DNA of 64,000 bases, from NCBI RefSeq assembly GCF_000006765.1, contig NC_002516.2; one strand, given 5' to 3'. Made by a program: the position numbers and the translations under genes. Numbering within the stretch: the first letter of the stretch is position 1; every line of letters begins with the position of its first letter. This document shows positions 1 to 64,000 of this stretch, in pieces. The notes under the pieces are model-generated. The model saw only the letters and a list, made by a program, of their open reading frames with translations, was not told where the DNA came from and did not search any database. The stretch is from Pseudomonas aeruginosa PAO1. Lineage in GTDB: Bacteria; Pseudomonadota; Gammaproteobacteria; Pseudomonadales; Pseudomonadaceae.

Positions 1-343
1 GGAAGCCTGCACCCGTTTCCTCCTGGCCAATCCACGCAATCGCCTGCGTATCCTCGTTGGCGACAGCGCCCAGGCCGTGCGCAACGGCCACCGCCTGATC
101 AGCCTTTCGCGCCGCCTGTCGAGCAACTGCCTGATCCGCCGGCTCAACCCGGACTACCCTAAAGAGGACGACGCCTTCCTCCTGGCCGACGACCAGGGCC
201 TGCTACTGCGCCCGAAACCGGCGCAACCGGCGGGCTACGCCTGCTACCGTGCCGCCGGGCGGGTGCGTCAACTCCAGGCCCGCTTCGAGCAGGCCTGGGA
301 CACCAGCCTTTCCGACCCGGACCTGCGGAGCTTCCTCCTGTGA
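1..343 (+). CDS. 3' part of a conserved hypothetical protein (PA2632-like), truncated by the window edge
   Basis: Frame is open from base 2 (EACTRFLLANPRNRLRILVGD...) to TGA at 341-343; the stop overlaps the next GTG start. Confidence 0.75.
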   Translation, partial: EACTRFLLANPRNRLRILVGDSAQAVRNGHRLISLSRRLSSNCLIRRLNPDYPKEDDAFLLADDQGLLLRPKPAQPAGYACYRAAGRVRQLQARFEQAWDTSLSDPDLRSFLL

Positions 344-1161
344 CCCTGTTGCGCACCACCCTGCTCTCCTCGCTGCTGGCGACGGTCGTTCTCGGCGCCT
401 CGGCCGCCCCGCGCACCGAAGTGATCCCGCTCAACTACCGCACCGCCGACGACGTGATGGCGGTGGCCCAGTCGGTCATCGGCAGCGAAGGCAAGGTCAC
501 CGCCTATGGCAACCAGTTGATCGTCAATGCCGAGCCGGCGAAGATCCGCGAGTTGCAATCGGTCCTGCAGCAGATCGACTCGCGCCCGCATCGCCTGCTG
601 ATCACCGTGGATACCAGCGAGAACCTGCAACAGGACAGCCGCGGCTATTCGGTGGATGGTTCGGCCAGCGCCGGCAACATCGAGATCCAGAGCGGCCGCG
701 GCGAGGTCAACGGCAAGGATCGCGTCCGCATCATCCGTCGCTCCACCGACAGCCGTTCCGGCGGCAGCCAGCAGGTCCAGGCCACCGAGGGCTACCCGGC
801 GCTGATCCAGGTCGGCCAGAGCGTCCCCATCACCAGCACCGCCACCGGTCCCTACGGGCAGATCTACAGCCAGACCGAATACCGCAACGTCAACCGCGGC
901 TTCTACGTCACCGCGACGCTGACCGGCAACCTGGTGCACGTCACCATCAGCTCCAGCAATGACCGCCTCAGCCAGAGCCATCCCGGCGTCATCGATACCC
1001 AGAGCACCGACACCCGGGTCAGCGGCAAGCTCGGCGAGTGGATCACCCTGGGCGGCGTCAGCGAACAGAACCAGGCCGACCAGCGCGGCTTCGTGCGTCG
1101 CTACTCGACCCAGGGACGCGACGACACCAGCCTGCGCCTGAAAGTCGAAACCCTCGACTGA
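340..1161 (+). CDS. Secretin-like exported protein with a NolW/N3-type domain and a reduced secretin beta domain (PA2633-like), 273 aa
   Basis: Sec-type signal peptide MTLLRTTLLSSLLATVVLGASAA; N3-like segment TEVIPLNYRTADDV...QLIVNAEPAKIRELQSVLQQID; secretin-like strands ALIQVGQSVPI and GEWITLGGV. Confidence 0.75.
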   Translation: MTLLRTTLLSSLLATVVLGASAAPRTEVIPLNYRTADDVMAVAQSVIGSEGKVTAYGNQLIVNAEPAKIRELQSVLQQIDSRPHRLLITVDTSENLQQDSRGYSVDGSASAGNIEIQSGRGEVNGKDRVRIIRRSTDSRSGGSQQVQATEGYPALIQVGQSVPITSTATGPYGQIYSQTEYRNVNRGFYVTATLTGNLVHVTISSSNDRLSQSHPGVIDTQSTDTRVSGKLGEWITLGGVSEQNQADQRGFVRRYSTQGRDDTSLRLKVETLD

Positions 1162-1295
1162 CCGACGGCGCTCTTTCCAGCGCGAATTGCCTCCCGCTCC
1201 GGCAAAGCCGCGGGGCGCGGGCTCTTGCGGGCATTTTCGATGCAAACGGAAACATCTCGACCAGACAAGACCATCCGGTCACTCTTAGACCTTCG

Positions 1296-1321
1296 TGTAG
1301 TAGTCTTGAAAAAACACTACA
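1296..1321. promoter_or_regulatory. RccR (HexR/RpiR-family) type operator upstream of aceA
   Basis: Perfect palindrome TGTAGT-N14-ACTACA immediately upstream of the -35 element; matches the known RccR site architecture at Pseudomonas aceA. Confidence 0.75.
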
Positions 1322-1327
1322 AAACGT

Positions 1328-1356
1328 TTGACGACGGATTTTTTCCAGAGCATGAT
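1328..1356 (+). promoter_or_regulatory. Sigma70 promoter of aceA
   Basis: TTGACG (1328-1333), 17-nt spacer, CATGAT (1351-1356). Confidence 0.7.
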
Positions 1357-1755
1357 GGCCCCGCTCCCGCTAATCAGGGGCTCTGAAACGACGAGCTCCC
1401 GGTGCCTGCGCCGATACGCCCTCGGCCTCCACCGTGTTGATCTGCCCACAAGGCGGCTTGACGAGATTGCGACTGGAACGAAGTTGTCCTGAGGGACGGG
1501 GAAGCGTTTACGTATCAGCCAGATCGAAAGACTCGACAGCGAGTCGCCCACCGGCAACCACGAGCCGAACGGCACTTGATCCAGTCGAGAAGCACGGTCC
1601 GCGAACTGTTCGTCTCCACCCCCTCCTCGGCGTCATTCTTCGCCACGGTCATTCTCTCGCCATGCAGCGGTGAGCCACCCGCAAGACAACCTTCACCAGC
1701 AGGTTTTGAGTGGGTCAGTCGGTGCTCAACCAATACATTTCTTGAAGGATTGACC

Positions 1756-3351
1756 ATGTCCGCATATCAGAACGAGATCAAGGCAGTTGCCGCGCTGAAA
1801 GAGAAGAACGGCAGCAGCTGGAGCGCGATCAACCCCGAGTACGCAGCTCGCATGCGTATCCAGAACCGCTTCAAGACCGGCCTGGATATCGCCAAGTACA
1901 CCGCGGCCATCATGCGCAAGGACATGGCCGAATACGATGCGGACTCCTCCGTCTACACCCAGTCGCTGGGTTGCTGGCACGGCTTCATCGGGCAGCAGAA
2001 GCTGATCTCGATCAAGAAGCACCTGAAGACCACCAACAAGCGCTACCTCTACCTGTCCGGTTGGATGGTCGCCGCGCTGCGCTCCGACTTCGGCCCGCTG
2101 CCGGACCAGTCCATGCACGAGAAAACCGCGGTTTCCGGCCTGATCGAAGAGCTGTACACCTTCCTGCGCCAGGCTGACGCCCGCGAGCTGGACCTGCTGT
2201 TCACCGGCCTGGACGCTGCCCGCGCCGCTGGCGACAAGGCCAAGGAAGCCGAGCTGCTGGCCCAGATCGACAACTTCGAAACCCACGTGGTGCCGATCAT
2301 CGCCGACATCGACGCCGGCTTCGGCAACGCCGAGGCGACCTACCTGCTGGCCAAGAAGATGATCGAAGCCGGCGCCTGCTGCATCCAGATCGAGAACCAG
2401 GTGTCCGACGAGAAGCAGTGCGGCCACCAGGACGGCAAGGTCACCGTTCCGCACATCGACTTCCTCGCCAAGATCAATGCCGTACGCTACGCCTTCCTCG
2501 AGCTGGGCGTGGACGATGGCGTGATCGTCGCCCGTACCGACTCCCTGGGCGCCGGCCTGACCAAGCAGATCGCCGTGACCAACGAGCCGGGCGACCTGGG
2601 CGACCTGTACAACTCCTTCCTGGATTGCGAAGAAATCTCCGAGTCCGAGCTGGGCAACGGCGACGTCGTGATCAAGCGCGAAGGCAAGCTGCTGCGTCCG
2701 AAGCGCCTGGCTTCCAACCTGTTCCAGTTCCGCAAGGGCACCGGCGAAGATCGCTGCGTCCTGGACTGCATCACCTCGCTGCAGAACGGCGCCGACCTGC
2801 TCTGGATCGAAACCGAGAAGCCGCACGTCGGCCAGATCAAGGCAATGGTCGATCGCATCCGCGAAGTGATTCCGAACGCCAAGCTGGTCTACAACAACAG
2901 CCCGTCCTTCAACTGGACCCTGAACTTCCGCCAGCAGGTGTTCGATGCGTTCGTCGCCGAAGGCAAGGACGTTTCCGCCTACGACCGCAACAAGCTGATG
3001 AGCGTCGAGTACGACGACACCGAGCTGGCCAAGGTCGCCGACGAGAAGATCCGCACCTTCCAGCGCGATGGCTCGGCCCACGCCGGCATCTTCCACCACC
3101 TGATCACCCTGCCGACCTACCACACCGCCGCGCTGTCCACCGACAACCTGGCCAAGGGCTACTTCGCCGACGAAGGCATGCTGGCCTACGTGAAGGGCGT
3201 GCAGCGCCAGGAACTGCGCCAGGGCATCGCCTGCGTCAAGCACCAGAACATGGCGGGCTCCGACATCGGCGACAACCATAAAGAGTACTTCGCAGGCGAA
3301 GCCGCTCTGAAGGCCAGCGGCAAAGACAACACCATGAACCAGTTCCACTAA
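1756..3351 (+). CDS. aceA: Isocitrate lyase, 531 aa
   Basis: MSAYQNEIKAV start after an AAGGA Shine-Dalgarno; ICL motifs IIADIDAGFG and EKQCGHQDGK. Confidence 0.97.
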   Translation: MSAYQNEIKAVAALKEKNGSSWSAINPEYAARMRIQNRFKTGLDIAKYTAAIMRKDMAEYDADSSVYTQSLGCWHGFIGQQKLISIKKHLKTTNKRYLYLSGWMVAALRSDFGPLPDQSMHEKTAVSGLIEELYTFLRQADARELDLLFTGLDAARAAGDKAKEAELLAQIDNFETHVVPIIADIDAGFGNAEATYLLAKKMIEAGACCIQIENQVSDEKQCGHQDGKVTVPHIDFLAKINAVRYAFLELGVDDGVIVARTDSLGAGLTKQIAVTNEPGDLGDLYNSFLDCEEISESELGNGDVVIKREGKLLRPKRLASNLFQFRKGTGEDRCVLDCITSLQNGADLLWIETEKPHVGQIKAMVDRIREVIPNAKLVYNNSPSFNWTLNFRQQVFDAFVAEGKDVSAYDRNKLMSVEYDDTELAKVADEKIRTFQRDGSAHAGIFHHLITLPTYHTAALSTDNLAKGYFADEGMLAYVKGVQRQELRQGIACVKHQNMAGSDIGDNHKEYFAGEAALKASGKDNTMNQFH

Positions 3352-3399
3352 GGAACAGGGGCCAGCCGGGCAGCCACGATCTGCCCGGCCCGCCTCGCG

Positions 3400-3426
3400 A
3401 AAACCCCGGCTCCGGCCGGGGTTTTT
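3400..3426. terminator. Intrinsic (bidirectional-looking) terminator after aceA
   Basis: AAAACCCCGGC-TCCG-GCCGGGGTTTTT; a second hairpin GCCGGGCAG-N7-CTGCCCGGC lies at 3365-3389. Confidence 0.9.
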
Positions 3427-3459
3427 CATTTCCGGATCATGGCAAAAGGCCTCGAGTGC

Positions 3460-3493
3460 CTGTCATCGTCCCGTCGCTTTCAGCGGTTAGCGT
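3460..3493 (+). promoter_or_regulatory. Putative Pho box and -10 element
   Basis: CTGTCAT-N4-CCGTCGC (3460-3477), then 10 nt, then TAGCGT (3488-3493); this is PhoB-type spacing, upstream of a PhoX gene. Confidence 0.5.
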
Positions 3494-3529
3494 CAATGCT
3501 CCGTCGATCAGCCCACAAGGAGCACGTCC

Positions 3530-5548
3530 GTGAGCCTGGAGAAAAAAGATGCCATCCTGTTCGGTGATGGCGACGAGTTGCCCAGCAACCATTCGAACAA
3601 CCCGCACATGAACGACCTGATCGCCGGCCTCGGCCGCCGCCAGGTCCTGGCCGGCGGCGCGGCGCTCGGCGCCCTCGCCTTCCTCGGCGTCGCGCTCCCC
3701 GCCAGCGCCGCTCCCGCCGAAGCGCAGGTGCCCGCCGCGGAAGGCCTGCGCGGCTTGCCTTTCAAACGCCGCAACCGCTTGCCCTTCGAAGCCATCGCCA
3801 GCGGCCGTGCCGATACCATCCGGGTGCCCGCCGGCTACAAGGCGACGCCCTTCATACCCTGGGGCACCCCGATCAGCGGCAGTTATCCGGGCTTCCTCGA
3901 CGACGCCAGCAACAGCGCCCAGGACCAGGCCGAACAGATCGGCATGCACCACGACGGCATGCACTTCTTCCCGATCGACGCGCAGTTCGGCTTCGGCGGC
4001 GGACACATCAGCAACCATGGCCTGCTGGTGCTCAACCATGAATACATCGACGCGCCGCTGCTGCACACCAATGGCCCGACCGTGGTCGATGGCAAGCGCA
4101 CCGTCGCCGATGAAGTGCGCAAGGAAATCAACGCCCATGGCGTTTCCGTCGTGGAGATCCGTCGCAACGTGCGTGGCGAGTGGAATGTCGTGCCGTCGCA
4201 ACGAAATCGCCGGATCACCGCCGCCACGCCGATGCGTATCGCCGGCCCGGCGCGCGGCCACGAACTGCTGCGCACCCGCCACAGTCCGGACGGCACCCGC
4301 ACCCGCGGCACCCATAACAACTGTTCCAACGGTTTCACCCCCTGGGGCACCTACCTCACCTGCGAGGAGAACTGGGTCGGCTATTTCTCCACCCAGGACA
4401 GCGAACTGCCGCGCGAACTGACCCGCTACGGCATTCGCAACACCAGCCGTTTCGGCTGGGAAACCCTGGCGGGCGACGAGTTCGAACGCTTCGACGCCAC
4501 CCGCAAGGGCAAACAGGCCCAGGACGACTACCGCAACGAACCGAACAACTTCGGCTGGATCGTCGAGATCGACCCGTTCGACCCGCAATCGGTGCCGGTC
4601 AAGCGCACCGCTCTCGGCCGCTTCGCCCACGAAGGCCTGGTCTTCGCCCCGGTCAAGCCGGGCCGCCAGGTAGTCTGCTACTCCGGCGACGACTCGCAGA
4701 ACGAATACATCTACAAGTACGTCAGCCGCGACAAGTTCCGTCCGGGTCGCAGCAACACTCGCCTGCTCGACGAAGGCACCCTCTACGTCGCCCGCTTCAA
4801 CGCCGATGGCAGCGGCCAGTGGCTGCCGCTGGACATCGCCGACGGCAACTTCCGCGCGGCCTGTCGCAAGGCCGGGGTGAGCTTCGCCGACCAGGGCGAA
4901 GTGCTGATCAACACCCGCCTGGCCGCCGATGTCCTCGGCGCGACCAAGATGGATCGCCCGGAGTGGGGCGCGGTCAACCCGGACAACGGTGACGTCTACT
5001 TCACCCTCACCAACAACACGTCGCGCACCGTCGCCGACGCGGCCAACCCACGGGTGAAGAACGCCTACGGCCATATCATCCGCTGGCGCGAACGCAGCCG
5101 CGACTATGCCGGGCAACGCTTCACCTGGGACCTGTTCATGCTCGCCGGTCCCGGCGAAGACAGCCGCGGCCCGGACGGCAAGCCGCTGAACCAGGACAAT
5201 ATCCTGGCCAGCCCCGACGGCCTCTGGTTCGACCCGGAAGGCCGCCTGTGGATCCAGACCGACATGAGCGGCAGCCAGTTGAGCAGCGGCCCGTTCGGCA
5301 ACAACCAGATGCTGGTGGCCGACCCGCGCACCGGCGAACTGAAGCGCTTCCTCACCGGTCCGCTGGGTTGCGAGGTGACCGGCATTGCCGCGACGCCGGA
5401 CTTCCGTACGCTGTTCATCAACATCCAGCACCCGGGGGAAGGCTCGACCGCCGATAACCTCCTCAGCACCTGGCCGGACGGGCCGGGCCGCCGGCCACGC
5501 TCGGCCACCGTGGTGATCACCCGCGAAGACGGCCGACGCCTGCTCTGA
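3530..5548 (+). CDS. phoX: PhoX-family (DUF839) alkaline phosphatase, Tat-exported, 672 aa (PA2635-like)
   Basis: GRRQVL twin-arginine motif followed by a hydrophobic segment; PhoX motifs NCSNGFTPWGTYLTCEEN, GRFAHE, MDRPEW, SPDGL, GCEVTG, NIQHPGE. Confidence 0.88.
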   Translation: MSLEKKDAILFGDGDELPSNHSNNPHMNDLIAGLGRRQVLAGGAALGALAFLGVALPASAAPAEAQVPAAEGLRGLPFKRRNRLPFEAIASGRADTIRVPAGYKATPFIPWGTPISGSYPGFLDDASNSAQDQAEQIGMHHDGMHFFPIDAQFGFGGGHISNHGLLVLNHEYIDAPLLHTNGPTVVDGKRTVADEVRKEINAHGVSVVEIRRNVRGEWNVVPSQRNRRITAATPMRIAGPARGHELLRTRHSPDGTRTRGTHNNCSNGFTPWGTYLTCEENWVGYFSTQDSELPRELTRYGIRNTSRFGWETLAGDEFERFDATRKGKQAQDDYRNEPNNFGWIVEIDPFDPQSVPVKRTALGRFAHEGLVFAPVKPGRQVVCYSGDDSQNEYIYKYVSRDKFRPGRSNTRLLDEGTLYVARFNADGSGQWLPLDIADGNFRAACRKAGVSFADQGEVLINTRLAADVLGATKMDRPEWGAVNPDNGDVYFTLTNNTSRTVADAANPRVKNAYGHIIRWRERSRDYAGQRFTWDLFMLAGPGEDSRGPDGKPLNQDNILASPDGLWFDPEGRLWIQTDMSGSQLSSGPFGNNQMLVADPRTGELKRFLTGPLGCEVTGIAATPDFRTLFINIQHPGEGSTADNLLSTWPDGPGRRPRSATVVITREDGRRLL

Positions 5549-5665
5549 CGCGCCACGACGACCTGCGTTGGCCGGAATGCCGGCGCAGGTCGCCGCTACA
5601 GCCGTGGGCAAGCCCGGGCAAAGCGGGTGGAATGCAGGCTCCCCTCTCTATGGAAGGACGCCAGC

Positions 5666-6181
5666 ATGCCCAAGCGCAATCGTCTCAGCCGCGCCGTCGG
5701 CGCCATCAACCTCCTCCCCCGCCGCCTGCGCAGCCGCAGCCTGACGCTGCTGCTGGGCTCCCAGGTGCGCTTCGCCGGCACGGCGAGGGTGCGCATCCAT
5801 GAACTGGGGCAGGAGCGCGCCATCCTCAGCCTGAAGAACCGTCGACCGGTGCAGAACCACATAAAAGGTATCCATGCCGCGGCGATGGCCTTGCTCGCCG
5901 AGTCGGCCAGCGGCTTCCTGGTCGGAATGAACGTACCGGACGACAAGCTGCCGCTGATCAAGACCATGAAGATCGACTATCTCAAGCGCGCCCAGGGCAA
6001 CCTGACCGCCATCGCGACGCTGGAGGCCGGACAGATCGAGCAGATCCGGCAACAGGACAAGGGCGAGGTCCGCGTGGCGGTGTTGGTCAGCGACGAGAAC
6101 GGCAACCAGCCGATCGCCTGCGAAATGGTCTGGGCCTGGGTCGGCAAGAAACCCCGGGTCGCTACCGCAGCCCCCAGGTAG
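5666..6181 (+). CDS. Hot-dog fold / PaaI-like thioesterase (DUF4442), 171 aa
   Basis: NHIKGIHAAAMALLAESASG and MKIDYLKRAQG motifs; AAGGA Shine-Dalgarno before ATG 5666. Confidence 0.8.
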   Translation: MPKRNRLSRAVGAINLLPRRLRSRSLTLLLGSQVRFAGTARVRIHELGQERAILSLKNRRPVQNHIKGIHAAAMALLAESASGFLVGMNVPDDKLPLIKTMKIDYLKRAQGNLTAIATLEAGQIEQIRQQDKGEVRVAVLVSDENGNQPIACEMVWAWVGKKPRVATAAPR

Positions 6182-6461
6182 CGCACCTCCGGAGCGACTA
6201 CATCTACGCTGCGAAGCGAACCGCCGCAAACCTTGCCCAGCGCCTTCGCATCCGTCACGAAGAACCGCGGGCGCAGCCCCAGGCGGCGCCGCAGCCGGGT
6301 TGCCATGGTGCGGAAAGAAGAAAAACCTCCATGCGCCCGGCCCGGAGAATATTCCCGGTTTAATGCAATAACGGATTGGGCGAGAGTAATTACCAATAAA
6401 AGGGTAAACAATAGTAACGCGGCGAAGAATATATGTAGCGAAGTTATACGGATGCGACATT

Positions 6462-6485
6462 GCAAACGATATTCATTATCGTTTG
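6462..6485. promoter_or_regulatory. Fur-box-like palindrome upstream of nuoA
   Basis: GCAAACGATATTCATTATC matches GATAATGATAATCATTATC at 15 of 19 positions; it sits within a perfect inverted repeat CAAACGATA-N5-TATCGTTTG. Confidence 0.6.
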
Positions 6486-6780
6486 AAGCCTTGCAAAGAG
6501 CCCTCCACCACGCTTCGCGGCAATACGACCAAAAGCCAGCCAGGCCGCGCCATTTCTCGCAAAGACAGCATTCACGAGGGTTTCGGGGATTAACCAAAGC
6601 GCTGGAAAAAGCAGAGAAGCGTCTGTTTGTGTTAGAAAAATTTACTTGTCCGGCGCTTTGGGCATAAAATCGGAAAGATACATACAACCCTTAGCTCACT
6701 ACGCAGCGGGTTGCACAAGAAGTCGGGCATTGCGCCCAGAACCCACGATCTTATATATCCGGTACAGAAGGAGTATCAGC

Positions 6781-7194
6781 ATGCCAAACCCAGCTGAACT
6801 TGCAGCTCATCACTGGGGATTCGCTGCCTTCCTTCTAGGGGTCGTTGGCCTTCTCGCCTTCATGCTAGGGGTTTCGTCCCTGCTTGGCAGCAAGGCATTT
6901 GGTCGCAGCAAGAACGAACCCTTCGAATCCGGGATCGTCCCCACCGGAGGCGCACGCCTGCGTCTCTCGGCAAAATTCTATCTGGTCGCGATGCTCTTCG
7001 TGATCTTCGACGTCGAAGCCCTCTTCCTCTTCGCCTGGTCGGTGTCGGTTCGCGAAAGCGGCTGGGCCGGCCTGATCGAGGCAACCATTTTCATAGCAAT
7101 TCTGTTGGCGGGTCTTGTCTATCTTTGGCGGATCGGTGCGCTCGATTGGGCTCCCGAAAGCCGTCGCAAGCGGCAGGCGAAGCTAAAACAATGA
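6781..7194 (+). CDS. nuoA: NADH:quinone oxidoreductase subunit A
   Basis: KNEPFESG and [14 protein letters not shown] motifs; first gene of the nuo operon. Confidence 0.96.
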
Positions 7195-7204
7195 GGCTTT
7201 GGCG

Positions 7205-7882
7205 ATGCAATACAAACTTACCCGGATCGATCCCGATGCGGCCAACGACCAATACCCGATAGGCGAACGGGAAACCGTAGCCGACCCGCTGGTCGAGGGC
7301 CAGGTTCACAAGAACATCTTCATGGGCAAGCTCGAGGATGTGCTGAACTCCACCGTCAACTGGGGTCGCAAGAACTCGCTCTGGCCCTATAACTTCGGGC
7401 TGTCGTGCTGCTACGTGGAGATGACCACCGCCTTCACCGCGCCGCACGATATCGCCCGCTTCGGCGCCGAAGTGATCCGGGCGTCGCCGCGCCAGGCCGA
7501 CTTCATGGTCATCGCCGGCACCTGCTTCATCAAGATGGCCCCGGTCATCCAGCGCCTCTACGAGCAGATGCTCGAACCCAAGTGGGTCATCTCCATGGGC
7601 TCGTGCGCCAATTCCGGCGGCATGTACGACATCTATTCGGTGGTCCAGGGGGTCGACAAGTTCCTCCCTGTGGACGTCTACATCCCCGGCTGCCCGCCCC
7701 GTCCGGAGGCGTTCCTGCAAGGCCTGATGCTGTTGCAGGAATCCATCGGCCAGGAGCGCCGCCCGCTGTCCTGGGTCGTTGGCGACCAGGGGGTCTACCG
7801 CGCCGAAATGCCGGCCCAGAAAGACCTGAAACGCGAGCAGCGCATCCAGGTGACCAACCTGCGCAGCCCCGACGAAGTGTGA
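7205..7882 (+). CDS. nuoB: NADH:quinone oxidoreductase subunit B
   Basis: [28 protein letters not shown]. Confidence 0.97.
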
Positions 7883-7962
7883 TCCGGAACTCCCGGCCAG
7901 CCCCGCTGGCCGGCCGAGACCAGCCGCGTTCACCCCACCGTTGACCGAAAGCGACCGAGACC

Positions 7963-9744
7963 ATGACTGCAGACTCCGCTCTGTACATCCCGCCTTACAA
8001 GGCAGACGACCAGGATATCGTCGTCGAACTGAACTCCCGCTTTGGCGCCGAGACCTTCACCGTCCAGCCCACCCGTACCGGCATGCCGGTGCTCTGGGTT
8101 CCGCGCGAAAGACTGATCGAAGTCCTGACCTTCCTCCGTCAGGTACCCAAGCCCTACGTGATGCTCTACGACCTGCACGGCGTCGACGAGCGGTTGCGCA
8201 CCCATCGCCGCGGCCTGCCGAGCGCCGACTTCAGCGTGTTCTACCACCTGATGTCGCTGGAGCGTAATAGTGACGTGATGATCAAGGTCGCCTTGTCCGA
8301 GCGCGACCTCAACCTGCCCACCGCCACCCGTATCTGGCCCAACGCCAACTGGTACGAGCGCGAAGTGTGGGACATGTACGGCATCACCTTCACCGGCCAC
8401 CCGCACCTGACCCGCATGCTGATGCCGCCGACCTGGCAGGGCCATCCGCTGCGCAAGGACTACCCGGCGCGCGCCACCGAGTTCGATCCCTACTCCCTGT
8501 CCGCCGCCAAGCAGGACCTGGAGCAGGAAGCCCTGCGCTTCAAGCCGGAAGACTGGGGCATGAAGCGCCACGGCGAGAACGAGGACTACATGTTCCTCAA
8601 CCTCGGCCCGAACCACCCGTCCGCCCACGGCGCGTTCCGCATCATCCTGCAACTGGACGGCGAGGAGATCATCGACTGCGTCCCGGAGATCGGCTACCAC
8701 CACCGCGGCGCCGAGAAGATGGCCGAGCGCCAGTCCTGGCACAGTTTCATCCCCTACACCGACCGCATCGACTACCTCGGCGGGGTGATGAACAACCTGC
8801 CCTACGTACTCTCGGTGGAGAAGCTCGCCGGGATCAAGGTGCCCCAGCGGGTCGACGTGATCCGGATCATGATGGCGGAGTTCTTCCGTATCCTGAACCA
8901 CCTGCTGTACCTGGGCACCTATATCCAGGACGTCGGCGCCATGACCCCGGTGTTCTTCACCTTCACCGACCGCCAGCGCGCCTACAAGGTGGTCGAGGCC
9001 ATCACCGGCTTCCGCCTGCACCCGGCCTGGTACCGCATCGGCGGCGTCGCCCACGACCTGCCGCGCGGCTGGGACAAGCTGGTCCGCGAGTTCCTCGACT
9101 GGATGCCCAAGCGCCTCGACGAGTACGAGACCGCGGCCCTGAAGAACAGCATCCTGCGCGGCCGGACCATCGGCGTCGCCCAGTACAACACCAAGGAAGC
9201 CCTCGAGTGGGGCACCACCGGCGCCGGCCTGCGCGCCACCGGTTGCGACTTCGACCTGCGCAAGGCCCGCCCCTACTCCGGCTACGAGAACTTCGAGTTC
9301 GAGGTACCGCTGGCCCACAACGGCGACGCCTACGACCGCTGCATGGTCAAGATGGGCGAGATGCGCCAGAGCCTGCGGATCATCGAACAGTGCCTGAAGA
9401 ACATGCCGGAAGGCCCTTACAAGGCCGACCATCCGCTGACCACGCCGCCGCCGAAAGAACGCACGCTGCAACACATCGAAACCCTGATCACCCACTTCCT
9501 GCAGGTTTCCTGGGGCCCGGTCATGCCGGCCAACGAAGCCTTCCAGATGATCGAGGCGACCAAGGGTATCAACAGCTACTACCTGACCAGCGACGGCAGC
9601 ACCATGAGCTACCGCACGCGTATCCGGACGCCCAGCTTCGCGCACCTGCAACAGATCCCCTCGGTGATCAACGGCAGCATGATCGCGGATCTGATCGCCT
9701 ACCTGGGTAGCATCGATTTCGTTATGGCTGACGTGGACCGCTGA
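7963..9744 (+). CDS. nuoCD: NADH:quinone oxidoreductase fused subunit C/D
   Basis: [13 protein letters not shown] and GHPLRKDYP (C part); [11 protein letters not shown] and C-terminal DFVMADVDR (D part). Confidence 0.97.
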
Positions 9745-9745
9745 C

Positions 9746-10246
9746 ATGAGCCAGAGCAACCTGATTCAGACCGACCGTTTCGTCCTCAGCGAAACCGAGC
9801 GCTCGTCCATCGAGCATGAAATGCATCACTACGAGGACCCGCGCGCGGCGTCCATCGAAGCCCTGAAGATCGTCCAGAAACAGCGCGGCTGGGTGCCGGA
9901 CGGCGCCATCCCGGCGATCGGCGAGGTGCTGGGGATCCCGGCCAGCGACGTCGAAGGCGTCGCCACCTTCTATAGTCAGATATTCCGCCAGCCGGTGGGC
10001 CGCCACATCATCCGCGTCTGCGACAGCATGGTCTGCTACATCGGCGGCCACGAGTCGGTGGTCGGCGAGATCCAGAAGCAACTCGGCATCGGTCTCGGCC
10101 AGACTACCGCCGACGGACGCTTCACCCTGCTCCCGGTCTGCTGCCTGGGCAACTGCGACAAGGCCCCGGCGCTGATGATCGACGACGACACCCATGGCGA
10201 CGTGCGTCCCGACGGTGTCGCCAAACTGCTGGAGGCCTACGTATGA
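9746..10246 (+). CDS. nuoE: NADH:quinone oxidoreductase subunit E
   Basis: VCDSMVC and [10 protein letters not shown] 2Fe-2S ligands. Confidence 0.97.
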
Positions 10247-11589
10247 CCCTTACCTCCATTGGTCCGGCCAACCGCATGGCGCGTTCGGCGGAAACCCATC
10301 CGCTGACCTGGCGCCTGCGCGAAGACGCCCAGCCCGTCTGGCTCGAGGAATATCAGAGCAAGGACGGCTATGCCGCGGCGCGCAAGGCGCTGACCCAGAT
10401 GGCCCAGGACGACATCGTCCAGACCGTCAAGGACTCCGGCCTCAAGGGCCGCGGCGGCGCGGGCTTCCCCACCGGAGTGAAGTGGGGCCTGATGCCGAAG
10501 GACGAGTCGCTGAACATCCGCTACCTGCTGTGCAACGCGGACGAGATGGAGCCGAACACCTGGAAGGACCGCATGCTCATGGAGCAGCTGCCGCACCTGC
10601 TGGTGGAAGGCATGCTGATTTCCGCGCGCGCGCTGAAGGCCTACCGCGGCTACATCTTCCTGCGCGGCGAATACGTCGACGCGGCGCGCAACCTCAACCG
10701 CGCCATCGACGAAGCCAAGGCCGCCGGCCTGCTCGGCAAGAACATCCTCGGCAGCGGCTTCGATTTCGAGCTGTTCGTCCACACCGGTGCCGGCCGCTAC
10801 ATCTGCGGCGAAGAGACCGCGCTGATCAACTCGCTGGAAGGCCGCCGCGCCAACCCGCGTTCCAAACCGCCCTTCCCTGCCGCCGTCGGCGTCTGGGGCA
10901 AGCCGACCTGCGTGAACAACGTGGAGACGCTGTGCAACGTGCCGGCCATCGTCGGCAACGGCGTGGACTGGTACAAGACCCTGGCCCGCCCCGGCAGCGA
11001 AGACATGGGCACCAAGCTGATGGGCTTCTCCGGCAAGGTGAAGAACCCCGGCCTGTGGGAACTGCCGTTCGGCGTCAGCGCCCGCGAGCTGTTCGAGGAC
11101 TACGCCGGCGGCATGCGCGACGGCTTCCAGCTCAAGGCCTGGCAGCCCGGCGGCGCCGGTACCGGCTTCCTGCTCCCGGAGCACCTGGATGCGCAGATGT
11201 TCGCCGGCGGCATCGCCAAGGTCGGCACCCGGATGGGCACCGGCCTGGCCATGGCGGTGGACGACAGCATCAACATGGTTTCCCTGCTGCGCAACATGGA
11301 AGAGTTCTTCGCCCGCGAGTCCTGCGGCTGGTGCACCCCCTGCCGCGATGGCCTGCCGTGGAGCGTGAAGCTGCTGCGTGCCCTGGAGCGGGGCGAAGGC
11401 CAGCCCGGCGACCTCGAGACCCTCGAGCAGCTGGTCAACTTCCTCGGCCCAGGCAAGACCTTCTGCGCCCACGCGCCGGGAGCCGTCGAGCCGCTGGGCA
11501 GCGCCCTCAAGTATTTCCGTGCCGAATTCGAGGCGGGCATCTCCCGCCAGCCTTCGGCCGCGCCGCGCCCGGCAACGGTCGGCGCCTGA
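10243..11589 (+). CDS. nuoF: NADH:quinone oxidoreductase subunit F
   Basis: [35 protein letters not shown]. Confidence 0.97.
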
Positions 11590-11720
11590 TGCTTTGCAGC
11601 CGGACGGCCAGCCGTCCGGCGATGTTTCGTCGTCGTGCCGCGGCCCGGCCGCAGGCCCGACGGAACCGTGAGTTTCTATTAGCCACGCCCGCTGACAACG
11701 GGCCAACGAAGACTTGAACC

Positions 11721-14438
11721 ATGGCCACTATCCACGTAGACGGCAAGACGCTCGAAGTCGATGGTGCAGACAACCTCCTGCAGGCCTGTCTGTCCCTCGG
11801 TCTCGACATTCCCTACTTCTGCTGGCACCCGGCGCTCGGTAGCGTCGGCGCCTGCCGCCAGTGCGCGGTGAAGCAGTACACCGACGAGAACGACAAGCGT
11901 GGTCGCCTCGTCATGTCCTGCATGACCCCCGCCACCGACAACACCTGGATCTCCATCGAAGACGAAGAGGCCAAGCAGTTCCGCGCCAGCGTCGTCGAAT
12001 GGCTGATGACCAACCACCCGCACGACTGCCCGGTGTGCGAGGAAGGCGGTCACTGCCACCTGCAGGACATGACGGTGATGACCGGCCACAACGAGCGCCG
12101 GTACCGCTTCACCAAGCGCACCCACCAGAACCAGGAACTCGGCCCGTTCATCGCCCATGAGATGAACCGCTGCATCGCCTGCTACCGCTGCGTGCGCTAC
12201 TACAAGGACTACGCCGGCGGCACCGACCTCGGCGTCTACGGCGCCCACGACAACGTCTACTTCGGACGGGTCGAGGACGGCGTGCTGGAAAGCGAGTTCT
12301 CCGGCAACCTCACCGAGGTCTGCCCCACCGGCGTGTTCACCGACAAGACCCACTCCGAGCGCTACAACCGCAAGTGGGACATGCAGTTCGCCCCGAGCAT
12401 CTGCCACGGCTGCTCCAGCGGCTGCAACATCAGCCCCGGCGAGCGCTACGGCGAGATCCGCCGCATCGAGAACCGCTACAACGGCTCGGTCAACCACTAC
12501 TTCCTCTGCGACCGCGGTCGCTTCGGCTACGGCTACGTCAACCGCGAAGACCGTCCGCGCCAGCCGCTGCTGGTGCTGAGCAAGCAGAAGCTGAGCCTGG
12601 ACGGCGCCCTCGACCAGGCCGCCGCCCTGCTGAAGGAGCGCAAGGTGGTCGGCATCGGTTCGCCGCGCGCCAGCCTGGAAAGCAACTTCGCCCTGCGCGA
12701 GCTGGTTGGCGAAGGCAACTTCTACAGCGGCATCAACGAAGGCGAGCTCGACCGCCTGCGCCTGATCCTGCAGGTCATGCAGGAAGGCCCGCTGCCGGTG
12801 CCGAGCATCCGCGACATCGAGGACCACGACGCGGTCTTCGTCCTCGGCGAGGACCTGACCCAGACCGCCGCCCGCATCGCCCTGGCCCTGCGCCAGTCGG
12901 TGAAGGGCAAGGCCGTCGAGATGGCTGCCGACATGAAGGTCCAGCCGTGGCTCGACGCCGCGGTGAAGAACATCGCCCAGCATGCGCAGAACCCACTGTT
13001 CATCGCCAGCGTCAGCGCGACCCGCCTCGACGACGTGGCCGAGGAAACCGTTCACGCCGCGCCGGACGATCTCGCTCGCCTCGGCTTCGCCGTGGCCCAC
13101 GCGATCGACCCAAGCGCCCCGTCCGTGGCCGACCTCGACCCGCAGGCCCAGGCCTTCGCCCAGCGCATCACCGATGCCCTGCTGGCGGCCAAGCGTCCGC
13201 TGGTAGTGTCCGGCAACTCGCTGGGCAACAAGGCATTGATCGAAGCCGCGGCGAACATCGCCAAAGCCCTCAAGCAGCGCGAGAAGAACGGTTCCATCAG
13301 CCTGGTGGTCGGCGAAGCCAACAGCCTCGGCCTGGCGCTCTTCGGCGGCGACTCCGTGGAAGCCGCGCTCGAGCGACTGACCTCCGGACAGGCCGACGCC
13401 GTGGTGGTGCTGGAGAACGATCTCTATCGCCGCACCGACGCCGCCCGTGTCGACGCGGCCCTGGCGGCGGCCAAGGTGGTGATCGTCGCCGATCACCAGC
13501 AGACCGCCACCACCGCCAAGGCGCACCTGGTGCTGCCGGCGGCCAGCTTCGCCGAAGGCGACGGCACCCTGGTCAGCCAGGAAGGCCGCGCCCAGCGCTT
13601 CTTCCAGGTGTTCGACCCGACCTACTACGACGCCAGGAACATGGTCCGCGAGGGCTGGCGCTGGCTGCATGCGATCCACAGCACCCTGCAAGGCAAGCGC
13701 GTCGACTGGACCCAGTTGGACCACGTCACCGAAGCCGTGGCCGAGGCCAAGCCGATCCTGGCCGGCATCCGCGACGCCGCACCGGCCGCCTCGTTCCGCA
13801 TCAAGGGCCTCAAGCTGGCCCGCGAACCGCACCGCTACAGCGGGCGCACCGCCATGCGCGCCAATATCAGCGTGCACGAGCCGCGCACCCCGCAGGACAT
13901 CGACTCGGCGTTCGCCTTCTCCATGGAAGGCTACTCCGGCAGCCAGGAAGACCGTCAGCAGATCCCGTTCGCCTGGTCGCCGGGCTGGAACTCGCCGCAG
14001 GCCTGGAACAAGTTCCAGGACGAGGTCGGCGGCCACCTGCGCGCCGGCGACCCCGGCGTGCGCCTGATCGAACCGAAGGGCGAAGGCCTCGACTGGTTCC
14101 AGGCCGTGCCGGTGCCGTTCAGCGCCAAGGCCGACAGCTGGAAGGTAGTGCCGCTGTACCACCTGTTCGGCAGCGAGGAAAACAGCTCGCGGGCCGCGCC
14201 GATCCAGCAGCGCATCCCGGAGACCTACGTCGCCCTGTCCAAGGAAGACGCGGACCGCCTCGGCGTCAACGACGGCGCGACCCTCGGCTTCCAGCTCAAG
14301 GGCCAGGCCCTGCGCCTGCCGCTGCGTATCGATGAACAACTCGGCGCCGGCCTGATCGGCCTGCCGGTCGGCTTCGCCGGTATCCCGGCGGCGATCGCCG
14401 GCTGCTCCGTGGAAGGTCTGCAGGAGGCTGCACAATGA
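11721..14438 (+). CDS. nuoG: NADH:quinone oxidoreductase subunit G
   Basis: [39 protein letters not shown] Fe-S motifs. Confidence 0.97.
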
Positions 14439-15430
14439 GTTGGCTGACTCCCGCTCTGGTCACCATCATCCTCACCGTGGTCAAGGCCATCGTGGTGCTG
14501 CTCGCCGTGGTCATCTGCGGCGCCCTGCTAAGCTGGGTCGAGCGCCGCCTGCTCGGCCTCTGGCAGGACCGCTACGGCCCCAACCGGGTCGGTCCGTTCG
14601 GTGCGTTCCAGCTCGGCGCGGACATGGTCAAGATGTTCTTCAAGGAGGACTGGACCCCGCCGTTCGCCGACAAGATGATCTTCACCCTGGCCCCGGTAAT
14701 CGCGATGGGCGCCCTGCTCGTCGCCTTCGCCATCGTGCCGATCACCCCCACCTGGGGCGTGGCGGACCTGAACATCGGCATCCTGTTCTTCTTCGCCATG
14801 GCCGGCCTGACGGTGTACGCCGTGCTGTTCGCCGGCTGGTCGAGCAACAACAAGTTCGCCCTGCTCGGCAGCCTGCGCGCCTCGGCCCAGACCATCTCCT
14901 ACGAGGTGTTCCTGGCCCTGTCGCTGATGGGCATCGTCGCCCAGGTCGGCTCGTTCAACATGCGCGACATCGTCCAGTACCAGATCGACAACGTCTGGTT
15001 CATCATTCCGCAGTTCTTCGGCTTCTGCACCTTCATCATCGCCGGCGTCGCCGTGACCCACCGTCACCCGTTCGACCAGCCGGAAGCGGAGCAGGAACTG
15101 GCGGACGGCTACCACATCGAGTACGCCGGGATGAAATGGGGCATGTTCTTCGTCGGCGAGTACATCGGCATCGTACTGGTCTCGGCGCTGCTGGCGACCC
15201 TGTTCTTCGGCGGCTGGCACGGTCCGTTCCTGGACACCCTGCCCTGGCTGTCGTTCTTCTACTTCGCCGCCAAGACCGGCTTCTTCATCATGCTCTTCAT
15301 CCTGATCCGCGCCTCGCTGCCGCGTCCGCGCTATGACCAGGTGATGGCGTTCAGCTGGAAGGTGTGCCTGCCGCTGACCCTGATCAACCTGCTGGTGACC
15401 GGCGCGCTCGTGCTGGCCGCGGCCCAGTAA
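14435..15430 (+). CDS. nuoH: NADH:quinone oxidoreductase subunit H
   Basis: ERRLLG...[25 protein letters not shown]. Confidence 0.97.
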
Positions 15431-15441
15431 GGAGAACCACC

Positions 15442-15990
15442 GTGATCAAAGAAATCATCAACGTCGTGCATGGCACCTTCACCCAGCTTCGCAGCCTGGT
15501 GATGATCTTCGGCCATGCCTTCCGCAAGCGCGACACCCTGCAATACCCCGAAGAGCCGGTCTACCTGCCGCCGCGCTATCGTGGCCGGATCGTCCTGACC
15601 CGCGACCCCGACGGCGAGGAACGCTGCGTAGCCTGCAACCTGTGCGCCGTGGCCTGTCCGGTTGGCTGCATCTCCCTGCAGAAGGCCGAGACCGAGGACG
15701 GTCGCTGGTATCCGGAGTTCTTCCGCATCAACTTCTCGCGCTGCATCTTCTGCGGCCTGTGCGAGGAAGCCTGCCCGACCACCGCGATCCAGCTCACCCC
15801 GGACTTCGAGATGGGCGAGTTCAAGCGCCAGGACCTGGTCTACGAGAAGCACGACCTGCTGATCTCCGGGCCGGGCAAGAACCCGGACTACAACTACTAC
15901 CGCGTTGCGGGGATGGCGATCGCCGGCAAGCCGAAAGGCGCCGCGCAGAACGAAGCCGAACCGATCAACGTGAAAAGCCTGCTGCCATAA
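15442..15990 (+). CDS. nuoI: NADH:quinone oxidoreductase subunit I
   Basis: GTG start after AGGAG; two ferredoxin motifs [12 protein letters not shown] and [12 protein letters not shown]. Confidence 0.96.
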
Positions 15991-16001
15991 GGAGACGTCG
16001 C

Positions 16002-16502
16002 GTGGAATTCGCTTTCTATTTCGCTGCCGGCGTCGCCGTACTGGCCACGCTGCGGGTCATCACCAACAGCAACCCGGTGCATGCCCTGCTCTACCTGATC
16101 ATTTCCCTGCTGGCCATCTCGATGACCTTCTTCAGCCTCGGCGCACCCTTCGCCGGTGCCCTGGAGATCATCGTCTACGCTGGCGCCATCATGGTTCTGT
16201 TCGTCTTCGTGGTGATGATGCTCAACCTCGGCCCGGCCGTGGTCGAGCAGGAGCGCAAGTGGCTCACGCCCGGCATCTGGGTCGGGCCTTCGGCCCTGGC
16301 CCTGGTCCTGCTGGTGGAACTGCTGGTGGTCCTCGCCCGCACCCCGAGCGGTGCCGGCATCGGCCATACCACGGTAGATGCCAAGGCGGTCGGCATCAGC
16401 CTCTACGGCCCGTACCTGCTGGTGGTCGAACTGGCCTCCATGCTGTTGCTCGCGGCCCTGGTCGCTGCCTATCACCTGGGTCGTCAAGACGCCAAACAAT
16501 AA
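16002..16502 (+). CDS. nuoJ: NADH:quinone oxidoreductase subunit J
   Basis: GTG start after AGGAG; NPVHALLYL, IIVYAGAIMVLF. Confidence 0.95.
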   Translation: MEFAFYFAAGVAVLATLRVITNSNPVHALLYLIISLLAISMTFFSLGAPFAGALEIIVYAGAIMVLFVFVVMMLNLGPAVVEQERKWLTPGIWVGPSALALVLLVELLVVLARTPSGAGIGHTTVDAKAVGISLYGPYLLVVELASMLLLAALVAAYHLGRQDAKQ

Positions 16503-16547
16503 AGGTTCGGCGGGCGCCCTGCGCCCGCCCCAAGGGAACGTAACGCT

Positions 16548-16856
16548 ATGAACGCAATACCACTGGAACACGGCCTGGCCCTCGCCAGCGTCCTGTTCGC
16601 CCTCGGACTGGTCGGCTTGATGGTGCGACGCAACATCCTGTTCGTACTGATGAGCCTGGAAGTGATGATGAACGCCGCCGCCCTCGCCTTCGTGGTCGCC
16701 GGCAGCCGCTGGGGCCAACCCGACGGCCAGGTGATGTTCATCCTGGTGCTGAGCCTCGCGGCCGCCGAAGCGAGCATCGGCCTGGCGATCCTGCTGCAAC
16801 TGTATCGCCGCTTCCACACCCTCGATATCGACGCTGCCAGCGAGATGCGCGGATGA
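16548..16856 (+). CDS. nuoK: NADH:quinone oxidoreductase subunit K
   Basis: [26 protein letters not shown]. Confidence 0.97.
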
Positions 16857-18700
16857 ACCTTCTACCTCTTACCTTCCTGTTCCCCCTGGTCGGCTTCCTG
16901 CTGCTGTCGTTCTCCCGCGGCAGGTGGTCGGAAAACCTTTCGGCGCTGGTCGGCGTCGGCTCGGTCGGCCTCTCCGCCCTGAGCGCGGCCTGGGCCATCT
17001 TCAGCTTCCACAGCAGTCCGCCGGAAGGCGGTGCCTACAGCCTGGTGCTGTGGCAGTGGATGGCGGCCGGCGACTTCAGCACCAACTTCACCCTGTACCT
17101 GGACGGCCTCTCGGTAACCATGCTCGGCGTGGTTACCGGCGTCGGCTTCCTGATCCACCTGTTTGCCTCCTGGTACATGCGTGGCGAAACCGGCTATTCG
17201 CGCTTCTTCGCCTACACCAACCTGTTCATCGCCAGCATGCTGTTCCTGGTGCTGGGCGACAACCTGCTGTTCCTCTACTTCGGCTGGGAAGGCGTGGGCC
17301 TGTGCAGCTACCTGCTGATCGGCTTCTACTACAGCAATCGCAACAACGGTAACGCGGCGCTCAAGGCATTCATCGTCACCCGCGTCGGCGACGTGTTCAT
17401 GGCTTTCGGCCTGTTCATCCTGTTCCAGCAGTTCGGCACCCTGAACATCCAGGAGCTGCTGGTGCTGGCGCCGCAGAAGTTCCCGGAAGGCAACCTCTGG
17501 CTGACCCTGGCGACCCTGGCCCTGCTCGGCGGCGCGGTCGGCAAGTCCGCCCAGCTGCCGCTGCAGACCTGGCTGGCCGACGCCATGGCCGGCCCGACCC
17601 CGGTCTCCGCGCTGATCCACGCCGCCACCATGGTGACCGCCGGCGTCTACCTGATCGCCCGTTGCCACGGCCTGTTCACCCTGGCCCCGGACATCCTCGA
17701 ACTGGTCGGCATCGTCGGCGCGGTGACCTTGGTCCTGGCCGGCTTCGCCGCCCTGGTACAGACCGATATCAAGCGCATCCTCGCCTACTCGACCATGAGC
17801 CAGATCGGCTACATGTTCCTCGCCCTCGGCGTCGGCGCCTGGGACGCGGCGATCTTCCACCTGATGACCCACGCCTTCTTCAAGGCCCTGCTGTTCCTTG
17901 CCTCGGGCGCGGTGATCGTCGCCTGCCACCACGAGCAGAACATCTTCAAGATGGGCGGCTTGTGGAAGAAGCTGCCGCTGGCCTACGCCAGCTTCGTGGT
18001 CGGCGGTGCGGCGCTGGCCGCCCTGCCCTTCCTCACCGCGGGCTTCTACTCCAAGGACGAGATCCTCTGGGAGGCCTTCGCCAGCGGCCATCGCGAACTG
18101 CTGATCGCCGGCCTGGTGGGTGCGTTCCTGACCTCGATCTACACCTTCCGCCTGATCTTCGTCGCCTTCCACGGCGAGCCGAAGACCGAAGCCCACGCCG
18201 GCCACGGGATTTCCCACTGGTTGCCGCTCAGCGTGCTGATCGTCCTGTCGACCTTCGTCGGCGCCCTGATCACCCCGCCGCTGGCTGGCGTCCTGCCGGA
18301 AAGCGTCGGCCACGCCGGTGGCGAAGCCAAGCACAGCCTGGAACTGGCCTCGGGTGCCATCGCCATCGCCGGTATCCTGCTGGCCGCCCTGCTCTTCCTC
18401 GGCCAGCGCCGCTTCGTCAGCGCCCTGGCGAAGAGCGCCCCGGGTCGCTTCTTCGGTACCTGGTGGTACCACGCCTGGGGCTTCGACTGGCTGTACGACA
18501 AGCTGTTCGTGAAACCCTACCTGCTGCTCTGCCAATTGCTGGGGCGCGACCCCATCGACCGTACCCTGGGCGTCGTTCCGTTCAGCGTGCGCGGCGGACA
18601 CAACCTCCTCAGCCTCACCGAGAACGGCCGCCTGCGCTGGTACGCCGCTTCCCTGGTGGGTGGCGCCGCCATCCTGCTCGGCGCGCTGCTGCTGGCCTAA
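16853..18700 (+). CDS. nuoL: NADH:quinone oxidoreductase subunit L
   Basis: [48 protein letters not shown]. Confidence 0.97.
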
Positions 18701-18727
18701 CGAATTCACGGAGAGACTGAGCCTGTC

Positions 18728-20257
18728 ATGATTCTGCCCTGGCTAATCCTGATCCCCTTCATCGGCGGTTTCCTCTGCTGGATCGCCGAACACAGCAGCA
18801 AGACCCTGCCCCGCTGGATCGCGCTGCTTTCGATGACCCTGGTCCTGATCCTGAGCCTGTGGATCTGGGCCACCGGCGACTTCCAGCTGGCGCCCGCGCC
18901 CGGCGGCGAGCCGGAATGGACCCTGCAATTCAAGGTGCTGTGGATCGAGCGTCTCGGCATCAGCATCCACCTGGCGATGGATGGCCTGTCGCTGCTGATG
19001 GTCGCCCTCACCGGCCTGCTCGGCGTGCTCTCGGTCCTCTGCTCCTGGAACGAGATCCAGCGCCGCATCGGCTTCTTCCATCTGAACCTGCTGTGGATCC
19101 TGGGCGGTGTGATCGGCGTGTTCCTCGCCATCGACCTGTTCCTGTTCTTCTTCTTCTGGGAAATGATGCTGGTGCCGATGTACTTCCTCATCGCGCTGTG
19201 GGGACACAGTTCCGATGACGGCAAGAAGACCCGCATCTACGCCGCCACCAAGTTCTTCATCTTCACCCAGGCCAGCGGCCTGGTGATGCTGGTGGCGATC
19301 CTCGGCCTGGTGTTCGTCAACTTCAATGCCACCGGCGTGATCACCTTCGACTACGCCACCCTGCTGAAGACCCAGCTGAGCCCCCACGTGGAATGGCTGC
19401 TGATGCTCGGCTTCTTCGTCGCCTTCGCGGTGAAGATGCCGGTGGTGCCGGTGCATTCCTGGCTGCCGGACGCCCACGCCCAGGCGCCCACCGCCGGCTC
19501 CGTGGACCTCGCCGGCATCCTCCTGAAGACCGCCGCCTACGGCCTGATCCGCTTCGCCCTGCCGCTGTTCCCCAACGCCTCGGCGGAATTCGCGCCGATC
19601 GCCATGTGGCTCGGCATCATCGGCATCTTCTACGGTGCCCTGCTGTCCTTCGCGCAGACCGACATCAAGCGCCTGGTCGCCTACTCCAGCGTTTCGCACA
19701 TGGGCTTCGTGATGATCGGCATCTACTCCGGCAGCCAGGTAGCGCTGCAGGGCGTGGTGGTGCAGATGATCGCCCACGGCCTCTCCGCCGCGGCGCTGTT
19801 CATCCTCTGCGGCCAGCTCTACGAGCGCCTGCATACCCGCGACATGCGCAAGATGGGCGGCCTGTGGTCGCGCATGCCCTACCTGCCGGCGATCAGCCTG
19901 TTCTTCGCCTCGGCGTCGCTGGGCCTGCCCGGTACCGGCAACTTCGTCGGGGAGTTCCTGATCCTGATCGGCGCCTTCAAGGTGGTCCCGGTGATCATCG
20001 TGATCGCCACCTTCGGCCTGGTCTTCGCCTCGGTCTACTCGCTGATCATGATCCACCGCGCCTACTTCGGCCCCAGCCAGTCCGACGAGCCGATCCTCGG
20101 CCTCGATGCCCGCGAACTGAGCATGGTGCTCGGCCTGGCGGTCCTGCTGGTCCTGCTCGGGGTCTACCCGCAGCCAGTGCTGGACATCTCCGCGGCCAGC
20201 ATGCACGGCGTGCAGCAATGGCTGGGCGCAGCCCTTTCCACCCTTGCAGGACGGTAG
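18728..20257 (+). CDS. nuoM: NADH:quinone oxidoreductase subunit M
   Basis: [29 protein letters not shown]. Confidence 0.97.
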
Positions 20258-20264
20258 TCGCGAA

Positions 20265-21725
20265 ATGACCTTTACGATCCAACACTTCATCGCGCTCCTG
20301 CCACTGCTGATCACCAGCGCCACCCTGGTGGTGGTGATGCTGGCGGTAGCCTGGAAACGCAATCACTCGTTCACCGCCACCCTCTCGGTGATCGGCCTCA
20401 ACCTGGCCCTGCTGTCGCTGCTGCCGGTCCTCGGCGTCACCCCGATCGAGGTGACACCGCTGGTGCTGGTGGACAACTACGCCTGCTTCTACATGGCCCT
20501 GGTGCTGGTCTCCGCCCTGGCCTGCGTGACCCTCGCCCACGCCTACATGGAAAGCTATCCGGGTAACCGCGAAGAGCTGTACCTGCTCCTGCTGCTGGCC
20601 ACCGCCGGCGGCCTGGTGCTGGTCAGCGCGCAGCACCTGGCCAGCCTGTTCATCGGCCTGGAGCTGCTCTCGGTCCCGGTCTACGGGATGGTCGCCTACG
20701 CCTTCTTCAACAAGCGCTCGCTGGAAGCCGGCATCAAGTACACCGTGCTCTCGGCCGCCGGCTCCGCCTTCCTGCTGTTCGGCATGGCCCTGCTCTACGC
20801 CGAGTCCGGTACCCTGGGCTTCGCCGGCCTTGGCGCCAAGGTCGCCGAGCACGTGCTGAGCGGCCCGCTGGTCAGCGTTGGCGTAGGCATGATGCTGGTC
20901 GGCCTGGGCTTCAAGCTGTCGCTGGTGCCCTTCCACCTGTGGACCCCGGATGTCTACGAAGGCGCCCCGGCGCCGGTCTCGGCGTTCCTCGCCACCGCCA
21001 GCAAGGTCGCGGTGTTCGCCGTGCTGCTGCGGCTGTTCCAGATCGCCCCGGCGGCCCTGGACAACCAACTGCTGAACATCTCCCTGAGCGTCATCGCGGT
21101 CGCCTCGATCCTCTTCGGCAACCTGCTGGCACTGACCCAGAGCAACATCAAGCGCCTGCTCGGCTACTCGTCCATCGCCCACCTGGGCTACCTGCTGGTC
21201 GCCCTGATCGCCAGCAAGGGCATGGCCGTGGAAGCGGTCGGCGTCTACCTGGCTACCTACGTACTGACCTCCCTCGGCGCGTTCGGCGTGATCACCCTGA
21301 TGTCCACCCCGTACAGCGGCCGCGACGCCGATGCGCTGTTCGAGTACCGCGGCTTGTTCTGGCGCCGGCCGGTACTGACCGCGGTGATGACCGTGATGAT
21401 GCTGTCGCTGGCAGGCATCCCGCTGACCGCCGGCTTCATCGGCAAGTTCTACGTGATCGCGGTCGGCGTCGAGTCGCACCTGTGGTGGCTGATCGGCGCC
21501 CTGGTGCTGGGCAGCGCCATCGGCCTGTACTACTACCTGCGGGTCATGGTCACCCTGTTCCTGGTCGAGCCCGGCATCCGCCAGCACGACGCACCGTTCA
21601 ACTGGGGCCAGCGCGCCGGCGGCATCATGCTGGTCGCCATCGCCCTGCTGGCGTTCTTCCTCGGCGTCTACCCGCAGCCGCTGCTGGAAATCCTCCAGCA
21701 TTCCGGCCTGGCCCTCGCCGGCTGA
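20265..21725 (+). CDS. nuoN: NADH:quinone oxidoreductase subunit N
   Basis: [29 protein letters not shown]. Confidence 0.96.
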
Positions 21726-21740
21726 GTCGCCCGCTCCACG

Positions 21741-21768
21741 AAAACCCCGCCTCGGCGGGGTTTTTCTT
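21741..21768 (+). terminator. Intrinsic terminator of the nuo operon
   Basis: AAAACCCCGC-CTCG-GCGGGGTTTTT followed by CTTT. Confidence 0.9.
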
Positions 21769-21839
21769 TGGCCCGCCCCACGCACCCTGCCCCGCTGCCG
21801 TGGCATGCTCCGCGCTCCATGGATGAACCCGGAGGCCTC

Positions 21840-22649
21840 ATGCCCACCTTCCACGAAATCGACGTCCTGCGACACAACAGCGCCAGTTGGGACGCCCAGG
21901 CCGCCCGTGACTGCGAATGGTCGCGACCGGTCAGCGCCGAAGAGGTCGCCGCCGCACGCCGCGGCGACTGGGCGGTAAAGCTGACCCCGGGCGCGTTACC
22001 CGCTCACTGGCTGGGCGACGTACGCGGCCGCGAGATCCTCTGCCTGGCCTCGGCCGGCGGCCAGCAGGCGCCGATCCTTGCCGCCGCCGGCGCACGGGTC
22101 ACGCTGTTCGACGCCTCGGCGGGACAGCTGGACAAGGACCGCCAGGTCGCCGCCCGCGACCGCCTCGAACTGGCCTGCGTGCAGGGCGACATGCGCGACC
22201 TCTCGACCTTCGCCGATGCCTCCTTCGACCTGGTCTTCAATCCCATCTCCAATCTCTACGTCGACGATGTCCTGCCGGTCTGGCGCGAATGCGCGCGGGT
22301 GCTGCGGCCGGGCGGCAAGCTGCTGGCGAGCTTCTACAACCCGGCGCTGTTCATCGAGGACCGCTCGCCGGAACTGGCAGAGCAGGGCCTGATCCGGCCG
22401 CGACATCGCCTGCCCTACTCCGACCTGGAAAGCCTCTCCGCCGAAGCCCTCGCGGCAAAGCGCGAGAAAGGCGAAGCCCTGGTGTTCGGCCATAGCCTGA
22501 CCCAGCAGATCGCCGGCCAGCTCGCCGCCGGCCTGCTGCTGCAGGATTTCTACGAAGACTGGCAACCGCACCCGCGCTTCGTCATCGACCGCTTCGTGCC
22601 GACCTTCCTCGCCACCTGCGCGCTCAAGCCGAGGTCCGCCGCCGGTTGA
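21840..22649 (+). CDS. Class I SAM-dependent methyltransferase, 269 aa (PA2650-like)
   Basis: ILCLASAGGQQ motif I, QGDMRDL, FDLVF; GGAGG Shine-Dalgarno before ATG 21840. Confidence 0.88.
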   Translation: MPTFHEIDVLRHNSASWDAQAARDCEWSRPVSAEEVAAARRGDWAVKLTPGALPAHWLGDVRGREILCLASAGGQQAPILAAAGARVTLFDASAGQLDKDRQVAARDRLELACVQGDMRDLSTFADASFDLVFNPISNLYVDDVLPVWRECARVLRPGGKLLASFYNPALFIEDRSPELAEQGLIRPRHRLPYSDLESLSAEALAAKREKGEALVFGHSLTQQIAGQLAAGLLLQDFYEDWQPHPRFVIDRFVPTFLATCALKPRSAAG

Positions 22650-22813
22650 CAGCGACGAGCCCTGAGGAGTGCCGGCAAGCGCTGCTCCATGTCCGGTTGC
22701 GCAACGGTCGCGATGTACCGGGTTCGACGCACTGTTAGCCGAAGGCCCCAGGCACTGCCTGGAGCGGCTCAGCCACGACAGCGCCGTCCATGATGCTTCA
22801 AGGCCTGAAACGA

Positions 22814-22839
22814 ACAAGCCCCGCATTCGCGGGGCTTGT
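22814..22839. terminator. Hairpin between convergent genes (probable terminator)
   Basis: ACAAGCCCCGC-ATTC-GCGGGGCTTGT, a perfect 11-bp stem. Confidence 0.7.
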
Positions 22840-22855
22840 CTGCCACGGGCGCGAC

Positions 22856-23914
22856 TCAGGCCTGCGGTTCTTCCTCGCGGCCAGTGAACAGGTCCCAGCT
22901 GGCCATGAACAGCGCAGCGATCAGCGGGCCGATGACGAAGCCGTTGAGACCGAACAGGGCCATGCCGCCGAGGGTGGAGATCAGCACCACGTAGTCCGGC
23001 ATCTTGGTGTCCTTGCCGACCAGGATCGGGCGCAGGATGTTGTCCACCAGGCCGATCACCACCACGCAGAACAGGATCAGCACTACACCCTGCCAGATCG
23101 CCCCGGTGAGCAGGAAGTAGGCCGCCACCGGCGCCCAGATCAGCGCCGCACCGATGGCCGGCAGCAGCGACAGGAAGGCCATCAGGGTGCCCCAGAGCAA
23201 GGCGCCCTCGATGCCCAGCAGCCAGAAGATCAGACCGCCGAGAGCGCCCTGGGTGGCAGCCACGGCGATGTTGCCCTTCACCGTGGCGCGGATCACCGTG
23301 GTGAACTTGGCGAACAGGTGGTGCTTGTGTTCCTGGCTCAGCGGCACCGCCTGCTTGATCCGCCGGCCGAGCACGCGACCGTCGCGGAGGAGGAAGAACA
23401 GCAGGTAGAGCATGATGCCGAAGCTGATGACGAAGTCGAGGGTGTTCTGGCCGATGCTGAACGCCTTGGTCGCCACCACCTGGCTGGCCTGCATCGCCAC
23501 CGAGGAGAGCTTCTCCTGCAGGCTCGAGAGATTGGCCAGGTCGAAGCGCTCCAGCCACTGGTGCACCGATGGCGGCAAGGCAGCCACCGCCTGCTGCAGG
23601 TAGGCGGCGAAGTTCAGTTCGCCGGACTTGACCCGCTGGTAGACGCTCGCGCCTTCCTGCACCAGCGAACCGGCGATGAAGATCACCGGGATGATCACGA
23701 TCAGCACGCAGATCAGCAGGGTGATCAGCGCGGCGAGGTTCTTCCGATCCCTCAGGCGCACCTGCAGGCGGCGTTGCACCGGGGCGAAGATGATCGCCAG
23801 GATGGTGCCCCAGAACACCGCGCCGTAGAACGGCAGCAAGAGCCAGCCGAAGGCGAGCGTGACCACCGCCAGCAACAGGAGAAAAGTCCGGGATTCCAGT
23901 TTCGTGTCGAGCAT
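22856..23914 (-). CDS. AI-2E family transporter, about 352 aa (PA2651-like)
   Basis: Multiple TM segments; DNILRPILVG and GFVIGPLIAA motifs. Confidence 0.9.
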   Translation of the reverse strand: MLDTKLESRTFLLLLAVVTLAFGWLLLPFYGAVFWGTILAIIFAPVQRRLQVRLRDRKNLAALITLLICVLIVIIPVIFIAGSLVQEGASVYQRVKSGELNFAAYLQQAVAALPPSVHQWLERFDLANLSSLQEKLSSVAMQASQVVATKAFSIGQNTLDFVISFGIMLYLLFFLLRDGRVLGRRIKQAVPLSQEHKHHLFAKFTTVIRATVKGNIAVAATQGALGGLIFWLLGIEGALLWGTLMAFLSLLPAIGAALIWAPVAAYFLLTGAIWQGVVLILFCVVVIGLVDNILRPILVGKDTKMPDYVVLISTLGGMALFGLNGFVIGPLIAALFMASWDLFTGREEEPQA

Positions 23915-24073
23915 GTCCAATCCATCTGGCAGTGGGAAGCAAAGCATTAGTCAGCCGGCGGACGTGGATCGTTCACGACTGCTGGCCGACTCCGCCGAAT
24001 AATGACAGGAAGGCTCTGTGGCGCACCACTGCCGGCTGGCTCTTTTGCCGGCAGCGGTCGCGCGGGGGAAGGG

Positions 24074-25759
24074 TCAGATGCGGAACTGACCGACCAGTCG
24101 GCCCAGGCCCTGGCCCAGTTGCGCCAGGCTGCGGGCGGTCTGCGCGCCCTGCTGGGCCTCGTCGGCGACGCTGTCCACCGCGCCGGCGATCTGGTGCACG
24201 CTGCGGTTGATCTCCTCGGCCACCGCGGTCTGTTCCTCGGCGGCGCTGGCGATCTGCGCGTTCATCGCGTTGATGGTGGCGATCAGCTGGGCGATGGCAT
24301 CCAGCGAATCGCCGGCCTGGTTGGCCTGGTTGCTGGTGCCCTCGCCGGCCTCGCCGGAACGGCGCATGGCGTCGACCGCGGCGTTGGTGCCCTGCTGCAG
24401 GCGATCGATCATGCCCTGGATTTCCTGGGTACTCTGCTGGGTGCGGCTGGCCAGCGCCCGCACTTCGTCGGCGACCACCGCAAAGCCACGTCCGGCCTCG
24501 CCGGCACGGGCCGCCTCGATGGCCGCGTTGAGCGCCAGCAGGTTGGTCTGTTCGGCAATGGAGCGGATCACCCCGAGCACACTGACGATGGATTGCACGT
24601 CCTGCTGCAGGCTATCCAGAGAAGTCCCGCTGTCGCGGATCTCGTCCACCAGCGCGTGGATGCGCTCGATGCTGCCGTCCACCACGCGCTTGGCCGCCTG
24701 GCCTTCGTGGTCGGTCTGCTGCGCGGCCTCGGCGGCGCGCTGGGCGCTCTGCGCCACTTCATGGGCGGCGGCGGACATCTCGTTGATCGCGGTGGCGACC
24801 TGGTCGGTCTCGTGGCGCTGGCGCTCCATGGCCTGCTCGGAACGCTCGGCCTGGGCCGACATCTGCTCCACCAGTTGCTTGAGGTCGCCGGTCATCCCGG
24901 CGATCTGCCGCACCAGACCGTGGATCTTCTCGACGAAGCGGTTGAAGGAACCGGCCAGCTCGCCCAGCTCGTCGTAGCTGGTCACCGGTAGGCGACGGGT
25001 CAGGTCGCCTTCGCCGGCGGCGATGTCATCGAGGTTCTGGCGGATCTGGTGCAACGGCCGCAGCATCGCGTTGGCCACCGCCAGGCCGATCACCAGCAGG
25101 ACCACCAGAAGGACGCCGGCGATCCCCACGATACTGGCGATCAGGGTGCCGATACGCTCGTCGATGTCCTGCTTGATTTCCACCAACTGGGCCTCGACGC
25201 CGTCGAGGTTGATCGCCGAGCCGATAACCATGTCCCACTTCGGCAGGTACAGGGTGTAGGACAGCTTGGGCACCATGACGCTCTCGTTGCCCGGCAGCGG
25301 CGAGGTATAGGTCACGTAGTGGCTGCCGTTGCGGCCGGCCTCCACCAGTTCGCGGTTGAGGTAGACGCCGCTGGGATCGCGGCGGTCGCGGAAGCTCTTG
25401 CCGACGTCCACCGGGCTGTCGCCGCGAAACAGGCGCACCACCTGGGAGTCGTAGCCGAAGATATAGCCGTCCTTGCCGTACTTGATCTTCGACAGGCGCG
25501 CGATGGCCTCGGCGCGGGCATTCAGGTCGCCGTTGGCCGAGCGGTCGTACTCGGCCTGGATACTGCCCATGGCGATCTGCACGTAGTGCTCGAGTTCGGC
25601 ACGACGGTCGCCGAGCAGGCGCTCGCGGGTATCCTTGACTTCGGCATCAGCCTGTTTTTTCAGGATCAGCACCGCTCCGCCGCTGAGCACCAGGGCGAAG
25701 AGCAGCACCGGCACCATGGCCAGCAGGAGGACTTTGGATTTCAGGGTCAGACGCATCAT
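24074..25759 (-). CDS. ctpM: Methyl-accepting chemotaxis protein with an sCache sensor (malate receptor, PA2652)
   Basis: Two TM segments flank a Cache domain ([11 protein letters not shown]); HAMP domain; signalling hairpin [31 protein letters not shown]; 561 aa. Confidence 0.88.
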
Positions 25760-25801
25760 CAACTCCTAGCATGACGCCCAATAAAAAACGGGATTCCCGT
25801 T

Positions 25802-25828
25802 TCATCGGCAATCCCGTCGGAAGCTTAA
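25802..25828 (-). promoter_or_regulatory. Sigma28 (FliA) promoter of ctpM
   Basis: The minus strand reads TTAAG-N14-GCCGATGA. Confidence 0.75.
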
Positions 25829-25872
25829 GCGGCCGGCCCGACATTCCGTCAGGCGACCGCCCGAGATGGAAC

Positions 25873-27198
25873 TCAGAGCAACATCGCGGCGGCCCAGCCG
25901 AACACCAGCAACGGCAGGTTGTAGTGCAGGAAGGTCGGCACCACGGTGTCCCAGATGTGATTGTGCTGGCCGTCGACGTTGAGCCCGGAGGTCGGCCCAA
26001 GGGTCGAGTCCGACGCCGGAGAACCTGCATCCCCCAGCGCGCCGGCGGTGCCGACGATGCTGACGATGGCCAGCGGGCTGAAGCCCAGTTGCACCGCCAG
26101 CGGGACGAAGATCGCGGCGATGATCGGCACGGTGGAGAACGACGAGCCGATGCCCATGGTGACCAGCAGGCCGACCAGCAGCATCAGCATGGCGCCGACC
26201 GCCTTGCTGTTGCCGATCCAGGCCACCGAGGCGTCGACCAGGCTCTGCACCTCGCCGGTGGCCTTCATCACCTCGGCGAAACCGGCCGCGGCGATCATGA
26301 TGAAACCGATGGTGGCCATCATCTTCATGCCTTCGGTGAACAGGTCGTCGGTCTCCTTCCAGCGCACCACGCCGGACAGCGAGAAGACCACGAAACCGAC
26401 CAGCGCGCCGATGATCATCGAGTCCAGCCACAGCTGTGCGACGAACGCGGCGACGATGGATACCCCGGCCACCGCCAGGCTCTTCGGGTTGTAGCTGACA
26501 TCGACGCGTTCGGCCTGCTCGATCCGCTGCAAGTCGTAGACGCGCTTGCGGCGGTAGCTGAACAGCACCGCGATGAGCAACCCGGCGAGCATGCCCAGGG
26601 CTGGGATGAACATGGCGTGGGTGACGTTGATCCCGCTGACGTCGACGCCGTTGCGCGCCACGTTGGCCAGCAGGATTTCATTGAGGAAGATGTTGCCGAA
26701 GCCCACCGGCAGGAACATGTACGGGGTGATCAGGCCGAAGGTGATGACGCAGGCGATCAATCGCCGGTCGATCTGCAGCTTGCTCAGCACATAGAGCAGC
26801 GGCGGCACCAGCAGCGGGATGAAGGCGATATGGATCGGCAGGATATTCTGCGAGGATACCGCCACGCAGAGCAGCAGGCCGACCAGGATCCACTTGAACG
26901 CACCGGCGCCCTTGCCCTGCTCGTCGTGCCGGCCGAGCAGCGCCAGGACCTTGTCGGCCAGCGCATGGGCCACGCCGGAGCGGGCGATGGCCACGGCGAA
27001 GGCGCCGAGCATGGCGTACGACAGGGCCACCGTGGCACCCCCGCCGAGGCCGCCGTTGAAGGCCTTGAGAGTCCCCTCCAGGCCTAGGCCACCGAACAGT
27101 CCGCCGACCACCGCGCCGATGATCAGCGCCAGCACGACATGCACACGGCAAAGGCTGAGGACGAGCATCAGCCCCACCGCCAGCACCACTGCGTTCAT
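25873..27198 (-). CDS. NhaC-superfamily, YuiF-like amino-acid permease, 441 aa (PA2653-like)
   Basis: [22 protein letters not shown] start; [40 protein letters not shown]. Confidence 0.82.
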
Positions 27199-27388
27199 CG
27201 TTGAACTCCTTGCAAATGAAACGAACTCGACCGTCTGCGGCCGAAAAAAGGGGCGTACTCTGCTACAGCCATCCCCGCCTGTCAAAGCCGCGCATGCGCG
27301 AATGTCGCCTGGCTATAAACCGTTGTGCACGGTTCTTGCGTGCGATTCGCCGAACGACGGCAATCCGGCGCCAGCGACCGGACCGTCG

Positions 27389-27415
27389 TCAAGAATGGGC
27401 GAGCCCTGCCGATAA
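27389..27415 (+). promoter_or_regulatory. Sigma28 (FliA) promoter of tlpQ
   Basis: TCAAG-N14-GCCGATAA, an exact match to the Pseudomonas FliA consensus. Confidence 0.85.
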
Positions 27416-27456
27416 GCCTTGGGCCCCCGCAGTTTCTTCGTACAAGGACCCCTCCC

Positions 27457-29601
27457 ATGTTCCTTCGCCGCCTGTCCATCCAATGGAAGATCACCCTGCT
27501 GGCAGGGCTCTGCCTGCTCGGCGTGGTCGCCTTGCTGGTCGGCCTTTCGGTCTACCGCATGCAGCACAGCAGCGTGCTGGTGAAAAGCGCCAGTACACAG
27601 ATGCTCGACGAATCGGCGCGCCTGCGCCTGGAAGCCCGCGGGGAATTGCAGGCGTTACGCATCCAGCGCTATTTCATGGATGCCTTCCAGTACGGCAAGG
27701 GCTTCTCCCGGCAGATCCTGTTCCTCCGCGACCAGGCGCAGAAGCGCTTCCTCGATGCCTACGACCTGCGCGAAGACCTGACCCGCCAGGTGCGCACCGC
27801 GCTCGCCGCCAATCCCGAGGTGCTCGGCCTGTACGTGGTCTTCGAACCCAATGCGCTGGACGGCAAGGACGAACTGTTCGTCGACCAGCCCGCCCTGGGC
27901 AGCAACGACAAGGGACGCTTCTCCCTGTACTGGGCGCAGGCCACGCCGGGACAGCTGGAATCCGAGTCGATGATCGAGTCCGAACTCGCCGACACCAGCA
28001 GCGGGCCCAGCGGCGCGGCCTACAACGCCTGGTACACCTGCCCGAAGGAAAGCGGGCAACCCTGCGTGCTCGATCCTTACTTCGACAAGGTCGGCGAACG
28101 CCAACTGCTGATGACCAGCATCGCCTTTCCCCTCGAACTGGATGGCAAGGTGATCGGCGTGATGGGCCTGGACATCAACCTGAGCAACCTGCAGGCGCTC
28201 AGCGAACAGGGCAACCGCGAACTCTACGACGGCGTCGGCCAGGTCGGCATCCTCAGCCCGGCCGGGCTGTTCGCCGGCAACAGCCGCGACGCCGGCCTGC
28301 TCGGCAAGAACCTGGCCAAGGCGGATCCGCAGCACGCCGGCGAACTCCTGCAACTGCTGGCCGCCGGCAAGAGCCGGTTGTTCAACGAGAACGACGACCT
28401 CAAGGTGCTGCAACCGTTGCAGCCGATTCCCGGCGCCAAGCCCTGGGGCGTGCTCCTCGAAGTGCCGAAGAGCGCCCTGCTCGGCCCGGCCCTGGCGCTG
28501 GAGCGGCAACTGGACGACATGCGTCGCGAAGGCACCTGGGTCGAACTGGGCCTCGGCCTCGGCGCCGCGGTGCTCGGCCTGCTGGTGCTGTGGCTGAGCG
28601 CCCGCGGCGTGACCCGGCCGATCCTCGGCGTCGCCCACATGCTGCGCGACATCGCCAGCGGCGAAGGCGACCTGACCCAGCGTCTGCCGCACACCGGGCG
28701 CGACGAGCTGGGCGAACTGGCCGGTTGGTTCAACCGTTTTCTCGACAAGCTGCAGCCGATCATCCGCGACGTGAAGGTCTCGGTGCGCGATGCGCGCAGT
28801 ACCGCCGACCAGTCGGCGGCGATTTCCAGCCAGACCAGCGCCGGCATGCAGCAGCAGTTCCGCGAGATCGACCAGGTCGCCACCGCATCCCACGAGATGA
28901 CCGCCACTGCCCAGGACGTCGCCCGTAGCGCCGCCCAGGCCGCCGACGCCGCGCGCGGTGCCGACCAGGCGACCCGCGACGGCCTGGCGCTGATCGACCG
29001 CACCACACAGAGCATCGACAGCCTGGCCGCCAACCTGACCAGCGCCATGGGCCAGGTCGAGCAACTGGCCAGCAGCAGCGAGGAAATCGGTTCGGTGCTG
29101 GAAGTGATCCGCGCCATCGCCGAGCAGACCAACCTGCTGGCGCTCAACGCGGCCATCGAGGCGGCCCGCGCCGGCGACGCCGGCCGCGGCTTCGCGGTGG
29201 TCGCCGACGAAGTGCGCAACCTCGCCCGGCGCACCCAGGACTCGGTGGAACAGATCCGCGGGGTGATCGAAGGCCTGCAACAGGGCACCCGCGACGTGGT
29301 CGACGCCATGCATGGCAGCCATCGCCAGGCCCAGGGCAGCGTCGAGCAGGTGGATGAAGCGGTGGCCGCGCTGCAACGGATCGGCGAGGCGGTGACGGTG
29401 ATCAACGACATGAACCTGCAGATTGCCAGCGCCGCCGAGGAACAGAGCTCGGTAGCCGAGGAGATCAACCGCAATGTCGCGGCGATCCGTGACGTCACCG
29501 AGTCGCTGTCGAGCCAGGCCGAGGAATCGGCCCAGGTCAGTCAGTCGCTGAACCGCCTGGCCAACCACCAGCAGGGCCTGATGGAACAGTTCAAGGCCTG
29601 A
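27457..29601 (+). CDS. tlpQ: Methyl-accepting chemotaxis protein with a dCache sensor (histamine/polyamine receptor, PA2654)
   Basis: 714 aa; dCache motifs AWYTCPK and VLDPYFD; HAMP and MCP signalling domains. Confidence 0.9.
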
Positions 29602-29605
29602 CCGT

Positions 29606-29914
29606 TCACGGCCTGAATAGCGCCGGGGGGCCGTAGGTCCCCCAGATCGCCAGGCGGGCCAGCGAGCGCAGCCAGCCACGCAGACGCGCCGGGGCTCCCG
29701 CCTCGGCCACCTTCGCTGCCGCTGTCCCGGCCTGTCGCGGCTCGCCGCGCTCGCTGCGCAACGCGTTTTCCACGGCCTGCTCGTAGCGAGCCTGCGCGGG
29801 TAACCGCGGCGACCGCCCCTCCTCTCGCTGTCCACTGGACTCGCCCAACAGGAACACCAGCACCGGCAGCATCAGCGCCCAGCGCCAGCGGCCCGTACTC
29901 GTCCGCCGTTTCAT
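29606..29914 (-). CDS. Small hypothetical protein with an N-terminal hydrophobic segment (PA2655-like)
   Basis: 102-aa ORF preceded by GGAGG, downstream of carS. Confidence 0.55.
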   Translation of the reverse strand: MKRRTSTGRWRWALMLPVLVFLLGESSGQREEGRSPRLPAQARYEQAVENALRSERGEPRQAGTAAAKVAEAGAPARLRGWLRSLARLAIWGTYGPPALFRP

Positions 29915-30004
29915 CGTCCAAGACCTCCTTGCAAGAAGCCCGGGATGCTAGGGAAAGCGCAGGAGGAAATCTTGCCGGGACTGTCGGCAAATGGTGAAGA
30001 ACTG

Positions 30005-31342
30005 TTAAGCCCTGGCGGCGCGGCCGCTCTTCTGCAACGGCAACTCGACGCTCACCCGCAGGCCGCCCAGCGGGCTGTCCTCGAGACTCAGGCGGCCACC
30101 GCAGGCCTCGGCGATGTCGCGCGCGATGCCCAGGCCCAGGCCATGGCCGCTGACCTGCTCGTCGAGCCGGGTACCCCGCTCGAGCACCGCCTGGCGCTGG
30201 TCGGGGAGGATGCCGGGGCCGTCATCGTCGACCTTCAGGCGGACCATGCCCTCGCCCTGCGCGACAGTCAGGCGGACTTCGCTATCGGCCCACTTGCAGG
30301 CGTTGTCCAGCAGATTGCCGAGCATCTCCAGCAGGTCCTCGCGGTCCCATGGCAGGCGCAGCCCCGGTGGCGCGCTCCAGCTCACCTGCAGGTGCGGGCC
30401 GTGGATCAGGCGCAGGGTGTCGCACAGCGACGGCAACTCCTCGGCGCAATCGAAATGTGCGCCAGGCAGCGCTTCGCCGACCAGGCGGGCCTTGCCCAAC
30501 TCGCGACCGAGGCGCTGCTGGATCTGTTCCAGCTGTTCGCGCAGGACCTGTTGCAACTCCGGCTGGCGCGCCATCTCCTCGCGCTCGGCGAGGCTGACCA
30601 GCACCGCCAGCGGCGTCTTCAGGGCGTGACCGAGGTTGCCCAGGGCGTTGCGCGAACGCTTCAGGGTCTCCTCGGTGTGCGCCAGCAGGTGGTTGATCTG
30701 CTCCACCAGCGGCTCCAGTTCCTCGGGAGCCTGGTTGTCCAGTTGGCTACGCTGGCCCTGTTGCAGCTGGGCGATCTGCAGGCGCACCTCCTCCAGCGGA
30801 CGCAGCGAACGACGCACGGTCAGGCGCTGCAATAGCAATACCAGGAGCAGCGCCAGGGCGCCGGCGCCCAGACCCATCCACTGCACACGGGCGAAGCTTT
30901 CCAGGATCGGCGTATAGTCCTGCGCCACCACGATCCGCAGCTTCTGGCCCATGCGCTTGTAGTGGCCGCGGAACACCAGCAGTCGCTGCTCCTCGGGCCC
31001 ATCGACCAGGCCCTGCACCAGCCCTTTCTTGTGCGGCACTTCCAGCTCGCTGTCCCACAGGGAGCGTGAGCGCCAGGTGTCCTTTTCCAGCTCGATGACG
31101 AAATAGCGCCCGGAATACGGGCGCTGGAACGCCGGGTTGAGGCGTTGCTCGTCCAGTTGCATGCCGTTCGGCCCGCGCACCATGGCCACCAGCAGGTTCT
31201 CCGCCTCCTCGCGCAGATTGCCGGCGAAATAGCGCCGCAGGCCCTGGTCGAACAGCCACAGGCCGGTCTGCGCGAGGACCAGCCCGACCACCAGCAGCAC
31301 CGCGAACAGGCCGACGCTCAGGCGCCGCTGGATCGACCTCAT
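30005..31342 (-). CDS. carS: Sensor histidine kinase CarS/BqsS, 445 aa
   Basis: H-box GHALKTPL, N-box [21 protein letters not shown]; the start overlaps the carR stop. Confidence 0.92.
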
Positions 31343-32010
31343 CCGGCGGCCACCCCGGCGTAGCGGTAGCCCTGGCCACGGCGGGTCTCGATCACCTCGC
31401 GGCCGAGCTTGCGCCGCAGGTGGTTGACGTGGACCTCGATGACGTTGGAATCGCGTTCGGTCTCGCCGTCGTACAGATGCTCGGCCAGGTGCCCCTTGGA
31501 CAGGACCTGGCCGGGGTGCAGCATGAAATAGCGCAGCAGGCGGAATTCGGCGGCGGTCAGGTCGACGTCGGCGCCGTTCAGGCACACGCACTGGCGCTGC
31601 TCGTCCAGGCGCAGCCCGGCGGCCTCCAGCTGGCTCTGGTTGGCCAGCCCATGGGCGCGGCGCAACAGGGCCTGGATGCGCAAGGCCAGCTCTTCCGGAT
31701 GGAACGGCTTGGTCAGGTAGTCGTCGGCACCGGCCTTGAGCCCATCGATGCGTTCGGCCCAGGAACCGCGCGCGGTGAGGATCAGCACCGGAGTCGCGAG
31801 TCCCAGCCCACGCCACTCCTGGAGTATCTCCAGGCCGGGACGCCCGGGCAGGCCGAGGTCGAGGATGATCAGGTCGTAGGGTTCGCTGGCGCCCTGCACC
31901 GCCGCGTCGCGGCCGTCGGCCAGCCAGTCCACCGCGTAGCCCTGGCGGGTCAGGCTGGCCATCAGTTCGTCGGCCAGGGGAACGTGATCCTCAACCAGCA
32001 GCAACCGCAT
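31339..32010 (-). CDS. carR: OmpR-family response regulator CarR/BqsR
   Basis: [32 protein letters not shown]. Confidence 0.93.
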
Positions 32011-32324
32011 CAGTCGTCTTCCTCGTCCTTCAGGATGCGGCCGTTGCGGGCATCCAGTTCCAGTTCACGCACGACGCCGTCGCGGGTGAGCAGCTCCACC
32101 TCGTAGACATACACGTCGTCTTCCTCTTCCAGCTCGACCTCCAGCAGGCGCGCCCCGGGGTAACGCCCCAGGGCTTCCTGCATGAGGGATTCGAGCGGCT
32201 GTATCACACCGTCCTGGCGCAGGCGCAGGACCTCGTCCTGGTCCAGGTCGCGCGCCATCGCTTCGAGGCTGATGACCGCCAGGACCAGTGCGACGATCCC
32301 GGCGTAGCGCATGAGCCACTTCAT
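32010..32324 (-). CDS. PepSY-domain periplasmic protein (PA2658-like)
   Basis: Signal peptide; acidic [16 protein letters not shown]; ELELDARNG. Confidence 0.88.
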
Positions 32325-32632
32325 CAGTCGTCCTGGTGGTCCTTGAGCACGGCGCCGGTAGCGGCATCCAGCTCCAGGTCCCATTTCACGCCCTGCGGGT
32401 CGCGCAACTCGACCTGGTAGATGTAGCGGCCGTATTCCTCTTCCAGCTCGGTATCGTGGACGCTCGAGCCGGGATGCTTGGCGATGGCGTTCTTGTTCAG
32501 CTCTTCGAAGGACTTGATGGTCCCGGCGTCACGCAGCTTCAGCGCCTCGTCCGGGCCGAGGTCGCGGGCCTGGGCCAGGCCGGCAGTCAGGGCGATGGCG
32601 GTGGCGGCGAACAGGGCAGTCAGTTTCTTCAT
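32324..32632 (-). CDS. PepSY-domain periplasmic protein (PA2659-like)
   Basis: Signal peptide ending AQA; ELEEEYGRYIYQVEL; ELDAATG. Confidence 0.9.
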   Translation of the reverse strand: MKKLTALFAATAIALTAGLAQARDLGPDEALKLRDAGTIKSFEELNKNAIAKHPGSSVHDTELEEEYGRYIYQVELRDPQGVKWDLELDAATGAVLKDHQDD

Positions 32633-32678
32633 GGGAATCTCTCCGTGGGAATCAATCGTGTTGCTTTCGACGGTTTGC

Positions 32679-32710
32679 AGATTAACCGGGCGCTCTTAAT
32701 TGAAGCTGAA
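32679..32710 (-). promoter_or_regulatory. CarR/BqsR-type direct repeat and -10 element of the PepSY-carRS operon
   Basis: The minus strand reads TTCAG-N6-TTAAG (32710-32695), followed by TAATCT (32684-32679). Confidence 0.65.
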
Positions 32711-32846
32711 TTTGCCGCAAGGACATGGCCGGGGCGCGCCATAGGGTAACGGAAAGCCTCTGCGATGGGGCTCGCCGGCGTTCGAAAGCGCTTGGTCCTG
32801 CGACAACTCGTCCTATAATCGCCGGTCCGCAAGGGAGAAGACCAGC

Positions 32847-33929
32847 ATGCCAGCCATCCAGATCAAGTCCCCCGCACTGACCCTCAAGGCCGGTCGCCGC
32901 GCCCTCGCCCGCATCCGCGAGCGCGGCCTGCAGCCGGCCGACGTCGGCATCGTCCCCGGTGCCGCCGGCGGGCCAAAGGCGCTGGGCATCCAGGGACTGG
33001 ACCTGGCGATCTTCGGCGAGTGGCTGCCGCGCGCCCCGCGTGAACGCTCGCTGATCGGCGCCTCCATCGGTTCCTGGCGCTTCGCCAGTGCCTGCCTGCC
33101 CGACGCCGTGGCCGGCCTCACCCGCCTCGGCGAGCTGTACACCCGGCAGCGTTTTCCCAAGGGCGTGAGCATCGCCGAAGTCTCGCGCAAGTGCGCGGCG
33201 ATGCTCGACGACCTGCTCGCCGGCCAGGACGCGCGGATCCTCGACAACCCGCTGTACCGCCTCAACGTGGTGGTGGTGAAGAGCCACGGGCGCCTCGCCC
33301 ACGACCACAAGGCCAGCCTCGGCCTGGGGCTGTCCTCGGTGATCCGCGACAACCTGATCGGCCGCCGCCATCTGCACCGCCACTTCGAACGGGTGATCCT
33401 GCATGACGCCCGCCAGGCGCCGCCGCTGGCCGCGCTGACCGACTTCCCGTCGCGCTACCTGCACCTGGACGGCGGCAACCTGCGCCAGGCGCTGCTCGCC
33501 TCCGGCTCGATCCCGATGGTCATGGAAGGCGTCCGCGACCTGCCTGGCGCCGGCCCCGGCACCTACCGCGACGGCGGCCTGCTCGACTACCATCTCGACC
33601 TGCCCTACGAGGACCGCGGCGTGGTGCTCTACCCGCACTTCACCGACAAGGTGATCCCCGGCTGGTTCGACAAGGGCTTGCCCTGGCGCCGTGGCGACGC
33701 CGGGCGCCTGCAGGACGTGTTGCTTCTGGCGCCGTCGCGCGAGTACCTGGCGCGCCTGCCGCACGCCAAGCTGCCGGACCGCAAGGACTTCACCCGCTAC
33801 CTCGGCGACGACGACGGCCGCGAGCGCTACTGGCGCCAGGCGATGGCGGAAAGCCGCAGGCTCGGCGACGAATTCCTCGAACTGGTCGACGGCGGCCGGC
33901 TCGGCGAACGCCTGCAAGCGCTGGACTGA
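32847..33929 (+). CDS. Patatin-like phospholipase, 360 aa (PA2660-like)
   Basis: Oxyanion loop GAAGGPK, nucleophile motif GASIG, DGG motif (YRDGG). Confidence 0.85.
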   Translation: MPAIQIKSPALTLKAGRRALARIRERGLQPADVGIVPGAAGGPKALGIQGLDLAIFGEWLPRAPRERSLIGASIGSWRFASACLPDAVAGLTRLGELYTRQRFPKGVSIAEVSRKCAAMLDDLLAGQDARILDNPLYRLNVVVVKSHGRLAHDHKASLGLGLSSVIRDNLIGRRHLHRHFERVILHDARQAPPLAALTDFPSRYLHLDGGNLRQALLASGSIPMVMEGVRDLPGAGPGTYRDGGLLDYHLDLPYEDRGVVLYPHFTDKVIPGWFDKGLPWRRGDAGRLQDVLLLAPSREYLARLPHAKLPDRKDFTRYLGDDDGRERYWRQAMAESRRLGDEFLELVDGGRLGERLQALD

Positions 33930-33955
33930 GCCGCCACCGACGAGAAGGATCCTGC

Positions 33956-34849
33956 ATGAAACTGGCCGTAGCGCTGATCCACGGCATCGGCGACCAGCCC
34001 GATAGCCGCGACGAGGACGGTCTGCACAGCTACGCCCGCGAACTGGTGGCGGCGCTGCGCCGACGTCTCGGCGCGGAAGCCGGCGAGGTGGCCTTCCAGA
34101 GCCTGTACTGGGCCAGCGTACTGGACGCCCGCGAGCTGGCCTACCTCAAGCGCATCGAGCGCGAGCCGCTGGGCTGGCGCTGGCTGCGCCGGGCGGTGAC
34201 GCTATTCCTCGGCGACGCCAGCGGCTACCGCAAGGTCAGCGCCGCCTACGACACCACCTACCAGCAGGTCCACCAGCACGTGCGCAGCGGGATCATGGCC
34301 CTGCGCGCGAAGGTCGGGCCGCAGACGCCGCTGGTGATCCTCGCCCACTCCCTGGGCGGGCACATCGTATCCAACTTCATCTGGGACCAGCAGAAGCTCA
34401 ACCGCACGCCGAGTTGCTCGATCGACCCCTTCCTCGGCCTGGAAACCCTGGCCGGGCTGGTCACCTTCGGTTGCAACATCCCGCTGTTCACCTTCGCCTA
34501 CGAGAAGGTCTGCCCGATCCGCTTTCCCGGCCACTGCCTGCCCCCGGCCATCCGCCAGCAGGCACGCTGGCTGAACGTCTACGCGCCGGCCGATCCGCTC
34601 GGCTATCCGCTGCGGCCGTTGCAGAACTACGCCGCGGTCGTCCACGAGGACCTCGCCCTGCCGGTCGGACCCTGGTACAAGCGGCACACCCCGTTGAGCC
34701 ACATGGAGTACTGGAACGATGCGCGTTTTCACGATTACCTGGCGGACTACCTGCGCCGCCTGTTGGCTGCTGGCCTCGAGCCTGCCGGCGCTGGCCGCGC
34801 CCTCCCCGCAGGCGAGCCAGGAGATCGGCCGCTTGCTGAGCTTTGTTGA
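33956..34849 (+). CDS. Alpha/beta hydrolase, DDHD/PLA1-like, 297 aa (PA2661-like)
   Basis: HGIG oxyanion motif, AHSLG nucleophile elbow, ADPLGY (Asp), SHMEYW (His). Confidence 0.75.
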   Translation: MKLAVALIHGIGDQPDSRDEDGLHSYARELVAALRRRLGAEAGEVAFQSLYWASVLDARELAYLKRIEREPLGWRWLRRAVTLFLGDASGYRKVSAAYDTTYQQVHQHVRSGIMALRAKVGPQTPLVILAHSLGGHIVSNFIWDQQKLNRTPSCSIDPFLGLETLAGLVTFGCNIPLFTFAYEKVCPIRFPGHCLPPAIRQQARWLNVYAPADPLGYPLRPLQNYAAVVHEDLALPVGPWYKRHTPLSHMEYWNDARFHDYLADYLRRLLAAGLEPAGAGRALPAGEPGDRPLAELC

Positions 34850-35099
34850 AGACAGCGGCTGCACCTTCATCCGCAACGGCAGCGAATACCCGGCCGCGGA
34901 AGCCCGCGCCCACCTGCAGAAGAAGCTCGACTACCTGGAGCGCAAGGACCTGGTCGCCAGCAGCGAGGACTTCATCGAGCGCGCCGCGACCCAGAGCAGC
35001 CTCAGCGGCAAGCCCTACCAGGTGCGCTGCGCCACGCAGACGCGCAACTCCGCCGACTGGCTGAACCAGGAGCTGCGGCGTCTGCGGCAAGCCCCCTGA
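34719..35099 (+). CDS. DUF5329/YfeK-like exported small protein, 126 aa
   Basis: Signal peptide ending LPALA; SGCTFIRNG, HLQKKLDY, FIERAATQSSLSGKPY. Confidence 0.8.
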   Translation: MRVFTITWRTTCAACWLLASSLPALAAPSPQASQEIGRLLSFVEDSGCTFIRNGSEYPAAEARAHLQKKLDYLERKDLVASSEDFIERAATQSSLSGKPYQVRCATQTRNSADWLNQELRRLRQAP

Positions 35100-36293
35100 T
35101 CAACCGGGATGGCCGTCGACCCGCGGACGACACAGCATCGGCGCATAGAACCAGGCGAACAGCAGGAACGCCAAAGCCCACAGTCCGCCTGCCAGGGGCA
35201 GCGCCCAGTTCGCCGGCAACAGGCTGGGCAGGAACACCCGCGCCGCGCAGCCGAGATTGAGCAGAGCGAAAGCCCAGGGCATCGCTGCCGGCGGTTGCAG
35301 CGCGCGACCGGTATGGCCGAGAGTGACCCGTGCCAGCATCGCCAGGATCAACCCGCCCATGCCGCCCACCGCCAGCGCGTGCAGCGCCTGGCTCGGCGCC
35401 AGCGCCAGGCCCAGGCTCCAGAGCGCCATGCCAAGCGGCGCCACGGCGATCCAGAAATATGCCAGGTGCAGAGACCAGAGCAGCGGCACCTGCCAGATGC
35501 CGCGATCGCGCCAACGCCACAGGCGCCACAGTTGCGCACCACCGAGGGCGGCGAACAGTCCTGCAAGCCAGGGCGTCGGCTGCGTCGTGACGCCCGCGGC
35601 GGTGAGCAGCGCCACCAGCACGCAGCCCAGCAGGATGCCATTGTCCAGCCAGGCGATCGCCGGCACCTGCTGCTGACGGCCGAGACCGCGCTGGGTGAAG
35701 AACGGGATCACCCGCCCGCCGATCAGGTTCATCATCCCGGCGATCAGCCATAGCGCGGCGATGGAGGCACGCCGTTGCCAGTCGTCGTTGCCCTCGAACA
35801 GGCCGAGCAGGACCAGGGCGTCGGCCAGGGTCAACAGCAGCAACAGGCCCACCACCGGGTAATTGCGCTTCTGCCGCACCCGCCACAGGCTGCGACCGAT
35901 AGCCCAGGCCAATAGCGGCAGGAAGCTCAGTTGCAGCACCAGCAGCAGCGCCAGCGGCGCATCGAATAGCCAGGCCAGGCGCGCCGCCAGCCAGAGCCCG
36001 GCGAGCAGGGCCAGGGGTTTGCCCTGCAGGCCGGGTACGCCGGTCCAGGTCTGCACGGCGGTCAACAGGAAGCCGGCGATGATCGCCACGCCGAAACCGA
36101 AGAGCATTTCGTGACGATGCCAGGCCAGCCAGCCACCGACCGGTTGCCAGCCGCTCCAGAGCCCGGCCAGCGCCGCTAGCCAGAGCGCGATGGCGAGGAC
36201 CGCGAACAGCGCGCCGCCGAGGAAGAACGGGCGGAAGCCCAGGCGCCAGATCGGCGGTATGGCCATCAGCCTGGAACGATCAAGCACTTGCAC
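35100..36293 (-). CDS. nnrS: NnrS-family heme/copper membrane protein for nitric oxide tolerance
   Basis: LGFRPFF, WHRHEMLFGF, GFLLTAVQTWTG, GRVIPFFT, RVTLGHTGR. Confidence 0.92.
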   Translation of the reverse strand: MQVLDRSRLMAIPPIWRLGFRPFFLGGALFAVLAIALWLAALAGLWSGWQPVGGWLAWHRHEMLFGFGVAIIAGFLLTAVQTWTGVPGLQGKPLALLAGLWLAARLAWLFDAPLALLLVLQLSFLPLLAWAIGRSLWRVRQKRNYPVVGLLLLLTLADALVLLGLFEGNDDWQRRASIAALWLIAGMMNLIGGRVIPFFTQRGLGRQQQVPAIAWLDNGILLGCVLVALLTAAGVTTQPTPWLAGLFAALGGAQLWRLWRWRDRGIWQVPLLWSLHLAYFWIAVAPLGMALWSLGLALAPSQALHALAVGGMGGLILAMLARVTLGHTGRALQPPAAMPWAFALLNLGCAARVFLPSLLPANWALPLAGGLWALAFLLFAWFYAPMLCRPRVDGHPG

Positions 36294-36537
36294 AGCAGAC
36301 CTCCCAACCGGGTCGACGCATGCGGAACAGCGCGCTCAGGCGCATCACGTAGCCGATCTTCAACAGGGTCGGGCCGAGGATCACCAGCGCATGGGAAAAC
36401 ACCAGCGCCGGCATGTTCAGGTAGCGGTCGAGGAAATAGGCGGCGATCACGCCGGCGACGAGCAGCGCCAGGCCGGCCGCCAGCAGCCCGTGACCGATCC
36501 GCAGCACCCGCCGTGGACAATCGAACAGAGCGTTCAT
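36280..36537 (-). CDS. ppyR: Small membrane protein PpyR, 85 aa
   Basis: Two TM segments, HALVILGPTLLKIGYVMRL; lies between fhp and nnrS. Confidence 0.82.
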   Translation of the reverse strand: MNALFDCPRRVLRIGHGLLAAGLALLVAGVIAAYFLDRYLNMPALVFSHALVILGPTLLKIGYVMRLSALFRMRRPGWEVCCASA

Positions 36538-36591
36538 CTCGATCTCCTTTTTCCGAAAAAGGGCCGACGCACCTCGCGCCGGCCCGTCGCT

Positions 36592-37773
36592 TCAGGCGTC
36601 CAGCGCGGCGGCCGGACCGAAGAACTCGTAGTGGCATTGCTGCGAGGGTACGCCGAGGTCGGCCAGGTGGCGCTTGACCTGCGCCATGAAAGGCCGGGGT
36701 CCGAGGAAGTAGGCGTCCAGGTCGCGCTCCTGCGGCAACCAGTCGGCCAGTTTCTCGCGGCTCAGCAATCCCTCGGCGTCGGCACTGTCGCCGGCGCGCG
36801 GTTCGCTGTAGCAGAAGAAGTGCTCGACCTGCTCGTGCTGCGCCGACACGTCTTCGATCCAGTCGCGGAAGGCATGCACGCCGCCATGCCGGGCGCAATG
36901 GATGAAGCGGATCGGCCGCGCCTGCGGCAGCGCTTCCTGCAACATGGCCAGGGCCGGGGTGATGCCGACGCCGGCGGTGATCAGCACCAGCGGCTTGTCG
37001 CTGTCACGCAGGACGAAATCGCCAGCCGGCGGAAACAGATCCAGCTCGTCGCCCTCGGCGACCCGGTCATGCAGGTAATTGGAGACCCGTCCACCCGCCT
37101 CGCGCTTGACGCTGATGCGGTATTCGCGGCCGTTGCTGGCAGCGGAAAGCGAATAGTTGCGGCGCACTTCCTCGCCGTCGATGTCCAGCCGCAGGCCGAT
37201 GTACTGTCCCGGCTGGAACGCCAGCAGCGGCTGGCCGTCCACCGGCTCCAGGTAGAACGAGGTGATTTCCTCGCTCTCCGCCTGCTTGCGTGCCACGCGG
37301 AAGCGCCGCACGCCGCGCCAGCCGCCATCGGCCTGGGCGCTGGCGGCATACACCGACTCCTCGGCCTCGATCAGCAGGTCGGCCAGTTGCTGGTAGGCCG
37401 CGCCCCAGGCTTCGAGGACTTCGTCGGTGGCGATCTGTTCGCCGAGGACCTCGCGGATCGCCCGCAACAGGCAAGTGCCGACGATCGGATAGTGTTCGGG
37501 CAGCACCTGCAGGGAGACATGCTTGTTCACCACCTTGGCCACCAGCGGGCCGAGTTCCTGCAACTGGTCGATGTGCCTGGCGTACATCAGCACGCCATTG
37601 GCCAGCGCCCGCGGCTGGTCGCCGCTGGCCTGGTGGGCCTGGTTGAACAGCGGGCGAACCTCGGGGTACTCGCCGAGCATGGTGCGGTAGAAATGGGTGA
37701 TCAGCGCTTCACCGCCGGTCTCCAGCAGCGGTACGGTGGCTTTGATGAGGGCACGTTGGGCATTGGACAACAT
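36592..37773 (-). CDS. fhp: Flavohemoprotein (nitric oxide dioxygenase), 393 aa
   Basis: Globin domain (KHVSLQVLPEHYPIVG); FAD/NAD reductase domain (RNYSLS, TAGVGITP, EFFGP). Confidence 0.96.
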   Translation of the reverse strand: MLSNAQRALIKATVPLLETGGEALITHFYRTMLGEYPEVRPLFNQAHQASGDQPRALANGVLMYARHIDQLQELGPLVAKVVNKHVSLQVLPEHYPIVGTCLLRAIREVLGEQIATDEVLEAWGAAYQQLADLLIEAEESVYAASAQADGGWRGVRRFRVARKQAESEEITSFYLEPVDGQPLLAFQPGQYIGLRLDIDGEEVRRNYSLSAASNGREYRISVKREAGGRVSNYLHDRVAEGDELDLFPPAGDFVLRDSDKPLVLITAGVGITPALAMLQEALPQARPIRFIHCARHGGVHAFRDWIEDVSAQHEQVEHFFCYSEPRAGDSADAEGLLSREKLADWLPQERDLDAYFLGPRPFMAQVKRHLADLGVPSQQCHYEFFGPAAALDA

Positions 37774-37818
37774 AGATGACTCCTGACGCATGCAAGGTTT
37801 TGTTTCACCTCGAAGCAT

Positions 37819-37835
37819 TTCAGGAAGCGTGCCAA
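37819..37835 (-). promoter_or_regulatory. Sigma54 promoter of fhp
   Basis: The minus strand reads TTGGCACGCTTCCTGAA: a canonical -24 element, with GA in place of GC at -12. Confidence 0.65.
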
Positions 37836-37875
37836 GGCAAACTACCAGAATTCACGGGCCTTGCAGGCCGGCATA

Positions 37876-37933
37876 GGTCATAATGACTGCAACCATTCAG
37901 AGTCATTAGGACTGCAAAGAGGTCGAAATGACC
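37876..37933. promoter_or_regulatory. Three NorR/FhpR-type binding sites (GT-N7-AC)
   Basis: GGTCATAATGACT (37876-37888), AGTCATTAGGACT (37901-37913), GGTCGAAATGACC (37921-37933). Confidence 0.8.
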
Positions 37934-39481
37934 ACCAACCCCTTGCTTGCCACCCTGATCCCGCTGGTTGCCGACCTGTCCCGCGACCTGCCGGAAGACG
38001 AACGCTACCGCCGCCTGCTCCAGGCCCTGCGCGACCTGCTGCCCTGCGACGCCACCGCGCTGCTGCGCCTGGACGGCGAATACCTGATCCCGCTGGCGGT
38101 GGACGGCCTCAGCCCGGACACCCTCGGCCGGCGCTTCCGGGTCGGCGAACATCCGCGCCTCGAGGCCCTCCTGGAGCGCCGCGGGCCGACCCGCTTCCCC
38201 GCCGACTGCGGCCTGCCCGATCCCTACGACGGTCTGGTGGAAGGCCTCCACGGCCACCTGGAAATCCATGATTGCCTGGGCTGTCCGCTGTACCTCGACG
38301 ACCAGCCCTGGGGCTTGCTGACCCTGGATACCCTCGATCCGTCGCGCTTCGCCAGCGCCGACCTGGATACCCTGGAGGCCTTCGCCAGCCTCGCCGCCGC
38401 CACGGTCAAGGCCAGCGAGCGGATGCGCGACCTGACCCGCCGCGCCGAGGACGAGCACCAGCGCGCCGAGGCCTATCTCGAAGCCGCTGGCGAGCGGCCA
38501 CGGGAAATGATCGGCCAGAGCGCCGCGCACAAGGCGCTGCTGGAAGAAATCCGCCTGGTCGCCAACAGCGACCTGAGCGTACTGATCACCGGCGAGACCG
38601 GGGTCGGCAAGGAACTGGTGGCGCAATCCATCCACCGGCATTCCATGCGCAGCGGCAAGCCGATGATCAGTCTCAACTGCGCCGCGCTGCCCGAGACCCT
38701 GGTGGAAAGCGAATTGTTCGGCCATGTGCGCGGCGCCTTCTCCGGCGCGGTCAACGAACGGCGCGGCAAGTTCGAACTGGCCGACGGCGGCAGCCTGTTC
38801 CTCGACGAGGTCGGCGAGTTGCCGCTGGCGGTGCAGGCCAAGCTGCTCCGCGTGCTGCAGAGCGGGCAGTTGCAGCGGGTCGGCTCCGATCGCGAGCACC
38901 GCGTCGACGTACGCCTGATCGCAGCCACCAACCGCGACCTGGCCGAGGAAGTGCGTGCCGGGCGCTTCCGCGCCGATCTCTACCATCGCCTCAGCGTCTA
39001 TCCCTTGCGCGTGCCGCCGCTGCGCGAGCGCGGCCGCGATATCCTCCTGCTGGCCGGCTACTTCCTCGAGGAAAACCGACCGCGCCTGGGACTGCGCAGC
39101 CTGCGCCTGGACCACGAGGCCCAGGCCGCGCTCCTCGACTATCGCTGGCCGGGCAACGTGCGCGAACTCGAGCACCTGGTCGGCCGCGCCTCGCTCAAGG
39201 CCCTCGGCCACAATCCGGAGCGGTCGCGGATCGTCACCCTGCATCGGCAGGATCTCGACCTGCCCGCGGAAACCCCCGCGCCACCTCGCAGCGTGGTCGA
39301 GCCCGCGCCCGCCGCGCCAACGACCGGTCACTCGTTGCGCGCGGCCACCGACGCCTACCAACGCCGCCTGATCCAGGACTGCCTGGCCCGCCACCAGGGA
39401 AGCTGGGCCTCGGCTGCACGCGAGCTGGGCCTGGATCGCGCCAACCTGGCGCGCCTGGCGCGCCGCCTGCAACTCAGGTAA
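37928..39481 (+). CDS. fhpR: NorR-like sigma54-dependent NO-sensing activator
   Basis: GAF domain (HDCLGC), AAA+ domain ([14 protein letters not shown]), C-terminal HTH. Confidence 0.93.
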
Positions 39482-39581
39482 ACGACCGCCCGGTCGGAGC
39501 AGACCGGGTCCGGCGCGCAAACCTGCTACCATGGCGCCCCCATTCCGGTTGTCCGATAACCCCGATCCAGAGCGCACTACA

Positions 39582-39938
39582 GTGGAACTCTTCAAAGAAT
39601 TCACCTTCGAATCCGCCCATCGCCTGCCCCACGTCCCCGAAGGCCACAAATGCGGGCGCCTGCACGGCCACTCGTTCCGTGTCGCCATCCACATCGAAGG
39701 CGAGGTCGATCCGCATACCGGCTGGATCCGCGACTTCGCGGAAATCAAGGCGATCTTCAAGCCGATCTACGAGCAACTCGACCACAATTATCTGAACGAT
39801 ATTCCAGGCCTGGAAAACCCCACCAGCGAAAACCTCTGCCGCTGGATCTGGCAACAACTCAAGCCGCTGTTGCCGGAACTCTCCAAGGTCCGCGTCCACG
39901 AAACTTGCACCAGCGGTTGCGAATATCGGGGCGATTGA
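39582..39938 (+). CDS. queD: 6-carboxy-5,6,7,8-tetrahydropterin synthase, 118 aa
   Basis: [35 protein letters not shown]. Confidence 0.92.
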
Positions 39939-40245
39939 TTCGCCCGACTCTCCCCTGGCGCTTCGCCATCTGCTCTAAAACGGGCTTCCACACAACGGGC
40001 CCGTTCTGCCGTCTCTCTCCCATGGGTTGTACGAAGCATTATCCCCACGGACATAAAGGTTTCATATTCTTCCGGGAAACATCCGGCAAGCTGTCCCTAC
40101 AGTCCGTTAGTCAATAAATCCGTGTAACTATATTGTTCTTCCAGTAGATAAAGACTTATCCTTTGCCGCGGACACGGAAAGTCCGTAAAGCCACTATAAA
40201 TGCACCAAAACCCAGCACCATATTTTTAGAACGGGAGTGAAACGA

Positions 40246-40599
40246 ATGTCCAAACTTGCCGAGTTCCGCGAGGCAGAGCGCAAACTTCAGGAGCAACTGG
40301 CCCTGCTGGAAAAGCTGAAAAGCGACAGCAGCCTGAAGCAGGAACTGGAATTCAAGGACAAGTTGCAGGCGTTGATGGACAAGTACGGCATGACCCTGCA
40401 CAACATCATCGCCATCCTCGACCCCAAGGCTCCGGTCACCGTCAGCGCCGCTCCGCAGCGCCGTGCCCGCGCCCTGAAGGTCTACAAGAACCCGAACAAC
40501 GGTGAAGTCGTCGAAACCAAGGGCGGCAACCACAAGGTTCTGAAAGCCTGGAAAGAACAGTACGGTTCCGAAACCGTCGAATCCTGGCTGCAACGCTAA
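40246..40599 (+). CDS. mvaU: H-NS-like xenogeneic silencer MvaU, 117 aa
   Basis: MSKLAEFREAE; KVYKNPNNGEVVETKGGNHKVLKAWKEQYG. Confidence 0.95.
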   Translation: MSKLAEFREAERKLQEQLALLEKLKSDSSLKQELEFKDKLQALMDKYGMTLHNIIAILDPKAPVTVSAAPQRRARALKVYKNPNNGEVVETKGGNHKVLKAWKEQYGSETVESWLQR

Positions 40600-40604
40600 G
40601 CCGG

Positions 40605-40640
40605 TTTTCCCGACGGCATCCTGCCGATGCCGTCGGAAAC
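40605..40640. terminator. Hairpin between convergent genes
   Basis: CCGACGGCATC-CTGCC-GATGCCGTCGG flanked by TTTT and AAA. Confidence 0.7.
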
Positions 40641-40674
40641 CCCACTGGCTACTTTCGCTCCCCTCCTCGCCAGA

Positions 40675-40955
40675 TCAATTCTGCGACTTCGATTCGCAAG
40701 CGCTCCTGATCTTCTGCGCCGCCAGGTTGTTCTCCACCCCCGGCAGGTTCTCCAGCAGACACTCGTAATAAGCCTTTTCCCGCGACAGCAGGAAGGAGCC
40801 GTCGTTATACAACTTGTCGCAGGCCTGGGTGATGAAGTGAACCGCACCCCGCTCTTCGCCGTGCGTTGGTAGTCGAGTATGCATTGGTCGTAGTCCTTGT
40901 CGTCGGCGAGAGCGGAAAGCGGGAATAACAGCAGCAGGGGCAGCAGGAACTTCAT
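40675..40955 (-). pseudogene. Frameshifted gene for an exported four-cysteine protein (VF_A0006-like)
   Basis: N-half MKFLLPLLLLFPLSALADDKDYDQCILDYQRTAKSG and C-half AVHFITQACDKLYN...YYECLLENL...IRSACESKSQN are in different frames and join at a G4 tract (40847-40850). The span is 281 nt, one short of 94 codons. Confidence 0.75.
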
Positions 40956-41233
40956 GGCAATGGTATCCATGGGAAAGTTGTGCTCCAGCATGGACGAGCC
41001 GGCTCGGAGTGCCAAGCCGACCATGAAGTAAAATTTTGCACTTGTTTACAGGCCGGACCAGACTGGCCGTTCTTCGCTGCGCGAATGCGACAATGGCGGG
41101 CCGGGGAGCCGAATCGCAGGCGTCCCGAGCGGATTCGGTTTCCCGGCCGCCTGGCGGCAACTCGCTCCATCGACGGGCACCGCCCTCCGCCGAACTCTTC
41201 CGGCAAACGGGTGCTGCCCGATCCGCATCCGCT

Positions 41234-41818
41234 TCAATAGGCCGCTACGAACAGGAACGACAATTGTAGATTGAGCATGGGCGACAACATATTGTTCAGT
41301 TCCAGAAACTCCACCGATACTTGTCGCTGCTCCGCTTCTATATCCTGCAACAACCGACTGAACGAGGCTGGCTGCAACTGCCCGCGAACCTGGGCCTCGA
41401 TACGCGCGATCGTCCCTTGCTTCTCGAAGCCGCGAGGAAGCAGTACGCTCACTTCCGCGTCAGGGACGCCCGCCAGGCGAACCCGCTCGGTCAGCCAGGC
41501 CTGCACATCGGCCCTCGCCTGCGACGCATTCGGCGCCTGCCAGAAGCGCTCTCGCTGAAGGTTCAGGACCTGCTCCGCCTGCATCGCCCGCTCCGGCCAG
41601 GCGGTCTGCCGGGAAACGTCCTGGAGCTTGAGCCATTCCCCGGCCAGACGACGATATTCCTCCCCTCGTTCCTCCCTCCAATCCATGCTGAGCATGACCA
41701 GATGCACAACCAGCAGCAGGCACAGGCTCCAGATGGCCATGCGCAAGAGTGGTTTTTCCTGCCATTGTCGTTGCAGGTTCCGCCCCTGGAACTGCAGTGA
41801 TCGCTGGAAGTCCGACAT
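41234..41818 (-). CDS. T2SS GspM/PilO-like inner-membrane protein, 194 aa
   Basis: ATG overlaps the upstream TGA; a single N-terminal TM segment, coiled coil and ferredoxin-like C-terminus; last gene of the gsp-like operon. Confidence 0.65.
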   Translation of the reverse strand: MSDFQRSLQFQGRNLQRQWQEKPLLRMAIWSLCLLLVVHLVMLSMDWREERGEEYRRLAGEWLKLQDVSRQTAWPERAMQAEQVLNLQRERFWQAPNASQARADVQAWLTERVRLAGVPDAEVSVLLPRGFEKQGTIARIEAQVRGQLQPASFSRLLQDIEAEQRQVSVEFLELNNMLSPMLNLQLSFLFVAAY

Positions 41819-42930
41819 CAGGCACCCTCCCCCGGCGTACGCAGGACCAGGCTCAGCGATAGCCCCTCGCTCTGCGAAGGTTCCACCCTGACATCTTCGA
41901 AACTCCCCGACTCCATGAAACGCCTCACATAGAGACGCGGGTCGACACTGTCGGTGCCAATCCGCAACTCCAGCTCGGAGCCTCGATAGCGCCAGGCGAG
42001 CAACCGACTGTCCTTCGGCAACAGTTCCGCTACCTGTCCCAGCAGCGCCACCTGCGAGCGATGCTGCAAAGCGCGCCCCAGCTCGGTGGCCATCCGATTG
42101 GTCTGCAAGGCCTGGTTGCGTGCGCTGAGGATCGGCGAGACCTGGCCGCTCAGCTGGTCGTACTGCGTTCGCAGCGCACGCTCGGCCCACCACCAGGACA
42201 AACCTTCCCCCAGATTGAATCCGCATCCCAGCAACAGGGTGGCTATGAGCCCATGCGGCAACCAACGCTCCCATCGCAGCAGCGTTGCTTCCGCCGCCGG
42301 AACGGCCCAGGGACGGCCCAGTGACTCTCCAGGCTCGGCAACCAGGCTCTCCGGGATGCGTATTCCCGCCAGCCCCCGGAGCAACCGAACCCATTGTTCT
42401 GGCTGGGGTGGGCTGGGAAAGAAATGGCTCAGGACAAGGCAGTCATCTCTCCAGACCTGGAGATCCAGCCCGGAGCGAACCCGAAGCAGCCGAACCGTCT
42501 CGCCTTCCGCGATCGACCGAGGGGGAGCCTGCAGCAGGGATTCGGGGATACAGCGATAACGCCGAGGTTGGTCGACGCAGTCTTCGGCAACGGCCTCCCG
42601 GACCTCCTCATCCCAGAACCAGACCAGAGCATGGCCACCCCGCCAGGCTACGTAATGGCCTGCGCGGCGAAAAGGCGCCAGGGCGGCAAGCTTCAACGCC
42701 AGTGCCTGATACCGGTCAGAGCGCGGCACATGATTGAGATCGAGACAGCGATAGACACACCACGCCCGATCCACGATCCACTGCGCTGGGGCGCGCCGCG
42801 CCAACCCTGTACCTCTACGTACCCACTCAAGCTGCGCCCGGCCATCCTTACCACGGTCTTGCCACAAGCGGGGCGGCAAGAACCCCGGGGGCGATATCGG
42901 GATGCAACGGAGGATTCGAGTAGCGATCAT
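41818..42930 (-). CDS. T2SS GspL/PilN-like protein (start uncertain)
   Basis: Cytoplasmic domain, TM segment (GLIATLLLGCGF) and PilN-like periplasmic end; located between the GspK-like and GspM-like genes. Confidence 0.65.
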   Translation of the reverse strand: MIATRILRCIPISPPGFLPPRLWQDRGKDGRAQLEWVRRGTGLARRAPAQWIVDRAWCVYRCLDLNHVPRSDRYQALALKLAALAPFRRAGHYVAWRGGHALVWFWDEEVREAVAEDCVDQPRRYRCIPESLLQAPPRSIAEGETVRLLRVRSGLDLQVWRDDCLVLSHFFPSPPQPEQWVRLLRGLAGIRIPESLVAEPGESLGRPWAVPAAEATLLRWERWLPHGLIATLLLGCGFNLGEGLSWWWAERALRTQYDQLSGQVSPILSARNQALQTNRMATELGRALQHRSQVALLGQVAELLPKDSRLLAWRYRGSELELRIGTDSVDPRLYVRRFMESGSFEDVRVEPSQSEGLSLSLVLRTPGEGA

Positions 42931-43927
42931 TTATCTTCACGGACCTCTTCGAGAGAAGCTGCCAGGGTGGCAGCAGGCGGTGCTCTGAGTTGAAGCGGAC
43001 CTCGTATTCCGTCCCCTGCTCGGCTCCTGGCGGGTAGAGCCGAATCGACAGGACCGGACTGGCCAGGCGCGCCCATCCATCCTCGGGAACCAGCCTCGCA
43101 TGACCCCCGAGGACGTCATGCAGGTCCGACATCCGGGTGAACGGACGCTGCCAGCGGGCTTGCAGCAGTCGGCCGACAGCGTCCTCCGGTAGTCCCCAGG
43201 CAAGAGACAGGATTCGGGCATCCGCGGTGTTGATGTTCAGCGCCGCCTCGTCCGCCGCGACCAGATCGCGCCAACCGGCGTCGAGCAAATGCGCTTCCCA
43301 GGGGCGCCAGGCCTCCAGCCGGAAGACTTCCATCACCGAGCGCAACGGACGGCGCCGGGCCTGGCCCGGAGAGGACCTGTCGCTGGCTTGCGCGGCACTA
43401 CCCAGTCGTGGAGCGGCGCCGGGATAGAGATAGCTGAACCATTGGGCGACCATGACCTGCACCTGCTCGGCGGGAACCCCCAACCCCGCCAGCAGCCTGG
43501 ACAGTACCCGCGGATCGATGCCGGAAAGACTGAGGCGCGCAGAGCGATCGAGCAGCGCAACGCACCAGCCATTGGCCATGCAGAACTCCCGGCCATCCAG
43601 AGGCAGCTCCCCGCCAATGGGCAGGATCGAAGTGTCCATGTCCACCTTGCTCGGCGCGGCGCCAGCATTTCCCGGTACGCTCAGGCCCGCGACGGTATAG
43701 CGCTGGGTAGCCACCAGCCATTGGACCCGCGCCAGCAAGGCATGCTCCTCCAGCTCACGAAGCAGCACCTTGCGCCGGTTTTCCGTGGCATCCAGCGAGC
43801 GCCCGACCCAGAGTACAGCGGCACTGGCCAGCAGGGTCATGATGGCCAGGAACCAGACCACTCCGACCAGAACGAAGCCAGACGAGCGGGCAGACGCCGC
43901 ATGTCGGCGTGCGCCATCAGAAATCAT
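42848..43927 (-). CDS. hplX: T2SS GspK-like minor pseudopilin, 359 aa
   Basis: Prepilin-like SG|FVLVGVVWFL lacking E5, as expected for GspK; helix-hairpin segment LNINTADARIL. Confidence 0.75.
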   Translation of the reverse strand: MISDGARRHAASARSSGFVLVGVVWFLAIMTLLASAAVLWVGRSLDATENRRKVLLRELEEHALLARVQWLVATQRYTVAGLSVPGNAGAAPSKVDMDTSILPIGGELPLDGREFCMANGWCVALLDRSARLSLSGIDPRVLSRLLAGLGVPAEQVQVMVAQWFSYLYPGAAPRLGSAAQASDRSSPGQARRRPLRSVMEVFRLEAWRPWEAHLLDAGWRDLVAADEAALNINTADARILSLAWGLPEDAVGRLLQARWQRPFTRMSDLHDVLGGHARLVPEDGWARLASPVLSIRLYPPGAEQGTEYEVRFNSEHRLLPPWQLLSKRSVKINDRYSNPPLHPDIAPGVLAAPLVARPW

Positions 43928-44507
43928 GTTCGGCGGGCCTCGCTCTGGGCAGTGCGACCGCGACAAGGACAAACAGACGCTCCTCGGGAGCCGCCAGTGC
44001 CATCGCCTCGGGAAGGGTATCGGCCAGTTGCGCGCTCGGCGGCCAGTCCCGGTGCCACTGGCCGTGACCGTCCAGATAGCGGAAGCGAGCTTCGCCGCGC
44101 AGATGCAGGAGGGGCCAGCGACTGTCCTCCAGCCTTCGCACATAGATCAACTCGGTCCGGTCCTCTCCTGCCCGCCGCTCAAGCCGGAAGGCCAAGGGCG
44201 TCGGGATGCCCGCACGGCGATCCAGGGCCGCGGCAGACATGGCCTCGAAACTGAGTTCGTCCCCTCGCAGACGCCAGCGGACCTCGCCAGCCTCGGGAGC
44301 GACCAGGTTCTCCACCGCATCACGGAACCAATCGAAGGTCAGCGCCCGGACCTGTCCGCGCCCCAGGTTCTGGTGCAAGGACTGGTTGGCCTTGCTGGCA
44401 TAGCTCAACCCTTGCATGAGCAACGTGCCGATGAAGGAAACGACCAGCAGCACCACGATCATCTCGAGCAGGGTGAATGCACCCTGTTTTCGTCGCGAGC
44501 GGATCAT
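43917..44507 (-). CDS. hplW: T2SS GspJ-like pseudopilin
   Basis: KQGA|FTLLEMIVVL class III signal. Confidence 0.8.
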   Translation of the reverse strand: MIRSRRKQGAFTLLEMIVVLLVVSFIGTLLMQGLSYASKANQSLHQNLGRGQVRALTFDWFRDAVENLVAPEAGEVRWRLRGDELSFEAMSAAALDRRAGIPTPLAFRLERRAGEDRTELIYVRRLEDSRWPLLHLRGEARFRYLDGHGQWHRDWPPSAQLADTLPEAMALAAPEERLFVLVAVALPRARPAEHDF

Positions 44508-44929
44508 GGTCCATCACCCAGTCGCGCTGGGATGACCACGTACCCGGGAAGCTCCAGTTGCAGCGTCTGCGGCGTTCCATCGCCGGCCCGGATGTTGGCG
44601 ACGACCCTGAACAAGGTCACGTCGTAGATGCCCGGACTGCCGCTATGGCGGCCCACCGCCGCTTTCGATGCGGACAGTGGCGAACTTCGCCACTCCAGCC
44701 GGTAATGCCCCAGCCGGACCCTGCCTGCGGGTTCGAGCGCAGGGTTCATGCGCTCCAGATAGGCCATCGCCACCCGGGCCGTCTCAATGCGCAGCTCGGC
44801 CGCCTCGACCCGCTGCATGCTCCGAAAGGCACTGTTGAGCCAGGCGAAAAGCGCACCGCCGACCACTGCCAGGAGCGTCAGCGCAACCACCGCCTCCAGG
44901 AGCGTGAAGCCTTCCTGCCGCGCCGGCAT
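44504..44929 (-). CDS. hplV: T2SS GspI-like pseudopilin
   Basis: RQEG|FTLLEAVVAL; ATG overlaps the upstream TGA. Confidence 0.8.
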   Translation of the reverse strand: MPARQEGFTLLEAVVALTLLAVVGGALFAWLNSAFRSMQRVEAAELRIETARVAMAYLERMNPALEPAGRVRLGHYRLEWRSSPLSASKAAVGRHSGSPGIYDVTLFRVVANIRAGDGTPQTLQLELPGYVVIPARLGDGP

Positions 44930-45333
44930 CAGCGGATCGTCCCGGGCGCGCAGAGGGGTGGCTGAAGCAGCAGCGTATGTGTCGCGCGCCCATGATGGAC
45001 CTGCAACTTTCCGCCCAGGCAAACTCCGTTTGCCATGTAATGTATCGGCGGCCGAGCAGTAACCGTCCAGCCATCGGGCAGTCGCAGCAACTGCTCGGGA
45101 ACCGCCCCGCTCTCATCAATGAGCAGCTCCCGCCCGTCGCTGCGCACGCGATAGCCCAGGGTCTGCAATTGATTGAACAGATCGTCCAGCGCGGTCCTGC
45201 GCGCCCAGGTCTCCTGCATCCTCACCAGGCCGGGCAACGCTACCGCAGCAATGGCCCCGACGATCACCAGCACCACCAGCAGTTCGAGCAAGGTGAACGC
45301 GGCCTGGTCAACGTTTGGGCGCGTAACCGACAT
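44929..45333 (-). CDS. hplU: T2SS GspH-like pseudopilin
   Basis: DQAA|FTLLELLVVLVIVG. Confidence 0.78.
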   Translation of the reverse strand: MSVTRPNVDQAAFTLLELLVVLVIVGAIAAVALPGLVRMQETWARRTALDDLFNQLQTLGYRVRSDGRELLIDESGAVPEQLLRLPDGWTVTARPPIHYMANGVCLGGKLQVHHGRATHTLLLQPPLCAPGTIR

Positions 45334-45742
45334 CGGCATCCAGGCCTTTCCCACCGGGCTGCCCATCCGCGCCCTGGCTGTAGAGAGTGAAGGGTTGTTC
45401 GGCACTCGGCCTGTCGCTGTACAGGTAAGGTCGGTTCCAGGGGTCCAGCGGTACGCCGCCCTCGAGGTAGGGCCCGTGCCAGAAGGCCCCGAGACGTTCA
45501 TCGGAAGGCGGCGTGTTGAGTAGCGCCAGGCCTTCTTCTTCGGTCGGCAGCCGGCCGATGTCCAGGCGCATGGTGAGCAACGCGCCCTTGAGCATCTTCA
45601 CCTGGGTATCCGCCGTCTGCGCCTTCGCCTTGTCGGCCTGATTGAACAGTCGCGGCCCGACGAGCCCCATCAGCATGCCGATAATCACCAACACCACAAT
45701 CATCTCGAGCAGGGTGAAGCCCTGTTGTGCAGCTCTGTTCAT
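45308..45742 (-). CDS. hplT: T2SS major pseudopilin GspG-like
   Basis: QQG|FTLLEMIVVLVIIG; GRLPTEEEGLALL, WHGPYL, LDPWNRPY, YSQGADG. Confidence 0.92.
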   Translation of the reverse strand: MNRAAQQGFTLLEMIVVLVIIGMLMGLVGPRLFNQADKAKAQTADTQVKMLKGALLTMRLDIGRLPTEEEGLALLNTPPSDERLGAFWHGPYLEGGVPLDPWNRPYLYSDRPSAEQPFTLYSQGADGQPGGKGLDADVGYAPKR

Positions 45743-45795
45743 ACGGTTTCCACTTCACGTCTCATCCAACCAGCCGCGGCATCGATACCCGGCAT

Positions 45796-46983
45796 TCAAA
45801 GCACCATGTCGTTGGCGCTGGTAATCGCCAGTACCACGCCGGTAATGATCAGGCCGAACACAGAGCCGATCAGCAGGATCGCCAGAGGCTCGATCAGCAC
45901 CAGGGCCTTTTTCATTCGCGCCTGCCCGACCTCTCCATAGAGCGTCGCCAGGCTCTGCAGCATCTCCGCGAGCTGCCCGGAGGCCTCTCCAACCCGCACC
46001 AGGCTCGAACCGATGGACGTGACCGCCTGGCGCTCCTCCAACGCTGCCGACAAGGCGATGCCGGCCCGCACATCCTGGGTGACTCGCTCCAGGGTCCGGC
46101 GCTGCCGGGCAATGCGGACGCCATCGGCGGAAAGCGCCAGGGCCTCCACCAGCGGCACACGATTTCCCAGCAGGGTTCCAAGCACCTTCGACCATTGCGC
46201 TATTTCCGCCTGCATCAACCATTCCCCGACTACGGGCAGGCGCACCAACTGGTCGAGCGCATGGGCGCGGAGCGCCGGATTGCGCAGCGCCACGGCAATG
46301 CCGCCAGCAAGCAGCAGGACGGCGAACGCCAGCAAGCCGGAACTCTCGTTGCTCCATACCCCGATGCTCAGCACTGCCCAGGCAAGCCACGGAAGCTGGG
46401 CGGTCTCGTTCAGGAGATTGGCGAATTTCGGAACGACGAAGACGAACAGGGTCGCCACGGCGAGCACCCCGCTGAGCACCAGAATCGCAGGGTAGATCAG
46501 CGCCCCTTGCAACTCGGCGCGGGTTCGCCGTTCGTATTCCATCTGCGTGGCACAGTCCCTCAGGGCTCCTGCGAGGTTTCCGGTCATCTCGCCGGCCGCC
46601 ACCAGTTGATATACATAGCGCGGCAGGTCGAGGCCGGCGCTCTCCAGCACCACGGGAAAGGATTGCCCCTGGCGCAGACCATTGGCCATCGCCTGCAGGG
46701 CGGAAATCAACTTCGGGTGGCGCGCGCCTCGCTCCTGGGCCTCCACCGCGTCGGCCATGCTCACTCCCGCCGCGAGCATGGTGGCCAGCTCGTGGATGGC
46801 CATGTTCAATTCCTCGGCCTTGAGCCGACGTCGCGAGCCCAGGTTGCGGCGTTTCACCTCCAGGCTGAGCGGGGTGAGCCCCTGGCGCTGCAACTGCCGC
46901 AGCGCATCCTGGCGCGTGGGGAGGCAGAGTTCGCCACGAACGCGCCTGCCCTTGCGATCGACGGCTTGGTAGATGAAATTCAT
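45796..46983 (-). CDS. hplS: T2SS GspF-like platform protein
   Basis: Duplicated GspF domains (AAGEMTGNL; VGEASGQL), ALIYP, LIEP. Confidence 0.92.
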   Translation of the reverse strand: MNFIYQAVDRKGRRVRGELCLPTRQDALRQLQRQGLTPLSLEVKRRNLGSRRRLKAEELNMAIHELATMLAAGVSMADAVEAQERGARHPKLISALQAMANGLRQGQSFPVVLESAGLDLPRYVYQLVAAGEMTGNLAGALRDCATQMEYERRTRAELQGALIYPAILVLSGVLAVATLFVFVVPKFANLLNETAQLPWLAWAVLSIGVWSNESSGLLAFAVLLLAGGIAVALRNPALRAHALDQLVRLPVVGEWLMQAEIAQWSKVLGTLLGNRVPLVEALALSADGVRIARQRRTLERVTQDVRAGIALSAALEERQAVTSIGSSLVRVGEASGQLAEMLQSLATLYGEVGQARMKKALVLIEPLAILLIGSVFGLIITGVVLAITSANDMVL

Positions 46984-46987
46984 GGAC

Positions 46988-48715
46988 TTAGCCGCTGGTC
47001 ACGCGATGCACCTCGTCAAGACTGGTCATACCCAACCAGGCCTTGATCAAGCCATCTTCACGCAGATTGCGCTGTCCCTGGCTGGCGGCAAGCCGATGCA
47101 TCTGTTCGAGGGAAGCTCTCTGCACGATCAGGTCGCGCATCTCGGAAGACAGATCGACGAGTTCGTAGATGCCCACACGGCCGCTGTAGCCGGTACCTTC
47201 GCAGCGGCCGCAGCCTCGCGCCACGCGCCATTGCGCTGCCTGCCCCGGGAACAGCCGCGCGGTGGCCGCCTCGGTCGCTGCCAGATCGGCCGCAGCAAGG
47301 GTTGGCTCGCAAGGTTCCGCGCAGTGGGCGCACAACCTGCGCACCAGTCGCTGGGCCTGGACACCGCGCACCGGCGAAGCCACCAGGAAGGGTTCCACGC
47401 CCATGTCGATCAAACGCGTGAAGGCGCTCACCGCATCGTTGGTATGCAGGGTCGAAAGCACCAGGTGACCGGTGAGCGAGGACTGTACGGCGATCTCCGC
47501 CGTCTCCAGGTCGCGTATCTCCCCGATCATGATCACATCGGGATCCTGCCGCAGGATCGAGCGCAAGGCGGCAGCGAAGGTCAGGCCGATGTCGGCATGG
47601 ACCTGGACCTGGGTGATATTGGGCACCTGGTATTCCACGGGATCTTCCACGCTGATGAGCTTGCGCACGCCATCATTGATTTCCTCCAGCGCGCCATAGA
47701 GCGTGGTGGACTTGCCCGATCCGGTGGGGCCGGTCACCAGGATGATGCCGTGGGGTTCCGCTACCCATGCACGCATCCTCCGCAAGTGGTCCGGGAGCAT
47801 CCCGAGCCGGTCCAGGCGCAACCCCTCGCGCTCCTTCGGCAACAGGCGCATGACCACCGATTCGCCATGCACCCCTGGCAAGGTGGAGACCCGCACGTCG
47901 AGCTCCGTACCGCTGACCCGGATGCTCATGCGTCCATCCTGCGGCAACCGTCGCTCCGCGATGTCGATGGCGGAGATCAGCTTGATCCGCGAGACGACCG
48001 CCGCGAATCGCTCGCGGGGAAGGCTCAGTTGGTCGTGCAGGACGCCGTCGACGCGGAAGCGGATACGGAAGTCGAACTCCCGGGGTTCGATGTGAATATC
48101 CGAAGAACGCTTTTCCATGGCCTGGCTCATCACGTTGTTGACGAGTTCGACTACCGGCGCCTCCTCCGCCAGCTCCCGCAGGTAGCGGATGTCTTCGCTG
48201 CCGTAGGCGTGCCGATCCGCACCTTGCCGGGCCAGGTCCAGGGAGTGCTCCAACCAGCCGTCCAGATCCTGGGAGCGGCACAGCACTGCTTGAATCGAGC
48301 GCTCCGGATAGAAATAGCCCAGGGTTTCGCGTATCGAAGGAGATAACGGATCACGCGCCGCGAACAGCAGTTGTTCGCCCTCCTCCCAGACCACCAGTTG
48401 CTCTTCGACGAACCAGTCGGTATTGATCGGGGTACTGAGCAGGAATGCGGCGATGGACTCTTCGCTCGGCTTCCGCAGGTCGTCCCCCACCAGCGGCAAC
48501 CGCAGTTGCTCCGCCAGCACCTGCATGAGGGTATTTTCCGAGATGGCTCCGGAACGCACGAGAATGCCTCCCAGACGGCCGCCAAGCCGGCGTTGCAGGT
48601 CGAGCGCCCGCTCGAGTTCCTGGCCGCTCACCAACCCGCGTTCGAGCAAACGCTGCCCCAGCGGTATCCACTCGGCCGTCATCTGCGGGCCCGGGGAAAC
48701 GGCCTCAGAGGACAT
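46988..48715 (-). CDS. hplR: T2SS GspE-like ATPase, 575 aa
   Basis: SDIHIEP, ERRLPQDGR, Walker A GPTGSGKSTT, LRQDPDVIMIGEIRD, CAHC...CGRC Zn motif. Confidence 0.95.
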   Translation of the reverse strand: MSSEAVSPGPQMTAEWIPLGQRLLERGLVSGQELERALDLQRRLGGRLGGILVRSGAISENTLMQVLAEQLRLPLVGDDLRKPSEESIAAFLLSTPINTDWFVEEQLVVWEEGEQLLFAARDPLSPSIRETLGYFYPERSIQAVLCRSQDLDGWLEHSLDLARQGADRHAYGSEDIRYLRELAEEAPVVELVNNVMSQAMEKRSSDIHIEPREFDFRIRFRVDGVLHDQLSLPRERFAAVVSRIKLISAIDIAERRLPQDGRMSIRVSGTELDVRVSTLPGVHGESVVMRLLPKEREGLRLDRLGMLPDHLRRMRAWVAEPHGIILVTGPTGSGKSTTLYGALEEINDGVRKLISVEDPVEYQVPNITQVQVHADIGLTFAAALRSILRQDPDVIMIGEIRDLETAEIAVQSSLTGHLVLSTLHTNDAVSAFTRLIDMGVEPFLVASPVRGVQAQRLVRRLCAHCAEPCEPTLAAADLAATEAATARLFPGQAAQWRVARGCGRCEGTGYSGRVGIYELVDLSSEMRDLIVQRASLEQMHRLAASQGQRNLREDGLIKAWLGMTSLDEVHRVTSG

Positions 48716-49523
48716 CTGCAAAACCTTCCTGAACCCGACGGAACCAGAGGAAGCCCGATGAACAGACCAGCAGAGACGCAACGCAATAAACGCTGAAGAC
48801 CCCAAGGGTCGGATAGGGAGCATCGAAAAGGATCGCCCTGACCATTTCCACCGGGATCGTCAGCGGATTGAGGTACAGGTAGGGCTGCATTACCGGTGGC
48901 AAGGAAGACAGCGGATAGAACACCGGGCTGATGAATAGCAGAAGCACCAGGAGAAACTGGACGAACTGCCCTATGTCGCGAACATAGACCCCGAGCCCCG
49001 CGAGGAACCACGCCAGCCCCGTCACGCAGAGCAGGAAGGGGAGCAGGGCAAGCGGTAGCAGAACCAGTTGCCAGCCTGGCTCGACGCCGCTGAAGAGAAG
49101 AAAGATACAGAGCACCAGGTAGCCGAGCATGGCGTTGAAGAAAGCGGCCAGCAGCGGTGTGAGGGGGAGTATCTCCAGGGGAAAAACCAGCTTCTTCACG
49201 TAGTTGGCGTTGGCCTGGATGATAGTCGGGGCCCTGGACAGGCTTTCAGCGAGGATCCCGTTCAGCAGGAGTCCGGAAAACAGGGTCAAGGCGAAGGAGA
49301 GCGTGCTCTGGCTTCCACCCCAGCGCGACTTCAGCACGAAGCCGAAGACAAACGTATAGATCAGCAAGAGCAGGAACGGCGAGACGATGATCCAGATGCG
49401 GCCCAACATGGCGTCGCGATAACGCAGTTCGACCTCGCGCCGGGTCATGACCAGCAGGAGCCTGATGCGACTGGCGAGACTGGCCGGTACCAAGAGGGAA
49501 CCACTCACAGAAAAACTCTCCAC
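48705..49523 (-). CDS. ABC-2 polysaccharide export permease, Wzm-like (PA2678-like)
   Basis: REVELRYRDAMLGRIW, ANYVKKLVFPLEIL, RDIGQ, FISPVFYP, LNPLT. Confidence 0.88.
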   Translation of the reverse strand: MESFSVSGSLLVPASLASRIRLLLVMTRREVELRYRDAMLGRIWIIVSPFLLLLIYTFVFGFVLKSRWGGSQSTLSFALTLFSGLLLNGILAESLSRAPTIIQANANYVKKLVFPLEILPLTPLLAAFFNAMLGYLVLCIFLLFSGVEPGWQLVLLPLALLPFLLCVTGLAWFLAGLGVYVRDIGQFVQFLLVLLLFISPVFYPLSSLPPVMQPYLYLNPLTIPVEMVRAILFDAPYPTLGVFSVYCVASLLVCSSGFLWFRRVQEGFADVL

Positions 49524-50099
49524 GGCGAAGAAGAACAGAACCCGCTAACCATGAAGGATCGAAGCGAGCGGGGCCATCAGCCCCCACTACTTCTGGCGTA
49601 AGGTTTTTCTGATTCAAGAAGAGCCTTCAGAAGGCCGGAGCAAGCCGGCACTCTCGCCAACTCGATCTCCCATCGGCTCCGTACCTGCTGGAAAGCACGT
49701 GGGTAACCCCGACAATGGCAACGGCTCTCAAGGTGAGGGGCCGGACTGCGCGGAGTGCACCCTCGATTCAGCAGCCAGCGGCAGGGAAACCGGGACGAAA
49801 GCAAGACTCATCCTGCAATCGGGGCGATTTCTTCATAGCGCTGGAAAACCTCGCTCAGTGAAACGAAAGCACGCACTGAGCGCCCCGTACGCCAGGAACT
49901 GGCAACCTGCACGCCGACCCGGCCTGGGGCGGCATGGCGAGTTCGACGAATACGACTCGGCGCACCACCTGCCCCCTGTGCCCGCGCTCAAGCGACGCCG
50001 CGGCTGCCAAGGGGTTGCAGCGACCTGCGTAGACGGCAGGCGGACGCGATCGGCGCTCTCCCCGCCGTCATGGTTGAGTTTCGGATTGCGTCCGATGGC

Positions 50100-50852
50100 T
50101 CAGCGGATCACCCCGGCGCGCACCGTCAGCGGCCAACTGACCCGATAGCGCGTCTGCGGGTCGCCCCAGGCTTCGCGCAGCTCATCGACGAACGCGGCGC
50201 CCGGATCCTGGCCAAGGGCCTTGCCGGCCTCCTTCACCGCCGACCAGGTACCGACGTAGCCCAGCAGCTCGTCCAGGGTCCAGGCCACCTCGATGGCCAG
50301 GTCCGGCAGGCGGCGCTCCTCGAAGGGGAACGGCAGATTGCGGTAGCCCTCCTCCACGTGGCGCCGCTCGGCAGGCCAGTAGGGGCCGACGACCTGGTGG
50401 TAGAAGTGCTGGACCAGCGGTTCCATGGGTCCGTCGACATGCAATACGCCATAGGTAACCAGGGCCAGGATGGCGTCCGCGCGGGCCACACGCCGGACTT
50501 CCTCGTAGAAGCGCGGCAGGTCCAGCCAGTGGGCGGCCTGGGCGACCGTCACCAGGTCGGCGCTGGCCGCCGCCAGTCCGCTGTCCTCGGCCAGGGCCAC
50601 GCGATACTCGACCCGCTCGCGAGCCTGCGCCTTGTCGATCTGCGCGGCGCTGGCGTCGGTACCGACCACCCGTTCGAAACGCTCGGCCAACAGCACCGTG
50701 AGCTGTCCGGTGCCGCAGCCGCAGTCCAGGGCCAGGCGGGTGCCGGGGCAGAGCGCGGCCAGCTCGTCGACCAACTGCGCCGGGTAGGTCGGACGATGTG
50801 CGGCGTAGTTCGCCGAACCCGTGGAGAAATGATCCTTGAAAGGTGCCGTCAT
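50100..50852 (-). CDS. Class I SAM-dependent methyltransferase, 250 aa (PA2679-like)
   Basis: YAAHRPTYP, ALDCGCGTGQ, VTVAQAAHW. Confidence 0.9.
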   Translation of the reverse strand: MTAPFKDHFSTGSANYAAHRPTYPAQLVDELAALCPGTRLALDCGCGTGQLTVLLAERFERVVGTDASAAQIDKAQARERVEYRVALAEDSGLAAASADLVTVAQAAHWLDLPRFYEEVRRVARADAILALVTYGVLHVDGPMEPLVQHFYHQVVGPYWPAERRHVEEGYRNLPFPFEERRLPDLAIEVAWTLDELLGYVGTWSAVKEAGKALGQDPGAAFVDELREAWGDPQTRYRVSWPLTVRAGVIR

Positions 50853-50978
50853 GGGACTCTCCCGAAATGATCCCGGCGACCACAGGGACCATGGCCGTCC
50901 AGGCTGCCGCCTTACACTAGGCGAATCCTGTCGATACGGAAACACGACTTTCGGTCACCTTGGAGCACCGTCTCACTA

Positions 50979-51005
50979 CTGCATGCGGTGCAGCAATCAA
51001 CTGCA
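50979..51005. promoter_or_regulatory. Possible LysR-type binding site upstream of the quinone oxidoreductase gene
   Basis: CTGCA-N5-TGCAG contains T-N11-A (50980-50992) and overlaps a second dyad TGCAG-N7-CTGCA. Confidence 0.4.
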
Positions 51006-51077
51006 AAGAACCTACCTGGTCATCCCCGGATGCTTCATTAGACTGCCGGAACGACGAACGCAGCCAAGGAGACCGCC

Positions 51078-52052
51078 ATGCCCAGTCGCATCACCCTCAA
51101 CGCAAACGGAGGCCCCGAGGTCCTGCGCCTGGAGCAAGTCCAGGCGCAGCAACCGGGCCCCGGCGAGGTCTGGCTGGAGCAGGCCGCCATCGGCGTCAAT
51201 CCGCTGGACCTCGGCCAGCGCTCGGGAGCGGTACCGATTCCGCTGCCGTCCGGCCTCGGCCTGGAAGGCGCCGGAGTGGTCGCCGCGCTGGGTCCGGGAG
51301 TCTCCGGACTGGCGCCGGGCGACCGCGTCGCCTATGCCACCGGCCCGCTGGGCGCCTATGCCAGCGCCCGGCTCTACCCCGCCGAGCGCTTGCTGAAGCT
51401 GCCCGACACACTCGCTTTCGAGGACGCGGCGGCGCTGCTGTTCAAGGGCATCACCGCGCACTACCTGCTGTACGCCACCTACCCCGTCGGGCCCGGCACA
51501 CGCATCCTGCTGTACGGCGCGGCGGGCGCCGTCGGCCAGTTGATGGCGGCCTGGGCCCGGCACCTGGGCGCCTGGGTGATCGGCGTGGTGTCGAAGGCGG
51601 AAAGCGTCGAGCGGGCCAGGGCTGCCGGCTGCGACGAGGTGCTGGTGTTCGACGCGGCCAGTCTCGCCGCCCAGGTCGCCGAGCTGACCGCCGGGCGCAA
51701 GGTCGATGTGGTCTACGACCCCATCGGTCGCGCTACCTTCGAGGCATCCCTGAACAGCTTGCGTCCGCGCGGCCTGCTGGTGTCCTTCGGCGCTACCTCC
51801 GGCGTGCCGCCAGCCGTCGAAGTCGCCACCCTCAACGCCAAGGGTTCGCTGTTCCTCACCCGTCCCTCGCTCGCCGCCCACACCGCCAACCCGGAGGAAT
51901 ACCGGCTACGCGCGCAGGCTGTGCTGCGCGCCCATGCAGACGGTGTCATTCAGCCCCGGGTCTGGCGGCGCTACCCGCTGGCCGAGGCGGCCGTGGCGCA
52001 TACCGATCTGCTGGAGGGACGCTCGCAAGGCGCGCTGGTACTCTTGCCCTGA
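51078..52052 (+). CDS. Zeta-crystallin-like quinone oxidoreductase (MDR family)
   Basis: GVNPLD, GLEGAG, LKGITAHY-like segment, GAAGAVG, SLFLTRPSL. Confidence 0.9.
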   Translation: MPSRITLNANGGPEVLRLEQVQAQQPGPGEVWLEQAAIGVNPLDLGQRSGAVPIPLPSGLGLEGAGVVAALGPGVSGLAPGDRVAYATGPLGAYASARLYPAERLLKLPDTLAFEDAAALLFKGITAHYLLYATYPVGPGTRILLYGAAGAVGQLMAAWARHLGAWVIGVVSKAESVERARAAGCDEVLVFDAASLAAQVAELTAGRKVDVVYDPIGRATFEASLNSLRPRGLLVSFGATSGVPPAVEVATLNAKGSLFLTRPSLAAHTANPEEYRLRAQAVLRAHADGVIQPRVWRRYPLAEAAVAHTDLLEGRSQGALVLLP

Positions 52053-52074
52053 CCCACCCGCAAGAGGCGCATGC

Positions 52075-53004
52075 ATGCAACCGTTCGACAGCCGGCAGGC
52101 CGATGAAGTCGCCACGCTCCTGGCCCTGGCCGAGCACGGTTCGTTCGCCGCCGCCGGCCGCGCCCTGCAACGCCATCCCTCGGTGCTCTCGAAGCGGCTC
52201 GGCGCACTGGAGCGTCGCCTCGGCATCCGCCTGGTCGAACGCACCACCCGGCAACTGCGCTTCACCGATGAAGGCGAGCGCCTGGCGAGCCGCTTCCGCC
52301 AGGCCGTCGACCTGCTCGACGAGGCCGAGCACGAAGCCAGCCTGGGCGCCGCGCAACTGCGCGGACGCCTGCGCATCGCCCTGCCGTCGGCGATGGGCCG
52401 GCTCTGGCTCGGTCCGCTGCTGGCGGAGTTCGCCCTGGCGCATCCGCAGGTGGTGCTGGAAACCGACTATTCGGAGCGCTTCGTCGACATCATCGCGGAA
52501 GGCTTCGACCTCGCGATCCGGGTCGGCGAACTGGCCGACAGCCGCCTGGTGGCCAGGCGGCTGTGCGCCCATCGGCGCATCCTCGGCGCCGCTCCCGACT
52601 ACCTGAAGCGGCATGGGGTACCGCGTATCCCGGCCGACCTGGCGGCACATAATTGCCTCGGCTTCAGCGGACTGCACTCGTACCCGGAGTGGAAGCTGAC
52701 CCGCCAGGACGAACAGCAGCCCGTGCGGGTACGCGGCTCGATGGTCAGCAACGACAACGAGGCCCTGCTCTGCGCCGCACGCCAGGGCCTGGGTATCTTC
52801 GCCGCCGGCGAGTGGCTGATGAGCCGCGACCTCGAAGCCGGCAGGCTGGTACGGGTGCTGCCGGAGTGGAAACTGGACGCCGACGCCGGCGTCTACCTGG
52901 TGCGCCCCTCGGCGCGCTACGCCACGGCGGCGGCCAGCGCGTTCCGCCAATGGGTGGAAGCGCGGTTCGCCGCTGGCCCGCCCTGGCAGCGCCAGCGGGC
53001 CTGA
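52075..53004 (+). CDS. LysR-family transcriptional regulator (CrgA-like), 309 aa
   Basis: HTH segment GSFAAAGRAL...LERRLGIRLVERTTRQLRFT; EGFDLAIRVG. Confidence 0.92.
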   Translation: MQPFDSRQADEVATLLALAEHGSFAAAGRALQRHPSVLSKRLGALERRLGIRLVERTTRQLRFTDEGERLASRFRQAVDLLDEAEHEASLGAAQLRGRLRIALPSAMGRLWLGPLLAEFALAHPQVVLETDYSERFVDIIAEGFDLAIRVGELADSRLVARRLCAHRRILGAAPDYLKRHGVPRIPADLAAHNCLGFSGLHSYPEWKLTRQDEQQPVRVRGSMVSNDNEALLCAARQGLGIFAAGEWLMSRDLEAGRLVRVLPEWKLDADAGVYLVRPSARYATAAASAFRQWVEARFAAGPPWQRQRA

Positions 53005-53159
53005 GCGGTATCCGCGAGCGGCTCGCCGAGGAGCGCGCCGCCTCCCGCCCCTCGCTCCCGGACAATCCGGATACCCTCCCGCCAGCATGCGGATAGCCAA
53101 TGACCCGCCGACCGGTTCCTACTAGGCTGGTTCGCTTCGCTTTCCCGTTTTCCCACTCC

Positions 53160-53167
53160 AACAACAA
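53160..53167 (+). promoter_or_regulatory. Hfq/Crc catabolite-activity (CA) motif
   Basis: AACAACAA about 20 nt upstream of ATG 53187, beside the GAGGA Shine-Dalgarno. Confidence 0.55.
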
Positions 53168-53186
53168 CCCGATGAGGAATCCAGGC

Positions 53187-54428
53187 ATGGGACAGTACGT
53201 CAGCATCGCCGCGTCCGACGGCAGCGGCCGGTTCGACGCGTATCTCGCGCTCCCCGCCAGCGGCAAGGGGCCGGGCGTGGTGATCGGTCAGGAAATCTTC
53301 GGCGTCAACGCGAACATGCGCGCGGTGGCCGACCTGTACGCCGAAGAGGGCTACGTGGCCCTGGTCCCCGACCTGTTCTGGCGGCTGCAGCCGGGGGTCG
53401 ACCTGGGCTACGACGAAGCGGCCTTCGCCAAGGCCATCGAGCTGTTCCAGCGCATCGACCTGGACGCCGCGGTGGACGACATCGCCGCCTGTATCGAGCA
53501 CCTGCGCCAACGCGAGGAGGTGGTCCACGCCGGGATCGGCTTCGTCGGCTTCTGCATGGGCGGCAAGCTGGCCTACCTCGCCGCGACGCGCACCGACGTC
53601 TCCTGCTCGGTGGGCTACTACGGCATGGGCATCGAGGCGCTGCTCGACGAGGCGAAACAGATCAAGGGCCGGCTGGTGCTGCATTTCGCCGAACAGGACG
53701 CCTACTGCCCGCAGCAGGCCCGCGACGCGATCCTGCCCTGCCTGCGCAACCTGCCCAAGACCGAGTTGTACCTCTACCCCGGCGTCGATCACGCCTTCGC
53801 CCGCGTCGGCGGCATGCACTTCGACAAACCGGCCTACCTGATGGCTCACGAACGCAGCATCGCCGCCCTGAAGCGGGAGATCGGGCCGAACTTCGACCTC
53901 TCCGCGCTGTGGGACGAGCATGTGCGCCACGAGTTCGATACCCGCGACGTCGCCGCGACCATGGCGACCATGGTCGCCGAGCCCTACGTCAACCATGTCC
54001 CGACCCTCACCGGCGGCGTCGGCCAGCGCGAACTGAGCCGCTTCTACCGCCATCACTTCATCCACGGCAACCCGCCGGACATGACCCTCACGCCGATTTC
54101 GCGGACGGTGGGGGCGCTGCAGGTGGTCGACGAGTTCGTCATGCGCTTCACCCACAGCTGCGAGATCGACTGGCTGCTGCCCGGCGTCCCACCCACCGGG
54201 CGCTTCGTGGAAATCCCCATGCTCGGCGTGGTGCGCTTTCGCGGCGACCGCCTTTACCACGAGCACATCTATTGGGACCAGGCCGGCGTGCTGGTGCAGA
54301 TCGGCCTGCTCGACCCGCAGGGCCTGCCGGTCGCGGGGGTGGAAAGCGCGCGCAAGCTGCTCGACGAAAGCCTGCCGTCGAACCGCCTGATGGCGCGCTG
54401 GGCAGCCAGCGAAGGACTCGGCCTCTAG
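53187..54428 (+). CDS. Dienelactone hydrolase fused to a SnoaL-like domain, 413 aa (PA2682-like)
   Basis: QEIFGVN, GFCMGG, YPGVDHAF; C-terminal HVPTLTGG...VVDEF...LYHEHIYWDQA. Confidence 0.87.
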   Translation: MGQYVSIAASDGSGRFDAYLALPASGKGPGVVIGQEIFGVNANMRAVADLYAEEGYVALVPDLFWRLQPGVDLGYDEAAFAKAIELFQRIDLDAAVDDIAACIEHLRQREEVVHAGIGFVGFCMGGKLAYLAATRTDVSCSVGYYGMGIEALLDEAKQIKGRLVLHFAEQDAYCPQQARDAILPCLRNLPKTELYLYPGVDHAFARVGGMHFDKPAYLMAHERSIAALKREIGPNFDLSALWDEHVRHEFDTRDVAATMATMVAEPYVNHVPTLTGGVGQRELSRFYRHHFIHGNPPDMTLTPISRTVGALQVVDEFVMRFTHSCEIDWLLPGVPPTGRFVEIPMLGVVRFRGDRLYHEHIYWDQAGVLVQIGLLDPQGLPVAGVESARKLLDESLPSNRLMARWAASEGLGL

Positions 54429-54435
54429 CGGCCGG

Positions 54436-55398
54436 CTAGCCGCCGAGCAAGGCGCAGAAACGCGCCAGGTCGACGTTACCGCCGCTGAGCAGGATCCCGA
54501 CCCGCTTGCCGCGCAATTCGTCCTTGCGCTGGCGGGCGGCGGCCAGGCCGAGGCAACCGGTGGGCTCGACCAGCAGCTTCATCCGCGCGGCGAGGAAGCG
54601 CATGCCATCCACCAGTTCGGCGTCGCTGGCGGTGAGGATGTCATCGACGTTGCGCTGGATCAGCGGGAAGGTGAGATTGCCCAAATGCTGGGTCTGGGCG
54701 CCATCGGCGAGGGTCTGCGGCGTATCGATATGCACGATGGCGCCGCTGCGCAGCGAACGCTGGCCATCGTTGCCGGCCTCCGGCTCCACCCCGTAGATCC
54801 GGCAGGCCGGCGCCAGCGCGCGGATCGCCAGGGCACAGCCGGAGAGCAAGCCGCCGCCGCCGAGGGGCGCGAAGAAGGCGTCCAGCGGACCGACTTCTTC
54901 GAACAGTTCCTTGGCCGCGGTGCCCTGCCCGGCCAGCACGTCGGGGTGATCGTAGGGCGGGATCAGGGTCAGGCCATGGCGCTGCGCCAGGTCGCGGCCG
55001 ATCTGCTCGCGATCTTCCGTATAGCGGTCATAGAGCACTACCTGCCCGCCGTAGCCACGGGTCGCCTCGATCTTCACCGCCGGCGCGTCGGCCGGCATCA
55101 CGATGGTCGCCGGGATCCCCAGCAAGCGCGCCGAGAGGGCGATGGCCTGGGCGTGGTTGCCGGAGGAGAACGCCACCACCCCGGCGGCACGCTGCTCAGC
55201 GGAAAACCGCGACAGCGCGTTGAAGGCGCCGCGGAACTTGAACGCTCCCATGCGCTGCAGGTTTTCGCATTTGAAGAAGACTTCCGCGCCGAGTTCTTCG
55301 TCGAGGGTACGCGAGGACATCACCGGCGTGCGGTTGGCATGCCCGGCGATCCGCGCGGCGGCGGCGATCACATCGTCGTAGGTAGGCAGGTCGTGCAT
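54436..55398 (-). CDS. PLP-dependent serine/threonine dehydratase family (threo-3-hydroxyaspartate ammonia-lyase-like), 320 aa
   Basis: FKCENLQRMGAFKFRGA, SSGNHAQA, GGGGLLSG, LSGGN. Confidence 0.9.
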   Translation of the reverse strand: MHDLPTYDDVIAAAARIAGHANRTPVMSSRTLDEELGAEVFFKCENLQRMGAFKFRGAFNALSRFSAEQRAAGVVAFSSGNHAQAIALSARLLGIPATIVMPADAPAVKIEATRGYGGQVVLYDRYTEDREQIGRDLAQRHGLTLIPPYDHPDVLAGQGTAAKELFEEVGPLDAFFAPLGGGGLLSGCALAIRALAPACRIYGVEPEAGNDGQRSLRSGAIVHIDTPQTLADGAQTQHLGNLTFPLIQRNVDDILTASDAELVDGMRFLAARMKLLVEPTGCLGLAAARQRKDELRGKRVGILLSGGNVDLARFCALLGG

Positions 55399-55560
55399 GG
55401 TCGGCTCCTCGGACCTTGGCAAAGAAGACAGGCAGTTCGCCAGGTTACCAGGCGAACGCCGCCAGCAGCGCCTGCGCGACAGCATCGGCGGCGGAAGACT
55501 GGCGGAGCCATTGACGAAGAGGCCCTGCATGGGTCGATGCTCCGGGATGCCGGGTCGGCC

Positions 55561-55752
55561 TCACTCGTCCAGGTAGCCGTCCCTGATGCCCTTCGAGCGG
55601 CGGTAGAGGTAGAGCCCGAGGCGCAGCACGACGAGCACGCCGAAGAACACCCCGACGGTCACCCAGGTGTTGCCGAAGAACCATTCCAGGCAGACGTAGA
55701 GCAACGCCAGCGGTATGCAGACGAGGGTCATCAGCAGGTAATGCTTGATCAT
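55561..55752 (-). CDS. tsi5: Tsi5 immunity membrane protein (63 aa; alternative start at 55791 gives 76 aa)
   Basis: Two TM helices; ATG overlaps the tse5 stop (ATGA) and is preceded by GAGGAG. Confidence 0.85.
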   Translation of the reverse strand: MIKHYLLMTLVCIPLALLYVCLEWFFGNTWVTVGVFFGVLVVLRLGLYLYRRSKGIRDGYLDE

Positions 55753-58700
55753 TGCGGCGGACACTCCTCTTCTTCGTCCTTCAGTGGGCATTTGACGATC
55801 TGCTTGCCCGTCTGCCAGGCGGCCTGGGTGGCCACGGCCTTCTTGATGGTATCGGCATGGGCGGCCTTGCGCGCGGCCAGCTTGGCCGCGCGGTTGGCGG
55901 TGTTGGCCGCCTGTCCGGAAAGGGTCCTGATCGCCTTGGCGGACTGCACCACGGTCTTGCCGGTGCTGAGCATGCCCGGCGCCACGGTGCCGATGGCCGC
56001 CGAGGCGCCGACGTGTTTCCAGTTGATGTCGATGCACTTCCACTTGATATCGGTGAGGTCGCGATCGCTGTCCCAGTTGTCCTTCATCTGCCCCAGCACC
56101 TGCTTGCCGGTCTGCATCCCCAGCTCGATGCCGGCGCCCAGCGCCGCTCCGATCGCGGCGCGGGCGGCGAAGGCGCCGATCACCACCAGCGGGATGATCA
56201 GGCCGGTGGGATCGTAGGCCAGCGTGGGCGCGTTCAGCGCGTAGGCATAGGGGTTGGGGCCACCGCCCAGGCCGAGCGGGTCCTGGCTGGCATAGCGCCC
56301 GGCTTCCGGCAGGTAGTAACGGTAGCGGTTGTAGTAGAGGCCGCTTTCCTCATCGTGGTACTGCCCCTGGAAGCGGATCGGCTGCGCACCCGGCTGTCGT
56401 TCCGGCGCTACCGCCCGCCAGTCGTCCGGAACGCCCTGCCAACGCAGTTGGCCACGTTCGTCGCTCAGCTGCAGGGGGGTACCGAGGTGATCGGTGTGGA
56501 AGAAAGCGATCCGCGCCTCGCCCAGCGCCGGCACGCATTGCGCCGGCAGCGGCTGGCCTTCGGCGGCGAACGCCTGGCGCAGTTGCAGCAGCTCCGGGGG
56601 ATCGGGCTCGCAGGCCTGCTCCAGGCGCAGCAACGGGACGAAACCGCCCGGTTCGTGAACGGTGGTGCGCAGTTCCCGCGCAAAGGCTTCGGCGCATTGG
56701 CGATCGCCGTCCCAACCGAAGCGCACCTGCTGCTCGACACCGTCGCGCAGCACCACCTTGGCGATCCGTCGCGACAGCGCGTCGTAGCGGTAGCGCGCCT
56801 CCAGCCGCGTACCGTCGGCGTAATCGCGCGTCAGATGGACCAGGCGCTGCGCGCCGTCGTAGGCCAGGCGCAGGCGCTCGCCGTCGGCGCCGATACGCTC
56901 GACCAGGTTGCCCAGCGCATCGAAGCGATAGCGGTTGCCGGCGATCCTCTCCACGCGGTTGCCGGCCCAGCGCGCCGGGCCTTCGCCGGCCTGGCTCGCG
57001 CGCGTCTCGGAGCGACTGAAACCGGAGCGGTACAGTTCGTTCTCGGCGAATGCCTGGCGAGCGTCCTCGCGCGCGTGCTCGCCGACGCCCTCCAGGCGGT
57101 TGCCGGCGGCATCGTAGCGGTAGGTGCTGGCCGCCGCGCCAGCGCGCCGGCTGGCCAGCAGGCGACCGCCGAGGTCGTATTCGTAGCGCACCGACGGATA
57201 CTGGTTGTCGTCGATGCCGACCAGTTGTCCAAGTCCGTCGTAGCGATAGCCGCGCTGCCAGTCGAAACCGCCGGCCAGACGCAGGCGGCTGCGCTGCAGG
57301 CGTCCCAGCGGCGCGTGCTGGCGCTCCTGGGTGAACAACGCGTCATCCTGCCCGTCGCGGCGGGCGTCGCGACGCACCTCACGGTGCAGGGCATCGCGCT
57401 CGAAGGCCAGCTCGACCGCACCGACCAGCGCGCCGTGCAGATGACCCGGGCCATAGGTCAGCCAGGCGACCGGCGGCGCGTCGCCGTAGCGGCTGGTCTG
57501 GCGCACGCCTAGCGCGTCGTGGCTGTGCTCGACGCTGTAGACCCAACCGTCGGCATGTACCTGGCTTTCCAGGCGCAGGTTACCGACCTCGTCGTACGTG
57601 TAGCGCACCTCGCAATCCGCCCCGCCGGCGCTGGCCAGGCGGCCGTCGGCCAACCAGCGGTAACGCTCGACCAGGGCCGGTGCGTGCTCGGTGGCGGGAA
57701 CCCGGATGCTCGCCAGGCGGCCGTCGCGGTCGTAGGCATAGGTGGTCTCGCGACCGTCGGCATCCTCGCGGGCGATCAGTTCGTCAGCGGCGTTGTAGCG
57801 ATAGCGTTGGCGACGACCGTCGAAGCCGGTCTCTTCCACCAGACGGTCCAGCAGGTCGTAGCGGAACTGCGCCTGGACGCCGTTCTCGTTGGTCAGGGCG
57901 ACCAGCCTGCCGGCTTCGTCGTGCAGGTAGGACAATTCGCCGCCGCCGGCGTCGGAAACCCGCGCCAGCAGATCGCCGTGCCCCCAGGAAAACAGCGTGG
58001 CGTGCCCCTCGGCATCGGCGATACGGGTCTGCCGCCCAAGGGCGTCGTATTCATAGCTCAGGGCGCTGCCGTCGGCCAATTCCAGGCCGATCAGTTGCCC
58101 CAGCGGGTCGTAGCGGCGCCGGGTCAGTTGTCCCAGCGGGTCGCTGCTGGCGACCAAACGTCCTTCGTTGTCGTAGTCGTAACGCCAGACCTGGCCGGAA
58201 CAATCGGTCAACGCGGCCAACAGGCCGAAGCGGTTCCACTCCAGGCGCCGCTCGCCGCCGCGCGGGTCGACGATTCGCGTCGGCCGGTCGGGCAGGCGCG
58301 GGTCTTCGTAGGCGTAGCGGGTGCTGCCGGCCGGGCCGCGCACCGTCGTCGCATTGCCCCGTTCGTCGCGCTCGAAGGTCCAGCGGCGCTGCATCGCGTC
58401 CTCCAGCTCGACCAGCAGCCCGGTCTCTTCGTCGACGCGCTTGCGATAGCGCGCCTTGCCCGGCGACTCCTCCTCGAGCATCCGCCCCTGGCCATCGCGC
58501 CGGCGCCGCGTCTCCCGTCCCAGCGGATCGCGCATGGCGACCAGGCGGCCGAACAGGTCGTAGTCGAACTCGCTACGGCTGCCGTCGGCCCTGACCAGCG
58601 CGGTCCAGCGCCGCTGCCCGCCCTCGCCGGCGAACTCGTAGCGTTCGACGCGGCCGAGGCTGTCGCTGACCTCGGTGGCATCGCGCAGGTAGCGGAAGGT

Positions 58701-59702
58701 ACGGGTCAGGCCGCCCGCCTCGATCTGCTTCACGACCCGCCCGTGCGGAGCATGGACATCCCACTCGTAGCGAACCTCCAGCCCGCCCGGTTCGCCGTGG
58801 GCGACCAGCATGTGCTCGCGCCAGGCGAATACCCGGACCACCTGGCCAAGACGGTCGCGCACGGCGATCAGATCGCCGCTGTCGCTGAACTGGTAGCGCA
58901 CCAGCCAGTCGAGCCCCGGGCTCTGCGGATCGATGTAGTCCGGAGGCGGTCCGTCGTGGCTGGCCAGGATCACGCCGAACAGACGCAGGCCGTCGTCGCC
59001 CTCGCTCGGCTCGCAGGCTTGCTGGTAGACCAGCGCATAGCTGCGCCCGGCGCTGTCGCGCACGCCGGTGAGCAGGCCACGTCCGCTCCAGCGGAACTCG
59101 GTGCGGTAGCCGGCGCGGCCGAAGCTGGCCTGCAGGCGCCAGATACCGTCGGGGCAACGCTGGAAATGCAGGTAGCTGTGGCCGGACAGCACCAGCACGG
59201 AGCCCTCCTGCGTCTGCAGTTCGGCCGGCACCGCCGCCCAGCGCCCGCGCCAGGCCTGCGCTTCGCCGCCGCTCGAACCGCCGCGGCGCAGCCACAGCTC
59301 CTCGCTGCCGGAATAATGCTGGGCGCCGGGAGCCAGCGCAGGAAAGCCGATCCGGCGGCCCTGGGCGTCGACCAGCACGCAGGCGTCTTCGCTCAGTTCC
59401 AGGTGCATGCTCTCGCCCGGCAGCCACCAGCCCCGGCCGAGCCGGCCGATACGGGGGTTGCTCGACAGGTAGCCACGGGCGAAGGTGAAGGTGTCCGGCG
59501 CCGCCAGGGCGAAATCGACCTCTTCCGGCAGCAGCTTGCTGCCGAGCATCGGGTTGACCGGCTTGCCCACCAACGGCACGCAGGCGGACACCCGGTCGGC
59601 CAGGCCGACCGCGCTGCTGCCGACGTGCACGGTGGGCGAGCCGGTGGAGATAACCCCTCCCGAGACTTTCTCGCCGACATGGGAAACCGGTAGGCCGCTC
59701 AT
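55749..59702 (-). CDS. tse5: T6SS Rhs effector Tse5 (RhsP1), 1317 aa
   Basis: KPVNPMLG N-terminal cleavage region, YD repeats, core end RFQGQYHDEESGLYYNRYRYY...DPLGL...DPTGL, then a hydrophobic membrane-active C-terminal toxin. Confidence 0.95.
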   Translation of the reverse strand: MSGLPVSHVGEKVSGGVISTGSPTVHVGSSAVGLADRVSACVPLVGKPVNPMLGSKLLPEEVDFALAAPDTFTFARGYLSSNPRIGRLGRGWWLPGESMHLELSEDACVLVDAQGRRIGFPALAPGAQHYSGSEELWLRRGGSSGGEAQAWRGRWAAVPAELQTQEGSVLVLSGHSYLHFQRCPDGIWRLQASFGRAGYRTEFRWSGRGLLTGVRDSAGRSYALVYQQACEPSEGDDGLRLFGVILASHDGPPPDYIDPQSPGLDWLVRYQFSDSGDLIAVRDRLGQVVRVFAWREHMLVAHGEPGGLEVRYEWDVHAPHGRVVKQIEAGGLTRTFRYLRDATEVSDSLGRVERYEFAGEGGQRRWTALVRADGSRSEFDYDLFGRLVAMRDPLGRETRRRRDGQGRMLEEESPGKARYRKRVDEETGLLVELEDAMQRRWTFERDERGNATTVRGPAGSTRYAYEDPRLPDRPTRIVDPRGGERRLEWNRFGLLAALTDCSGQVWRYDYDNEGRLVASSDPLGQLTRRRYDPLGQLIGLELADGSALSYEYDALGRQTRIADAEGHATLFSWGHGDLLARVSDAGGGELSYLHDEAGRLVALTNENGVQAQFRYDLLDRLVEETGFDGRRQRYRYNAADELIAREDADGRETTYAYDRDGRLASIRVPATEHAPALVERYRWLADGRLASAGGADCEVRYTYDEVGNLRLESQVHADGWVYSVEHSHDALGVRQTSRYGDAPPVAWLTYGPGHLHGALVGAVELAFERDALHREVRRDARRDGQDDALFTQERQHAPLGRLQRSRLRLAGGFDWQRGYRYDGLGQLVGIDDNQYPSVRYEYDLGGRLLASRRAGAAASTYRYDAAGNRLEGVGEHAREDARQAFAENELYRSGFSRSETRASQAGEGPARWAGNRVERIAGNRYRFDALGNLVERIGADGERLRLAYDGAQRLVHLTRDYADGTRLEARYRYDALSRRIAKVVLRDGVEQQVRFGWDGDRQCAEAFARELRTTVHEPGGFVPLLRLEQACEPDPPELLQLRQAFAAEGQPLPAQCVPALGEARIAFFHTDHLGTPLQLSDERGQLRWQGVPDDWRAVAPERQPGAQPIRFQGQYHDEESGLYYNRYRYYLPEAGRYASQDPLGLGGGPNPYAYALNAPTLAYDPTGLIIPLVVIGAFAARAAIGAALGAGIELGMQTGKQVLGQMKDNWDSDRDLTDIKWKCIDINWKHVGASAAIGTVAPGMLSTGKTVVQSAKAIRTLSGQAANTANRAAKLAARKAAHADTIKKAVATQAAWQTGKQIVKCPLKDEEEECPPQ

Positions 59703-59751
59703 CTATCCATCCTTCCTTGGGAAAAGCCGCGACAGGACATCCGCCCGCCGC

Positions 59752-61821
59752 TCAACAGTTGATATCGACATTGGGCGAGAGGATCTCGATCTCCCCCGGC
59801 GTCAGGCGGATCGTGCTCTGGCCGCAGCGCAAGAGGATCTCGCGGTCGGCGGTCAGCTCGATGCGCTGGCTGCCGAGGGTGATGCTCTGACCGTCCAGGG
59901 TGATCTTAGAGCCATCGTCGCTGCCGCCCACGCTCACTTCGTAGCTATCGCCCACCGACAAGGTCTTCTTCTTCATCACCTGGGTGCTCTGGTTCAGCCC
60001 GACCACGGTGTTCATCATCATGCCGACGTTCAGGCTGTAGCCGAGCCCGACGTTTTCCATGCGCCCCATGCCGACGTTCTGCAACGAGGCCATGAGGATG
60101 GTTTCCGTCTTGTTCATGCCGATCCTGACCGTCTCGTTGCGGTCGACCGTCTTGCTGCGGTTGGCATGCACGGTGATGGTCTCGTTGTTGTCCACGGTCT
60201 CGGTGCGATCGTGCTTCACATGCACCGTCTCGTCGTGGTCGATGGTCTTGGTCCGGTCGTGGCCGACCCAGTGGCTCTCGTCGTTCTCGACCTCGATGTC
60301 CTGGTTCCTCTCGGCATGGATGAACAACTGCTCGGCGCCCTTCTTGTCCTCCATGCGGATCTCGTTGAAGTTGGCCGGCGTGCCGCCCTTGCTCGAACGG
60401 CTCTTGGTGCCGCTCTGGGTAGCGTTCGCCGGCAGCTCGTAGGGCACCGTCTGCTCGGCGTTGTAGACCCGCCCGGTGATGATCGGCCGGTCCGGGTCGC
60501 CTTCGAGGAAGCTGACGATCACTTCCTGGCCGATCCGCGGGATCTGGATCGAGCCCCAGTTCTTCCCGGCCCAGGCCTGCGAGACGCGCATCCAGCAGGA
60601 GCTGTTCTCGTTGGACTGGTCGTGGCGGTCCCAGTGGAAATGCACCTTGACCCGGCCATACTGGTCGGTCCAGATCTCCTCGCCCTTGGGCCCGACCACC
60701 ACCGCGGTCTGCGGGCCGCGCACCACCGGCACCGGGGTCGACGGCAAGGGGCGGAAAGCCTGGCCGGCGTCGATACAGTCCAGCTCGCTCTCGAACTGCG
60801 CGCCGCCCCCGCCATTACCGGTCTCGTAGAGTTCCTGGACTACCCGGTACTCGGCGCCAACCACCAGGTATTCGCGGTTCTGGTCCAGGCGCGGGTAGTT
60901 GCTCAGGTGGAACAGATGGCCCGCCCCGATACCCCTGGCGCATCCCCGCAGGCGAACTCGCTCGTACTGGGTCTGGATCGCCTCGATGCGGGTCCGTGCA
61001 TAGTGTTCGCCGTCCTGACTCTGCACATACTCGCCAGGGTAGTCGTAGAGCGGGTAGTCGGCCGCGGCATGGGCGCGCCCGACATTGGAGCGCACTTCCA
61101 GGCGGGTGCCGGGACGCTGGAAGTCGTAGTCGTTGAGGCTCAGCGAGCCGGGCTGGACCTCGCGCGCCATGTGCCAGTCGAAGAAGTGGTCGCGCTCGCG
61201 ATGGCCGAGGCTCGGCGGGTAATAGGGCACGCTGGTGTAGCCGGCCGGGCTGTGGTGCGCGCCGTAGGCATCGGAGAGCACCAGGATGTGGCGCTTCTTT
61301 TCGTGGCGGAACCAGTAGTAGATGCCTTCCTGCTCCATCAGCCGGCTGACGAAATCGAAGCTGGTCTCGCGGTATTGCACACAGTATTCCCACTCGCGGT
61401 AGGAGCGGCTCAGGGCGTCCTCGAAGTCGGAGAAGCCGAGGTCGCGGAACACCTGCTTGATGATGTCCGGGACCTTCTGGTTCTGGAAGATGCGGCAGTC
61501 GGAGGTGCGCGTCAGCAGCCACAGCCAGGGCCGCAGGGTGACCTGGTAGCTGGCGAACTGGCCGGCGCCGGCGCCCTGGCTACAGCGCGCGACGATGCCG
61601 TGGAAATACCGCCGGCTGCCGCCGGGGAGTTCCAGCGCGAGGCTCATCGGCTTGCCCAACAGGGCATCCAGAGGCAAGGCGGGATTGCTCGAGACCAGTT
61701 CGAGCTCGTGGCTGAACAGCCGGCCCAGCTCTTCGCGACCCTCCAGCCGTTGCAGTTGCAGGACCTCGGGTCCCAGCGGGGAGTCCACGTGTACCAGGCG
61801 GGTGTGTTGGGAGAACAGCAT
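59752..61821 (-). CDS. vgrG4: T6SS spike protein VgrG (VgrG4/VgrG1c), 689 aa
   Basis: VQYRETSFDFVSRLMEQEGIYYWF, GPQTAVVVG, IPRIGQEVIVSFLEGDPDRP; AAGGAAG Shine-Dalgarno before ATG 61821. Confidence 0.93.
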   Translation of the reverse strand: MLFSQHTRLVHVDSPLGPEVLQLQRLEGREELGRLFSHELELVSSNPALPLDALLGKPMSLALELPGGSRRYFHGIVARCSQGAGAGQFASYQVTLRPWLWLLTRTSDCRIFQNQKVPDIIKQVFRDLGFSDFEDALSRSYREWEYCVQYRETSFDFVSRLMEQEGIYYWFRHEKKRHILVLSDAYGAHHSPAGYTSVPYYPPSLGHRERDHFFDWHMAREVQPGSLSLNDYDFQRPGTRLEVRSNVGRAHAAADYPLYDYPGEYVQSQDGEHYARTRIEAIQTQYERVRLRGCARGIGAGHLFHLSNYPRLDQNREYLVVGAEYRVVQELYETGNGGGGAQFESELDCIDAGQAFRPLPSTPVPVVRGPQTAVVVGPKGEEIWTDQYGRVKVHFHWDRHDQSNENSSCWMRVSQAWAGKNWGSIQIPRIGQEVIVSFLEGDPDRPIITGRVYNAEQTVPYELPANATQSGTKSRSSKGGTPANFNEIRMEDKKGAEQLFIHAERNQDIEVENDESHWVGHDRTKTIDHDETVHVKHDRTETVDNNETITVHANRSKTVDRNETVRIGMNKTETILMASLQNVGMGRMENVGLGYSLNVGMMMNTVVGLNQSTQVMKKKTLSVGDSYEVSVGGSDDGSKITLDGQSITLGSQRIELTADREILLRCGQSTIRLTPGEIEILSPNVDINC

Positions 61822-61826
61822 GGGGA

Positions 61827-61838
61827 ATCTTCCTTGAT
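61827..61838 (-). promoter_or_regulatory. RsmA/CsrA-type site over the vgrG ribosome-binding site
   Basis: The minus strand reads ATC-AAGGAA-GAT: an ANGGAN hexaloop on a 3-bp stem, matching (A/U)CANGGANG(U/A). Confidence 0.65.
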
Positions 61839-62066
61839 AGTCACCTGCGGCGGGCGGCCCGAACAACGCGCCAGCAGCGCGCCAGATGATCGTACAACCC
61901 AGTGCCGTCGCGAAAGGCTGGCCAATAGCCACGACACTCCTGCCCGCCTCCTGCGGACCCGCCGACCCTAAGCCAGAACCAAAGCCGAAGCAACGACGGC
62001 TTTGTCGAAAAGTATTTCCGCTCCGAGCACGCTGCGGCGCATTGGCCCATTGCCCGATACCCGGCA

Positions 62067-62105
62067 AAAATGAGATATTCACGAACGTGAATCATTCTCA
62101 TATTT
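62067..62105. promoter_or_regulatory. Fur-box-like region upstream of and at the pfeR start
   Basis: AAAATGAGATATTCAC...GTGAATCATTCTCATATTT, two Fur-like half-arrays in inverted orientation. Confidence 0.65.
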
Positions 62106-62803
62106 CAATCCCATCTCCCCGCCTGCTGCTGGTCGAAGACGACCCGCGCCTACGCGAGGATCTCGACGCGCATTTCCGCCGGCGCGGCTTCCGCGTAACC
62201 GTCTGCGGCGATGGCTCGCACGGACTGGAAGCCGCCGGGCGCGAAGCGTTCGACCTGGTGTTGCTGGACATCATGCTACCCGGCCTCGACGGCCTGGCGC
62301 TGCTGGAGTCGCTGCGCCGCGAGCAGGCCACGCCGGTGATGCTGATGTCGGCCCTGGGCGCCGAACAGGATCGCATCAGCGGCTTCACCCGCGGCGCCGA
62401 CGACTACCTGCCGAAGCCGTTCAGCCTGGCCGAGCTGGATGCCCGCACCGACGCCCTGCTGCGCCGCGTACGACTGGACCGCCTGCCGTTGGCGCAGCGG
62501 CGGGATACCCGGCTGGTGTTCGACGACCAGGCCCAGGATGTGCTCCACCAGGGCCTTCCGGCGGGGCTGACGCCATCCGAGTACCGCCTCCTGGCGACGC
62601 TCCGCGAACACGCTGGCGAGGCGCTGAGCAAGCCGTTCCTCTACCGGAGCGTGCTGCACCGCAGCTACACGCGCCTCGACCGCGGTCTCGACGTGCACGT
62701 CTGCAACCTGCGGCGCAAGCTCGCCGTGGTCGCCGTCCGTCACCTGCAGATCCAGGCGGTGCGCGGCCAGGGCTACCTGCTGGTGGAGACGGAACACCCC
62801 TGA
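62087..62803 (+). CDS. pfeR: OmpR-family response regulator for ferric-enterobactin uptake (start uncertain; GTG 62087 chosen)
   Basis: LLLVEDD, LLDIMLPG, GADDYLPKPF, IQAVRGQGY. Confidence 0.9.
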   Translation: MNHSHISIPSPRLLLVEDDPRLREDLDAHFRRRGFRVTVCGDGSHGLEAAGREAFDLVLLDIMLPGLDGLALLESLRREQATPVMLMSALGAEQDRISGFTRGADDYLPKPFSLAELDARTDALLRRVRLDRLPLAQRRDTRLVFDDQAQDVLHQGLPAGLTPSEYRLLATLREHAGEALSKPFLYRSVLHRSYTRLDRGLDVHVCNLRRKLAVVAVRHLQIQAVRGQGYLLVETEHP

Positions 62804-64000
62804 TGCGCAGGCACCCGCTGTTATGGAAACTGGCGCTGCTGCAGGTCGGCTTCTGCCTGCTGCTGACCTGGCTGATCTACACCTGGGGCCTGTCGGTGGA
62901 GCGCAGCACCTACTTCCTCGCCCCGGCCGACCGCCACTACCTGGCGGATTACGCGCGGCAGGCGGAGGATGCCTGGCGCAGAGAGGGCGCCGCGGGCGCC
63001 GAACGCTTCCGCAAGGAACTGTCGGCGAAGGAAGATACCTGGGTGGCGCTGGTCGGACCGCACCTGGAAAGCCTCGGCAGCACGCCGCTAAGCGCCGAGG
63101 AGTCGAGCCACCTGACCTTCATGCGCAAGCTCGACTGGCCGATGAGCCGGCGCCTGCAGGACGAACTGCCGTACGTCAGCATCGAGTTCCCCGGACATCC
63201 CGAGCAGGGCCGGCTGGTAATCCAGTTACCGGAGCGCCTGCTGCCCGGCGGACTGACCCCCTGGACCCACCTGGTCACCCACGGCATAGTCCCGACCTTG
63301 CTGGCCGCCCTGCTCGGCCTGCTGCTCTATCGCCACCTGGTGGTGCCGCTGAACCGCTTGCGCGATCGCGCCGACGCCCTGCGCGCCGACGAACTGGAAA
63401 GCACTCCCCTCGCCGCACCGCTGGCGGCCCGCCGCGACGAACTGGGCGAGCTGGCCCAGGCCCTGGAGCACATGGCCGAGCGCCTGCGCCTGAGTCTCGC
63501 CCAGCAGCGCCTGCTGCTGCGCACCCTGTCCCACGAACTGCGCACGCCGCTGGCGCGCCTGCGCATCGCCCACGACAGCGAGCTACCGCCGGAACAGTTG
63601 CGCCAGCGCCTGGATCGCGAAATCGGCGACATGCAACGACTGCTGGAAGACACCCTCGACCTCGCCTGGATGGACACCGAGCGCCCGCAACTGCCCACCG
63701 AGCCGGTGCTGGCGCTGTCGGTGTGGGAAGCGCTGCGCGATGACGCCTGTTTCGAAAGCGGCTGGGACCCGGCGCGGCTACCCTGCCGCTTGGGCGTCGA
63801 CTGTCGCGTCGAGGTACACCTGGACAGCCTGGCCCAGGCCATGGAAAACCTCCTGCGCAACGCCATCCGTCACTCGCCCGAGGACGGCACGGTCAGCCTC
63901 GACGGCGAGCGCGAGGGCGACTTCTGGCACCTGCGCCTGCAGGACCAGGGCCCTGGCGTGGCGGAAGACCAGTTGGAACGCATCTTCCTCCCCTACCAGC
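62803..64000 (+). CDS. pfeS: Sensor histidine kinase PfeS, truncated by the window edge
   Basis: ATG overlaps the pfeR TGA; MRRHPLLWKL start, HAMP domain, LSHELRTPL, ENLLRNAIRH, DQGPG. Confidence 0.92.
   Translation, partial: MRRHPLLWKLALLQVGFCLLLTWLIYTWGLSVERSTYFLAPADRHYLADYARQAEDAWRREGAAGAERFRKELSAKEDTWVALVGPHLESLGSTPLSAEESSHLTFMRKLDWPMSRRLQDELPYVSIEFPGHPEQGRLVIQLPERLLPGGLTPWTHLVTHGIVPTLLAALLGLLLYRHLVVPLNRLRDRADALRADELESTPLAAPLAARRDELGELAQALEHMAERLRLSLAQQRLLLRTLSHELRTPLARLRIAHDSELPPEQLRQRLDREIGDMQRLLEDTLDLAWMDTERPQLPTEPVLALSVWEALRDDACFESGWDPARLPCRLGVDCRVEVHLDSLAQAMENLLRNAIRHSPEDGTVSLDGEREGDFWHLRLQDQGPGVAEDQLERIFLPYQ

Follow-up and report, generated by a model that had tools for sequence, protein, structure and literature searches.

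The closest described counterpart of the locus analysed here is the Sps/VapA A-layer cluster of Aeromonas hydrophila AH-1 and A. salmonicida A450, which lies within an ABC-2-dependent O-antigen cluster (PMC4413209, PMC4483657). There, as in the Pseudomonas clusters described below, wzm (whole or truncated) stands directly upstream of the secretion genes E, F, G, H, I, J, K, L, and M, which are followed by a small ORF of about 166 aa, the secretin gene, the gene of a secreted structural protein, and Wzt. A sulfotransferase-domain ORF (in A. salmonicida), glycosyltransferases, and a UDP-sugar epimerase are also shared. More partial parallels exist within Pseudomonas. Hxc/LapA and the PA7 system Txc/CbpE are likewise additional type II secretion systems (T2SSs), dedicated to a cargo encoded next to them and expressed only under special conditions. 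This is established knowledge, supplemented by the title of the Txc paper in the references of PMC12369383. Both, however, are complete in one locus and lack Wzm/Wzt or glycan genes, and their ATPases failed to bind c-di-GMP (tested for HxcR; PMC4624772). XphA/XqhA is a C-D pair encoded apart from E-M genes that, according to a published proposal and general knowledge, can function with Xcp components. Finally, MshE-type ATPases, such as that of the Vibrio cholerae MSHA pilus, bind c-di-GMP with high affinity through an N-terminal MshEN domain (PMC4624772, PMC5013675), but MshE drives a type IV pilus.

The operon examined here is PA2669-PA2678, the Hpl type II secretion operon of P. aeruginosa, which has been termed "incomplete" or "truncated" (PMC12369383, PMC3764216). 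In the window, the 64 kb stretch of PAO1 DNA that was analysed, it occupies positions 41234-49523 on the minus strand, in the order wzm-E-F-G-H-I-J-K-L-M, and all ten genes are intact. The coordinates give overlaps of 11 nt (wzm/E), 32 nt (G/H), 1 nt (H/I), 4 nt (I/J), 11 nt (J/K), up to 83 nt (K/L), and 1 nt (L/M), with gaps of 4 nt (E/F) and 53 nt (F/G). Downstream lie fhp, fhpR, ptpS, mvaU, and a small ORF, and upstream a methyltransferase, an ADH, and a LysR gene. A tblastn search of the whole 64 kb window found no match to the cognate secretin, the GspC-like protein N, Wzt, the PA1383 family, or a glycosyltransferase, and no remnant of an N or D gene downstream of the gspM-like gene. The sequence-only reading had described a tightly packed operon with two gaps and no local secretin, GspC, Wzt, glycosyltransferase, or substrate. 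The layout held on coordinates and family assignments, and the absence of these parts now extends to the whole window.

The first gene, wzm (48705..49523, minus strand), encodes a PA2678-like ABC-2 permease of the polysaccharide type (Pfam ABC2_membrane, 99 bits). Weak NCBIfam matches to Wzm/RfbD and KpsM both fall under their cutoffs. It starts at 49508 in the annotated 267-aa form and at 49523 in the longest ORF, and it is the first operon gene in all Pseudomonas relatives. A Dyella homologue, 49% identical, sits in a classical wzm-wzt(Wzt_C)-glycosyltransferase locus. The start codon of the next gene, hplR/gspE (46988..48715, minus), lies inside the final codons of wzm; the same embedded ATG is used by wzt in Dyella and by gspE in all Hpl-type loci. 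HplR is a 575-aa secretion ATPase (T2SSE, 450 bits; TIGR02533, 572 bits) with an N-terminal MshEN c-di-GMP-binding domain (motif NF053729, 61.6 bits, cutoff 38). Its PA14 counterpart, PA14_29490 (575 aa, within PA14_29480-570), binds c-di-GMP with a Kd of 480 nM (PMC4624772, PMC3764216). By a strict pattern of our own, several relatives have an incomplete tandem MshEN motif.

The remaining genes, all on the minus strand, fill the T2SS slots with varying support. The platform protein HplS/GspF (45796..46983, 395 aa) scores 161 bits to Pfam T2SSF and 230 bits to TIGR02120, the latter below the equivalog cutoff. The major pseudopilin HplT/GspG (45308..45742, 144 aa) is recognised by TIGR01710 (192 bits, cutoff 88.85), T2SSG, and N_methyl. 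Three minor pseudopilins carry the N_methyl motif: GspH-like HplU (44929..45339, 136 aa; start set by the gene calls of orthologues), with a weak GspH match; GspI-like HplV (44504..44929, 141 aa), matching XpsI with E 5e-8; and GspJ-like HplW (43917..44507, 196 aa), with a weak T2SSJ match. The GspK-like minor pseudopilin HplX (42848..43927, 359 aa) matches NF037980 GspK with E 1.1e-7, below cutoff, and is 47-59% identical to the gene in the K slot of relatives. The PA2670-like gspL-like gene (41818..42930, up to 370 aa, start uncertain) is so named because it sits between K and M and is syntenic with SpsL (PMC4413209). It is 49-56% identical to the L-slot gene of relatives, but no match was found in Pfam, NCBIfam, or PDB sequences, even with an orthologue profile. 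Its single-sequence model is poor (pLDDT 43), and only a C-terminal alpha-beta-beta-alpha-beta-beta domain has moderate confidence. The last gene of this half, the PA2669-like gspM-like gene (41234..41818, 194 aa), matches NF040576 GspM/XpsM (E 1.6e-7) and T2SSM_b (E 9e-4), both below cutoff, and is 62% identical to the M gene of Metapseudomonas resinovorans. The lack of profile support for the gspL-like gene and the sub-cutoff matches of K, M, and N are weak points of the split-system reading set out below.

The missing parts were located through relatives. The query, used without recourse to PAO1 gene names, was the secretin encoded after the homologous operon of M. resinovorans. It retrieved two P. 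aeruginosa secretin clusters at 75% identity, the same level as other Hpl components; the P. aeruginosa secretin is 72-75% identical to this query. The island so identified lies between PA1380 and PA139x and reads aceK...AraC, a 163-aa GspC-like protein, the secretin, a 601-aa signal-peptide protein, an epimerase, GT1, Wzt (ABC_tran plus Wzt_C), a sulfotransferase, GT2, GT1, and GT2. Published names in this island include PA1382/xqhB, PA1383, PA1384 galE, and the glycosyltransferase PA1385 (PMC7044273, PMC8850804, PMC9736018), as well as PA1393, which is cysC (PMC3327687). The secretin scores best to TIGR02517 GspD, while three of five members of the N family match Pfam T2SSC (best E 2.7e-5), below curated cutoffs. 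Both P. aeruginosa loci form one contiguous, colinear, same-strand cluster, wzm-E..M-N-D-X-epimerase-GT-Wzt-sulfotransferase-GTs, in P. citronellolis and in a P. jinjuensis-like genome. In it, N is a short GspC-like protein, D is the secretin, and X is a secreted protein of 605 aa. All 19 genes recur in P. aeruginosa in unchanged order, with a break between M and N. These genes are 45-80% identical in amino-acid sequence between the contiguous clusters and P. aeruginosa, and the GC gradient along the contiguous clusters is that of the two P. aeruginosa pieces. M. resinovorans and Pseudomonas sp. BN415 are split at other junctions with the parts kept, and these splits arose independently.

This synteny in sister species supports the idea of a split system. 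The Hpl operon is probably half of an ancestrally single cluster, a dedicated Sps-like T2SS embedded in an ABC-transporter-dependent glycan locus; it would supply the inner-membrane part of the machine, with the outer-membrane pore encoded in the island. The sequence-only reading had proposed the PA1381-PA1393 island as the home of the missing secretin, Wzt, glycosyltransferases, and cargo, and had allowed that unrelated secretin or Wzt genes in intact loci would refute this. The placement is supported by synteny, and the intact loci use PA1382 and PA1386 orthologues; expression, interaction, the glycan, and the cargo remain undemonstrated. Its Aeromonas analogy also held and is closer than it had stated, gene for gene (PMC4413209, PMC4483657). 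It counts against the split-system reading that no direct evidence links the two P. aeruginosa loci by co-expression, co-occurrence across strains, or interaction.

An alternative is a hybrid machine, in which Hpl borrows XphA/XqhA (PA1867/68), as proposed by Skurnik et al., or XcpP/Q, and PA1381/PA1382 serve something else. XphA/XqhA insertions are likewise depleted in the caecum, and the pair could conceivably provide the missing XcpP/Q-type functions (PMC3764216). Orphan C-D pairs are also generally known to be able to substitute in this species, and PA1381/PA1382 are a second such pair (the name xqhB is used in PMC7044273). However, in all the Pseudomonas relatives examined, the C-D genes physically linked to the hpl operon are orthologues of PA1381/PA1382, and their divergence resembles that of the other components. 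PA1381/PA1382 are thus the ancestral neighbour of the Hpl genes, unlike XphA/XqhA, and we consider the hybrid unlikely.

The likeness to Sps rests on gene order and sizes, without a sequence orthology comparison. SpsM has 198 aa against 194-199 in Pseudomonas, Orf2 166 against 162-183, and SpsD 743 against 758-770. In contrast to Aeromonas, the P. aeruginosa cluster is divided over two loci, and its ATPase, longer by about 24 aa, has tandem MshEN c-di-GMP motifs and demonstrated c-di-GMP binding. PA1383, which fills the cargo position, has 601 aa and no detectable family; its homology to VapA is untested. Its model is of moderate quality only (pLDDT 72), and Foldseek returned generic beta-sandwich surface proteins at TM 0.35 or below. 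No S-layer is known from P. aeruginosa.

Could glycan export and secretion be two independent functions, an LPS-type glycan unrelated to secretion and a T2SS block inserted by chance between wzm and wzt? The Aeromonas authors read the S-layer genes as such an insertion, without functional coupling; vapA mutants retain O-antigen while wzt mutants lose it (PMC4413209, PMC4483657). The gspE start falls exactly at the wzt start site, as insertion predicts. Nevertheless, several gamma- and betaproteobacterial lineages have Wzm/Wzt genes next to Hpl-type T2SS genes, and the association recurs, in differing arrangements, in Pseudomonas, Lysobacteraceae, other Pseudomonadales, and Betaproteobacteria. 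In Lysobacteraceae the PA1383 family (hhalign probability 97.3%, E 2.7e-11) adjoins Wzt and a sulfotransferase, divergent from wzm-T2SS; the Hpl-type loci of Cellvibrio, Undibacterium, and Polaromonas, which are more distant, had no PA1383-family gene that could be found nearby. The inferred translational coupling of wzm to gspE persists in loci whose wzt lies kilobases or megabases off, expression of PA2676-78 shifts jointly (PMC8619066), and the Aeromonas A-layer is tethered by that LPS, so both functions are linked there (PMC4483657). We rate independence as improbable.

On the split-system reading, the likely though undemonstrated function is twofold: secretion of PA1383 by a T2SS that c-di-GMP gates and MvaT/MvaU silence, and ABC export of a glycan that is probably sulfated. 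HplR, activated by c-di-GMP via its MshEN domain, would power an HplT-X pseudopilus on an HplS/L/M platform, and PA1381 would connect this platform to the XqhB (PA1382) secretin supplied in trans. The most likely cargo would be PA1383, predicted to be an all-beta multidomain protein exported by Sec; its gene comes right after that of the secretin, where Aeromonas has the VapA gene. The operon Wzm would pair with Wzt/PA1386, whose Wzt_C domain is expected to recognise a chain-terminal cap. Together they would flip an undecaprenyl-linked glycan made by the island glycosyltransferases and modified by the island sulfotransferase, with PAPS supplied by CysC/PA1393. The secreted protein may then be tethered or decorated by the glycan at the cell surface. 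Translation of hplR would begin at the ATG in the wzm stop region that serves wzt in classical wzm-wzt pairs, from which we infer coupled synthesis of permease and secretion ATPase.

A published study reports that PA1383 carries a signal peptide, that it is translated, and that MvaT and MvaU repress it (PMC8850804); it was also detected in a surface-shaving proteome (PMC8959810). The operon is GC-poor (0.64 versus 0.67 in its neighbours, with GC3 also below theirs) and adjoins mvaU (40237..40599, plus strand), a gene outside the operon that encodes an MvaT-family xenogeneic silencer (Pfam MvaT_DBD, 78 bits). From these observations we infer that both halves are silenced in the laboratory, which, if true, could account for no Hpl substrate having been found. 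The upstream non-coding region (49524..50099, minus strand, 576 nt), presumed from position only to hold the operon promoter, showed no sigma-70 consensus, no above-chance terminator signal, and no Rfam family.

The lack of a known substrate and of a promoter consensus would also fit a decaying relic, a non-functional remnant left after secretin loss with wzm as a leftover, as would the published terms for the operon and its absence from P. paraeruginosa (PMC12369383). This is very unlikely and is largely refuted by the selection data. In four alleles no gene of the ten is broken, and dN/dS is 0.17 at dS 0.16, not near 1, the value that the sequence-only reading had named as a sign of decay. 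At the second locus the cognate C-D pair and the partner genes are likewise intact in the alleles compared, with a dN/dS of 0.125, so purifying selection acts on both halves. HplR occurs with exactly this sequence on at least 1000 contigs, c-di-GMP binding is kept (PMC4624772), and transposon insertions across PA14_29480-570 reduce caecal colonisation (PMC3764216).

A last alternative is that the pseudopilins build an MSHA-like, c-di-GMP-dependent surface fibre or pilus, the ATPase being a reciprocal best hit of MshE. HplR does score 511 bits to TIGR02538 PilB. We regard a fibre as very unlikely, however: G is clearly GspG, the secretin is GspD by best score, and the gene set and order H-I-J-K-L-M-C-D are those of a T2SS.

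The operon occupies 41234-49523 on the minus strand and consists of 10 closely packed genes, all of them intact; two junctions have gaps, of 4 and 53 nt, and all others overlap. The gene order across the window (nuo genes, fhp, fhpR, ptpS, mvaU, the operon, a methyltransferase and, further on, Rhs and VgrG), taken together with the literature, identifies it as the "putative incomplete Hpl T2SS, PA2669-PA2677" plus PA2678 (PMC12369383, PMC3764216, PMC8619066). The operon is thus already known and named. Its wzm gene encodes an ABC-2 permease (ABC2_membrane, 99 bits) of undefined subtype, the NCBIfam equivalog scores being far under cutoff; it is 49% identical to a Dyella Wzm that partners a Wzt_C-type Wzt. 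The 575-aa ATPase GspE (HplR; T2SSE, 450 bits) and the platform protein GspF (HplS; T2SSF, 161 bits) have TIGR02533 and TIGR02120 as their top matches, both below the equivalog cutoff, and GspG (HplT) is clearly a major pseudopilin (TIGR01710, 192 bits vs a cutoff of 88.85). The H, I and J slots carry prepilin N-methylation motifs and weak H/I/J-type matches, and the K slot a weak GspK match (E 1e-7), all under the curated cutoffs. The order and sizes of these minor pseudopilin candidates fit a T2SS, with only weak profile support throughout. Weak matches to GspM/XpsM and T2SSM_b were also found for the M slot. HplL matched nothing in Pfam, NCBIfam or the PDB sequences, even when an orthologue profile was used, and its single-sequence AlphaFold model was too poor for a structure search; that it is the L component is inferred only from its position between K and M. 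No prepilin peptidase is encoded in the window. The T2SSs of P. aeruginosa share PilD/XcpA. Such sharing has likewise been suggested for this system (PMC3764216). The methyltransferase gene upstream of wzm (50100-50945) was considered as a member of the system and rejected: it has core-like GC3, is missing from the clusters of relatives, and is also dissimilar to the Lysobacteraceae methyltransferase.

The sequence-only reading had described a packed operon, with the two gaps at the lengths given here, that lacks a secretin, GspC, Wzt, glycosyltransferase and substrate. Profile searches and searches of the full stretch uphold this description: no candidate for a secretin, GspC, Wzt, glycosyltransferase or cargo turned up in any part of the 64-kb window. 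P. citronellolis and a strain of Metapseudomonas have the same operon, again headed by a Wzm homologue (59-78% identity), and there it runs beyond M into a small ORF and then a secretin of ~765 aa. Scanning a single genome for each species with an alignment of HplS yielded 68 loci, and in tblastn maps M. resinovorans, P. jinjuensis, P. schmalbachii, P. citronellolis and P. delhiensis showed the order wzm-E-F-G-H-I-J-K-L-M-N-D. A search with the secretin embedded in the M. resinovorans operon recovered two clusters of P. aeruginosa secretins that share 75% identity with it, the level seen for the other components (Wzm 77%, E 80%, F 75%, G 85%).

These secretins lie in a second P. aeruginosa locus, in the order aceK, acetyltransferase, SDR, AraC, a 163-aa ORF, secretin, a 601-aa protein, epimerase, GT1, Wzt, sulfotransferase, GT2, GT1, GT2. 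The 163-aa ORF overlaps the start of the secretin gene. The secretin has 758 aa (TIGR02517, E 1.6e-75) and the Wzt 418 aa (ABC_tran and Wzt_C). Published gene names place PA1382/xqhB, PA1383, PA1384 galE and PA1385 here (PMC7044273, PMC8850804, PMC9736018), and PA1393 is cysC (PMC3327687). The missing parts had been assigned beforehand to the PA1381-PA1393 island; the secretin search led to that very island, and the assignment held by synteny. With the N gene products of relatives the 163-aa protein shares 43-53% identity, and three of five members of this family match Pfam T2SSC (best E 2.7e-5); on these grounds we regard it as a short GspC-like protein. The P. aeruginosa member itself scores 17 bits against T2SSC, under the cutoff. 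That this protein and the secretin are supplied in trans from the second locus is inferred from the synteny of their orthologues in sister species.

In P. citronellolis (CP174502.1) and a P. jinjuensis-like genome the entire set forms one same-strand cluster adjoining cmk, in the order wzm-E-F-G-H-I-J-K-L-M-N-D-X (605-608 aa)-epimerase-GT1-Wzt-sulfotransferase-GT2-GT1. These contiguous clusters contain only one Wzt, the orthologue of the second-locus Wzt. All of the 19 P. aeruginosa proteins compared, 10 from the window and 9 from the second locus, are colinear with the contiguous cluster at 45-80% identity, and GC falls along the contiguous clusters in the same way as along the two P. aeruginosa pieces. 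We therefore conclude that an ancestral cluster was cut between M and N in P. aeruginosa. Comparative genomics thus supports the earlier proposal that the two loci form one export system, a proposal whose functional side remains inferred. No remnants of N or D were found downstream of hplM, and the two P. aeruginosa breakpoints have only chance 8-9-mers in common as repeats. A single inversion may have caused the split, a possibility that rests on the opposite strands of the hpl operon and PA1383; the latter lies on the plus strand at ~1.50 Mb in PAO1 (PMC8850804).

P. aeruginosa is not the only place where the cluster is divided. In M. resinovorans (L005) it is split after the secretin, unrelated genes follow, and the T2SS block from wzm to D sits beside fructose-PTS genes; in Pseudomonas sp. 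BN415 (L085) the X-epimerase-GT-Wzt-sulfotransferase block stands alone near cmk. Together these two genomes represent an alternative split, between the secretin and the PA1383-like gene. More distant Hpl-type loci, each with its own secretin, occur in Lysobacteraceae, other Pseudomonadales and Betaproteobacteria, and many have Wzm plus a nearby Wzt. In Thermomonas and Cognatilysobacter a divergent operon adjoining wzm encodes a familyless protein of 494-647 aa, a Wzt with Wzt_C, and a sulfotransferase. The different split junctions and this divergent layout show that genomes keep the modules together and that these need not be co-transcribed. As a separate observation, a sulfotransferase beside Wzt is kept upstream of wzm in four Lysobacteraceae Hpl-type loci (L011, L015, L047 and L055; 50-60% mutual identity), and the protein after Wzt in the Pseudomonas clusters is a different, larger Sulfotransfer_3 protein.

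The junction of wzm with gspE is an 11-nt overlap (48705-48715) located at the wzt start site. We compared the wzm 3' ends of the window, M. resinovorans (L005), the contiguous clusters (L079, L080), three Lysobacteraceae loci (L011, L047, L055) and locus L004. Within the sequence for the conserved Wzm C-terminus, GFADV[L/V]-stop, there is an ATG in another frame, 11 nt ahead of the stop codon's end. This embedded ATG starts wzt in a classical wzm-wzt pair in a Dyella O-antigen locus, and it starts gspE in every Hpl-type locus examined, in both Pseudomonas and Lysobacteraceae. Since the embedded ATG is common to wzt and gspE, the secretion ATPase occupies the exact wzt slot. The start of HplR, MSSE, is fixed over three to four residues by the overlapping wzm codons. 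Translational coupling of gspE to the permease gene is likely, as presumed from the overlap, and is an inference from sequence alone.

A close counterpart of this arrangement is known from Aeromonas, in which the order is (wzm)-SpsE-F-G-H-I-J-K-L-SpsM-Orf2 (166 aa)-SpsD-VapA-(Wzm)-Wzt-glycosyltransferases-UDP-sugar epimerase (PMC4413209, PMC4483657). In A. salmonicida a sulfotransferase-domain ORF follows wzt (PMC4483657), and the Aeromonas A-layer is tethered by LPS from that cluster (PMC4413209, PMC4483657). The genes of the Hpl operon and the island correspond one to one with those of the Sps cluster, with nearly equal sizes. In both, the T2SS block comes right after wzm and ahead of wzt and the glycosyltransferases, contiguously in L079 and L080 and in two pieces in P. 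aeruginosa; Wzt, sulfotransferase, glycosyltransferases and epimerase follow D-X in L079, L080 and the P. aeruginosa second locus, again as in Aeromonas. Unlike Sps, the Hpl system is split in two and has an MshEN c-di-GMP input. The Hpl operon and the PA1381-9x island thus probably constitute a split Sps-like system, a conclusion reached by analogy of gene order and size and without sequence comparison with Sps or VapA.

The slot directly after the secretin, occupied by VapA in Aeromonas, is filled in P. aeruginosa by PA1383, a 601-aa protein with a Sec signal peptide that is predicted to be all-beta. Its family is narrow and unannotated, with no match in Pfam, NCBIfam or the PDB sequences and no named homologue; a HMMER search gave 200 representatives, and none of the 10 looked up had an informative name. 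Its C-terminal 244 columns are homologous to Lysobacteraceae proteins (hhalign probability 97.3%). The AlphaFold model is all-beta and multidomain (pLDDT 72, pTM 0.57), and in Foldseek it gave only weak, generic matches to Ig-like surface proteins (Gram-positive pilins, MSCRAMM adhesins and integrin ectodomains), with no enzyme fold seen. On this weak, model-based evidence PA1383 could be a secreted structural or adhesive protein. It has been detected in one surface-shaving proteome (PMC8959810). Remote homologues of its C-terminal region occur as a tandem pair in Beggiatoa leptomitoformis (L084, 8547-11428); the pair adjoins a glycosyltransferase-type gene that is Maf-like (MptE/Maf_flag10), and there is no T2SS in the vicinity. 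This setting hints that the family may consist of glycosylated surface proteins.

The N-terminus of HplR matches NF053729 (61.6 bits vs a cutoff of 38) and Pfam MshEN (28.6 bits vs a cutoff of 23.1). Two copies of the MshEN motif were found by a search with a 24-residue pattern after PMC5013675. The presence of the motif does not depend on this pattern, since the NCBIfam and Pfam matches and a published binding assay carry the point: PA14_29490, the PA14 counterpart of hplR, binds c-di-GMP with a Kd of 480 nM (PMC4624772). No Rfam family was matched in 39500-51000, which excludes a recognized c-di-GMP riboswitch there. A promoter and terminator scan of 40500-50200 found no sigma-70 consensus, and terminator-like sites only at chance level.

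An alternative reading is that Hpl is a decaying relic, for which relaxed selection (dN/dS near 1) had been proposed as the sign. Three further P. aeruginosa operon alleles are 91-98% identical to the window and have 10 of 10 genes intact, with a dN/dS of 0.17 at a dS of 0.16 (Nei-Gojobori). The second locus exists as two haplotypes 4-10% apart, with a dS of 0.20 and a dN/dS of 0.125, and PA1383 shows 68.5 synonymous vs 7.5 non-synonymous differences between them. The flanking aceK is 99.25% identical despite the divergent haplotypes (second-locus regions L074 vs L076/L077). The selection test therefore failed to refute the split-system proposal. The exact HplR sequence is present on at least 1000 contigs, and the second-locus secretin cluster has 1249 distinct members. 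Besides the c-di-GMP binding, further published observations are on record: insertions across PA14_29480-570 lower caecal colonisation (PMC3764216), PA2676-78 are regulated jointly (PMC8619066), and PA1383 is translated and is repressed by MvaT/MvaU (PMC8850804). Given intact genes, low dN/dS at both loci, the wide occurrence of HplR and these published observations, the relic reading is very unlikely and we do not consider it tenable. Hpl is reportedly missing from P. paraeruginosa (PMC12369383). The operon had no plasmid match by megablast, and the supplements of PMC12369383 hold no data on presence or absence of PA1382-86.

Several further features of these alleles were observed. Haplotypes at both loci are deeply divergent (dS 0.16-0.20), a pattern typical of surface-structure loci. 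The assembly GCA_028331285.1 has its PA1383 homologue divided into two called ORFs of 353 and 217 aa, amounting to one break (L073, 12814-14609); upstream in its second locus are a transposase and a NACHT gene, both missing from the other strains.

For a long time Hpl has been counted as the third T2SS of this major model pathogen and called "incomplete", a label kept in a 2025 paper; the orphan secretin XqhB lacked a role, and PA1383-PA139x was an unexplained low-GC island. As two halves of one conserved cluster, these loose ends become one testable system with named candidates: PA1383 as cargo, a Wzm-Wzt pair, and c-di-GMP input via HplR. MvaT/MvaU are the likely reason for its silence in the laboratory. 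A bolder reading, which we offer tentatively and regard as less likely than not, is that P. aeruginosa, a model organism in which no S-layer is known, has an Sps-like system that is complete but divided and silenced. At high c-di-GMP levels, once MvaT/MvaU silencing is lifted, it would export PA1383 via XqhB, and PA1383 would be anchored or decorated by a sulfated, ABC-exported glycan; a T2SS in a Wzm/Wzt locus would then be a module for assembling protein and glycan jointly at the surface, widespread among Proteobacteria and not an Aeromonas peculiarity. Its function here is inferred. If true, the system would give the cell a surface coat of protein and glycan under certain conditions, with relevance to gut colonisation and phage sensitivity. 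The Aeromonas S-layer arrangement is also generalised, since T2SS genes recur in Pseudomonas and Lysobacteraceae at precisely the start site of wzt, and looser versions of a T2SS within a glycan locus occur in other Proteobacteria. The cluster has been split independently at more than one junction, which shows its modules to function in trans; genome-mining pipelines should be used with caution here, as split systems get scored as incomplete.

Some observations concern the surroundings of the operon. The operon and its partner locus are each lower in GC than their surroundings. Two genes beyond the downstream end of the operon is mvaU (40237-40599), which encodes a xenogeneic silencer. A small PA2668-like ORF after hplM (40600-41030, minus strand) is outside the ancestral cluster. 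In the three other operon alleles (L081-L083) it encodes a 98-aa signal-peptide protein (Pfam VF_A0006); in the window it lies in two frames, and hence differs from them by one frameshift. Upstream of the locus the window encodes Rhs (1317 aa) and VgrG (776 aa) at 55749-62082, in place of which L081-L083 have amino-acid ABC transporter and DHDPS genes (1-4000). The Rhs/VgrG region is a T6SS effector island, variable between strains, that lies near the operon.
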